In this document: positions 1 through 64,000 of the stretch, one piece after another
Layout: each line of letters begins with the position of its first letter
How positions within the stretch are numbered: the first letter of the stretch is position 1
Assembly: GCF_030028105.1 (NCBI RefSeq)
Contig: NC_092382.1
Location: 100,828,699 to 100,892,698, forward strand
DNA length: 64,000 nt
Source: Mobula birostris
Taxonomy: Eukaryota
Direction of reading: 5' to 3'
Made by a program: the position numbers and the translations under genes
The notes under the pieces: model-generated
What the model saw: the letters and a program-made list of their open reading frames with translations, nothing else
The model's database searches: none
Told to the model about the DNA's origin: nothing

Positions 1-3000
1 CATCGTCTCCACATCCCCTCTATCTGTGTCCTCTGGTCCTAGACTCCCCCACCACAGGAAACATCCTCTCCGCATCCACTCTAACTGTGCCCTCTGATAC
101 CAGAATCCCCCACTACAGGAAACATCCTCTCCACATCCAATCTATCTGCGTCCTCTGGTCCTAGATTCCCGCCCTACAGGAAATATCCTCTCCAAATCCA
201 CTCTACCTGTGTCCTCTGGTCTTAGACTCCCCCCACTACAGTAAACATCCTCTCCGCATCCACTCTACCTTTGTCCTCTGGTCCGAGACTCCTCCACTAC
301 AGGAAACATCCTCTCCGCATCCACTCTATCTGAGTTTTCTGGTCCTAAACTCCCCCCAACTATAGGAAACATCCTCTCCACATCCACTCTATCTGTGTCC
401 TCTGGTCCTAGACTCCCCCCCACTATAGGAAACATCCTCTCCACATCCACTCTATCTGGGTCCTCTGGTCCTAGACTACCCACAATAGGAAACATCCTCT
501 CCACATCCACTCTATATGTGTCCTCTGGTCCTAGACTCCCCTCCACTACAGGAAGCAACCTCTCCACATCCACTCTATCTGTGTCCTCTTGTCCTAGATT
601 CCCGCACTACAGTAAACATCCTCTCCACATCCACTCCATCTGTGTCCTGTAGTCCTAGATTCCACCACTATAGGAACCATCCTCTCCAAATACATACTAA
701 CTGTGTCCTCTGGACCTAGCCTCCCCCACCATAGGAAACATCCTCTCCACATCTACTCTATCTGTGTCCTCTGGTCCCAGACTCCCCCACTACAAGAAAC
801 ATCCTCTCCACATCCAATCTATCTGTGTCCTCTGGTCCTAGACTTCCCCAACTACAGGAAACATCCTCCCCACATCCACTCTATCTGTGTCCAATGGACC
901 TAGACTCCCCCACTACAGGAAACATCCCCTCCACATCCACTCCATCTGTGTCCTCTGGTCCCAGACTCCCCTACTGCATGAAACATCCTCTCCACATCCA
1001 ATCTATCTGTGTCCTCTGGTCCTAGACTCCGCCAACTACAGGAAACATCCTCTCCACATCCACTCTATCTGTGTCCTCTGGTCCTAGACTCCCCCACCAT
1101 AGCAAATATCCTCTCCACGTCCTCTCTAACTGTGTCCTTTGGTCCTAGATTCCCCACTACAGTAAACATCCTCTCCACATCCACACCATCTGTGTCCTCT
1201 GGTCCTAGACTCCCCCACTACAGGAAACGTCGTCTCCACATCAACTCTATCTGTGTCCTCTGGTCCTAGACTCCCCCACTACTGGAAACATCGTCTCCAC
1301 ATCCCCTCTATCTGTGTCCTCTGTTCCTAGACTCCCCCACCACAGGAAACATCCCCTCTACATCCACTCTATCTGTGCCCTCTGGTCCTAGATTCCCCCA
1401 CTACATGAACCATGCTCTCCACATCCACTCTATCTGTGTCCTCTGGTCCTAGACTCCCCAACTACTGGAAAAATCGTCTCCACATCCCCTCTATCTGTGT
1501 TCTCTGGTCCTAGACTCCCCACTACAGGAAACATCCTCTCCGCATCCACTCTATCTGTGTCCGCTGGCCCTAGACTCCCCCACTACAGGAAACATCCCCT
1601 CTCATCCACTCTATCTGTGCCCTCTGATACAGAATCTGCCACTACAGGAAACATCATCTCCGCATCCTCTCTATCTGTGTCGTCTGGTCCGAGACTCCCC
1701 CAGTAGAGGAAACATCCTCTCCAAATCCACTCTACCTGTGTCCTCTGGTCTTAGACTCCCCCCACTACAGTAAACATCCTCTCCGCATCCACTCTATCTG
1801 TGTCCTCTGATACCAGACTCCCGCACTACAGGAAACATCCTCTCGGCATCCACTCTACCTTTGTCCTCTGGTCCGATACTCCCCCACTACAGGAAACATC
1901 CTCTCCACATCCACTCTATCTGAGTTTTCTGGTCCTAAACTCCCCCCAACTATAGGAAACATCCTCTCCACATCCACTCTATCTGTGTCCTCTGGTCCTA
2001 GACTCCCCCCCACTATAGGAAACGTCGTCTCCACATCCACTCTATCTGTGTCCTCTGGTCCTAGACTCCCCACTACAGGAAACATCCTCTCCGCATCCAC
2101 TCTATCTTTGCCCTCTGATTCCAGAATCCCCCACTACAGGAAACATCCTCTCCACATCCAATCTATCTGCGTCCTCTGGTCCTAGATTCCCCCACTACAG
2201 GAACCATCCTCTGCACATCCACTCTATCTGTGTCCGCTGGTCCTAGATCCCACCACTATAGGAACCATCCTCTCCAAATCCATACTAACTGTGTCCTCTG
2301 GACCTAGCCTCCCCCACCATAGGAAACATCCTCTCCACATCTACTCTATCTGTGTCCTCTGGTCCCAGACTCCCCCACTACAAGAAACATCCTCTCCACA
2401 TCCAATCTATCTGTGTCCTCTGGTCCTAGACTTCCCCGACTACTGGAAACATCCTCCCCACATCCACTCTATCTGTGTCCTCTGGACCTAGACTCCCCCA
2501 CTACAGGAAACATCCCCTCCACATCCACTCTATCTGTGTCCTCTGGTCCTAGACTCCCCCAGCATAGTAAACATCCTCTCCACGTCCTCTCTAACTGTGT
2601 CCTTTGGTCCTAGATTCCCCACTACAGTAAACATCCTCTCCACATCCACACCATCTGTGCCCTCTGGTCCCAGACTCCCCCACTACAGTAAACGTCGTCT
2701 CCACATCCACTCTATCTGTGTCCTCTGGTCCTAGACTCCCCCACCACAGGAAACATCCCCTCTACATCCACTCTATCTGTGCCCTCTGGTCCTAGATTCC
2801 CCCACTACATGAACCATGCTCTCCACATCCACTCTATCTGTGTCCTCTGGTCCTCGACTCCCCCCAGTACAGGAAACATCCTCTCCGCATCCACTCTATC
2901 TGTGCACTCTGATACCTGAATCCCCCACTACAGAAAACATCCTCTCCACATCCGATCTATCTGCGTCCTCTGGTCCGAGACTCCGCCGACTACAGGAAAC

Positions 3001-6000
3001 ATCCCCTCTACATCCACTCTAACTGTGTCCTCTGGTCCTAGATTCCCCCACTGCAGGAACCATCCTCTGCACATCCACTCTATCTGTGTCCGCTGGTCCT
3101 AGGCTCCCCCACTACAGGAAACATCCCCTCTCATCCACTCTACCTGTGCCCTCTGATACAGAATCCCCACTACAGGAAACATCCTCTCCGCATCTTCCCT
3201 ATCTGTGTCCTCTGGTCCGAGACTCCCCCAGTACAGGAAACATCCACTCCAAATCTACTCTACCTGTGTCCTCTGGTCTTAGACTCCCCCCACTACAGGA
3301 AACATCCTCTCCACATCCACTCTATCTGAGTTTTCTGGTCCTAAACTACGCCCAACTATAGGAAACATCCTCTCTACATCCACTCTATCTGTGTCCTCTG
3401 GTCCTAGACTCCCCCCCACTATAGGAAACATCCTCTCCACATCCACTCTATCTGTATCCTCTGGTCCTAGACTCCCCCACAATATGAAACATCCTCTCCA
3501 CATCCACTCTATCTGTGCCCTCTCGTCCTAGACTCCCCTCCACTACAGGAAACAACCTCTCCACATACACTATATCTGTGTCCTCTTGTCCTAGACTCCC
3601 GCACTACAGGAAACATCGTCTCCACATCCAATCTATCTGTATCCTCTGGTCCAAGACTCCCCCACCATAGGAAACATCCTCTCCACGTCCTCTCTAACAG
3701 TGTCCTTTGGTCCTAAACTCCCCACTACAGTAAACATCCTCTCCACATCCACTCCATCTGTGTCCTGTAGTCCTAGATTCCACCACTATAGGAACCATCC
3801 TCTCCAAATCCATACTAACTGTGTCCTCTGGTCCCAGCCTCCCCCACCATAGGAAACATCCTCTCCACATCTACTCTATCTGTGTCCTCTGGTCCCAGAC
3901 TCCCCCACTACAAGAAACATCCTCTCCACATCCAATCTATCTGTGTCCTCTGGTCCTAGACTTCCCCGACTACAGGAAAGATCCTCCCCACATCCACTCT
4001 ATCTGTGTCCTCTGGACCTAGACTCCCCCACTACAGGAAACATCCCCTCCACATCCACTCTATCTGTGTCCTCTGGTCCCAGACTCCCCCACTGCAGGAA
4101 ACATCCTCTCCACTTCCAATCTATCTGTGTCCTCTGGTCCTAGACTCCGCCGACTGCAGGAAACATCCTCTCCACATCCACTCTATCTGAGTGTTCTGGT
4201 GCTAAACTCCCCCACAATAGGAAACATCCTCTCCGCAACCACTCTATCTGTGCCCTCTGGTGGTAGACTCCCCTCCACTACAGGAAACATCCTCCTCACA
4301 TCTACTCTATCTGTGTCCTCTGGTCCCAGACTCCCCCACTACAAGAAACATCATCTCCACATTCAATCTATCTGCGTACTCTGGTCCTAGACTCCGCCGA
4401 CTACAGGAAACATCCACTCTACATCCACTCTATCTGTGTCCTCTGGTCCTAGATTCCCCCACTACAGGAACCATCCTCTGCACATCCACTCTATCCGTGT
4501 CCTCTGGTCCGAGACTCCTCCAGTACAGGAAACATCCTCTCCAAATCCACTCTACCTGTGTCCTCTGGTCTTAGACTCCCCCCACTACAGGAAACATCCT
4601 CTCGGCATCCACTCTACCTTTGTCCTCTGGTCCGAGACTCCCCCACTACAGGAAACATCCTCTCCACATCCACTCTATCTGAGTTTTCTGGTCCTAAACT
4701 CCCCCCAACTATAGGAAACATCCTCTCCACATCCACTCTATCTGTGTCCTCTGGTCCTAGACTCCCCCCCACTATAGGAAACATCCTTTCCACATCCACT
4801 CTATCTGTGTCCTCTAGTCCTAGACTTACCCATAATAGGAAACATCCTCTCCACATCCACTCTATCTGTGCCCTCTGGTCCTAGACTCCCCTCCACTACA
4901 GGAAACAAACTCTCCACATCCACTCTATCTGTGTCCTCTTGTCCTAGACTCCCGCACTACAGTAAACATCCTCTCCGCATCCACTCCATCTGTGTCCTGT
5001 AGTCCTAGATTCCACCACTATAGGAACCATCCTCTCCAAATCCATACTAACTGTGTCCTCTGGACCTAGCCTTCCCCACCATAGGAAACATCCTCTCCAC
5101 ATCTACTCTATCTGTGTCCTCTGGTCCCAGACTCCCCCACTACAAGAAACATCCTCTCCACATCCACTCTATCTGAGTTTTCTGGTCCTAAACTCCCCCC
5201 AACTATAGGAAACATCCTCTCCACGTCCACTCTATCTGTGTCCTCTGGTCCTAGACTCCCCCCCACTATAGGAAACATCCTTTCCACATCCACTCTATCT
5301 GTGTCCTCTAGTCCTAGACTTCCCCATAATAGGAAACATCCTCTCCACATCCACTCTATCTGTGCCCTCTGGTCCTAGACTCCCCTCCACTACAGGAAAC
5401 AAACTCTCCACATCCACTCTATCTGTGTCCTCTTGTCCTAGACTCCCACACTACAGTAAACATCCTCTCCGCATCCACTCCATCTGTGTCCTGTAGTCCT
5501 AGATTCCACCACTATAGGAACCATCCTCTCCAAATCCATACTAACTGTGTCCTCTGGACCTAGCCTTCCCCACCATAGGAAACATCCTCTCCACATCTAC
5601 TCTATCTGTGTCCTCTGGTCCCAGACTCCCCCACTACAAGAAACATCCTCTCCACATCCAATCTATCTGTGTCCTCTGGTCCTAGACTTCCCCGACTACA
5701 GGAAACATCCTCCCCACATCCACTCTATCTGTGTCCTCTGGACCTAGACTCCCCCACTACAGGAAACATCCCCTCCACATCCACTCTATCTGTGTCCTCT
5801 GGTCCCAGACTCCCGCACTACAGGAAACATCCTCTCCACAACCAATCTATCTGTGTCCTCTGGTCCTAGACTCCGCCGACAACAGGAAACATCCTCTCCA
5901 CATCCACTCTATCTATGTCCCCTGGTCCTAGACTCCCCCACCATAGGAAACATCCTCTCCACGTCCTCTCTAACTGTGTCCTTTGGTCCTCGAATCCCCA

Positions 6001-9000
6001 CTACAGTATACATCCTCTCCACATCCACACCATCTGTGTCTTCTGGTCCTAGACTCCCCCACTACAGGAAACGTCGTCTCCGCATCCACTCTATCTGTGT
6101 CCTCTGGTTCTAGACTCCCCACTACAGGAAACATCCTCTCCGCATCCACTCTATCTGAGTTTTCTGGTCCTAAACTCCCCCCAACTATAGGAAACATCCT
6201 CTCCACATCCACTCTATCTGTGTCCTCTGGTCCTAGACTCCCCCCCACTATAGGAAACATCCTCTCCACATCCACCCTATCTGTGTCCTCTGGTCCTAGA
6301 CTCCCCCACAATAGGAAACATCCTCTCCACATCCACTCTATATGTGTCCTCTGGTCCTAGACTCCCCTCCACTACAGGAAGCAACCTCTCCACATCCACT
6401 CTATCTGTGTCCTCTTGTCCTAGATTCCCGCACTACAGTAAACATCCTCTCCACATCCACTCCATCTGTGTCCTGTAGTCCTAGATTCCACCACTATAGG
6501 AACCATACTCTCCAAATACATACTAACTGTGTCCTCTGGACCTAGCCTCCCCCACCATAGGAAACATCCTCTCCACATCTACTCTATCTGTGTCCTCTGG
6601 TCCCAGACTCCCCCACTACAAGAAACATCCTCTCCACATCCAATCTATCTGTGTCCTCTGGTCCTAGACTTCCCCAACTACAGGAAACATCCTCCCCACA
6701 TCCACTCTATCTGTGTCTAATGGACCTAGACTCCCCCACTACAGGAAACATCCCCTCCACATCCACTCTATCTGTGTCCTCTGGTCCCAGACTCCCCTAC
6801 TGCATGAAACATCCTCTCCACATCCACTCTATCTGTGTCCTCTGGTCCTAGACTCCCCCACCATAGTAAATATCCTCTCCACGTCCTCTCTAACTGTGTC
6901 CTTTGGTCCTAGATTCCCCACTACAGTAAACATCCTCTCCACATCCACACCATCTGTGTCCTCTGGTCCTAGACTCCCCCACTACAGGAAACGTCGTCTC
7001 CACATCAACTCTATCTGTGTCCTCTGGTCCTAGACTCCCCCACTACTGGAAACATCGTCTCCACATCCCCTCTATCTGTGTTCTCTGGTCCTAGACTCCC
7101 CACTACAGGAAACATCCTCTCCGCATCCACTCTATCTGTGTCCGCTGGCCCTAGACTCCCCCACTACAGGAAACATCCCCTCTCATCCACTCTATCTGTG
7201 CCCTCTGATACAGAATCTCCCACTGCAGGAAACATCATCTCCGCATCCTCTCTATCTGTGTCGTCTGGTCCGAGACTCCTCCAGTAGAGGAAACATCCTC
7301 TCCAAATCCACTCTACCTGTGTCCTCTGGTCTTAGACTCCCCCCACTACAGTAAACATCCTCTCCGCATCCACTCTATCTGTGTCCTCTGATACCAGACT
7401 CCCGCACTACAGGAAACATCCTCTCGGCATCCACTCTACCTTTGTCCTCTGGTCCGATACTCCCCCACTACAGGAAACATCCTCTCCACATCCACTCTAT
7501 CTGAGTTTTCTGGTCCTAAACTCCCCCCAACTATAGGAAACATCCTCTCCACATCCACTCTATCTGTGTCCTCTGGTCCTAGACTCCCCCCCACTATAGG
7601 AAACGTCGTCTCCACATCCACTCTATCTGTGTCCTCTGGTCCTAGACTCCCCACTACAGGAAACATCCTCTCCGCATCCACTCTATCTTTGCCCTCTGAT
7701 TCCAGAATCCCCCACTACAGGAAACATCCTCTCCACATCCAATCTATCTGCGTCCTCTGGTCCTAGATTCCCCCACTACAGGAACCATCCTCTGCACATC
7801 CACTCTATCTGTGTCCGCTGGTCCTAGAACCCACCACTATAGGAACCATCCTCTCCAAATCCATACTAACTGTGTCCTCTGGACCTAGCCTCCCCCACCA
7901 TAGGAAACATCCTCTCCACATCTACTCTATCTGTGTCCTCTGGTCCCAGACTCCCCCACTACAAGAAACATCCTCTCCACATCCAATCTATCTGTGTCCT
8001 CTGGTCCTAGACTTCCCCGACTACTGGAAACATCCTCCCCACATCCACTCTATCTGTGTCCTCTGGACCTAGACTCCCCCACTACAGGAAACATCCCCTC
8101 CACATCCACTGTATCTGTGTCCTCTGGTCCTAGACTCCCCCACCATAGTAAACATCCTCTCCACGTCCTCTCTAACTGTGTCCTTTGGTCCTAGATTCCC
8201 CACTACAGTAAACATCCTCTCCACATCCACACCATCTGTGCCCTCTGGTCCTAGACTCCCCCACTACAGTAAACGTCGTCTCCACATCCACTCTATCTGT
8301 GTCCTCTGGTCCTAGACTCCCCCACCACAGGAAACATCCCCTCTACATCCACTCTATCTGTGCCCTCTGGTCCTAGATTCCCCCACTACATGAACCATGC
8401 TCTCCACATCCACTCTATCTGTGTCCTCTGGTCCTCGACTCCCCCCAGTACAGGAAACATCCTCTCCGCATCCACTCTATCTGTGCACTCTGATACCTGA
8501 ATCCCCCACTACAGAAAACATCCTCTCCACATCCGATCTATCTGCGTCCTCTGGTCCGAGACTCCGCCGACTACAGGAAACATCCCCTCTACATCCACTC
8601 TAACTGTGTCCTCTGGTCCTAGATTCCCCCACTGCAGGAACCATCCTCTGCACATCCACTCTATCTGTGTCCGCTGGTCCTAGGCTCCCCCACTACAGGA
8701 AACATCCCCTCTCATCCACTCTACCTGTGCCCTCTGATACAGAATCCCCACTACAGGAAACATCCTCTCCGCATCTTCCCTATCTGTGTCCTCTGGTCCG
8801 AGACTCCCCCAGTACAGGAAACATCCACTCCAAATCTACTCTACCTGTGTCCTCTGGTCTTAGACTCCCCCCACTACAGGAAACATCCTCTCCACATCCA
8901 CTCTATCTGAGTTTTCTGGTCCTAAACTACGCCCAACTATAGGAAACATCCTCTCTACATCCACTCTATCTGTGTCCTCTGGTCCTAGACTCCCCCCCAC

Positions 9001-12000
9001 TATAGGAAACATCCTCTCCACATCCACTCTATCTGTGTCCTCTGGTCCTAGACTCCCCCACAATATGAAACATCCTCTCCACATCCACTCTATCTGTGCC
9101 CTCTCGTCCTAGACTCCCCTCCACTACAGGAAACAACCTCTCCACATACACTCTATCTGTGTCCTCTTGTCCTAGACTCCCGCACTACAGGAAACATCGT
9201 CTCCACATCCAATCTATCTGTATCCTCTGGTCCAAGACTCCCCCACCATAGGAAACATCCTCTCCACGTCCTCTCTAACAGTGTCCTTTGGTCCTAAACT
9301 CCCCACTACAGTAAACATCCTCTCCACATCCACTCCATCTGTGTCCTGTAGTCCTAGATTCCACCACTATAGGAACCATCCTCTCCAAATCCATACTAAC
9401 TGTGTCCTCTGGTCCCAGCCTCCCCCACCATAGGAAACATCCTCTCCACATCTACTCTATCTGTGTCCTCTGGTCCCAGACTCCCCCACTACAAGAAACA
9501 TCCTCTCCACATCCAATCTATCTGTGTCCTCTGGTCCTAGACTTCCCCGACTACAGGAAAGATCCTCCCCACATCCACTCTATCTGTGTCCTCTGGACCT
9601 AGACTCCCCCACTACAGGAAACATCCCCTCCACATCCACTCTATCTGTGTCCTCTGGTCCCAGACTCCCCCACTGCAGGAAACATCCTCTCCACTTCCAA
9701 TCTATCTGTGTCCTCTGGTCCTAGACTCCGCCGACTGCAGGAAACATCCTCTCCACATCCACTCTATCTGAGTGTTCTGGTGCTAAACTCCCCCCAACTA
9801 TAGGAAACATCCTCTCCACATCCACTCTATCTGCGTGCTCTGGTCCTAGACTGCCCCCCACTATAGGAAACATCCTCTCCACATCCGCTCTATCTGTGTC
9901 CTCTGGTTCTAGACTCCCCCACAATAGGAAACATCCTCTCCGCAACCACTCTATCTGTGCCCTCTGGTCCTAGACTCCCCTCCACTACAGGGAACAACCT
10001 CTCCGCATCCACTCTATCTGTGTCCTCTGGTCCTAGCCTCCCCCACAATAGGAAACATCATCTCCACATCCACTCTATCTGTGCCCTCTGGTGGTAGACT
10101 CCCCTCCACTACAGGAAACATCCTCCCCACATCTACTCTATCTGTGTCCTCTGGTCCCAGACTCCCCCACTACAAGAAACATCATCTCCACATTCAATCT
10201 ATCTGCGTCCTCTGGTCCTAGACTCCGCCGACTACAGGAAACATCCACTCTACATCCACTCTATCTGTGTCCTCTGGTCCTAGATTCCCCCACTACAGGA
10301 ACCATCCTCTGCACATCCACTCTATCCGTGTCCTCTGGTCCGAGACTCCTCCAGTACAGGAAACATCCTCTCCAAATCCACTCTACCTGTGTCCTCTGGT
10401 CTTAGACTCCCCCCACTACAGGAAACATCCTCTCGGCATCCACTCTACCTTTGTCCTCTGGTCCGAGACTCCCCCACTACAGGAAACATCCTCTCCACAT
10501 CCACTCTATCTGAGTTTTCTGGTCCTAAACTCCCCCCAACTATAGGAAACATCCTCTCCACATCCACTCTATCTGTGTCCTCTGGTCCTAGACTCCCCCC
10601 CACTATAGGAAACATCCTTTCCACATCCACTCTATCTGCGTCCTCTAGTCCTAGACTTACCCATAATAGGAAACATCCTCTCCACATCCACTCTATCTGT
10701 GCCCTCTGGTCCTAGACTCCCCTCCACTACAGGAAACAAACTCTCCACATCCACTCTATCTGTGTCCTCTTGTCCTAGACTCCCGCACTACAGTAAACAT
10801 CCTCTCCGCATCCACTCCATCTGTGTCCTGTAGTCCTAGATTCCACCACTATAGGAACCATCCTCTCCAAATCCATACTAACTGTGTCCTCTGGACCTAG
10901 CCTTCCCCACCATAGGAAACATCCTCTCCACATCTACTCTATCTGTGTCCTCTGGTCCCAGACTCCCCCACTACAAGAAACATCCTCTCCACATCCACTC
11001 TATCTGAGTTTTCTGGTCCTAAACTCCCCCCAACTATAGGAAACATCCTCTCCACATCCACTCTATCTGTGTCCTCTGGTCCTAGACTCCCCCCCACTAT
11101 AGGAAACATCCTTTCCACATCCACTCTATCTGTGTCCTCTAGTCCTAGACTTCCCCATAATAGGAAACATCCTCTCCACATCCACTCTATCTGTGCCCTC
11201 TTGTCCTAGACTCCCCTCCACTACAGGAAACAAACTCTCCACATCCACTCTATCTGTGTCCTCTGGTCCTAGACTTCCCCGACTACTGGAAACATCCTCC
11301 CCACATCCACTCTATCTGTGTCCTCTGGACCTAGACTCCCCCACTACAGGAAACATCCCCTCCACATCCACTGTATCTGTGTCCTCTGGTCCTAGACTCC
11401 CCCACCATAGTAAACATCCTCTCCACGTCCTCTCTAACTGTGTCCTTTGGTCCTAGATTCCCCACTACAGTAAACATCCTCTCCACATCCACACCATCTG
11501 TGCCCTCTGGTCCTAGACTCCCCCACTACAGGAAACGTCGTCTCCACATCCACTCTATCTGTGTCCTCTGGTCCTAGACTCCCCCACCACAGGAAACATC
11601 CCCTCTACATCCACTCTATCTGTGCCCTCTGGTCCTAGATTCCCCCACTACATGAACCATGCTCTCCACATCCACTCTATCTGTGTCCTCTGGTCCCAGA
11701 CTCCCGCACTACAGGAAACATCCTCTCCACAACCAATCTATCTGTGTCCTCTGGTCCTAGACTCCGCCGACAACAGGAAACATCCTCTCCACATCCACTC
11801 TATCTATGTCCCCTGGTCCTAGACTCCCCCACCATAGGAAACATCCTCTCCACGTCCTCTCTAACTGTGTCCTTTGGTCCTCGAATCCCCACTACAGTAT
11901 ACATCCTCTCCACATCCACACCATCTGTGTCTTCTGGTCCTAGACTCCCCCACTACAGGAAACGTCGTCTCCGCATCCACTCTATCTGTGTCCTCTGGTT

Positions 12001-15000
12001 CTAGACTCCCCACTACAGGAAACATCCTCTCCGCATCCACTCTATCTGAGTTTTCTGGTCCTAAACTCCCCCCAACTATAGGAAACATCCTCTCCACATC
12101 CACTCTATCTGTGTCCTCTGGTCCTAGACTCCCCCCCACTATAGGAAACATCCTCTCCACATCCACTCTATCTGTGTCCTCTGGTCCTAGACTCCCCCAC
12201 AATAGGAAACATCCTCTCCACATCCACTCTATATGTGTCCTCTGGTCCTAGACTCCCCTACACTACAGGAAGCAACCTCTCCACATCCACTCTATCTGTG
12301 TCCTCTTGTCCTAGATTCCCGCACTACAGTAAACATCCTCTCCACATCCACTCCATCTGTGTCCTGTAGTCCTAGATTCCACCACTATAGGAACCATCCT
12401 CTCCAACTACATACTAACTGTGTCCTCTGGACCTAGCCTCCCCCACCATAGGAAACATCCTCTCCACATCTACTCTATCTGTGTCCTCTGGTCCCAGACT
12501 CCCCCACTACAAGAAACATCCTCTCCACATCCAATCTATCTGTGTCGTCTGGTCCTAGACTTCCCCAACTACAGGAAACATCCTCCCCACATCCACTCTA
12601 TCTGTGTCTAATGGACCTAGACTCCCCCACTACAGGAAACATCCCCTCCACATCCACTCTATCTGTGTCCTCTGGTCCCAGACTCCCCTACTGCATGAAA
12701 CATCCTCTCCACATCCACTCTATCTGTGTCCTCTGGTCCTAGACTCCCCCACCATAGTAAATATCCTCTCCACGTCCTCTCTAACTGTGTCCTTTGGTCC
12801 TAGATTCCCCACTACAGTAAACATCCTCTCCACATCCACACCATCTGTGTCCTCTGGTCCTAGACTCCCCCACTACAGGAAACGTCGTCTCCACATCAAC
12901 TCTATCTGTGTCCTCTGGTCCTAGACTCCCCCACTACTGGAAACATCGTCTCCACATCCCCTCTATCTGTGTTCTCTGGTCCTAGACTCCCCACTACAGG
13001 AAACATCCTCTCCGCATCCACTCTATCTGTGTCCGCTGGCCCTAGACTCCCCCACTACAGGAAACATCCCCTCTCATCCACTCTATCTGTGCCCTCTGAT
13101 ACAGAATCTCCCACTACAGGAAACATCATCTCCGCATCCTCTCTATCTGTGTCGTCTGGTCCGAGACTCCTCCAGTAGAGGAAACATCCTCTCCAAATCC
13201 ACTCTACCTGTGTCCTCTGGTCTTAGACTCCCCCCACTACAGTAAACATCCTCTCCGCATCCACTCTATCTGTGTCCTCTGATACCAGACTCCCGCACTA
13301 CAGGAAACATCCTCTCGGCATCCACTCTACCTTTGTCCTCTGGTCCGATACTCCCCCACTACAGGAAACATCCTCTCCACATCCACTCTATCTGAGTTTT
13401 CTGGTCCTAAACTCCCCCCAACTATAGGAAACATCCTCTCCACATCCACTCTATCTGTGTCCTCTGGTCCTAGACTCCCCCCCACTATAGGAAACGTCGT
13501 CTCCACATCCACTCTATCTGTGTCCTCTGGTCCTAGACTCCCCACTACAGGAAACATCCTCTCCGCATCCACTCTATCTTTGCCCTCTGATTCCAGAATC
13601 CCCCACTACAGGAAACATCCTCTCCACATCCAATCTATCTGCGTCCTCTGGTCCTAGATTCCCCCACTACAGGAACCATCCTCTGCACATCCACTCTATC
13701 TGTGTCCGCTGGTCCTAGATCCCACCACTATAGGAACCATCCTCTCCAAATCCATACTAACTGTGTCCTCTGGACCTAGCCTCCCCCACCATAGGAAACA
13801 TCCTCTCCACATCTACTCTATCTGTGTCCCCTGGTCCCAGACTCCCCCACTACAAGAAACATCCTCTCCACATCCAATCTATCTGTGTCCTCTGGTCCTA
13901 GACTTCCCCGACTACTGGAAACATCCTCCCCACATCCACTCTATCTGTGTCCTCTGGACCTAGACTCCCCCACTACAGGAAACATCCCCTCCACATCCAC
14001 TCTATCTGTGTCCTCTGGTCCTAGACTCCCCCACCATAGTAAACATCCTCTCCACGTCCTCTCTAACTGTGTCCTTTGGTCCTAGATTCCCCACTACAGT
14101 AAACATCCTCTCCACATCCACACCATCTGTGCCCTCTGGTCCTAGACTCCCCCACTACAGGAAACGTCGTCTCCACATCCACTCTATCTGTGTCCTCTGG
14201 TCCTAGACTCCCCCACCACAGGAAACATCCCCTCTACATCCACTCTATCTGTGCCCTCTGGTCCTAGATTCCCCCACTACATGAACCATGCTCTCCACAT
14301 CCACTCTATCTGTGTCCTCTGGTCCTCGACTCCCCCCAGTACAGGAAACATCCCCTCTCATCCACTCTACCTGTGCCCTCTGATACAGAATCCCCCAGTA
14401 CAGGAAATATCCACTCCAAATCCACTCTACCTGTGTCCTCTGGTCTTAGACTCCCCCCACTACAGGAAACATCCTCTCCGCATCCACTCTATCTGTGCCC
14501 TCTGATACCAGACTCCCGCACTACAGGAAACATCCTCTCGGCATCCACTCTATCTGTGTCTCTGGTCCTAGACTCCCCCACTACAGGAAACATCCTCTCC
14601 ACATCCACTCTATCTGAGTTTTCTGGTCCAAAACTACGCCCAACTATAGGAAACATCCTCTCTACATCCACTCTATCTGTGTCCTCTGGTCCTAGACTCA
14701 CCCCACTATAGGAAACATCCTCTCCACATCCAATCTATCTGTATCCTCTGGTCCAAGACTCCCCCACCATAGGAAACATCCTCTCCACGTCCTCTCTAAC
14801 AGTGTCCTTTGGTCCTAAACTCCCCACTACAGTAAACATCCTCTCCACATCCACTCCATCTGTGTCCTGTAGTCCTAGATTCCACCACTATAGGAACCAT
14901 CCTCTCCAAATCCATACTAACTGTGTCCTCTGGTCCCAGCCTCCCCCACCATAGGAAACATCCTCTCCACATCTACTCTATCTGTGTCCTCTGGTCCCAG

Positions 15001-18000
15001 ACTCCCCCACTACAAGAAACATCCTCTCCACATCCAATCTATCTGTGTCCTCTGGTCCTAGACTTCCCCGACTACAGGAAAGATCCTCCCCACATCCACT
15101 CTATCTGTGTCCTCTGGACCTAGACTCCCCCACTACAGGAAACATCCCCTCCACATCCACTCTATCTGTGTCCTCTGGTCCCAGACTCCCCCACTGCAGG
15201 AAACATCCTCTCCACTTCCAATCTATCTGTGTCCTCTGGTCCTAGACTCCGCCGACTGCAGGAAACATCCTCTCCACATCCACTCTATCTGAGTGTTCTG
15301 GTGCTAAACTCCCCCCAACTATAGGAAACATCCTCTCCACATCCACTCTATCTGCGTGCTCTGGTCCTAGACTGCCCCCCACTATAGGAAACATCCTCTC
15401 CACATCCGCTCTATCTGTGTCCTCTGGTTCTAGACTCCCCCACAATAGGAAACATCCTCTCCGCAACCACTCTATCTGTGCCCTCTGGTCCCAGACTCCC
15501 CTCCACTACAGGGAACAACCTCTCCGCATCCACTCTATCTGTGTCCTCTGGTCCTAGCCTCCCCCACAATAGGAAACATCATCTCCACATCCACTCTATC
15601 TGTGCCCTCTGGTGGTAGACTCCCCTCCACTACAGGAAACATCCTCCCCACATCTACTCTATCTGTGTCCTCTGGTCCCAGACTCCCCCACTACAAGAAA
15701 CATCATCTCCACATTCAATCTATCTGCGTCCTCTGGTCCTAGACTCTGCCGACTACAGGAAACATCCACTCTACATCCACTCTATCTGTGTCCTCTGGTC
15801 CTAGATTCCCCCACTACAGGAACCATCCTCTGCACATCCACTCTATCCGTGTCCTCTGGTACGAGACTCCTCCAGTACAGGAAACATCCTCTCCAAATCC
15901 ACTCTACCTGTGTCCTCTGGTCTTAGACTCCCCCCACTACAGGAAACATCCTCTCGGCATCCACTCTACCTTTGTCCTCTGGTCCGAGACTCCCCCACTA
16001 CAGGAAACATCCTCTCCACATCCACTCTATCTGAGTTTTCTGGTCCTAAACTCCCCCCAACTATAGGAAACATCCTCTCCACATCCACTCTATCTGTGTC
16101 CTCTGGTCCTAGACTTCCCCATAATAGGAAACATCCTCTCCACATCCACTCTATCTGTGTCCTCTAGTCCTAGACTTACCCATAATAGGAAACATCCTCT
16201 CCACATCCACTCTATCTGTGTCCTCTTGTCCTAGACTCCCGCACTACAGTAAACATCCTCTCCGCATCCACTCCATCTGTGTCCTGTAGTCCTAGATTCC
16301 ACCACTATAGGAACCATCCTCTCCAAATCCATACTAACTGTGTCCTCTGGACCTAGCCTTCCCCACCATAGGAAACATCCTCTCCACATCTACTCTATCT
16401 GTGTCCTCTGGTCCCAGACTCCCCCACTACAAGAAACATCCTCTCCACATCCAATCTATCTGTGTCCTCTGGTCCTAGACTTCCCCGACTACAGGAAACA
16501 TCCTCCCCACATCCACTCTATCTGTGTCCTCTGGACCTAGACTCCCCCACTACAAGAAACATCCTCTCCACATCCAATCTATCTGTGTCCTCTGGTCCTA
16601 GACTTCCCCGACTACAGGAAACATCCTCCCCACATCCACTCTATCTGTGTCCTCTGGACCTAGACTCCCCCACTACAGGAAACATCCCCTCCACATCCAC
16701 TCTATCTGTGTCCTCTGGTCCCAGACTCCCGCACTACAGGAAACATGCTCTCCACAACCAATCTATCTGTGTCCTCTGGTCCTAGACTCCGCCGACAACA
16801 GGAAACTTCCTCTCCACATCCACTCTATCTGTGTCCTCTGGTCCTAGACTCCCCCACCATAGGAAACATCCACTCCACATCCTCTCTAACTGTGTCCTTT
16901 GGTCCTCGAATCCCCACTACAGTAAACATCCTCTCCACATCCACACCATCTGTGTCTTCTGGTCCTAGACTCCCCCACTACAGGAAACGTCGTCTCCGCA
17001 TCCACTCTATCTGTGTCCTCTGGTTCTAGACTCCCCACTACAGGAAACATCCTCTCCGCATCCACTCTATCTGTGCCCTCTGATACCAGAATCCCCCACT
17101 ACAGGAAACATCCTCTCCACATCCAATCTATCTGCGTCCTCTGGTCCTAGATTCCCCCACTACGGGAAATATCCTCTCCAAATCCACTCTACCTGTGTCC
17201 TCTGGACTTAGACTCCCCCCACTACAGTAAACATCCTCTCCGCATCCACTCTATCCGTGCGCTCTGATACCAGAATCCCCCACTACAGGAAATATCCTCT
17301 CCACATCCAATCTATCTGCGTCCTCTGGTCCTAGATTGCACCACTGCAGAAATATCCTCTCCAAATCCACTCTCCCTGTGTCCTCTGGTCTTCGACTCCC
17401 CCCACTACAGTAAACATCCTCTCCGCATCCACTCTATCTGTGTCCTCTGATACCAGACTCCCGCACTACAGGAAACATCCTCTCGGCATCCACTCTACCT
17501 TTGTCCTCTGGTACGAGACTCCTCCACTACAGGAAACATCCTCTCCGCAACCACTCTATCTGTGTCCTCTGGTCCGAGACTCCCCCACTACAGGAAACAT
17601 CCTCTCCACATCCACTCTATCTGAGTTTTCTGGTCCTAAACTCCCCCCAATTATAGGAAGCATCCTCTCCACATCCACTCTATCTGTGTCCTCTGGTCCT
17701 AGACTCCCCCCCACTATAGGAAACATCCTCTCCACATCCACTCTATCTGTGTCCTCTGGTCCTAGACTCCCGCACAACAGGAAACATCCTCTCCACATCC
17801 ACTCTATCTGTGTCCTCTGGTCCTAGACTCCCCTCCACTACAGGAAGCAACCTCTCCACATCCACTCTATCTGTGTCCTCTTGTCCTAGATTCCCGCACG
17901 ACAGTAAACATCCTCTCCACATCCACTCCATCTGCGTCCTGTAGTCCTAGATTCCACCACTATAGGAACCATCCTCTCCAAATCCATACTAACTGTGTCC

Positions 18001-21000
18001 TCTGGACCTAGCCTCCCCCACCATAGGAAACATCCTCTCCACATCTACTCTATCTGTGTCCTCTGGTCCCAGACTCCCCCACTACAAGAAACATCCTCTC
18101 CACATCCAATCTATCTGTGTCCTCTGGTCCTAGACTTCCCCGACTACAGGAAACATCCTCCCCACATCCACTCTATCTGTGTCCTCTGGACCTAGACTCC
18201 CCCACTACAGGAAACATCCCTTCCACATCCACTCTATCTGTGTCCTCTGGTCCCAGACTCCCCTACTGCAGGAAACATCCTCTCCACATCCAATCTATCT
18301 GTGTCCTCTGGTCCTAGACTCCGCCGACTACAGGAAACATCCTCTCCACATCCACTCTATCTGTGTCCTCTGGTTCTAGACTCCCCCACCATAGTAAACA
18401 TCCTCTCCACGTCCTCTCTAACTGTGTCCTTTGGCCCTAGATTCCCCACTACAGTAAACATCCTCTCCACATCCACACCATCTGTGTCCTCTGGTCCTAG
18501 ACTCCCCCACTACAGGAAACGTCGTCTCCACATCCACTCTATCTGTGTCCTCTGGTCCTAGACAACCCCACTACTGGAAACATCGCCTCCACATCCCCTC
18601 TATCTGTGTCCTCTGGTCCTAGACTCCCCCACCACAGGAAACATCCCCTCTAGATCCTCTCTATCTGTGCCCTCTGGTCCTAGATTCCCCCACTACATGA
18701 ACCATGCTCTCCACATCCACTCTATCTGTGTTCTCTGGACCTAGACTCCCCCACTACTGGAAACATCGTCTCCACATCCCCTCTATCTGTGTCCTCTGGT
18801 CCTAGACTCCCCACTACAGGAAACATCCTCTCCGAATCCACTCTATCTGTGCCCTCTGATACCAGAATCCCCCACTACAGGTAACATCCTCTCCACAACC
18901 AATCTATCTGCGTCCTCTGGTCCTAGATTCCCCCACTACAGGAACCATTCTCTGCACATTCACTCTATCTGTGTCCGCTGGTCCTAGACTCCCCCACTAC
19001 AGGAAACATCCCCTCTCATCCACTCTATCTGTGCCCTCTGATACAGAATCTCCCACTACTGGAAACATCCTCTCCGCATCCTCTCTATCTGTGTCCTCTG
19101 GTCCGAGACTCCTCCAGTACAGGAAACATCCTCTCCAAATCCACTCTACCTGTGTCCTCTGGTCTTAGACTCCCCCCACTACAGTAAACATCCTCTCCGC
19201 ATCCACACTATCTGTGCCCTCTGATACCAGACTCCCGCAATACAGGAAACATCCTCTCGGCATCCACTCTACCTTTGTCCTCTGGTCCGAGACTCCCCCA
19301 CTACAGGAAACATCCTCTCCGCATCCACTCTATCTGTGTCCTCTGGTCCGAGACTCCCCCACTACAGGAAGCATCCTCTCCACATCTACTCTATCTGAGT
19401 TTTCTGCTCCTAAACTCCCCCCAACTATAGGAAACATCCTCTCCACATCCACTCTATCTGTGTCCTCTGGTCCTAGACTCCCCCCCTCTATAGGAAACAT
19501 CCTCTCCACATCCACGCTATCTGTGTCCTCTGGTCCTAGACTCCCCCACAATAGGAAACATCCTCTCCACATCCACTCTATCTGTGCCCTCTGGTCCTAG
19601 ACTCCCCTCCACTACAGGAAGCAACCTCTCCACATCCACTCTATCTGTGTCCTCTTGTCCTAGACTCCCGCACTACAGGAAACATCGTCTCCACATCCAA
19701 TCTATCTGTGTCCTCTGGTCCTAGACTGCCCCGACTACAGGAAACATCCTCCCCACATCCACTCTATCTGTGTCCTCTGGACCTCGACTCCCCCACTACA
19801 GGAAACATCCCCTCCACATCCACTCTATCTGTGTCCATGGTCCCAGACTCCCCCACTGCAGGAAACATCCTCTCCACATCCAATCTATCTGTGTCCTCTG
19901 GTCCTAGACTCCCCCACCATAGTAAACATCCTCTCCACGTCCTCTCTAACTGTGTCCTTTGGTCCTAGATTCCCCACTACAGTAAACATCCTCTCCACAT
20001 CCACACCATCTGTGTCCTCTGGTCCTAGACTCCCCCACTACAGGAAACGTCGTCTCCACATCCACTCTATCTGTGTCCTCTGGTCCTAGACTCCCCCACT
20101 ACAGGAAACATCGTCTCCACATCCTCTCTATCTGTGTACTCTGGTCCTAGACTCCCCCACCACAGGAAACATCCCCTCTACATCCAGTCTATCTGTGCCC
20201 TCTGGTCCTAGATTCCCCCACTATATGAACCATGCTCTCCACATCCACTCTATCTGTGTGCTCTGGTCCTCGACTCCCCCCAGTACAGGAAACATCCTCT
20301 CCGCATCCACTCTACCTGTGCACTCTGATACCTGAATCCCCCACTACAGAAAACATCCTCTCCACATCCAATCTATCTGCGTCCTCTGGTCCTAGACTCC
20401 GCCGACTACAGGAAACATCCCCTCTACATCCACTCTATCTGTGTCCTCTGGTCCTAGATTCCCCCACTACAGGAACCATCCTCTGCACATCCACTCTATC
20501 TGTGTCCGCTGGTCCTAGGCTCCCCCACTACAGGAAACATCCTCTCTCATCCACTCTATCTGTGCCCTCTGATACAGAATCCCCCACTACAGGAAACATC
20601 CTCTCCGCATCTTCCCTATCTGTGTCCTCTGGTCCGAGACTCCCCCAGTACAGGAAACATCCACTCCAAATCCACTCTACATGTGTCCTCTGGTCTTAGA
20701 CTCCCCCCACTACAGGAAACATCCTCTCCGCATCCACTCTATCTGTGCCCTCTGATACCAGACTCCCGCACTACAGGAAACATCCTCTCGGCATCCACTC
20801 TACCTATGTGCTCTGGTCAGAGACTCCCCCACTACAGGAAACATCCTCCCCGCATCCACTCTATCTGTGTCCTCTGGTCCTAGACTCCCCCACTACAGGA
20901 AACATCCTCTCCACATCCACTCTATCTGAGTTTTCTGGTCCTAAACTCCCCCCAACTATAGGAAACATCCTCTCCACATCCACTCTATCTGTGTCCTCTG

Positions 21001-24000
21001 GTCCTAGACTCCCCCCCACTATAGGAAACATCCTCTCCACATCCACTCTATCTGTGTCCTCTGGTCCTAGACTCCCCCACAATAGGAAACATCCTCTCCA
21101 CATCCACTGTATCTGCGCCCTCTGGGCCTAGACTCCCCTCCACTACAGGAAACAACCTCTCCACATCCACTCTATCTGTGTCCTCTTGTCCTAGACACCC
21201 GCACTACAGGAAACATCGTCTCCACATCCAGTCTATCTGTATCCTCTGGTCCTAGACTCCCCCACCATAGGAAACATCCTCTCCACGTCCTCTCTAACTG
21301 TGTCCTTTGGTCCTAAACTCCCCACTACAGTAAACATCCTCTCCACATCCACTCTATCTGTGTCCTGTAGTCCAAGATTCCACCACTATAGGAACCATCC
21401 TCTCCAAATCCATACTAACTGTGTCCTCTGGTCCCAGCCTCCCCCACCATAGGAAACATCCTCTCCACATCTACTCTATCTGTGTCCTCTGGTCCCAGAC
21501 TCCCCCACTACAAGAAACATCCTCTCCACATCCAATCTATCTGTGTCCTCTGGTCCTAGACTTCCCCGACTACAGGAAACATCCTCCCCACATCCACTCT
21601 ATCTGTGTCCTCTGGACCTAGACTCCCCCACTACAGGAAACATCCCCTCCACATCCACACTATCTGTGTCCTCTGGTCCCAGACTCCCCCACTGCAGGAA
21701 ACATCCTCTCCACTTCCAATCTATCTGTGTCCTCTGGTCCTGAACTCCGCCGACTGCAGGAAACATCCTCTCCACATCCACTCTATCTGAGTCTTCTGGT
21801 GCTAAACTCCCCCCAACTATAGGAAACATCCTCTCCACATCCACTCTATCTGCGTGCTCTGGTCCTAGACTCCCCCCCACTATAGGAAACATCCTCTCCA
21901 CATCCGCTCTATCTGTGTCCTCTGGTCCTAGACTCCCCCACAATAGGAAACATCCTCTCCACATCCACTCTATCTGTGCCCTCTGGCTCTAGACTCCCCT
22001 CCACTACAGGGAACAACCTCTCCGCATCCACTCTATCTGTGTCCTCTGGTCCTAGACTCCCCCACAATAGGAAACATCCTCTCCACATCCACTCTATCTG
22101 TGCCCTCTGGTCCTAGACTCCCCTCCACTACAGGAAACATCCTCTCCACATCTACTCTATCTGTGTCCTCTGGTCCCAGACTCCCCCACTACAAGAAACA
22201 TCATCTCCACATTCAATCTATCTGCGTCCTCTGATCCTAGACTTCCCCGACTACAGGAAACATCCTCCCCACATCCACTCTATCTGTGTCCTCTGGTCTT
22301 AGACTCCCCCCACTACAGTAAACATTCTCTCCACATCCACTCTAACTGTGCCCTCTGATACCAGACTCCCGCACTACAGGAAACATCCTCTCGGCATCCA
22401 CTCTACCTTTGTCGTCTGGTGCGAGACTCCCCCACTACAGGAAACATCCTCTCCACATCCACTCTATCTGAGTTTTCTGGTCCTAAACTCTCCCCAACTA
22501 TAGGAAACATCCTCTCCACATCCACTCTATCTGTGTTCTCTGGTCCTAGACTCCCGCACTACAGTAAACATCCTCTCCACATCCACTCCATCTGTGTCCT
22601 GTAGTCCTAGATTCCACCACTATAGGAACCATCCTCTCCAAATCCATACTAACTGTGTCCTCTGGACCTAGCCTTCCCCACCATAGGAAACATCCTCTCC
22701 ACATCTACTCTATCTGTGTCCTCTGGTCCCAGACTCCCCCACTACAAGAAACATCCTCTCCACATCCAATCTATCTGTGTCCTCTGGTCCTAGACTTCCC
22801 CGACTACAGGAAACATCCTCTCCACAACCAATCTATCTGTGTCCTCTGGTCCTAGACTCCGCCGACTACCGGAAACATTCTCTCCACATCCACTCTATCT
22901 GTGTCCTCTGGTCCTAGACTCCCCCACCATAGGAGACATCCTCTCCACGTCCTCTCTAACTGTGTCCTTTGGTCCTAGATTCCCCACTACAGTAAACATC
23001 CTCTCCACATCTACTCTATCTGTGTCCTCTGGTCCCAGACTCCCCCACTACAAGAAACATCCTCTCCACATCCAATCTATCTGTGTCCTCTGGTCCTAGA
23101 CTTCCCCGACTACAGGAAACATCCTCCCCACATCCACTCTATCTGTGTCCTCTGGACCTAGACTCCCCCACTACAGGAAACATCCCCTCCACATCCACAC
23201 TATCTGTGTCCTCTGGTCCCAGACTCCCCCACTGCAGGAAACATCCTCTCCACTTCCAATCTATCTGTGTCCTCTGGTCCTGAACTCCGCCGACTGCAGG
23301 AAACATCCTCTCCACATCCACTCTATCTGAGTCTTCTGGTGCTAAACTCCCCCCAACTATAGGAAACATCCTCTCCACATCCACTCTATCTGCGTGCTCT
23401 GGTCCTAGACTCCCCTCCACTACAGGGAACAACCTCTCCGCATCCACTCTATCTGTGTCCTCTGGTCCTAGACTCCCCCACAATAGGAAACATCCTCTCC
23501 ACATCCACTCTATCTGTGCCCTCTGGTCCTAGACTCCCCTCCACTACAGGAAACATCCTCTCCACATCTACTCTATCTGTGTCCTCTGGTCCCAGACTCC
23601 CCCACTACAAGAAACATCATCTCCACATTCAATCTATCTGCGTCCTCTGATCCTAGACTTCCCCGACTACAGGAAACATCCTCCCCACATCCACTCTATC
23701 TGTGTCCTCTGGTCTTAGACTCCCCCCACTACAGTAAACATTCTCTCCACATCCACTCTAACTGTGCCCTCTGATACCAGACTCCCGCACTACAGGAAAC
23801 ATCCTCTCGGCATCCACTCTACCTTTGTCGTCTGGTGCGAGACTCCCCCACTACAGGAAACATCCTCTCCACATCCACTCTATCTGAGTTTTCTGGTCCT
23901 AAACTCTCCCCAACTATAGGAAACATCCTCTCCACATCCACTCTATCTGTGTTCTCTGGTCCTAGACTCCCGCACTACAGTAAACATCCTCTCCACATCC

Positions 24001-27000
24001 ACTCCATCTGTGTCCTGTAGGCCTAGATTCCACCACTATAGGAACCATCCTCTCCAAATCCATACTAACTGTGTCCTCTGGACCTAGCCTTCCCCACCAT
24101 AGGAAACATCCTCTCCACATCTACTCTATCTGTGTCCTCTGGTCCCAGACTCCCCCACTACAAGAAACATCCTCTCCACATCCAATCTATCTGTGTCCTC
24201 TGGTCCTAGACTTCCCCGACTACAGGAAACATCCTCTCCACAACCAATCTATCTGTGTCCTCTGGTCCTAGACTCCGCCGACTACCGGAAACATTCTCTC
24301 CACATCCACTCTATCTGTGTCCTCTGGTCCTAGACTCCCCCACCATAGGAAACATCCTCTCCACGTCCTCTCTAACTGTGTCCTTTGGTCCTAGATTCCC
24401 CACTACAGTAAACATCCTCTCCACATCCACACCATCTGGGTCTTCTGGTCCGAGACTCCCCCACTACAGGAAACGTCGTCTCAACATCCACTCTATCTGT
24501 GTCCTCTGGTCCTAGACTCCCCACTACAGGAAACATCCTCTCCGCATCCACTCTATCTGTGCCTCTGATACCAGAATCCCCCACTACAGGATACATCCTC
24601 TCCACATCCAATCTATCTGCGTCCTCTGGTCCTAGATTCCCCCTCTACAGGAACCATTCTCTGCACATCCACTCTATCTGTGTCCGCTGGTCCGAGACTC
24701 CCCCACTACAGGAAACATCCTCTCCACATCCACTCTATCTGAGTTTTCTGGTCCTAAACTCCCCCCAACTATAGGAAACATCCTCTCCACATCCACTCTA
24801 TCTGTGTCCTCTGGTCCTAGACTCCCCCCCACTATAGGAAACATCCTCTCCACATCCACTCTATCTGTGTCCTCTGGTCCTAGACTCCCCCACAATAGGA
24901 AACATCCTCTCCACATCCACTCTATCTGTGTCCTCTTGTCCCAGATTCCCCCACTACAGTAAACATCCTCTCCACATCCACTCCATCTGTGTCCTGTAGT
25001 CCTAGATTCCACCACTATAGGAACCATCCTCTCTAAATCCATACTAACTGTGTCCTCTGGACCTAGCCTCCCCCACCATAGGAAACATCCTCTCCACATC
25101 TACTCTATCTATGTCCTCTGGTCCCAGATTCCCCCACTACAAGAAACATCCTCTCCACATCCAATCTATCTGTGTCCTCTGGTCCTAGACTTCCCCGACT
25201 ACAGGAAACATCCTCCCCACATCCACTCTATCTGTGTCCTCTGGACCTAGACTCCCCCACTACAGGAAACATCCTCTCCACATCCAATCTATCTGTGTCC
25301 TCTGGTCCTAGACTCCCCACTACAGGAAACGTCGTCTCCACATCCACTCTATCTGTGTCCTCTGGTCCTAGACTCCTCCACTACTGGAAACATAGTCTCC
25401 ACATCCCCTGTATCTGTGTCCTCTGGTCCTAGACTCCCCCACCACAGGAAACATCCCCTCTACATCCACTCTATCGGTGCCCTCTGGTCCTAGATTCCCC
25501 CACTACATGAACCATGCTCTCCACATCCACTCTATCTGTGTCCTCTGGTCCTAGACTCCGCCCAGTACAGGAAACATCCTCTCCGCATCCAATCTATCTG
25601 TGTCCTCTGGTCCTAGACTCCGCCGACTACAGGAAACATCCTCTCCACATCCACTCAATCTGTGTCCTCTGTTCCTAGACTCCCCCACCATAGGAAACAT
25701 CCTCTCCACGTCCTCTCTAACTGTGTCCTTTGGTCCTAGATTCCCCACTACAGTAAACATCCTCTCCACATCCACACCATTTGTGTCTTCTGGTCCTAGA
25801 CTTCCCCACTACAGGAAACGTCGTCTCCACATCCACTCTATCTGTGTCCTCTGGTCCTAGACTCCCCACTACAGGAAAGATCCTCTCCGCATCCACTCTA
25901 TCTGTGCCCTCTGATACCAGAATCCCCCACTACAGGATACATCCTCTCCACATCCAATCTATCTGCGTCCTCTGGTCCTAGATTCCCCCTCTACAGGAAC
26001 CATTCTCTGCACAACCACTCTATCTGTGTCCGCTGGTCCGAGACTCCCCCACTACAGGAAACATCCTCTCCACATCCACTCTATCTGAGTTTTCTGGTCC
26101 TAAACTCCCCCCAACTATAGGAAACATCCTCTCCACATCCACTCTATCTGTGTCCTCTGGTCCTAGACTCCCCCCCACTATAGGAAACATCCTTTCCACA
26201 TCCACTCTATCTGTGTCCTCTAGTCCTAGACTTCCCCATAATAGGAAACATCCTCTCCACATCCACTCTATCTGTGCCCTCTGGTCCAAGACTCCCCTCC
26301 ACTACAGGAAACAAACTCTCCACATCCACTCTATCTGTGTCCTCTTGTCCTAGACTCCCGCACTACAGTAAACATCCTCTCCACATCCACTCCATCTGTG
26401 TCCTGTAGTCCTAGATTCCACCGCTATAGGAACCATCCTCTCCAAATCAATACTAACGGTGTCCTCTGGACCTAGCCTTCCCCACCATAGGAAACAACCT
26501 CTCCACATCTACTCTATCTGTGTCCTCTGGTCCCAGACTCCCCCACTACAAGAAACATCCTCTCCACATCCAATCTATCTGTGTCCTCTGGTCCTAGACT
26601 TCCCCGACTACAGGAAACATCCTCCCCACATCCACTCTATCTGTGTCCTCTGGACCTAGACTCCTCCACTACAGGAAACATCCCCTCCACATCCACTCTA
26701 TCTGTGTCCTCTGGTCCCAGACTCCCGCACTACAGGAAACATCCTCTCCACAACCAATCTATCTGTGTCCTCTGGTCCTAGACTCCGCCGACTACAGGAA
26801 ACATCCTCTCCACATCCACTCTATCTGTGTCCTCTGGTCCTAGACTCCCCCACCATAGGAAACATCCTCTCCACGTCCTCTCTAACTGTGTCCTTTGGTC
26901 CTAGATTCCCCACTACAGTAAACATCCTCTCCACATCCACACCATCTGTGTCTTCTTGTCCTAGACTCCCCCACTACAGGAAACGTCGTCTCCGCATCCA

Positions 27001-30000
27001 CTCTATCTGTGTCCTCTGGTCCTAGACTCCCCACTACAGGTAACATCCTCTCCGCATCCACTCTATCTGTGCCCTCTGATACCAGAATCCCCCACTGCAG
27101 GAAGCATCCTCTCCACATCCAATTTATCTGCGTCATCTGGTCCTAGATTCCCCCACTACGGGAAATATCCTCTCCAAATCCACTCTACCTGTGTCCTCTG
27201 GACTTAGACTCCCCCCACTACAGTAAACATCCTCTCCGCATCCACTCTATCCGTGCGCTCTGATACCAGAATCCCCCACTACAGGAAATATCCTCTCCAC
27301 ATCCAATCTATCTGCGTCCTCTGGTCCTAGATTCCACCACTACAGAAATATCCTCTCGAAATCCACTCTCCCTGTGTCCTCTGGTCTTCGACTCCCCCCA
27401 CTACAGTAAACATCCTCTCCGCATCCACTCTATCTGTGTCCTCTGATACCAGACTCCCGCACTACAGGAAACATCCTCTCGGCTTCTACTCTACCTTTGT
27501 CCTCTGGTCCGAGACTCCTCCACTACAGGAAACATCCTCTCCGCATCCACTCTATCTGTGTCCTCTGGTCCGAGTCTCCCCCACTACAGGAAACATCCTC
27601 TCCACATCCACTCTATCTGAGTTTTCTGGTCCTAAACTCCCCCCAACTATAGGAAGCATCCTCTCCACATCCACTCTATCTGTGTCCTCTGGTCCTAGAC
27701 TCCCCCCCACTATAGGAAACATCCTCTCCACATCCACTCTATCTGTGTCCTCTGGTCCTAGACTCCCGCACAACAGGAAACATCCTCTCCACATCCACTC
27801 TATCTGTGTCCTCTGGTCCTAGACTCCCCTCCACTACAGGAAGCAACCTCTCCACATCCACTCTATCTGTGTCCTCTTGTCCTAGATTCCCGCACTACAG
27901 TAAACATCCTCTCCACATCCACTCCATCTGTGTCCTGTAGTCCTAGATTCCACCACTATAGGAACCATCCTCTCCAAATCCATACTAACTGTGTCCTCTG
28001 GACCTAGCCTCCCCCACCATAGGAAACATCCTCTCCACATCTACTCTATCTGTGTCCTCTGGTCCCAGACTCCCCCACTACAAGAAACATCCTCTCCACA
28101 TCCAATCTATCTGTGTCCTCTGGTCCTAGACTTCCCCGACTACAGGAAACATCCTCCCCACATCCACTCTATCTGTGTCCTCTGGACCTAGACTCCCCCA
28201 CTACAGGAAACATCCCCTCCACATCCACTCTATCTGTGTCCTCTGGTCCCAGACTCCCCTACTGCAGGAAACATCCTCTCCACATCCAATCTATCTGTGT
28301 CCTCAGGTCCTAGACTCCGTCGACTACAGGAAACATCCTCTCCACATCCACTCTATCTGTGTCCTCTGGTCCTAGACTCCCCCACCATAGTAAACATCCT
28401 CTCCACGTCCTCTCTAACTGTGTCCTTTGGCCCTAGATTCCCCACTACAGTAAACATCCTCTCCACATCCACACCATCTGTGTCCTCTGGTCCTAGACTC
28501 CCCCACTACAGGAAACGTCGTCTCCACATCCACTCTATCTGTGTCCTCTGGTCCTAGACAACCCCACTACTGGAAACATCGCCTCCACATCCCCGCTATC
28601 TGTGTCCTCTGGTCCTAGACTCCCCCACCACAGGAAACATCCCCTCTAGATCCACTCTATCTGTGCCCTCTGGTCCTAGATTCCCCCACTACATGAACCA
28701 TGCTCTCCACATCCACTCTATCTGTGTTCTCTGGTCCTAGACTCCCCCACTACTGGAAACATCGTCTCTACATCCCCTCTATCTGTGTCCTCTGGTCCTA
28801 GACTCCCCACTACAGGAAACATCCTCTCCGAATCCACTCTATCTGTGCCCTCTGATACCAGAATCTCCCACTACAGGTAACATCCTCTCCACAACCAATC
28901 TATCTGCGTCCTCTGGTCCTAGATTCCCCCACTACAGGAACCATTCTCTGCACATTCACTCTATCTGTGTCCGCTGGTCCTAGACTCCCCCACTACAGGA
29001 AACATCCCCTCTCATCCACTCTATCTGTGCCCTCTGATACAGAATCTCCCACTACAGGAAACATCCTCTCCGCATCCTCTCTATCTGTGTCCTCTGGTCC
29101 GAGACTCCTCCAGTACAGGAAACATCCTCTCCAAATCCACTCTACCTGTGTCCTCTGGTCTTAGACTCCCCCCACTACAGTAAACATCCTCTCCGCATCC
29201 ACTCTATCTGTGCCCTCTGATACCAGACTCCCGCACTACAGGAAACATCCTCTCGGCATCCACTCTACCTTTGTCCTCTGGTCCGAGACTCCCCCACTAC
29301 AGGAAACATCCTCTCCGCATCCACTCTATCTGTGTCCTCTGGTCCGAGACTCCCCCACTACCGGAAACATCCTCTCCACATCCACTCTATCTGAGTTTTC
29401 TGGTCCTAAACTCCCCCCAACTATAGGAAACATCCTCTCCACATCCACTCTATCTGTGTCCTCTGGTCCTAGACTCCCCCCCACTATAGGAAACATCCTC
29501 TCCACATCCACTCTATCTGTGTCCTCTGGTCCTAGACTCCCCCACAATAGGAAACATCCTCTCCACATCCAGTCTATCTGTGCCCTCTGGTCTTAGACTC
29601 CCCTCCACTACAGGAAGCAACCTCTCCACATCCACTCTATCTGTGTCCTCTTGTCCTAGACTCCCGCACTACAGTAAACATCCTCTCCACATCCACTCCA
29701 TCTGTGTCCTATAGTCCTAGATTCCACCAGTATAGGAACCATCCTCTCCAAATCCATACTAATTGTGTCCTCTGGACCTAGCCTCCCCCACCATAGGAAA
29801 CATCCTCTCCACATCTACTCTATCTGTGTCCTCTGGTCCCAGACTCCCCCACTACAAGAAACATCCTCTCCACATCCAATCTATCTGTGTCCTCTGGTCC
29901 TAGACTTCCCCGACTACAGGAAACATCCTCCCCACATCCACTCTATCTGTGTCCTCTGGACCTCGACTCCCCCACTACAGGAAACATCCCCTCCACATCC

Positions 30001-33000
30001 ACTCTATCTGTGTCCTCTGGTCCCAGACTCGCCCACTGCAGGAAACATCCTCTCCACATCCTATCTATCTGTGTCCTCTGGTCCTTGACTCCCCCACCAT
30101 AGTAAACATCCTCTCCACGTCCTCTCTAACTGTGTCCTTTGTTCCTAGATTCCCACTACAGTAAACATCCTCTCCACATCCACACCATCTGTGTCCTCTG
30201 GTCCTAGACTCCCCCACTACAGGAAACGTCGTCTCCACATCCCCTCTATCTGTGTCCTCTGGTCCTAGACTCCCCCACCACAGGAAACATCCCCTCTACA
30301 TCCAGTCTATCTGTGCCCTCTGGTCCTAGATTCCCCCACTACATGAACCATGCTCTCCACATCCACTCTATCTGTGTCCTCTGGTCCTCGACTCCCCCCA
30401 GTACAGGAAACATCCTCTCCGCATCCACTCTATCTGTGCACTCTGATACCTGAATCCCCCACTACAGAAAACATCCTCTCCACATCCAATCTATCTGCGT
30501 CCTCTGGTCCTAGACTCCGCCGACTACAGGAAACATCCCCTCTACATCCACTCTATCTGTGCCCTCTGGTCCTAGATTCCCCCACTACAGGAACCATCCT
30601 CTGCACATCCACTCTATCTGTGTCCGCTGGTCCTCGGCTCCCCCACTACAGGAAACATCGCCTCTCATCCACTCTATCTGTGCCCTCTGATACAGAATCC
30701 CCCACTACAGGAAACATCCTCTCCGCATCTTCCCTACCTGTGTCCTCTGGTCCGAGACTCCCCCAGTACAGGAAACATCCACTCCAAATCCACTCTACCT
30801 GTATCCTCTGGTCTTAGACTCCCCCCACTACAGGAAACATCCTCTCCGCATCCACTCTACCTATGTGCTCTGGTCCGAGACTCCCCCACTTCAGGAAACA
30901 TCCTCTCCGCATCCACTCTATCTGTGTCCTCTGGTCCTAGACTCCCCCACTACAGGAAACATCCTCTCCACATCCACTCTATCTGAGTTTTCTGGTCCTA
31001 AACTCCCCCCAACTATAGGAAACATCCTCTCCACATCTACTCTATCTGTGTCCTCTGGTCCCAGACTCCCCCCCACTATAGGAAACATCCTCTCCACATC
31101 CAATCTATCTGTGTCCTCTGGTCCTAGACTTCCCCGACTACAGGAAACATCCTCCCCACATCCACTCTATCTGTGTCCTCTGGACCTAGACTCCCCCACT
31201 ACAGGAAACATCCCCTCCACATCCACTCTATCTGTGTCCTCTGGTCCCAGACTCCCCTACTGCAGGAAACATCCTCTCCACATCCAATCTATCTGTGTCC
31301 TCAGGTCCTAGACTCCGTCGACTACAGGAAACATCCCCTCTAGATCCTCTCTATCTGTGCCCTCTGGTCCTAGATTCCCCCACTACATGAACCATGCTCT
31401 CCACATCCACTCTATCTGTGTTCTCTGGACCTAGACTCCCCCACTACTGGAAACATCGTCTCCACATCCCCTCTATCTGTGTCCTCTGGTCCTAGACTCC
31501 CCACTACAGGAAACATCCTCTCCGAATCCACTCTATCTGTGCCCTCTGATACCAGAATCCCCCACTACAGGTAACATCCTCTCCACAACCAATCTATCTG
31601 CGTCCTCTGGTCCTAGATTCCCCCACTACAGGAACCATTCTCTGCACATTCACTCTATCTGTGTCCGCTGGTCCTAGACTCCCCCACTACAGGAAACATC
31701 CCCTCTCATCCACTCTATCTGTGCCCTCTGATACAGAATCTCCCACTACTGGAAACATCCTCTCCGCATCCTCTCTATCTGTGTCCTCTGGTCCGAGACT
31801 CCTCCAGTACAGGAAACATCCTCTCCAAATCCACTCTACCTGTGTCCTCTGGTCTTAGACTCCCCCCACTACAGTAAACATCCTCTCCGCATCCACACTA
31901 TCTGTGCCCTCTGATACCAGACTCCCGCAATACAGGAAACATCCTCTCGGCATCCACTCTACCTTTGTCCTCTGGTCCGAGACTCCCCCACTACAGGAAA
32001 CATCCTCTCCGCATCCACTCTATCTGTGTCCTCTGGTCCGAGACTCCCCCACTACAGGAAGCATCCTCTCCACATCTACTCTATCTGAGTTTTCTGCTCC
32101 TAAACTCCCCCCAACTATAGGAAACATCCTCTCCACATCCACTCTATCTGTGTCCTCTGGTCCTAGACTCCCCCCCTCTATAGGAAACATCCTCTCCACA
32201 TCCACGCTATCTGTGTCCTCTGGTCCTAGACTCCCCCACAATAGGAAACATCCTCTCCACATCCACTCTATCTGTGCCCTCTGGTCCTAGACTCCCCTCC
32301 ACTACAGGAAGCAACCTCTCCACATCCACTCTATCTGTGTCCTCTTGTCCTAGACTCCCGCACTACAGGAAACATCGTCTCCACATCCAATCTATCTGTG
32401 TCCTCTGGTCCTAGACTGCCCCGACTACAGGAAACATCCTCCCCACATCCACTCTATCTGTGTCCTCTGGACCTCGACTCCCCCACTACAGGAAACATCC
32501 CCTCCACATCCACTCTATCTGTGTCCATGGTCCCAGACTCCCCCACTGCAGGAAACATCCTCTCCACATCCAATCTATCTGTGTCCTCTGGTCCTAGACT
32601 CCCCCACCATAGTAAACATCCTCTCCACGTCCTCTCTAACTGTGTCCTTTGGTCCTAGATTCCCCACTACAGTAAACATCCTCTCCACATCCACACCATC
32701 TGTGTCCTCTGGTCCTAGACTCCCCCACTACAGGAAACGTCGTCTCCACATCCACTCTATCTGTGTCCTCTGGTCCTAGACTCCCCCACTACAGGAAACA
32801 TCGTCTCCACATCCTCTCTATCTGTGTACTCTGGTCCTAGACTCCCCCACCACAGGAAACATCCCCTCTACATCCAGTCTATCTGTGCCCTCTGGTCCTA
32901 GATTCCCCCACTATATGAACCATGCTCTCCACATCCACTCTATCTGTGTGCTCTGGTCCTCGACTCCCCCCAGTACAGGAAACATCCTCTCCGCATCCAC

Positions 33001-36000
33001 TCTACCTGTGCACTCTGATACCTGAATCCCCCACTACAGAAAACATCCTCTCCACATCCAATCTATCTGCGTCCTCTGGTCCTAGACTCCGCCGACTACA
33101 GGAAACATCCCCTCTACATCCACTCTATCTGTGTCCTCTGGTCCTAGATTCCCCCACTACAGGAACCATCCTCTGCACATCCACTCTATCTGTGTCCGCT
33201 GGTCCTAGGCTCCCCCACTACAGGAAACATCCTCTCTCATCCACTCTATCTGTGCCCTCTGATACAGAATCCCCCACTACAGGAAACATCCTCTCCGCAT
33301 CTTCCCTATCTGTGTCCTCTGGTCCGAGACTCCCCCAGTACAGGAAACATCCACTCCAAATCCACTCTACATGTGTCCTCTGGTCTTAGACTCCCCCCAC
33401 TACAGGAAACATCCTCTCCGCATCCACTCTATCTGTGCCCTCTGATACCAGACTCCCGCACTACAGGAAACATCCTCTCGGCATCCACTCTACCTATGTG
33501 CTCTGGTCAGAGACTCCCCCACTACAGGAAACATCCTCCCCGCATCCACTCTATCTGTGTCCTCTGGTCCTAGACTCCCCCACTACAGGAAACATCCTCT
33601 CCACATCCACTCTATCTGAGTTTTCTGGTCCTAAACTCCCCCCAACTATAGGAAACATCCTCTCCACATCCACTCTATCTGTGTCCTCTGGTCCTAGACT
33701 CCCCCCCACTATAGGAAACATCCTCTCCACATCCACTCTATCTGTGTCCTCTGGTCCTAGACTCCCCCACAATAGGAAACATCCTCTCCACATCCACTGT
33801 ATCTGCGCCCTCTGGGCCTAGACTCCCCTCCACTACAGGAAACAACCTCTCCACATCCACTCTATCTGTGTCCTCTTGTCCTAGACACCCGCACTACAGG
33901 AAACATCGTCTCCACATCCAGTCTATCTGTATCCTCTGGTCCTAGACTCCCCCACCATAGGAAACATCCTCTCCACGTCCTCTCTAACTGTGTCCTTTGG
34001 TCCTAAACTCCCCACTACAGTAAACATCCTCTCCACATCCACTCTATCTGTGTCCTGTAGTCCAAGATTCCACCACTATAGGAACCATCCTCTCCAAATC
34101 CATACTAACTGTGTCCTCTGGTCCCAGCCTCCCCCACCATAGGAAACATCCTCTCCACATCTACTCTATCTGTGTCCTCTGGTCCCAGACTCCCCCACTA
34201 CAAGAAACATCCTCTCCACATCCAATCTATCTGTGTCCTCTGGTCCTAGACTTCCCCGACTACAGGAAACATCCTCCCCACATCCACTCTATCTGTGTCC
34301 TCTGGACCTAGACTCCCCCACTACAGGAAACATCCCCTCCACATCCACACTATCTGTGTCCTCTGGTCCCAGACTCCCCCACTGCAGGAAACATCCTCTC
34401 CACTTCCAATCTATCTGTGTCCTCTGGTCCTGAACTCCGCCGACTGCAGGAAACATCCTCTCCACATCCACTCTATCTGAGTCTTCTGGTGCTAAACTCC
34501 CCCCAACTATAGGAAACATCCTCTCCACATCCACTCTATCTGCGTGCTCTGGTCCTAGACTCCCCCCCACTATAGGAAACATCCTCTCCACATCCGCTCT
34601 ATCTGTGTCCTCTGGTCCTAGACTCCCCCACAATAGGAAACATCCTCTCCACATCCACTCTATCTGTGCCCTCTGGCTCTAGACTCCCCTCCACTACAGG
34701 GAACAACCTCTCCGCATCCACTCTATCTGTGTCCTCTGGTCCTAGACTCCCCCACAATAGGAAACATCCTCTCCACATCCACTCTATCTGTGCCCTCTGG
34801 TCCTAGACTCCCCTCCACTACAGGAAACATCCTCTCCACATCTACTCTATCTGTGTCCTCTGGTCCCAGACTCCCCCACTACAAGAAACATCATCTCCAC
34901 ATTCAATCTATCTGCGTCCTCTGATCCTAGACTTCCCCGACTACAGGAAACATCCTCCCCACATCCACTCTATCTGTGTCCTCTGGTCTTAGACTCCCCC
35001 CACTACAGTAAACATTCTCTCCACATCCACTCTAACTGTGCCCTCTGATACCAGACTCCCGCACTACAGGAAACATCCTCTCGGCATCCACTCTACCTTT
35101 GTCGTCTGGTGCGAGACTCCCCCACTACAGGAAACATCCTCTCCACATCCACTCTATCTGAGTTTTCTGGTCCTAAACTCTCCCCAACTATAGGAAACAT
35201 CCTCTCCACATCCACTCTATCTGTGTTCTCTGGTCCTAGACTCCCGCACTACAGTAAACATCCTCTCCACATCCACTCCATCTGTGTCCTGTAGTCCTAG
35301 ATTCCACCACTATAGGAACCATCCTCTCCAAATCCATACTAACTGTGTCCTCTGGACCTAGCCTTCCCCACCATAGGAAACATCCTCTCCACATCTACTC
35401 TATCTGTGTCCTCTGGTCCCAGACTCCCCCACTACAAGAAACATCCTCTCCACATCCAATCTATCTGTGTCCTCTGGTCCTAGACTTCCCCGACTACAGG
35501 AAACATCCTCTCCACAACCAATCTATCTGTGTCCTCTGGTCCTAGACTCCGCCGACTACCGGAAACATTCTCTCCACATCCACTCTATCTGTGTCCTCTG
35601 GTCCTAGACTCCCCCACCATAGGAGACATCCTCTCCACGTCCTCTCTAACTGTGTCCTTTGGTCCTAGATTCCCCACTACAGTAAACATCCTCTCCACAT
35701 CTACTCTATCTGTGTCCTCTGGTCCCAGACTCCCCCACTACAAGAAACATCCTCTCCACATCCAATCTATCTGTGTCCTCTGGTCCTAGACTTCCCCGAC
35801 TACAGGAAACATCCTCCCCACATCCACTCTATCTGTGTCCTCTGGACCTAGACTCCCCCACTACAGGAAACATCCCCTCCACATCCACACTATCTGTGTC
35901 CTCTGGTCCCAGACTCCCCCACTGCAGGAAACATCCTCTCCACTTCCAATCTATCTGTGTCCTCTGGTCCTGAACTCCGCCGACTGCAGGAAACATCCTC

Positions 36001-39000
36001 TCCACATCCACTCTATCTGAGTCTTCTGGTGCTAAACTCCCCCCAACTATAGGAAACATCCTCTCCACATCCACTCTATCTGCGTGCTCTGGTCCTAGAC
36101 TCCCCTCCACTACAGGGAACAACCTCTCCGCATCCACTCTATCTGTGTCCTCTGGTCCTAGACTCCCCCACAATAGGAAACATCCTCTCCACATCCACTC
36201 TATCTGTGCCCTCTGGTCCTAGACTCCCCTCCACTACAGGAAACATCCTCTCCACATCTACTCTATCTGTGTCCTCTGGTCCCAGACTCCCCCACTACAA
36301 GAAACATCATCTCCACATTCAATCTATCTGCGTCCTCTGATCCTAGACTTCCCCGACTACAGGAAACATCCTCCCCACATCCACTCTATCTGTGTCCTCT
36401 GGTCTTAGACTCCCCCCACTACAGTAAACATTCTCTCCACATCCACTCTAACTGTGCCCTCTGATACCAGACTCCCGCACTACAGGAAACATCCTCTCGG
36501 CATCCACTCTACCTTTGTCGTCTGGTGCGAGACTCCCCCACTACAGGAAACATCCTCTCCACATCCACTCTATCTGAGTTTTCTGGTCCTAAACTCTCCC
36601 CAACTATAGGAAACATCCTCTCCACATCCACTCTATCTGTGTTCTCTGGTCCTAGACTCCCGCACTACAGTAAACATCCTCTCCACATCCACTCCATCTG
36701 TGTCCTGTAGGCCTAGATTCCACCACTATAGGAACCATCCTCTCCAAATCCATACTAACTGTGTCCTCTGGACCTAGCCTTCCCCACCATAGGAAACATC
36801 CTCTCCACATCTACTCTATCTGTGTCCTCTGGTCCCAGACTCCCCCACTACAAGAAACATCCTCTCCACATCCAATCTATCTGTGTCCTCTGGTCCTAGA
36901 CTTCCCCGACTACAGGAAACATCCTCTCCACAACCAATCTATCTGTGTCCTCTGGTCCTAGACTCCGCCGACTACCGGAAACATTCTCTCCACATCCACT
37001 CTATCTGTGTCCTCTGGTCCTAGACTCCCCCACCATAGGAAACATCCTCTCCACGTCCTCTCTAACTGTGTCCTTTGGTCCTAGATTCCCCACTACAGTA
37101 AACATCCTCTCCACATCCACACCATCTGGGTCTTCTGGTCCGAGACTCCCCCACTACAGGAAACGTCGTCTCAACATCCACTCTATCTGTGTCCTCTGGT
37201 CCTAGACTCCCCACTACAGGAAACATCCTCTCCGCATCCACTCTATCTGTGCCTCTGATACCAGAATCCCCCACTACAGGATACATCCTCTCCACATCCA
37301 ATCTATCTGCGTCCTCTGGTCCTAGATTCCCCCTCTACAGGAACCATTCTCTGCACATCCACTCTATCTGTGTCCGCTGGTCCGAGACTCCCCCACTACA
37401 GGAAACATCCTCTCCACATCCACTCTATCTGAGTTTTCTGGTCCTAAACTCCCCCCAACTATAGGAAACATCCTCTCCACATCCACTCTATCTGTGTCCT
37501 CTGGTCCTAGACTCCCCCCCACTATAGGAAACATCCTCTCCACATCCACTCTATCTGTGTCCTCTGGTCCTAGACTCCCCCACAATAGGAAACATCCTCT
37601 CCACATCCACTCTATCTGTGTCCTCTTGTCCCAGATTCCCCCACTACAGTAAACATCCTCTCCACATCCACTCCATCTGTGTCCTGTAGTCCTAGATTCC
37701 ACCACTATAGGAACCATCCTCTCTAAATCCATACTAACTGTGTCCTCTGGACCTAGCCTCCCCCACCATAGGAAACATCCTCTCCACATCTACTCTATCT
37801 ATGTCCTCTGGTCCCAGATTCCCCCACTACAAGAAACATCCTCTCCACATCCAATCTATCTGTGTCCTCTGGTCCTAGACTTCCCCGACTACAGGAAACA
37901 TCCTCCCCACATCCACTCTATCTGTGTCCTCTGGACCTAGACTCCCCCACTACAGGAAACATCCTCTCCACATCCAATCTATCTGTGTCCTCTGGTCCTA
38001 GACTCCCCACTACAGGAAACGTCGTCTCCACATCCACTCTATCTGTGTCCTCTGGTCCTAGACTCCTCCACTACTGGAAACATAGTCTCCACATCCCCTG
38101 TATCTGTGTCCTCTGGTCCTAGACTCCCCCACCACAGGAAACATCCCCTCTACATCCACTCTATCGGTGCCCTCTGGTCCTAGATTCCCCCACTACATGA
38201 ACCATGCTCTCCACATCCACTCTATCTGTGTCCTCTGGTCCTAGACTCCGCCCAGTACAGGAAACATCCTCTCCGCATCCAATCTATCTGTGTCCTCTGG
38301 TCCTAGACTCCGCCGACTACAGGAAACATCCTCTCCACATCCACTCAATCTGTGTCCTCTGTTCCTAGACTCCCCCACCATAGGAAACATCCTCTCCACG
38401 TCCTCTCTAACTGTGTCCTTTGGTCCTAGATTCCCCACTACAGTAAACATCCTCTCCACATCCACACCATTTGTGTCTTCTGGTCCTAGACTTCCCCACT
38501 ACAGGAAACGTCGTCTCCACATCCACTCTATCTGTGTCCTCTGGTCCTAGACTCCCCACTACAGGAAAGATCCTCTCCGCATCCACTCTATCTGTGCCCT
38601 CTGATACCAGAATCCCCCACTACAGGATACATCCTCTCCACATCCAATCTATCTGCGTCCTCTGGTCCTAGATTCCCCCTCTACAGGAACCATTCTCTGC
38701 ACAACCACTCTATCTGTGTCCGCTGGTCCGAGACTCCCCCACTACAGGAAACATCCTCTCCACATCCACTCTATCTGAGTTTTCTGGTCCTAAACTCCCC
38801 CCAACTATAGGAAACATCCTCTCCACATCCACTCTATCTGTGTCCTCTGGTCCTAGACTCCCCCCCACTATAGGAAACATCCTTTCCACATCCACTCTAT
38901 CTGTGTCCTCTAGTCCTAGACTTCCCCATAATAGGAAACATCCTCTCCACATCCACTCTATCTGTGCCCTCTGGTCCAAGACTCCCCTCCACTACAGGAA

Positions 39001-42000
39001 ACAAACTCTCCACATCCACTCTATCTGTGTCCTCTTGTCCTAGACTCCCGCACTACAGTAAACATCCTCTCCACATCCACTCCATCTGTGTCCTGTAGTC
39101 CTAGATTCCACCGCTATAGGAACCATCCTCTCCAAATCAATACTAACGGTGTCCTCTGGACCTAGCCTTCCCCACCATAGGAAACAACCTCTCCACATCT
39201 ACTCTATCTGTGTCCTCTGGTCCCAGACTCCCCCACTACAAGAAACATCCTCTCCACATCCAATCTATCTGTGTCCTCTGGTCCTAGACTTCCCCGACTA
39301 CAGGAAACATCCTCCCCACATCCACTCTATCTGTGTCCTCTGGACCTAGACTCCTCCACTACAGGAAACATCCCCTCCACATCCACTCTATCTGTGTCCT
39401 CTGGTCCCAGACTCCCGCACTACAGGAAACATCCTCTCCACAACCAATCTATCTGTGTCCTCTGGTCCTAGACTCCGCCGACTACAGGAAACATCCTCTC
39501 CACATCCACTCTATCTGTGTCCTCTGGTCCTAGACTCCCCCACCATAGGAAACATCCTCTCCACGTCCTCTCTAACTGTGTCCTTTGGTCCTAGATTCCC
39601 CACTACAGTAAACATCCTCTCCACATCCACACCATCTGTGTCTTCTTGTCCTAGACTCCCCCACTACAGGAAACGTCGTCTCCGCATCCACTCTATCTGT
39701 GTCCTCTGGTCCTAGACTCCCCACTACAGGTAACATCCTCTCCGCATCCACTCTATCTGTGCCCTCTGATACCAGAATCCCCCACTGCAGGAAGCATCCT
39801 CTCCACATCCAATTTATCTGCGTCATCTGGTCCTAGATTCCCCCACTACGGGAAATATCCTCTCCAAATCCACTCTACCTGTGTCCTCTGGACTTAGACT
39901 CCCCCCACTACAGTAAACATCCTCTCCGCATCCACTCTATCCGTGCGCTCTGATACCAGAATCCCCCACTACAGGAAATATCCTCTCCACATCCAATCTA
40001 TCTGCGTCCTCTGGTCCTAGATTCCACCACTACAGAAATATCCTCTCGAAATCCACTCTCCCTGTGTCCTCTGGTCTTCGACTCCCCCCACTACAGTAAA
40101 CATCCTCTCCGCATCCACTCTATCTGTGTCCTCTGATACCAGACTCCCGCACTACAGGAAACATCCTCTCGGCTTCTACTCTACCTTTGTCCTCTGGTCC
40201 GAGACTCCTCCACTACAGGAAACATCCTCTCCGCATCCACTCTATCTGTGTCCTCTGGTCCGAGTCTCCCCCACTACAGGAAACATCCTCTCCACATCCA
40301 CTCTATCTGAGTTTTCTGGTCCTAAACTCCCCCCAACTATAGGAAGCATCCTCTCCACATCCACTCTATCTGTGTCCTCTGGTCCTAGACTCCCCCCCAC
40401 TATAGGAAACATCCTCTCCACATCCACTCTATCTGTGTCCTCTGGTCCTAGACTCCCGCACAACAGGAAACATCCTCTCCACATCCACTCTATCTGTGTC
40501 CTCTGGTCCTAGACTCCCCTCCACTACAGGAAGCAACCTCTCCACATCCACTCTATCTGTGTCCTCTTGTCCTAGATTCCCGCACTACAGTAAACATCCT
40601 CTCCACATCCACTCCATCTGTGTCCTGTAGTCCTAGATTCCACCACTATAGGAACCATCCTCTCCAAATCCATACTAACTGTGTCCTCTGGACCTAGCCT
40701 CCCCCACCATAGGAAACATCCTCTCCACATCTACTCTATCTGTGTCCTCTGGTCCCAGACTCCCCCACTACAAGAAACATCCTCTCCACATCCAATCTAT
40801 CTGTGTCCTCTGGTCCTAGACTTCCCCGACTACAGGAAACATCCTCCCCACATCCACTCTATCTGTGTCCTCTGGACCTAGACTCCCCCACTACAGGAAA
40901 CATCCCCTCCACATCCACTCTATCTGTGTCCTCTGGTCCCAGACTCCCCTACTGCAGGAAACATCCTCTCCACATCCAATCTATCTGTGTCCTCAGGTCC
41001 TAGACTCCGTCGACTACAGGAAACATCCTCTCCACATCCACTCTATCTGTGTCCTCTGGTCCTAGACTCCCCCACCATAGTAAACATCCTCTCCACGTCC
41101 TCTCTAACTGTGTCCTTTGGCCCTAGATTCCCCACTACAGTAAACATCCTCTCCACATCCACACCATCTGTGTCCTCTGGTCCTAGACTCCCCCACTACA
41201 GGAAACGTCGTCTCCACATCCACTCTATCTGTGTCCTCTGGTCCTAGACAACCCCACTACTGGAAACATCGCCTCCACATCCCCGCTATCTGTGTCCTCT
41301 GGTCCTAGACTCCCCCACCACAGGAAACATCCCCTCTAGATCCACTCTATCTGTGCCCTCTGGTCCTAGATTCCCCCACTACATGAACCATGCTCTCCAC
41401 ATCCACTCTATCTGTGTTCTCTGGTCCTAGACTCCCCCACTACTGGAAACATCGTCTCTACATCCCCTCTATCTGTGTCCTCTGGTCCTAGACTCCCCAC
41501 TACAGGAAACATCCTCTCCGAATCCACTCTATCTGTGCCCTCTGATACCAGAATCTCCCACTACAGGTAACATCCTCTCCACAACCAATCTATCTGCGTC
41601 CTCTGGTCCTAGATTCCCCCACTACAGGAACCATTCTCTGCACATTCACTCTATCTGTGTCCGCTGGTCCTAGACTCCCCCACTACAGGAAACATCCCCT
41701 CTCATCCACTCTATCTGTGCCCTCTGATACAGAATCTCCCACTACAGGAAACATCCTCTCCGCATCCTCTCTATCTGTGTCCTCTGGTCCGAGACTCCTC
41801 CAGTACAGGAAACATCCTCTCCAAATCCACTCTACCTGTGTCCTCTGGTCTTAGACTCCCCCCACTACAGTAAACATCCTCTCCGCATCCACTCTATCTG
41901 TGCCCTCTGATACCAGACTCCCGCACTACAGGAAACATCCTCTCGGCATCCACTCTACCTTTGTCCTCTGGTCCGAGACTCCCCCACTACAGGAAACATC

Positions 42001-45000
42001 CTCTCCGCATCCACTCTATCTGTGTCCTCTGGTCCGAGACTCCCCCACTACCGGAAACATCCTCTCCACATCCACTCTATCTGAGTTTTCTGGTCCTAAA
42101 CTCCCCCCAACTATAGGAAACATCCTCTCCACATCCACTCTATCTGTGTCCTCTGGTCCTAGACTCCCCCCCACTATAGGAAACATCCTCTCCACATCCA
42201 CTCTATCTGTGTCCTCTGGTCCTAGACTCCCCCACAATAGGAAACATCCTCTCCACATCCAGTCTATCTGTGCCCTCTGGTCTTAGACTCCCCTCCACTA
42301 CAGGAAGCAACCTCTCCACATCCACTCTATCTGTGTCCTCTTGTCCTAGACTCCCGCACTACAGTAAACATCCTCTCCACATCCACTCCATCTGTGTCCT
42401 ATAGTCCTAGATTCCACCAGTATAGGAACCATCCTCTCCAAATCCATACTAATTGTGTCCTCTGGACCTAGCCTCCCCCACCATAGGAAACATCCTCTCC
42501 ACATCTACTCTATCTGTGTCCTCTGGTCCCAGACTCCCCCACTACAAGAAACATCCTCTCCACATCCAATCTATCTGTGTCCTCTGGTCCTAGACTTCCC
42601 CGACTACAGGAAACATCCTCCCCACATCCACTCTATCTGTGTCCTCTGGACCTCGACTCCCCCACTACAGGAAACATCCCCTCCACATCCACTCTATCTG
42701 TGTCCTCTGGTCCCAGACTCGCCCACTGCAGGAAACATCCTCTCCACATCCTATCTATCTGTGTCCTCTGGTCCTTGACTCCCCCACCATAGTAAACATC
42801 CTCTCCACGTCCTCTCTAACTGTGTCCTTTGTTCCTAGATTCCCACTACAGTAAACATCCTCTCCACATCCACACCATCTGTGTCCTCTGGTCCTAGACT
42901 CCCCCACTACAGGAAACGTCGTCTCCACATCCCCTCTATCTGTGTCCTCTGGTCCTAGACTCCCCCACCACAGGAAACATCCCCTCTACATCCAGTCTAT
43001 CTGTGCCCTCTGGTCCTAGATTCCCCCACTACATGAACCATGCTCTCCACATCCACTCTATCTGTGTCCTCTGGTCCTCGACTCCCCCCAGTACAGGAAA
43101 CATCCTCTCCGCATCCACTCTATCTGTGCACTCTGATACCTGAATCCCCCACTACAGAAAACATCCTCTCCACATCCAATCTATCTGCGTCCTCTGGTCC
43201 TAGACTCCGCCGACTACAGGAAACATCCCCTCTACATCCACTCTATCTGTGCCCTCTGGTCCTAGATTCCCCCACTACAGGAACCATCCTCTGCACATCC
43301 ACTCTATCTGTGTCCGCTGGTCCTCGGCTCCCCCACTACAGGAAACATCGCCTCTCATCCACTCTATCTGTGCCCTCTGATACAGAATCCCCCACTACAG
43401 GAAACATCCTCTCCGCATCTTCCCTACCTGTGTCCTCTGGTCCGAGACTCCCCCAGTACAGGAAACATCCACTCCAAATCCACTCTACCTGTATCCTCTG
43501 GTCTTAGACTCCCCCCACTACAGGAAACATCCTCTCCGCATCCACTCTACCTATGTGCTCTGGTCCGAGACTCCCCCACTTCAGGAAACATCCTCTCCGC
43601 ATCCACTCTATCTGTGTCCTCTGGTCCTAGACTCCCCCACTACAGGAAACATCCTCTCCACATCCACTCTATCTGAGTTTTCTGGTCCTAAACTCCCCCC
43701 AACTATAGGAAACATCCTCTCCACATCTACTCTATCTGTGTCCTCTGGTCCCAGACTCCCCCCCACTATAGGAAACATCCTCTCCACATCCAATCTATCT
43801 GTGTCCTCTGGTCCTAGACTTCCCCGACTACAGGAAACATCCTCCCCACATCCACTCTATCTGTGTCCTCTGGACCTAGACTCCCCCACTACAGGAAACA
43901 TCCCCTCCACATCCACTCTATCTGTGTCCTCTGGTCCCAGACTCCCCTACTGCAGGAAACATCCTCTCCACATCCAATCTATCTGTGTCCTCAGGTCCTA
44001 GACTCCGTCGACTACAGGAAACATCCTCTCCACATCCACTCTATCTGTGTCCTCTGGTCCTAGACTCCCCCACCATAGTAAACATCCTCTCCACGTCCTC
44101 TCTAACTGTGTCCTTTGGCCCTAGATTCCCCACTACAGTAAACATCCTCTCCACATCCACACCATCTGTGTCCTCTGGTCCTAGACTCCCCCACTACAGG
44201 AAACGTCGTCTCCACATCCACTCTATCTGTGTCCTCTGGTCCTAGACAACCCCACTACTGGAAACATCGCCTCCACATCCCCGCTATCTGTGTCCTCTGG
44301 TCCTAGACTCCCCCACCACAGGAAACATCCCCTCTAGATCCACTCTATCTGTGCCCTCTGGTCCTAGATTCCCCCACTACATGAACCATGCTCTCCACAT
44401 CCACTCTATCTGTGTTCTCTGGTCCTAGACTCCCCCACTACTGGAAACATCGTCTCTACATCCCCTCTATCTGTGTCCTCTGGTCCTAGACTCCCCACTA
44501 CAGGAAACATCCTCTCCGAATCCACTCTATCTGTGCCCTCTGATACCAGAATCTCCCACTACAGGTAACATCCTCTCCACAACCAATCTATCTGCGTCCT
44601 CTGGTCCTAGATTCCCCCACTACAGGAACCATTCTCTGCACATTCACTCTATCTGTGTCCGCTGGTCCTAGACTCCCCCACTACAGGAAACATCCCCTCT
44701 CATCCACTCTATCTGTGCCCTCTGATACAGAATCTCCCACTACAGGAAACATCCTCTCCGCATCCTCTCTATCTGTGTCCTCTGGTCCGAGACTCCTCCA
44801 GTACAGGAAACATCCTCTCCAAATCCACTCTACCTGTGTCCTCTGGTCTTAGACTCCCCCCACTACAGTAAACATCCTCTCCGCATCCACTCTATCTGTG
44901 CCCTCTGATACCAGACTCCCGCACTACAGGAAACATCCTCTCGGCATCCACTCTACCTTTGTCCTCTGGTCCGAGACTCCCCCACTACAGGAAACATCCT

Positions 45001-48000
45001 CTCCGCATCCACTCTATCTGTGTCCTCTGGTCCGAGACTCCCCCACTACCGGAAACATCCTCTCCACATCCACTCTATCTGAGTTTTCTGGTCCTAAACT
45101 CCCCCCAACTATAGGAAACATCCTCTCCACATCCACTCTATCTGTGTCCTCTGGTCCTAGACTCCCCCCCACTATAGGAAACATCCTCTCCACATCCACT
45201 CTATCTGTGTCCTCTGGTCCTAGACTCCCCCACAATAGGAAACATCCTCTCCACATCCAGTCTATCTGTGCCCTCTGGTCTTAGACTCCCCTCCACTACA
45301 GGAAGCAACCTCTCCACATCCACTCTATCTGTGTCCTCTTGTCCTAGACTCCCGCACTACAGTAAACATCCTCTCCACATCCACTCCATCTGTGTCCTAT
45401 TGTCCTAGATTCCACCAGTATAGGAACCATCCTCTCCAAATCCATACTAATTGTGTCCTCTGGACCTAGCCTCCCCCACCATAGGAAACATCCTCTCCAC
45501 ATCTACTCTATCTGTGTCCTCTGGTCCCAGACTCCCCCACTACAAGAAACATCCTCTCCACATCCAATCTATCTGTGTCCTCTGGTCCTAGACTTCCCCG
45601 ACTACAGGAAACATCCTCCCCACATCCACTCTATCTGTGTCCTCTGGACCTCGACTCCCCCACTACAGGAAACATCCCCTCCACATCCACTCTATCTGTG
45701 TCCTCTGGTCCCAGACTCGCCCACTGCAGGAAACATCCTCTCCACATCCTATCTATCTGTGTCCTCTGGTCCTTGACTCCCCCACCATAGTAAACATCCT
45801 CTCCACGTCCTCTCTAACTGTGTCCTTTGTTCCTAGATTCCCCACTACAGTAAACATCCTCTCCACATCCACACCATCTGTGTCCTCTGGTCCTAGACTC
45901 CCCCACTACAGGAAACGTCGTCTCCACATCCACTCTATCTGTGTCCTCTGGTCCTAGACTCCCCCACTACAGGAAACATCGTCTCCACATCCCCTCTATC
46001 TGTGTCCTCTGGTCCTAGACTCCCCCACCACAGGAAACATCCCCTCTACATCCAGTCTATCTGTGCCCTCTGGTCCTAGATTCCCCCACTACATGAACCA
46101 TGCTCTCCACATCCACTCTATCTGTGTCCTCTGGTCCTCGACTCCCCCAGTACAGGAAACATCCTCTCCGCATCCACTCTATCTGTGCACTCTGATACCT
46201 GAATCCCCCACTACAGAAAACATCCTCTCCACATCCAATCTATCTGCGTCCTCTGGTCCTAGACTCCGCCGACTACAGGAAACATCCCCTCTACATCCAC
46301 TCTATCTGTGCCCTCTGGTCCTAGATTCCCCCACTACAGGAACCATCCTCTGCACATCCACTCTATCTGTGTCCGCTGGTCCTCGGCTCCCCCACTACAG
46401 GAAACATCGCCTCTCATCCACTCTATCTGTGCCCTCTGATACAGAATCCCCCACTACAGGAAACATCCTCTCCGCATCTTCCCTACCTGTGTCCTCTGGT
46501 CCGAGACTCCCCCAGTACAGGAAACATCCACTCCAAATCCACTCTACCTGTATCCTCTGGTCTTAGACTCCCCCCACTACAGGAAACATCCTCTCCGCAT
46601 CCACTCTACCTATGTGCTCTGGTCCGAGACTCCCCCACTTCAGGAAACATCCTCTCCGCATCCACTCTATCTGTGTCCTCTGGTCCTAGACTCCCCCACT
46701 ACAGGAAACATCCTCTCCACATCCACTCTATCTGAGTTTTCTGGTCCTAAACTCCCCCCAACTATAGGAAACATCCTCTCCACATCCACTCTATCTGTGT
46801 CCTCTGGTCCTAGACTCCCCCCCACTATAGGAAACATCTTCTCCACATCCACTCTATCTGTGTCCTCTGGTCCTAGACTCCCCCACAATAGGAAACATCC
46901 TCTCCACATCCACTCTATCTGTGCCGTCTGGTCCTAGACTCCCCTCCACTACAGGAAACAACCTCTCCACATCCACTCTATCTGTGTCCTCTTGTCCTAG
47001 ACACCCGCACTACAGGAAACATCGTCTCCACATCCAATCTATCTGTGTCCTGTGGTCCTAGACTTCCCCGACTACAGGAAACATCCTCCCCACATCCACT
47101 CTATCTGTGTCCTCTGGACCTTGACTCCCCCACTACAGGAAACATCCCCTCCACATCCACTCTATCTGTGTCCTCTGGTCCCAGACTCCCCCACTGCAGG
47201 AAACATCCTCTCCACATCCAATCTATCTGTGTCCTCTGGTCCTAGACTCCCCCACCATAGTAAACATCCTCTCCACGTCCTCTCTAACTGTGTCCTTTGG
47301 TCCTAGATTCCCCACTACAGTAAACATCCTCTCCACATCCACACCATCTGTGTCCTCTGGTCCTAGACTCCCCCACTACAGGAAACGTCGTCTCCACATC
47401 CACTCTATCTGTGTCCTCTGGTCCTAGACTCCCCCACTACAGGAAACATCGTCTCCACATCCCCTCTATCTGTGTCCTCTGGTCCTAGACTCCCCCACCA
47501 CAGGAAACATCCCCTCTACATCCAGTCTATCTGTGCCCTCTGGTCCTAGATTTCCCCACTACATGAACCATGCTCTCCACATCCACTCTATCTGTGTCCT
47601 CTGGTCCTCGACTCCCCCCAGTACAGGAAACATCCTCTCCGCATCCACTCTATCTGTGCACTCTGATACCTGAATCCCCCACTACAGAAAACATCCTCTC
47701 CACATCCAATCTATCTGCGTCCTCTGGTCCTAGACCCCGCCGACTACAGGAAACATCCCCTCTACATCCACTCTATCTGTGTCCTCTGGTCCTAGATTCC
47801 CCCACTGCAGGAACCATCATCTGCACATCCACTCTATCTGTGTCCGCTGGTCCTAGGCTCCCCCACTACAGGAAACATCGCCTCTCATCCACTCTATCTG
47901 TGCCCTCTGATACAGAATCCCCCACTACAGGAAACATCCTCTCCGCATCTTCCCTATCTGTGTCCTCTGGTCCGAGACTCCCCCAGTACAGGAAACATCC

Positions 48001-51000
48001 ACTCCAAATCCACTCTACCTGTATCCTCTGGTCTTAGACTCCCCCCACTACAGGAAACATCCTCTCCGCATCCACTCTATCTGTGCCCTCTGATACCAGA
48101 CTCCCGCACTACAGGAAGACATCCTCTCGGCATCCACTCTACCTATGTGCTCTGGTCCGAGACTCCCCCACTACAGGAAACATCCTCTCCGCATCCACTC
48201 TATCTGTGTCCTCTGGTCCTAGACTCCCCCACTACAGGAAAACATCCTCTCCACATCCACTCTATCTGAGTTTTCTGGTCCTAAACTCCCCCCAACTATA
48301 GGAAACATCCTCTCCACATCCACTCTATCTGTGTCCTCTGGTCCTAGACTCCCCCCCACTATAGGAAAAATCCTCTCCACATCCACTCTATCTGTGTCCT
48401 CTGGTCCTAGACTCCCCCACAATAGGAAACATCCTCTCCACATCCACTCTATCTGTGCCCTCTGGTCCTAGACTCCCCTCCACTACAGGAAACAACCTCT
48501 CCACATCCACTCTATCTGTGTCCTCTTGTCCTAGACACCCGCACTACAGGAAACATCGTCTCCCCATCCAATCTATCTGTATCCTCTGGTCCTAGACTCA
48601 CCCCACCATAGGAAACATCCTCTCCACGTCCTCTCTAACTGTGTCCTTTGGTCCTAAACTCCCCACTACAGTAAATATCCTCTCCACATCCACTCCATCT
48701 GTGTCCTGTAGTCCAATATTCCACCACTATAGGAACCATCCTCTCCAAATCCATACTAACTGTGTCCTCTGGTCCCAGCCTCCCCCACCATAGGAAACAT
48801 CCTCTCCACATCTACTCTATCTGTGTCCTCTGGTCCCAGACTCCCCCACTACAAGAAGCATCCTCTCCACATCCAATCTCTCTGTGTCCTCTGGTCCTAG
48901 ACTTCCCCGACTACAGGAAACATCCTCCCCACATCCACTCTATCTGTGTCCTCTGGACCTAGACTCCCCCACTACAGGAAACATCCCCTCCACATCCACA
49001 CTATCTGTGTCCTCTGGTCCCAGACTCCCCCACTGCAGGAAACATCCTCTCCACATCCAATCTATCTGTGTCCTCTGGTCCTAGACTTCCCCGACTACAG
49101 GAAACATCCTCCCCACATCCACTCTATCTGTGTCCTCTGGACCTAGACTCCCCCACTACAGGAAACATCCCCTCCACATCCACACTATCTGTGTCCTCTG
49201 GTCCCAGACTCCCCCACTGCAGGAAACATCCTCTCCACTTCCAATCTATCTGTGTCCTCTGGTCCTGGACTCCGCCGACTGCAGGAAACATCCTCTCCAC
49301 ATCCACTCTATCTGAGTCTTCTGGTGCTAAACTCCCCCCAACTATAGGAAACATCCTCTCCACATCCACTCTATCTGCGTGCTCTGGTCCTAGACTCCCC
49401 CCCACTATAGGAAACATCCTCTCCACATCCGCTCTATCTGTGTCCTCTGGTCCTAGACTCCCCCACAATAGGAAACATCCTCTCCACATCCACTCTATCT
49501 GTGCCCTCTGGTCCTAGACTCCCCTCCACTACAGGGAACAACCTCTCCGCATCCACTCTATCTGTGTCCTCTGGTCCTGGACTCCCCCACAATAGGAAAC
49601 ATCCTCTCCACATCCACTCTATCTGTGCCCTCTGGTCCTAGACTCCCCTCCACTACAGGAAACATCCTCTCCACATCTACTCTATCTGTGTCCTCTGGTC
49701 CCAGACTCCCCCACTACAAGAAACATCATCTCCACATTCAATCTATCTGCGTCCTCTGGTCCTAGACTCCGCCGACTACAGGAAACATCCCCTCTACATC
49801 CACTCTATCTGTGTCCTCTGGTCCTAGATTCCCCCACTACAGGAACCATCCTCTGCACATCCACTCTATCTGTGTCCGCTGGTCCTATGCTCCCCCACTA
49901 CAGGAAACATCCCCTCTCATCCACTCCATCTGTGCCCTCTGATACAGAATCCCCCACTACAGGAAACATCCTCTCCGCATCTTCCCTATCTGTGTCCTCT
50001 GGTCCGAGACTCCCCCAGTACAGGAAACATCCACTCCAAATCCACTCTACCTGTGTCCTCTGGTCTTAGACTCCCCCACTACAGGAAACATCCTCTCCGC
50101 ATCCACTCTATCTGTGTCCTCTGGTCCTAGATTCCCCCAGAATAGGAAACATCCTCTCCACATCCACTCTATCTGTGCCCTCTGGTCCTAGACTCCCCTC
50201 CACTACAGGAAACAACCTCTCCACATCCACTCTATCTGTGTCCTCTTGTCCTAGACTCCCGCACTACAGGAAACATCGTCTCCACATCCAATCTATCTGT
50301 GTCCTCTGGTCCTGGACTCCCCCACCATAGGAAACATCCTCTCCACGTCCTCTCTAACCGTGTCCTTTGGTCCTAAACTCCCCCACTACAGTAAACATCC
50401 TCTCCACATCCACTCCATCTGTGTCCTGTAGTCCTAGATTCCACCACTATAGGAACCATCCTCTCCAAATCTATACTAACTGTGTCCTCTGGTCCCAGCC
50501 TCCCCCACCATAGGAAACATCCTCTCCGCATCCACTCTATCTGTGCCCTCTGATACCAGACTCCCGCACTACAGGAGACATCCTCTCGGCATCCACTCTA
50601 CCTTTGTCCTCTGGTCCGAGACTCCCCCACTACAGGAAACATCCTCTCCGCATGCACTGTATCTGTGTCCTCTGGTCCGAGACTCCCCCACTACAGGAAA
50701 CATCCTCTCCACATCCACTCTATCTGAGTTTTCTGGTCCTAATCTCCCCCCAACTATAGGAAACATCCTCTCCACATCCACTCTATCTGTGTCCTCTGGT
50801 CCTAGACTCCCCCCCACAATAGGAAACATCCTCTCCACATCCACTCTGTCTGTGCCCTCTGGTCCTAGACTCCCCTCCACTACAGGAAGCAACCTCTCCA
50901 CATCCACTCCATCTGTGTCCTGTAGTCCTAGATTCCACCACTATAGGAACCATCCTCTTCAAATCCATACTAACTGTGTCCTCTGGTCCTAGACTCCCCT

Positions 51001-54000
51001 CCACTACAGGAAACATCCTCTCCACATCTACTCTATCTGTGTCCTCTGGTCCCAGACTCCCCCACTACAAGAAACATCATCTCCACATTCAATCTATCTT
51101 TGTTTTCTGGTCCTAAATTCCCCCCGACTACAGGAAACATCCTCCCCACATCCACTCTATCTGTGTCCTCTGGACCTTGACTCCCCCACTACAGGAAACA
51201 TCCTCTCCACAACCAATCTATCTGTGTCCTCTGGTCCTAGACACCCCACCATAGGAAACATCCTCTCCACGTCCTCTCTAACTGTGTCCTTTGGTCCTTG
51301 ATTCCCCACTACAGTAAACATCCTCTCCACATCCACACCATCTGTGTCTTCTGGTCCTAGACTCTCCCACTACAGGAAACGTCGTCTCCACATCCAGTCT
51401 ATCTGTGTCCTCTGGTCCTAGACTCCCCACTACAGGAAACATCCCCTCCGCATCCACTCTATCTGTGCCCTCTGATACCAGAATCCCCCACTACAGGAAA
51501 CATCCTCTCCACATCCAATCTATCTGCGTCCTCTGGTCCTAGATTCCCCCACTACAGGAACCATCCTCTGCACATCCACTCTATCTGTGTCCGCTGGTCC
51601 TAGACTCCCCCACTACAGGAAACATCCTCTCTCATCCACTCTATCTGTGCCCTCTGATACAGAATCTCCCAATACAGGAAACATCCTCTCCGCATTCTCT
51701 CTATCTGTGTCCTCTGGTCCGAGACTCCCCCAGTACAGGAAACATCCTCTCCATCTGTGTCCTGTATTCCTAGATTCCACCACTATAGGAACCATCCTCT
51801 CCAAATCCATACTAACTGTGTCCTCTGATCCTAGCCTCCCCCACCATAGGAAACATCCTCTCCACATCTACTCTATCTGTGTCCTCTGGTCCCAGACTCC
51901 CCCACAATAGGAAACATCCTCTCCACATCCACTCTATCTGTGCCCTCTGGTCCTAGACTACCCTCCACTACAGGAAGCAACCTCTCCACATCCACTCTAT
52001 CTGTGTCCTCTGGTCCCAGACTCCCCCACTGCAGGAAACATCCTCTCCACATCCAATCTATTTGTGTCCTCTGGTCCTAGACTCCGCCGACTACAGGAAA
52101 CATCCTCTCCACATCCACTCTATCTGTGTCCTCTGGTCCTAGACTCCCCCACCAGAGTAAACATCCTCGCCACGTCCTCTCTAACTGTGTCCTTTGGTCC
52201 TAGATTCCCCACTACAGTAAACATCCTCTCCACATCCACACCATCTGTGTCCTCTGGTCCTAGACTCCCCCACTACAGGAAACGTCGTCTCCACATCCAC
52301 TCTATCTGTGTCCTCTGGTCCTAGACTCCCCCACTACTAGAAACATCGTCTCCACATCCCCTCTATCTGTGTCCTCTGGTCCTAGACTCCCCCACCACAG
52401 GAAACATCCCCTCTACATCCACTCTATCTGTGTCCTCTGGTCCCAGACTCCCCCACTGCAGGAAACATCCTCTCCACATCCAATCTATTGGTGTCCTCTG
52501 GTCCTAGACTCCGCCGACTACAGGAAACATCCTCTCCACATCCACTCTATCTGTGTCCTCTGGTCCTAGACTCCCCCACCATAGTAAACATCCTCTCCAC
52601 GTCCTCTCTAACTGTGTCCTTTGGTCCTAGATTCCCCACTACAGTAAACATCCTCTCCACATCCACACCATCTGTGTCCTCTGGTCTTAGACTCCCCCAC
52701 TACAGGAAACGTCGTCTCCACATCCACTCTATCTGTGTCCTCTGGTCCTAGACTCCCCCACTACTAGAAACATCGTCTCCACATCCCCTCTATCTGTGTC
52801 CTCTGGTCCTAGACTCCCCCACCACAGGAAACATCCCCTCTACATCCACTCTATCTGTGCCCTCTGGTCCTAGATTCCCCCACTACATGAACCATGCTCT
52901 CCACATCCACTCTATCTGTGTCCTCTGGTCCTAGACTCCCCCCAGTACAGGAAACATCCTCTCCGCATCCAATCTATCTGTGTCCTCTGGTCCTAGACTC
53001 CGCCGACTACAGGAAACATCCTCTCCACATCCACTCTATCTGTGTCCTCTGGTCCTTGACTCCCCCACCATAAGAAACATCCTCTCCACGTCCTCTCTAA
53101 CTGTGTCCTTTGGTCCTACATTCCCCACTACAGTAAACATCCTCTCCACATCCACACCATCTGTGTCTTCTGGTCCTAGACTCCCCCACTACAGGAAACG
53201 TCGTCTCCACATCCACTCTATCTGTGTCATCTGGTCCTAGACTCCCCCACTACGGGAAACATCCCCTCTCATCCACTCTATCTGTGCCCTCTGATACAGA
53301 ATCTCCCACTACAGGAAACATCCTCTCCGCATCCTCTCTATCTGTGTCCTCTGGTCCGAGACTCCTCCAGTACAGGAAACATCCTCTCCAAATCCACTCT
53401 ACCTGTGTCCTCTGGTCTTAGACTCCCCCCACTACAGTAAACATCCTCTCCGCATCCACTCTATCTGTGCCCTCTGATACCAGACTCCCGCACTACAGGA
53501 AACATCCTCTCGACATCCACTGTACCTTTGTCCTCTGGTCCGAGACTCCCTCACTACAGGAAACATCCTCTCCGCATCCACTCTATCTGTGTCCTCTGGT
53601 CCGAGACTCCCCAACTACAGGAAACATCCTCTCCACATCCACTCTATCTGAGTTTTCTGGTCCTAAACTCCCCTCAACTATAGGAAACATCCTCTCCACA
53701 TCCACTCTATCTGTGTCCTCTGGTCCTAGACTCCCCCCCACTATAGGAAACATCCTCTCCACATCCACTCTATCTGTGTCCTCCGGTCCTAGACTCCCCC
53801 ACAATAGGAAACATCCTCTCCACATCCACTCTATCTGTGCCCTCTGGTCCTAGACTACCCTCCACTACAGGAAGCAACCTCTCCTCATCCACTCTATCTG
53901 TGTCCTCTTGTCCTAGACTCCCGCAATACAGTAAACATCCTCTCCACATCCACTCCATCTGTGTCCTGTAGTCCTAGATTCCACCACTATAGGAACCATC

Positions 54001-55371
54001 CACTCCAAATCCATACTAACTGTGTCCTCTGGACCTAGCCTCCCCCACCATAGGAAACATCCTCTCCACGTCTACTCTATCTGTGTCCTCTGGTCCCAGA
54101 CTCCCCCACTACAAGAAACATCCTCTCCACATCCAATCTATCTGTGTCCTCTGGTCCTAGACTTCCCCGACTACAGGAAACATCCTCCCCACATCCACTC
54201 TATCTGTGTCCTCTGGACCTAGACTCCCCCACTACAGGAAACATCCCCTCCACATCCACTCTATCTGTGTCCTCTGGTCCCAGACTCCCCTACTGCAGGA
54301 AACATCCTCTCCACATCCAATCTATCTGTGTCCTCTGGTACTAGACTCCGCCGACTACAGGAAACATCCTCTCCACATCCACTCTATCTGTGTCCTCTGG
54401 TCCTAGACTCCCCCACCATAGTAAACATCCTCTCCACGTCCTCTCTAACTGTGTCCTTTGGTCCTAGACTCCGCCACTACTGGAAACATCCTCTCCACAT
54501 CCACTCTATCTGTGTCCTCTGGTCCTAGACTCCCCCATTATAGGAAACATCCCCTCCACATCCACTCTATCTGTGTCCTCTAGTCCCAGACTCCCCTACT
54601 GCAGGAAACATCCTCTCCACATCCAATCTATCTGTGTCCTCTGGTCCTAGACTCCCCCCAACTATAGGAAACATCCTCTGCGCATCCACTCTATCTGTGT
54701 CCTCTGGTCCTAGACTCCGCCACTACTGGAAACATCCTCTCCACATCCACTCTATCTGTGTCCTCTGGTCCCAGACTCCCCCGCTACAGGAAACATCCTC
54801 TCCACATCCAATCTATCTGTGTCCTCTGGTCCTAGACTCCCCCGACTATAGGAAACATCCTCTCCAGATCCACTCTATCTGGGTCCTCTGGTCCTAGACT
54901 CCCCCACTACAAGAAACATCCCCTCCACATCCACACTATCTGTGTCCTCTGGTCCTAGACTCCCCCACTACAGGAAACGTCGTCTCCACATCCACTCTAG
55001 CTGTGTCCTCTGGTCCTAGACTCCCCCACTACAGGACACATCGTCTCTACATCCACTCTATCTTTGTCCTCTGGTCCTACACTCCCCCACTGCAGGAAAC
55101 ATCCCCTCCACATCCACTCTATCTGTGTCCTCTGGTCCTAGACTCCCCCAATACAGGAAACATTCTCTCCACATCCACTCTATCTGTGTCCTCTGGTCGT
55201 AGACTCCCCCACCATAGGAAACATCCTCTCCACATCCACTCTATCTGTGCCCTCTGGTTGTAGTCTCCCCCACTGTAGGAAACATCCTCTCCACCTTCAC
55301 TCTATCTGTGTCCTCTGTTCCTAGACTCCCCCCCCCACTATAGGAAACATCCTCTCCACTTCCACTCTATC
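1..55371. repeat. Tandem satellite array, ~61-bp monomer (59-63 bp), ~900 copies, open at the left edge
   Basis: The motif GGAAACATCCTCTCCACATCCACTCTATCTGTGTCCTCTGGTCCTAGACTCCCCCACTACA recurs without interruption (e.g. GGAAAC at 57 and 118). Length varies mainly in the C-run after GACT. The last monomer ends at ...TCCACTCTATC (55371). The plus strand is C-rich and G-poor. Confidence 0.99.
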
Positions 55372-55537
55372 GAGGCCTTTTATTATTCAATAGGTTTCAA
55401 CGAGATCCCTCCTCATTCTTCTATACTCCAACGAGTACAGGTCCAGATCCATTGAAAGCTGCTTATACGTTAACCCTTTCATTCCCGGTATCCGTCTCGT
55501 GACCCTCCTCTCGAATGCCTGCACGGCCTTTCTTAAA
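55372..55537 (-). mobile_element. 5'-truncated CR1-clade LINE ORF2 C-terminal remnant, contiguous with the satellite
   Basis: The minus strand translates as LRKAVQAFERRVTRRIPGMKGLTYKQLSMDLDLYSLEYRRMRRDLVETY*IIKGLDRVEVERMFPIVG. This matches the CR1 ORF2 C-terminal motif (LYSLE.RR.RGDLIE.YKI.KG.DRVD). There is an in-frame TGA at 55387-55389, and the frame continues into the first satellite monomer. Confidence 0.9.
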
Positions 55538-55572
55538 CAAGAGAAAATCTGCAGATGCTGGAAATCCAGAGC

Positions 55573-55610
<38 letters not shown>

Positions 55611-55690
55611 GTTGAAAAGAACTAAGCACGCCAGAAGACATCTACGGAAAAGAATACAGTCAACATTTTGGGCCGAGCCTTTTCGTCAGA
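55538..55690 (-). mobile_element. Penelope-like element terminal fragment with decayed hammerhead-like core and internal (CA)n
   Basis: The minus strand reads CTGACGAAAAGGCTCGGCCCAAAATGTTGACTG, resembling the CTGATGA-stem-CCGAAACG motif of Penelope-like termini. The flanks AAAATCTGCAGATGCTGGAAATCC...AACACACAC resemble a common elasmobranch repeat (recalled, not searched). Confidence 0.45.
55574..55606. repeat. (AC)n microsatellite
   Basis: Pure AC run of about 16 units. Confidence 0.97.
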
Positions 55691-55769
55691 AGTATTCTTA
55701 GTCTCTAAGATACATCTTTTCTTTGATAAATTTCCAACTCGTGCCTTCTCTGCGTTCGCACGCTCGGTG

Positions 55770-56110
55770 CTGTGTCGTATGTCGTTGGCGATCGTGCTCT
55801 TGGCATTTTTTTTTCTTCAGAAGTGGTTTGCCATCGCCTTCTTCTGGGCAGTGTGTCTTTACAAAACAGCTGTGCCCAGCATTATCAATACTCTTCAGGG
55901 CTTGACTGCCTGGGGTCAGTCCGGGACATGTGATATATGCACCGGCTGCTCCTACGACCATCCACCACCTGCTCCCAAGGTTTCACGCCACCTTGATCGG
56001 GGGGTGTGGGTGGGGGGGTGGTGCAGGGTGTTTGCTCAGCCCAAGCGTGATCTGCAGACCAGCGGAGGAAAGGAATGCCTGACACTTCCTTACCTCCAGC
56101 CCGCCCTGTC
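55770..56110 (-). mobile_element. Probable RTE-related LINE/SINE 3' fragment
   Basis: The minus strand contains AGAAGAAGGCGATGGCAAACCACTTCTGAAG, similar to the GAAGGCAATGGCAA(A/C)CCACT motif of RTE/Bov-A-related repeats. Boundaries are approximate. Confidence 0.4.
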
Positions 56111-56460
56111 TACCCTGTGCAAAACGCAATCTGCCCGTGTCTGTGCCAGTCATAACTTGAGACATGTCCGTCAGGTAGCCGCGGGTCGGAGCCCTCTACC
56201 GGGCCGCTTGGCCTTGTGAAACGTCCCGCAGAGGCCAATCGTCATACCTTTAAGGCGAGGGTGCCATCTGAAAGGAGATTTGCGGGGCAAATTGTTCCCC
56301 GGAGAATGTTGGGTGCCTTGAATGCGGCCGCCAGGGGGAGCTGGTGTTGGGAGTAACGAGCGAAGATCGAGAGGCATTCAGGCATGTACGTGAGCAGGGA
56401 CTGGAGGGGCACGCACGAGTTTGCGGTGCTGTACTGGCCAATGCGGTCGGTTCCCCTCCC

Positions 56461-56510
56461 TGCTGTCAATCATGCGTCTGCTGCGTGTGACGTCATTTCC
56501 TCTCCACCCC
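56461..56510. promoter_or_regulatory. Conserved non-coding block beyond the V1 RSS with a perfect CRE (TGACGTCA, 56488-56495) abutting an ETS-like TTTCC
   Basis: TGCTGTCAATCATGCGTCTGCTGCGTGTGACGTCATTTCCTCTCCACCCC aligns with 62592-62667, the equivalent position beyond the V2 RSS. Confidence 0.55.
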
Positions 56511-56537
56511 CTCCGACTCCGCCTCGTCACCTGTACA

Positions 56538-56576
56538 AGTTTTTGTCGGGTGGCTGCTTTTCTCTCAGCCACTGTG
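56538..56576 (-). other. Recombination signal sequence (23-RSS) of V1
   Basis: The minus strand reads heptamer CACAGTG (56576-56570), a 23-nt spacer GCTGAGAGAAAAGCAGCCACCCG, and nonamer ACAAAAACT (56546-56538). It directly follows the codons for C-A-W-S-P. Confidence 0.96.
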
Positions 56577-56998
56577 AGGACTCCAGGCGCAGAAGTACAG
56601 GCCCGACTGATTGGCCCACAGTTCGTCGGCTCTCAGAATGAAAGTCTTTTCCTTCGGTCTCCGGGCGATGAAACCTTCGACTGATTTCTCCGTGTTCACT
56701 GCGCCGGTTGCTATGGAGTAGAACAGGTTCCGGGGCGCCCCCTCCCCCGGGTATTGCCGATACCAGTACATGTATGGATCGCTGCCGCCGCCGGTCAGGG
56801 CGCAGTTCAGTTGGACCTCCTTCCCCGGCGGTGCGGAAACAGCGGGCGGTGTCTGCTCGATGCTCCACGAGCTCGCCTCTGGCAGCAGAGGGGAACGGTT
56901 AGTAAGCGGGGAGACCCCCGGGGGACGGAGAATGAACCGCGTACGCTGAACGGAGAAATTGAGAGTGGGCAAACCAAAGAGCGGCAGAGCATGTGAGC

Positions 56999-57035
<37 letters not shown>

Positions 57036-57350
57036 AAGTGTCTGCGTGTGAGGGACAGACAAAGAGAAATAAAGAAAGAGAGAGAGAGAGATAGAGGGGG
57101 ACACGGAAATCGAGAGAATGCAAGAGCGAGACAGAGGAAAGAGAGTGTGAGGAGAGAGAGAGAGACAGTGGGAGAGAGACAGAGAGAGAGAGAGAGTTCT
57201 GAGAATATTGAAAATGAAAAGAGACATCAGGAATTGTGGACACCGAGCTCGGGAGCTCGATTTTGTATTCAATGCTTTAAGTTTGCTTGATTGGGTTTAC
57301 TTACCAGCGCAGTCGACAATCAATCCCAGTAACACGGCGACGATTTTCAT
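56577..57350 (-). CDS. TRBV: T-cell receptor beta V gene segment V1 (TRBV30-like), intact: leader exon 57350-57305, intron 57304-56879, V exon 56878-56577
   Basis: Leader MKIVAVLLGLIVDCA plus G, followed by a GTAAGT donor (phase 1). The acceptor is CTAAC...CCCCTCTGCTGCCAG. The spliced product is ...CA-E-ASSWSIEQTPPAVSAPPGKEVQLNCALTGGGSDPYMYWYRQYPGEGAPRNLFYSIATGAVNTEKSVEGFIARRPKEKTFILRADELWANQSGLYFCAWSP. It has the canonical Ig-V Cys, WYRQ and YxC, and is followed by a 23-RSS. The LFYS, RP...FIL and CAWS motifs match mammalian TRBV30. Confidence 0.9.
57002..57196. repeat. (GA)n and GA-rich low-complexity tract within the V1 intron
   Basis: Pure (AG)n at about 57002-57031, then degenerate GAGA/GACA to about 57196. 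Confidence 0.92.
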
Positions 57351-57405
57351 CGTGGGGATCTGGCTGCCGCTGTGACCGGCAGTCGTGCGCTGTTATCTCA
57401 GGCTC

Positions 57406-57541
57406 TGACATCAGCGAAACAGCAGAAGCGTGGCGGGAGTGAGGGAGATGATCTCTCGGTCCAACCCCCAAGCAGTCGGCGCGGGAGGCCGGGTGTGGAC
57501 TGACTTCAGCAAACGCGCATTGTGATTGGCTGGACGCCGTC
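57406..57541 (-). promoter_or_regulatory. V1 promoter region: decamer/CRE-like GCTGATGTCA (57415-57406) and CCAAT-box block (57511-57541)
   Basis: TGATGTCA lies ~56 bp upstream of the ATG and resembles the Vbeta promoter decamer AGTGAYRTCA. AAACGCGCATTGTGATTGGCTGGACGCCGTC is conserved upstream of V2 (63831-63861). Confidence 0.55.
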
Positions 57542-57835
57542 AGAGGCAGTGTGGAGAATACGCCCCGGTAAGAGAGTGTCGGACACTCCTCATTTAGCAC
57601 CACCGCGCAGTTCGATTGGCGCAGGTCTGTCCTGATGGGAAATCTCCACCGGAGACGCTTGAATCGACTGGTCGGCAATGTCTTTTCGAAGTGTTGCTTA
57701 CTGAGAGTCATCCTTGGTTGTGATCGGCCGCTTTGAGCTGAAAGCTTGCACCACGGGTGAATTCGAAGAAGCAAGAAATTATCAGATAAAGCTCTTTGCA
57801 CATAATTTAGCAGTGTCGTTTTCTATTTCTGCCCG

Positions 57836-58200
57836 GTAAGGCAGTCAGCATAACCTAAGACCACACACCCGCCCCGAAAATTCAAACCTTCTAACCTTCC
57901 CACCGGGCAGGACAGGCAAGACCTTGACGTCGCGTCCCACCAGGCCCATGGACGGCTTCTACCCGTTGTTATTAGACTATTGATCGGTCCACCGAGTACG
58001 ATAAGATGGTCTTCCGACTCCACACCCGACTTCGTCGTGACTCTTTCCACCTCATTGCCTTCCCGCCCTCCGCTCTCTCCCGGTAACTGTGACAGTTTAA
58101 TCTGCGTTCTGTTATTGTTTGACCTTGTTCTACCTCGGTGTCCGACCTGCGTGAGCAACACTTAAACTAGATCTCTGTACACGTGGAAGCAGGTATGACA
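57836..58200 (+). mobile_element. Decayed Rex/Babar-like LINE 3' fragment (ORF end plus 3'UTR)
   Basis: The broken translation KAVSI...FPPGRTGKTLTSRPTRPMDGFYP resembles the KAASII...LPSGRR.RS...TTRLKDSFYP C-terminus. It is followed by a pyrimidine-rich UTR-like tract. Confidence 0.5.
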
Positions 58201-58728
58201 ACGAGAGGCAACTGCAGACGGAGAGACGCATGCAATGGCACAAGCGGGCGGATAGCTCAGCGGGCTGATTTATACTTATGCCTCAAATGGACGCCCGTAA
58301 CCTAAGCAAGTGGCCTACTCGCTTTCTGCGCTTTGGTGCATCTGCGTCTTTGCGCAAGTCGGGCACGTCGCGCACGCGCACACGCCTACCCGCGCAAGGC
58401 TTCATGGTCATGGTAGTCTTTCTTGGGGTAGGCCAGTTTAAAGCGTGCGCATTTTTTCGTAAAAGCGAAGGGAGTCTTCCATAATTTCGGAGGCCTGTCA
58501 TAATTTCTTCCCTGCCCTTCAGTCGCCCAATGGGAAGCTACTGAAGCCTAGGAGGAAAAGCGATGCAACCAAGCGGACCAACCAGAGTTGTTTCGGTCTG
58601 CTTTGCCACGACGCGTAGTTACATTTGGGAGAGTGCCTTTCGTTCCAGGCATCAGCCTGCTGGCATCAATTTACCAGACGCCGAAACGCATGCGCACAAA
58701 TACCCAGACGCAGACGTACACTGGCGCA

Positions 58729-58750
58729 CAGACAGACAGACAGACAGACA

Positions 58751-58784
<34 letters not shown>

Positions 58785-58802
58785 TTCTTCTCTCTCTCTC
58801 TC
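58729..58802. repeat. Compound microsatellite (CAGA)n(CA)n(CT)n
   Basis: Directly visible runs. Confidence 0.95.
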
Positions 58803-58834
58803 TTTCGCACTCAGTATCTCGGTACGCGTCTTCA

Positions 58835-58975
58835 TAAAGCAGCCACCCACCTGTTCTCTGTTCCCCATCTACCATTCTCTGTTCCCCATCTACCATCGAG
58901 CAGAAAGGTCCCAAGGCACTACCGCCCCTGATCAAGGAATCAAGGACGGCTTTTACCCCGCAGCTGATGACTCCG
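58835..58975 (+). mobile_element. Short Rex/Babar-like LINE fragment with an internal 21-bp tandem duplication
   Basis: Translation fragments KAA..HLFS.LPSSRK and IKDGFYPA match the same C-terminal motif. TTCTCTGTTCCCCATCTACCA occurs at 58854-58874 and again at 58875-58895. Confidence 0.5.
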
Positions 58976-59247
58976 AAGCCGCGAGAGAGACCGATCCTCC
59001 TCGGCACCAGCGGCGGCGCAGGAGTTAACTGTCAGCGGTCCGACTGCCTTAGCAACCAGAAGGTTATGGAATGCTGAAAGGAAAGATCTTTACATCAAGG
59101 CGCCACGGAGCAGTTTCTGAGGACAGTGGCAATATCTGGGGTTTTTTTGTGTGTGTTTGGTAAATGCAGTTAACGTATATGTTATTTTCGACAGACAACT
59201 GCACGCCACTCCTCAGCCTTACGTCACTCCATCAGCTGATCCACTAA

Positions 59248-59434
59248 CGGTACCGCAGCAGTGAGCACGAAGCTCTTCGGGTTTGGGGGGGCGTTGGAGA
59301 TGGGAGTCTTCTGAAGGGAGTTTTCACGCCCTCCCCGTGGAATGCGTGTTTTTTCCGCTTGGTGTCCCGATATCTCCCCACAGTCCGAAGACCTACCTAT
59401 TAGTCATTGTCATTATAAACTGTCCCGTGATTAG
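59248..59434 (+). mobile_element. Decayed tRNA-derived SINE (V-SINE/HE1-like core)
   Basis: A-box-like start CGGTACCGCAGCAGTGAGCAC, then CTCCCCGTG..GCGTG..TTTTCCGCTTGGTGTCCCGATATCTCCCCACAGTCCGAAGAC, resembling the V-domain core, then AAACTGTCCCGTGATTAG. Confidence 0.55.
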
Positions 59435-59575
59435 ATTAGATTATGAGGACACTCAGTCCTCGTTTATTGTCATTTAGAAATACATGCGTTAAAAATGATA
59501 CAATGTTCCTCCGGTATGATATCACAAGAAACACAGGACAAACCAAGACTGAAACTGACAAAACCAAATAGCATA
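59430..59575 (-). mobile_element. 3' tail of a non-LTR retroelement ending in (TCTAA)n
   Basis: The minus strand ends ...AAACGAGGACTGAGTGTCCTCATAATCTAATCTAAT. Short tandem-repeat tails are typical of CR1/L2/Rex-clade 3' ends. Confidence 0.45.
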
Positions 59576-59750
59576 TGTGGGGTTTGTGGGGATGTGGGGA
59601 TGGGGTGACGCTTAAATGGAATTAAGTGAAATATCTTTATTGTAATTTCATAGTACAATTTGTCATGCACCAATACAGCAAAACTGAGCTTGCAACTCTG
59701 TTGCTCAATGCTATAAAACAACAAATAAAAAAACAAGAAATAAAATTTAT

Positions 59751-60270
59751 TGTTCTGGTCACCGAATGATAGGAAAGATGTCAATGGAATTGAGAGAGCA
59801 CAGCGGAGGTTTACTGAAATGTTGCCTGGGTTTCATCTCCTAACTCACAGAGAAAGGTTGAACAAGTTAGATCTTTATTCTCTGTAGCGTAGAAGGTTGA
59901 GGGGGAACTTGATAGAGGTGTTTAAAATTATGAGGGGGATTGATAGAGATGACGTGGATAGGCTTTTTCCATTGAGAGTGGGGGAGATTCAAACAGGAGG
60001 ACATGAGTTGAGAGTAAAAGGGCAAAAGTTTAGGGGTAACACGAGGGGGAAATTCTTTACTCAGAGAGTGGTGGCTGTGTGGAACGAGAAGTGGCTGGGG
60101 CAGGTTCGATGTTGTCGTTTAAAGTTATATTGAGTAGATATATGGACAGGAAAGGAATGGAGGGTTATGGGCTGAGTGAAGGTCGGTGGGAGTATTTGTA
60201 AGTAAGAGTTCGGCACGGACTAGAAGGGCCGAGATGGCCTGTTTCTGTGCTGTAATTGCTTTATGGTTAT
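59751..60270 (+). mobile_element. 5'-truncated CR1 LINE 3' end (ORF2 C-terminus plus 3'UTR), a different subfamily from the satellite parent
   Basis: Translates as LYSL*RRRLRGNLIEVFKIMRGIDRDDVDRLFPLRVGEIQTGGHELRVKGQKFRGNTRGKFFTQRVVAVWNE. The 3'UTR ends GGGCCGAGATGGCCTGTTTCTGTGCTGTAATTG..TATGGTTAT (CR1-type hairpin and tail). Confidence 0.9.
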
Positions 60271-60344
60271 AAAATCAAGTAGCCAGCCAGGACAAGCAAT
60301 GGCCGGCAGTACAAAAGCTCAACTCAGATGCATGACAGCCATAA

Positions 60345-60947
60345 AACCCCTATTAAAAGTAGCAATATAGCAATTTATGGATGGTGCTCGATCGATTGGT
60401 TCAGAGCAATTACAGCTCTCGGGGGAAAAAACTATTCTTCGTTCTGAAAGTGCGGGCATAGAAAATCCTATGACGTCTGCCGGGTGGAAGAAGTTCAAAC
60501 AGATGACTGCACGGGCGTGTTTGGTCCTTCCAGATGCTTGTAGCTTTCCTGAGGCAGCGAGAGCTCTAGGTGTCCTCCAGGGCTGGGGAGCTGTGCCCCG
60601 ATGATCTTCTGTGCGCTAGAGCCGACCCGCTGAAGTGACTTCCTATCAATTGAGATACCACAAAGAGATGCAGTATGTTAAGATGCCCTCTATGGTGCAG
60701 CGGTAAAAGGCATCTGTTCAGGCAGACCATCTTTCTTCAGCGTCCCGAGGGAAAACAAGCGTTGCTGTGCTTTCTTAATTGTTGTCGTGGTGTTAGTGGA
60801 CCATGCCATGGGGATTCCTAGAATCCTGAAACTCGACGCTCTCCCCACTAAGTCTCCGTTAATGTAGACTGGAGCGTACTCGTCATCCCGTGACTTTCCA
60901 AAGTTGATAATTAGCTCCTTTGTCTTTGCTGTATTCAGAGACAGGTT
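60345..60947 (-). mobile_element. Rex/Babar-like LINE reverse transcriptase C-terminal pseudogene fragment
   Basis: Minus-strand frames give NLSLNTAKTKELIINFGK..APVYINGDLVGRASSFRILG..WSTNTTTTIKKAQQRLFSL, then CTIEGILTYCISLWY..RKSLQRV..AQKIIG..HLFELLPPGRRHR..RTKNSFFPRAVIALN, with frameshifts. Confidence 0.8.
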
Positions 60948-61201
60948 TGCTGGGACCGACGGGCCAGTTCCGCGAGATGTCTCCAAATGGATAATTGTTT
61001 GGAAGGTGGAAGGAGAGAAATACGGTCGGACTGCTTTGCTGGGGGCGGTTCAGCACGCCTGCAACTCATTTAACCCCTCACCTGCATACGTTTCTAACGT
61101 GGGTCGAGACCGCAGCGCGAGGAGGAGACCCACGCGGTCCCGCGGAGGATGACCGGACCCCTTGCAGACAGCGGCGGCAATTGATCAGGGGACGTTGGCT
61201 C

Positions 61202-61868
61202 TGTAACAACCTTTCGCTACCCGCTACCCTCCCGGGCCGGCCCACGGTTTAGATATGCATAATGTTCCTGTTGTCTGCGTCTAGCCTCCTGGTCAGACTC
61301 AGGTTCGCTTTCGTCTAGGGGCAGCAGCCTTCGGCCCCGCCAGAATAAGTAATCAAGTTACCCCACACCGCCAACTGACAGACAACACACGATGTACGAT
61401 TTACAGATCACACTTTATAGACCTTACTGGGAACTATGTAATTAATAGAGATACAATATAAAGGAAAGTAAAAGGCGCCAGACTTATCAATGTTCAACCA
61501 CTTCGTGCACAACCGTTGGAGCTCATTTAGCGGGGTTTTCTTTCCACCGTTCGAACCTCTCCGACCCCCTCGACCCGCCGCCTGGGACCAACCAGGGTGG
61601 TCGATCAGAGGGCGCCCAGCACGTCCTTCCGGTTCTCCTCCCGAAATACCCGCGCACTCACCCAGGTTCCCACACAGACAGATAGAATAACATGGACACT
61701 CATTGGTTCGTTCCCTCCCCTGTCAATTATAACCCAAACAAACAGCCACCCCACCCAACACGCATGCAGTTATAAGCAGCAATACCACAGAGATAGACAT
61801 CCCGAACCGCAATTCCACGGACACACAGCAGCACTGATTTAAACAGAGCGATCGCACAGCACCCTACA
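61202..61868 (-). mobile_element. LTR-like element A (~667 bp, TGTA...TACA)
   Basis: Inverted termini: TGTAAC at 61202 and CCTACA at 61868. It shares colinear motifs with LTR B (CAGCCTTCGGCCCCGCCA, AAAGGCGCCA, CGTTGGAGCTC, AGAATAACAT, AATTATAACCCA). No TSD found. Confidence 0.6.
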
Positions 61869-61877
61869 AAAATCCAC

Positions 61878-61895
61878 ATCCCGGACGAGCCCCCA
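61878..61895 (-). other. tRNA-Pro primer-binding site
   Basis: The minus strand reads TGGGGGCTCGTCCGGGAT, the 18-nt PBS-Pro used by MLV-type retroviruses. It begins 3 nt after the terminal CA of LTR B. Confidence 0.88.
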
Positions 61896-61898
61896 TAA

Positions 61899-62583
61899 TG
61901 TAGCCTCCTGCTTCAGGCTCGCTCTGCTCGCTTTTGTCGAGGGGAGCAGCCTTCGGCCCCGCCAAACTGGCGAATCAAGTTTGTGTGGATGCTGTGTGAT
62001 TGAACCCCACAACGCAAAGTAGCAGACAGTACACCATATGCGATTTAATGACACACTTTATAAGTATTTCTTGGTGATGGGTGAGTAGAAACAAGTACAA
62101 TAAAGGCGCCAAGTCAGTAACTCTATCAGTTCTGTGCACAAATAATTCGTTGGAGCTCCTACAGAACCGGGTCTCCCTTTCCTCCAGTCGATGTCCTCAG
62201 AACTCCGCCGACCCTCGAATGGGATCACACGAGGTTGTCCTCGTCTCCGCCGCTCGCCGAAGACCCTGGGCCTCGGACTCCCGCCCGGGCTCCTTTCCGT
62301 CGCCCAGCTTACAGCATCGCGTCTGCTCTCTCTGTCCTCATCGCGCCTTCTCCCCAAATCCCGCGAAAACAATAGCTTACAAACACACAAGAAAGAATAA
62401 CATCCATCCCAATTGGTTTGCAAATGAATGCAGTTCCCGTTATCAGTAATTATAACCCAGACATGCTGCTGCCGTGAATCACTGTCACAGCAGTTAACAG
62501 TACAGAGAAGCCACTTTATTATACCTAACAAAGAAACCATTTTATTAGCTTCAGCAGTAATACAAAAGAAGAAACTCGTTACA
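61899..62583 (-). mobile_element. LTR B (~685 bp), 5' LTR of a tRNA-Pro-primed LTR element
   Basis: The minus strand starts TGTAAC (62583) and ends GCTACA (61899). It is followed immediately by the PBS-Pro and is homologous to LTR A. Confidence 0.75.
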
Positions 62584-62591
62584 TGTGTCTC

Positions 62592-62667
62592 TGTTGTCAG
62601 TCATGTATTGGCTACGAGTGACGTGCCTTCAACAGCAAACGTCACTTCCTCTCTTCCCATCCACCCC
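62592..62667. promoter_or_regulatory. Conserved non-coding block beyond the V2 RSS (CRE half-sites plus ETS-like ACTTCC)
   Basis: TGTTGTCAGTCATGTATTGGCTACGAGTGACGT...AACGTCACTTCCTCTC...CCACCCC is homologous to 56461-56510. Confidence 0.5.
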
Positions 62668-62698
62668 TTCTTCCCAGCACTACCAGTCAACAGTAGTC

Positions 62699-62741
62699 GT
62701 TTTTTGTGGCGTCCCCCCCCCCATTTTTCTCAGGCACTGTG
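62699..62741 (-). other. Aberrant RSS of V2 (27-nt spacer)
   Basis: Heptamer CACAGTG (62741-62735), a 27-nt spacer containing a G10 run (62734-62708), and nonamer ACAAAAAAC (62707-62699). Confidence 0.85.
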
Positions 62742-63535
62742 ACGCCTCCAGGCGCAGATGTACAGGGCCGACTGACTGGCCCAAACGCCGCCGGATTCCA
62801 GAATGAACCTTCGTTTTTCAGGCCTCCTGCCGGTGAAAGCATCGATGGGCTTATCCGGATCCACAGCGTGTGCAAACATAGAGTAGAACAGATTCTGCGG
62901 AGCCGCTCCCGCGTGTTGGCGATGCCAGTACAGTTTGGGATCGCCGCTGCTCACGTTCACGGTGCAGCTCAGTGCGACTGGCTTCCCGGGCAGTGCGGAC
63001 GCGGCGGGCTGTGTCTGCTGGATGTCCCCACGCATTCACGGCTGGCAGGGAGAATCGGAGAGAGTCAAGGTCACTGAGCATGGGGAGCCGGGGTGTAAGG
63101 AGACACCGCGATTGATGAACGGAGAAATCGGGAGCAGATGCGAGATGGAGGGGTGTGACTGGCGCGGAGAGAAAATGGGGGATGGGGTGGGAGAAAGAGA
63201 GAGAGAGATATCGATGGATAGATAGAGATGAAGATAGATAGATAGAGATAAATAGATCAATAGGGAGAGATAAATAAGTAGAGAGATAAATAGATAGACG
63301 GCGATAATTCCACAGATAAAGAGATAAATAGATAGAGAGCGACAATTAGATAGAAAGATAAACAGATAGAGAGATGAGCAGAGGATATTGGTAAACGAGT
63401 GAGAAAGATCGGGAATTTTGAAAGAAAAAAAGAGATGGGGGACTGACTGGAAGAAGCGGACCAGTCGGCCACGATTTTCCTGCTAGCACCCGCGCAGTCG
63501 TGAAGAATTAAGCCCGAACTGAATATTAATTTCAA
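62742..63535 (-). pseudogene. TRBV: T-cell receptor beta V segment V2 (TRBV30-like), probable pseudogene
   Basis: The V frame reads DIQQTQPAASALPGKPVALSCTVNVSSGDPKLYWHRQHAGAAPQNLFYSMFAHAVDPDKPIDAFTGRRPEKRRFILESGGVWASQSALYICAWRR. The acceptor CCCTGCCAG (63042) matches that of V1, but there is one extra G (TGGGGAC, 63030-63024), so a phase-1 splice stops at TAA 62853-62851. Both candidate leaders (TTG 63535, AGG 63481) lack ATG. Confidence 0.82.
63197..63375. repeat. GATA/GAGA-rich degenerate microsatellite in the V2 intron
   Basis: Repeated GATAGA/GATAAATAGA units. Confidence 0.88.
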
Positions 63536-63780
63536 ACGTATTGCAACATATACCCTTAAAACAATGCAAATAAAGTAGCAAATATTACGAGATATCTGAT
63601 TTGCGCAGAAATGGAATACAGTATCTTCATATTTGCGGATTTGAAGATCTTAATTTCTCAAGGATCGAGTATTCAAATTTTAGACTTGGCAGCAGGGTTT
63701 TACTGACCTGGACAATGAAGAATGAAACCCAGTATGACGGCGTAGTTTCTCATTTTAGGGATTTATCAGCCGTCTCAGAA

Positions 63781-63861
63781 TCTTGGTCCAACCCTGAATC
63801 TATCTGTGGTGAAGCGGAGACAAAGTTAGCAAACGTGCGTTGTGATTGGCTCGCCGCCGTC
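63781..63861 (-). promoter_or_regulatory. V2 upstream block homologous to the V1 promoter (CCAAT box)
   Basis: TCTTGGTCCAACCC (63781) matches TCTCGGTCCAACCC (57453). AGCAAACGTGCGTTGTGATTGGCTCGCCGCCGTC matches AGCAAACGCGCATTGTGATTGGCTGGACGCCGTC. Confidence 0.55.
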
Positions 63862-64000
63862 CAACCCGCAGCCGAAAAACCGGCAGGGCTATGTGACGTT
63901 CTTTATCTCGCCCCGCCGTGACGCATGAATGGAAAAAAAGACCACAAAGATTTTATTCACATAAATTGTGAACCCCGGCTATCGGAGTGAGCGTGGCCCC

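What the first reader, a model, noticed from the sequence alone, without database searches (positions are those of the whole stretch)
55250..55537. A >55-kb satellite still attached in frame to the CR1 LINE it appears to derive from
Seen: the reverse complement of the monomer (GATAGAGTGGATGTGGAGAGGATGTTTCCT[A/G]TAGTGGGGGAGTCTAGGACCAGAGGACACA) encodes DRVDVERMFP[I/V]VGESRTRGH. The CR1 remnant reads ...DLVETY*IIKGL and continues directly into DRVEVERMFPIVG, the first monomer, with no break in frame. An independent CR1 copy at 59942-60008 aligns to the monomer (GATAGAGATGACGTGGATAGGCTTTTTCC...GTGGGGGAGATTCAAACAGGAGGACATGAG). Established: TE fragments can seed satellites. Inference: one 61-bp piece of a CR1 ORF2 was amplified in place about 900-fold or more, and the founding 5' flank survives. 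The origin of a satellite is rarely this directly visible.
Basis: partly seen in the sequence, partly recalled or inferred. Interest (0 to 1): 0.88.

Follow-up and report, generated by a model that had tools for sequence, protein, structure and literature searches.

The report
LINE-derived satellite abutting its parent-type element
A tandem array of more than 55 kb is built from a 61-bp piece of a CR1-type jumping gene and runs seamlessly into the preceding part of such an element, a clear but not unprecedented case of a mobile element seeding a satellite, with birth at this exact spot plausible but unproven.

Summary
Window 1-55371 is one uninterrupted array of about 904 units of 61 bp. On the minus strand, 55372 to about 55540 is the ORF2 C-terminal coding sequence of a 5'-truncated CR1-group LINE. 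It passes colinearly into the first unit. Full LINE ORF2 proteins with endonuclease and RT domains align across the junction in a single match.

The unit consensus equals the majority sequence of this CR1 family in public reads at 60 of 61 positions, so CR1 ancestry is secure.

Birth in place, with the founder flank surviving, is the simplest reading. The junction is colinear. The roughly 90 units next to it are old and unhomogenised, while the interior holds nested young duplications, including an exact 2 x 12,690 bp repeat. The flank's divergence is similar to that of the units.

It is not shown, for three reasons:
- The far end lies outside the window.
- Contigs with the same unit-to-unit junction occur in at least two other species.
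- An unverified earlier scan note places a second array of this satellite on the other side of TRBC.

Homologous recombination with a resident CR1, or a CR1 copy that already carried tandem units, would give the same junction.

Satellites derived from LINE ORF2, and from CR1 specifically, are already described. This is a new member of a known kind, of moderate interest.

The parts
1..55371 (-). Satellite array, about 904 units of 61 bp (some of 60, 62 or 63 bp). CR1 sense is on the minus strand. The array runs off the left end of the window.
   Evidence: TRF. Cyclic alignment. Unit length spectrum. No CR1 flank sequence or other insert inside the array.
55372..55540 (-). 5'-truncated fragment of a CR1-group LINE ORF2 C-terminal coding region, colinear with the first unit. 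The 5' end is approximate, somewhere in 55525-55545.
   Evidence: Translation. BLASTP to P0092 residues 760-797. tblastn HSPs crossing the junction. CR1 family contigs pile up here and show the flank's private differences at 55381, 55383, 55384, 55389, 55401 and 55448.
55387..55389 (-). In-frame TGA inside the CR1 remnant. The family majority has CGA here, so this is CpG decay.
   Evidence: Loose-end consensus of CR1 contigs.
55307..55371 (-). First unit at the junction, 65 bp, with a 4-base G-run insertion and the CR1-type A at unit position 31.
   Evidence: Most public contigs lack the 4 extra bases (table 4).
49900..55371 (-). Old, poorly homogenised edge zone, roughly the first 90 units.
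   Evidence: Nearest-neighbour and 10-unit block identities.
18634..44026 (.). Perfectly periodic stretch made of two exact copies of a 12,690-bp block of units. Either a very recent duplication or an assembly artefact.
   Evidence: Exact run of 12,703 bp at offset 12,690. Block identity 1.0 at a lag of 207 units.
59756..60270 (+). Independent CR1-group 3' fragment of a different subfamily. It shows what normally follows the unit (GHELRVKGQKFRG...).

Best explanation
A copy of a CR1-group LINE, 5'-truncated and on the minus strand, lay downstream of a TCR-beta-type V segment. A 61-bp internal piece of its ORF2 3' coding region was duplicated head to tail; this piece encodes DRVDVERMFP(I/V)VGESRTRGH. 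The duplication junction is ...ACACA|GATAGAG..., with at most one base of microhomology.

The short tandem then grew by unequal exchange or replication-based segmental duplication, mostly in the array interior. That left nested young duplications of about 1.5, 3, 5.6 and 12.69 kb inside, and old diverged units at the edge. The 170 bp of CR1 at 55372-55540 is the part of the parent element that preceded the first unit.

Shown: the CR1 ancestry of the unit, the colinear junction, the old edge and the young interior.

Inferred: that the amplification started in this very copy at this locus, and the mechanism of the first duplication.

The array is most likely selectively neutral DNA.
For: 1. The array exists and is pure.

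2. One HSP of APE+RT LINE ORF2 proteins crosses the junction.

3. Public contigs of several species give the CR1 family sequence on both sides of the unit. Upstream they read ...GDLIETYRMLKGL and downstream GHSLRIEGRPFRT. The family majority inside the unit equals the satellite consensus except at position 31, which is A in CR1 and G/A in the array, and A in the first three units.

4. The edge units are orphans, matching their nearest neighbour at 54-60 of 61 positions against a median of 61 of 61. Block identity rises from 0.91 at the edge to 1.00 inside. So the junction is old and not a recent rearrangement.

5. Flank divergence from the family majority is about 8 differences in about 166 bp. 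That is the same order as the divergence of units from their consensus, 7.6%.

6. There is no TE insertion in 55 kb of a genome type where CR1-group elements alone make up 22-34% (PMC13343379). This fits ongoing turnover.
Against: 1. The far end of the array is not in the window. The predicted CR1 3' remainder and target-site duplication are untested.

2. Contigs from two other organisms (runs X28 and X30) and from an RNA library of the same organism (X19) span unit-to-unit boundaries with 5-12 mismatches. A single-unit CR1 would give 19-25. The tandem form is therefore not private to this genome. The unique flank at 55758 has no coverage in those species, so an orthologous locus was not seen.

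3. That note is unverified.

4. A 61-bp homology allows a secondary, in-register junction by recombination.

5. The run that holds the junction best (X1) is probably the sample the window was assembled from. No listed contig bridges 55371/55372, so the junction has no independent read support.
Confidence: 0.5

Rival explanations
1. Secondary junction. The satellite arose from some other CR1 copy or locus. A resident CR1 copy lying next to or inside the array then recombined, or was gene-converted, with a unit through the shared 61-bp homology. This deleted the CR1 3' part and produced an in-register junction that mimics a founder flank.
For: - The tandem form is present in other species.
- A second array is likely nearby.
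- CR1-group elements make up 22-34% of elasmobranch genomes, so a same-family copy next to any array is likely (PMC13343379).
- The flank looks slightly less diverged (about 5%) than the units (7.6%).
Against: - It needs an extra event on only 61 bp of roughly 92% homology.
- The edge units are old, so any such event was not recent.
- The difference in divergence is within sampling error for 166 bp.
Confidence: 0.2
2. The tandem was carried by the element. A CR1 variant already held two or more 61-bp units, made by RT template jumping or in a master copy. It retrotransposed, seeded short tandems at several loci and in several species, and one of them expanded here. The flank then belongs to the seeding copy, but the first duplication did not happen in place.
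For: - Unit-to-unit junction contigs occur in other species and in RNA, with word depth up to 367 in X19.
- An unrelated metagenome contig, L001, holds a 228-bp x 2.8 tandem of the same CR1 ORF2 3' region. This part of CR1 therefore forms tandems repeatedly.
- This route is frequent for plant LTR elements (PMC7004042).
Against: - No CR1 copy with 2-5 units was observed directly.
- RNA libraries can contain DNA, and depth sums over many copies (caveats).
- L001 is only about 69% identical and has a different unit, so it is analogy and not the same event.
Confidence: 0.2
3. Assembly artefact. The junction or the array length is a product of repeat mis-assembly.
For: - An exact 2 x 12,690 bp repeat is what a collapsed or looped assembly graph can produce.
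- No listed contig bridges 55371/55372.
Against: - The edge units are individually distinct and grade into the array.
- A chimeric join would not be in register with CR1.
- Contigs with zero mismatches cover 55466-55557 and 55648-55757 in X1.
Confidence: 0.04

Closest known systems
Chicken HinfI (SCR1) repeat containing CR1 sequence (Li and Leung 2006, as summarised in PMC9659126)
   Same: A tandem repeat that holds part of CR1, including a partial ORF2 coding region.
   Different: There the unit includes the CR1 3' UTR as well as the partial coding region (PMC9659126). Here the unit is only a 61-bp piece of ORF2, the host is a cartilaginous-fish-type genome, and a colinear CR1 flank is seen at the array edge.
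PROsat (Phodopus) and Pvc20 (harbour seal), satellites related to LINE-1 ORF2 (table in PMC9659126)
   Same: Satellite monomers derived from a LINE ORF2 coding segment.
   Different: The LINE clade differs (L1). The review's table gives no parent-element flank in register for those cases.
Retrotransposon-derived tandem repeats in plants (PMC7004042; maize centromeric retrotransposon tandem repeats, PMC3648361; potato Sobo, cited in PMC9659126)
   Same: Arrays that arise from an internal piece of a retroelement and expand. Sobo is a recently amplified satellite repeat (title only, as cited in PMC9659126; its single-locus nature is my own recollection).
   Different: Those come from LTR elements, mostly from non-coding or LTR parts. 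I took only titles and abstracts from these papers.
Classical higher-order-repeat satellites such as primate alpha satellite (general knowledge)
   Same: Old diverged units at array edges, and a young homogenised interior.
   Different: There is no regular HOR period here. The lag profile is nearly flat. The structure is nested irregular segmental duplications. No centromere link is known.

Membership tests
TE-derived satellite DNA | Long head-to-tail array of one monomer | tested here: met
   903-904 units at 1-55371, uninterrupted.
TE-derived satellite DNA | Monomer homologous to an internal segment of a transposable element | tested here: met
   The consensus equals the CR1 family majority at 60 of 61 positions. 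It aligns to an independent CR1 copy at z = 6.5. The peptide matches CR1-type proteins. An HSP crosses the junction.
TE-derived satellite DNA | High genomic abundance or several arrays (the classical sense of 'satellite') | tested here: inconclusive
   Summed contig depth cannot separate CR1 copies from units. A second array is suggested only by an unverified note. A metagenome scan for the junction 26-mer gave 0 hits, which is uninformative.
Satellite born in situ inside its parent element | Parent sequence colinear with the array on the 5' side | tested here: met
Satellite born in situ inside its parent element | Rest of the parent element (CR1 3' part, tail, target-site duplication) at the other end of the array | not testable with these tools
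   The array runs off the window at position 1, and neighbouring windows cannot be read.
Satellite born in situ inside its parent element | No older arrays elsewhere; related species show a single-unit parent at the orthologous site | tested here: inconclusive
   The tandem junction is present in organisms G and K, but the locus is unknown. Position 55758 has zero depth in those runs.
CR1-group LINE (for the flank) | Homology to the C-terminal region of an ORF2 that has APE and RT domains | tested here: met
   P0092 and P0149 carry Exo_endo_phos_2 and RVT_1. They match the flank at E about 1e-9.
CR1-group LINE (for the flank) | Placement within CR1 proper versus L2 or Zenon by RT phylogeny; CR1-type 3' end | not tested
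   The RT domain and the 3' end are absent from this fragment. 'CR1' is used here in the group sense (PMC13343379).
Higher-order-repeat satellite | Regular multi-monomer period | tested here: not met
   Identity by lag is 0.86-0.876, with only weak peaks at 22-25 units. The blocks have irregular offsets.

The most novel reading that the evidence does not exclude
One founding duplication inside a CR1 copy in the TCR-beta locus of an ancestral elasmobranch produced a locus-bound satellite. It has persisted at the same place in several species and now separates V segments from the D-J-C region, with a second block beyond TRBC. It may act on locus architecture or recombination, for example as a spacer or chromatin boundary.
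Probability: 0.06. Interest if true: 0.7.

Novelty: new member of a known kind. Interest (0 to 1): 0.38.

Why it matters
If the far end confirms it, this would be a clean, base-resolved example of a LINE coding fragment turning into an array of more than 55 kb. The founder flank, the duplication junction (at most 1 base of microhomology) and the growth history (old edge, nested young duplications) would all be readable. That is useful as a teaching case and for models of satellite birth.

It also places a very large tandem array inside an antigen-receptor locus, next to a V segment with an intact 23-RSS. That may interest people studying locus contraction and V(D)J recombination in cartilaginous fish. 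It does not change the current understanding of how satellites arise.

Tried and rejected
1. Sharing of 21-26% of the satellite's 31-mers with seven or more other organisms looked at first like proof of a widespread satellite. Laying contigs showed that most of this comes from ordinary CR1 copies. Only the boundary-spanning contigs count.

2. Two protein hits with 7-12 repeated matches (P0004, P0013) looked like other CR1-derived arrays. P0013 turned out to be a bacterial Cna_B repeat protein, so that match is spurious; P0004 was not examined and I assumed it is spurious in the same way.

3. I searched the protein collection with an ORF from the array, hoping to find other arrays through predicted proteins. 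There were no hits.

4. I searched with the neighbouring V segment to fetch orthologous loci. There were no candidates.

5. A metagenome scan for the unit-junction 26-mer gave 0 hits.

6. Copy number from contig depth was rejected. Depth sums over all contigs and multi-placed pieces, and it falls steeply across the flank because of the likeness filter.

7. There is no gradient of the CR1-type A at unit position 31 towards the edge beyond the first three units.

8. Rfam finds nothing in 55000-64000. The idea that the abundant repeat at 55526-55700 is a hammerhead-type element got no support.

Full report
**What is in the sequence**

Tandem Repeats Finder reports one array at 1-55371 with period 61, 903.4 copies and 85% matches. 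A cyclic alignment of the whole array to its consensus gives 904 units.
- Mean identity to the consensus is 92.4%, and pairwise identity between units is about 86%.
- Unit lengths are mostly 61 bp, with many of 60, 62 and 63 bp caused by a variable G run.
- No unit departs by more than 12 differences. Neither the CR1 flank sequence nor the CR1 sequences that normally lie on either side of the unit occur anywhere inside the array. It is therefore 55 kb of pure units with no inserted element.
- The array runs off the left end of the window.

**The junction**

On the minus strand the frame reads ...RKAVQAFERRVTRRIPGMKGLTYKQLSMDLDLYSLEYRRMRRDLVETY*IIKGL and then DRVEVERMFPIVG. The D codon starts at 55371, exactly the last base of the array.
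- The 50-residue piece before the stop matches residues 760-797 of P0092 at E = 1e-9.
- P0092 and P0149 were found with the independent CR1 fragment of this window as the query. Both carry the Pfam domains Exo_endo_phos_2 and RVT_1, so they are complete LINE ORF2 proteins.
- In tblastn each gives a single HSP that starts in the flank and ends inside the first unit. P0092 760-815 matches 55503 to 55336, and P0149 837-901 matches 55524 to 55330.
- The second CR1 fragment, on the + strand at about 59756-60270, aligns with the unit at 46 of 67 columns, z = 6.5. It shows what normally follows the unit.

'In frame' simply reflects DNA colinearity. The remnant has an in-frame TGA at 55389-55387, and a 4-base G insertion shifts the frame in the first unit.

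**Evidence from public runs**

Only one laying of reads was allowed. It covered 54950-56000 with one DNA run of the source organism (X1), DNA runs of two other organisms (X30 and X28) and one RNA run of the source organism (X19).

Tens of thousands of short contigs pile up on the units in all four runs. Their loose ends give the family sequence on both sides of the unit. Upstream this translates as GDLIETYRMLKGL and downstream as (GH)SLRIEGRPFRT. Three things follow.
- The unit is a segment of a very abundant CR1 family shared by several species. This explains most of the 21-26% of satellite 31-mers held by seven or more other organisms.
- The family majority inside the unit equals the satellite consensus. 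The one exception is unit position 31, which is A in CR1 and G (73%) or A (26%) in the array.
- The flank is a decayed copy. It differs from the majority at 55381, 55383, 55384, 55389, 55401, 55448 and probably 55372. That is about 8 differences in about 166 bp. The TGA stop comes from a CGA.

CR1-group elements make up 22-34% of elasmobranch genomes (PMC13343379). I use 'CR1' in that group sense. The RT domain needed to tell CR1 proper from L2 or Zenon is not present in this fragment.

**History written in the array**

Interior units nearly always have an identical twin elsewhere in the array; the median nearest-neighbour match is 61 of 61. The first roughly 15 units next to the CR1 flank match their nearest relative at only 54-60 of 61.

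The best identity of a 10-unit block to any other block is 0.91-0.93 for most of the first roughly 90 units. It rises to 0.99-1.00 further in.

The interior holds nested duplications.
- Window 18634-44026 is perfectly periodic with a period of 12,690 bp and zero differences.
- There are exact runs of 1,629 bp at an offset of 2,998.
- There are near-exact blocks at offsets of about 5.5-5.9 kb and about 1.4-1.5 kb.
- There is no regular higher-order period.

This is the usual picture of growth and homogenisation by unequal exchange in the interior, with an old, frozen edge. The CR1 junction is therefore an old boundary and not a recent rearrangement. The exact 12.69-kb repeat may instead be an assembly artefact, so the true array length is uncertain.

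**Was it born here?**

Arguments for:
- The colinear junction, which chance juxtaposition cannot give.
- The old edge.
- Flank and units of similar divergence (about 5% and 7.6%).
- The CR1-type base at position 31 in the first three units, which is only a weak hint.

Arguments against, or limits:

(a) The other end of the array cannot be read, so the predicted CR1 3' remainder and target-site duplication are untested.

(b) Contigs of X28, X30 and the RNA run X19 span unit-to-unit boundaries by 15-39 bases on each side with 5-12 mismatches. A normal single-unit CR1 laid on the same intervals would give 19-25. The tandem form therefore exists in at least two other species. At the unique flank position 55758 those runs have zero depth, so I saw no orthologous locus.

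(c) Earlier scan notes show that windows are spaced 62,000 bases apart (note 4). That fits exactly positions 1-36,300 of the window two steps to the left. I could not verify this.

(d) Two other routes give the same junction. One is homologous exchange between an existing array and a resident CR1 copy. The other is a CR1 copy that already carried tandem units when it inserted. The second gets some indirect support. An unrelated metagenome contig, L001, carries a 228-bp x 2.8 tandem of the same ORF2 3' region, so this part of CR1 has formed tandems more than once.

I put birth in place with the surviving founder flank at about 0.5. The two alternatives get about 0.2 each, and an assembly artefact a few percent.

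**Mechanism**

The unit boundary reads ...ACACA|GATAGAG.... In CR1 the first sequence is followed by GCCTCAG and the second is preceded by GGCCTT. At most one base (G) is shared. This points to an end-joining or template-switch type of first duplication, and not to slippage between longer repeats. That step is inferred. Later growth by unequal exchange or segmental duplication is read directly from the nested repeats.

I see no sign of function. The sense strand is G-rich (39% G, 12% C) and CpG-poor.

**Comparison with what is known**

Satellites that derive from transposable elements, including LINE ORF2 segments, are reviewed in PMC9659126. Examples are PROsat and Pvc20 from L1, and the chicken HinfI repeat from CR1 itself. 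Frequent origin of arrays from retrotransposon-internal tandem repeats is documented in plants (PMC7004042, PMC3648361). I found no paper on a CR1-derived satellite in cartilaginous fish.

The finding is a new member of a known kind. It is a tidy example and sits in an unusual place, the TCR-beta locus, but it is not a new principle.

**Context**

The minus strand carries two V-set ORFs, at 56568-56900 and 62733-63035 (Pfam V-set, E = 2.7e-12 and 5e-8). The first ends ...YFCAWS and is followed by CACAGTG, a 23-base spacer and ACAAAAACT. The array begins about 1.2 kb downstream of that recombination signal.

Between the CR1 fragment and the V segment lie other very abundant repeats, at 55526-55700 and 55814-55993. 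Rfam recognises nothing there.

Noticed in passing
window 56537-56900 (minus strand) and 62733-63035 (minus strand): Two TCR-beta-like V segments (Pfam V-set). The first ends YFCAWS and has an intact 23-RSS: CACAGTG, a 23-base spacer, then ACAAAAACT. The satellite starts about 1.2 kb downstream of this RSS.
   Followed up: partly
window 18634-44026: An exact tandem duplication of a 12,690-bp block of satellite units, with zero differences over 25.4 kb. Either a very recent event or an assembly artefact. The array length should not be trusted until long reads confirm it.
   Followed up: partly
window 55526-55700 (+ strand as read), including the (AC)n run at 55574-55606: A short repeat that is extremely abundant in all four runs laid (word depth about 0.9-1.4 million in the DNA runs) abuts the 5' truncation point of the CR1 fragment. 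Its right part resembles a decayed minimal hammerhead core on the minus strand, but Rfam gives no match.
   Followed up: partly
window 55814-55993: Another high-copy repeat, shared by the other species' runs, with loose ends at 55854 and 55935. Not identified.
   Followed up: no
L001:205-846 (ENA metagenome contig, sample ERZ27276711): A 228-bp x 2.8 tandem repeat built from the same C-terminal ORF2 region of a distant CR1-type element, about 69% identical in DNA. The gene caller read it as a 123-aa protein (P0001).
   Followed up: partly
window 55095-55273, RNA run X19: Contigs from an RNA library of the source organism span unit-to-unit boundaries with word depth up to 367, while single-copy flank bins have zero depth. 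This may mean the satellite is transcribed, but DNA carry-over is not excluded.
   Followed up: no
window 55758: A G/A difference at half the depth (2 of 4) in run X1. Probably a heterozygous site in the sequenced individual.
   Followed up: no
same genome, other pieces (earlier notes s1-145148, s1-145272, s1-146354): First readers noted three other large arrays that seem to emerge from inside a Penelope tail or LTRs, with parent sequence on the flanks. If these hold, TE-internal amplification into arrays of tens of kb is recurrent in this genome. All three notes are unverified.
   Followed up: no
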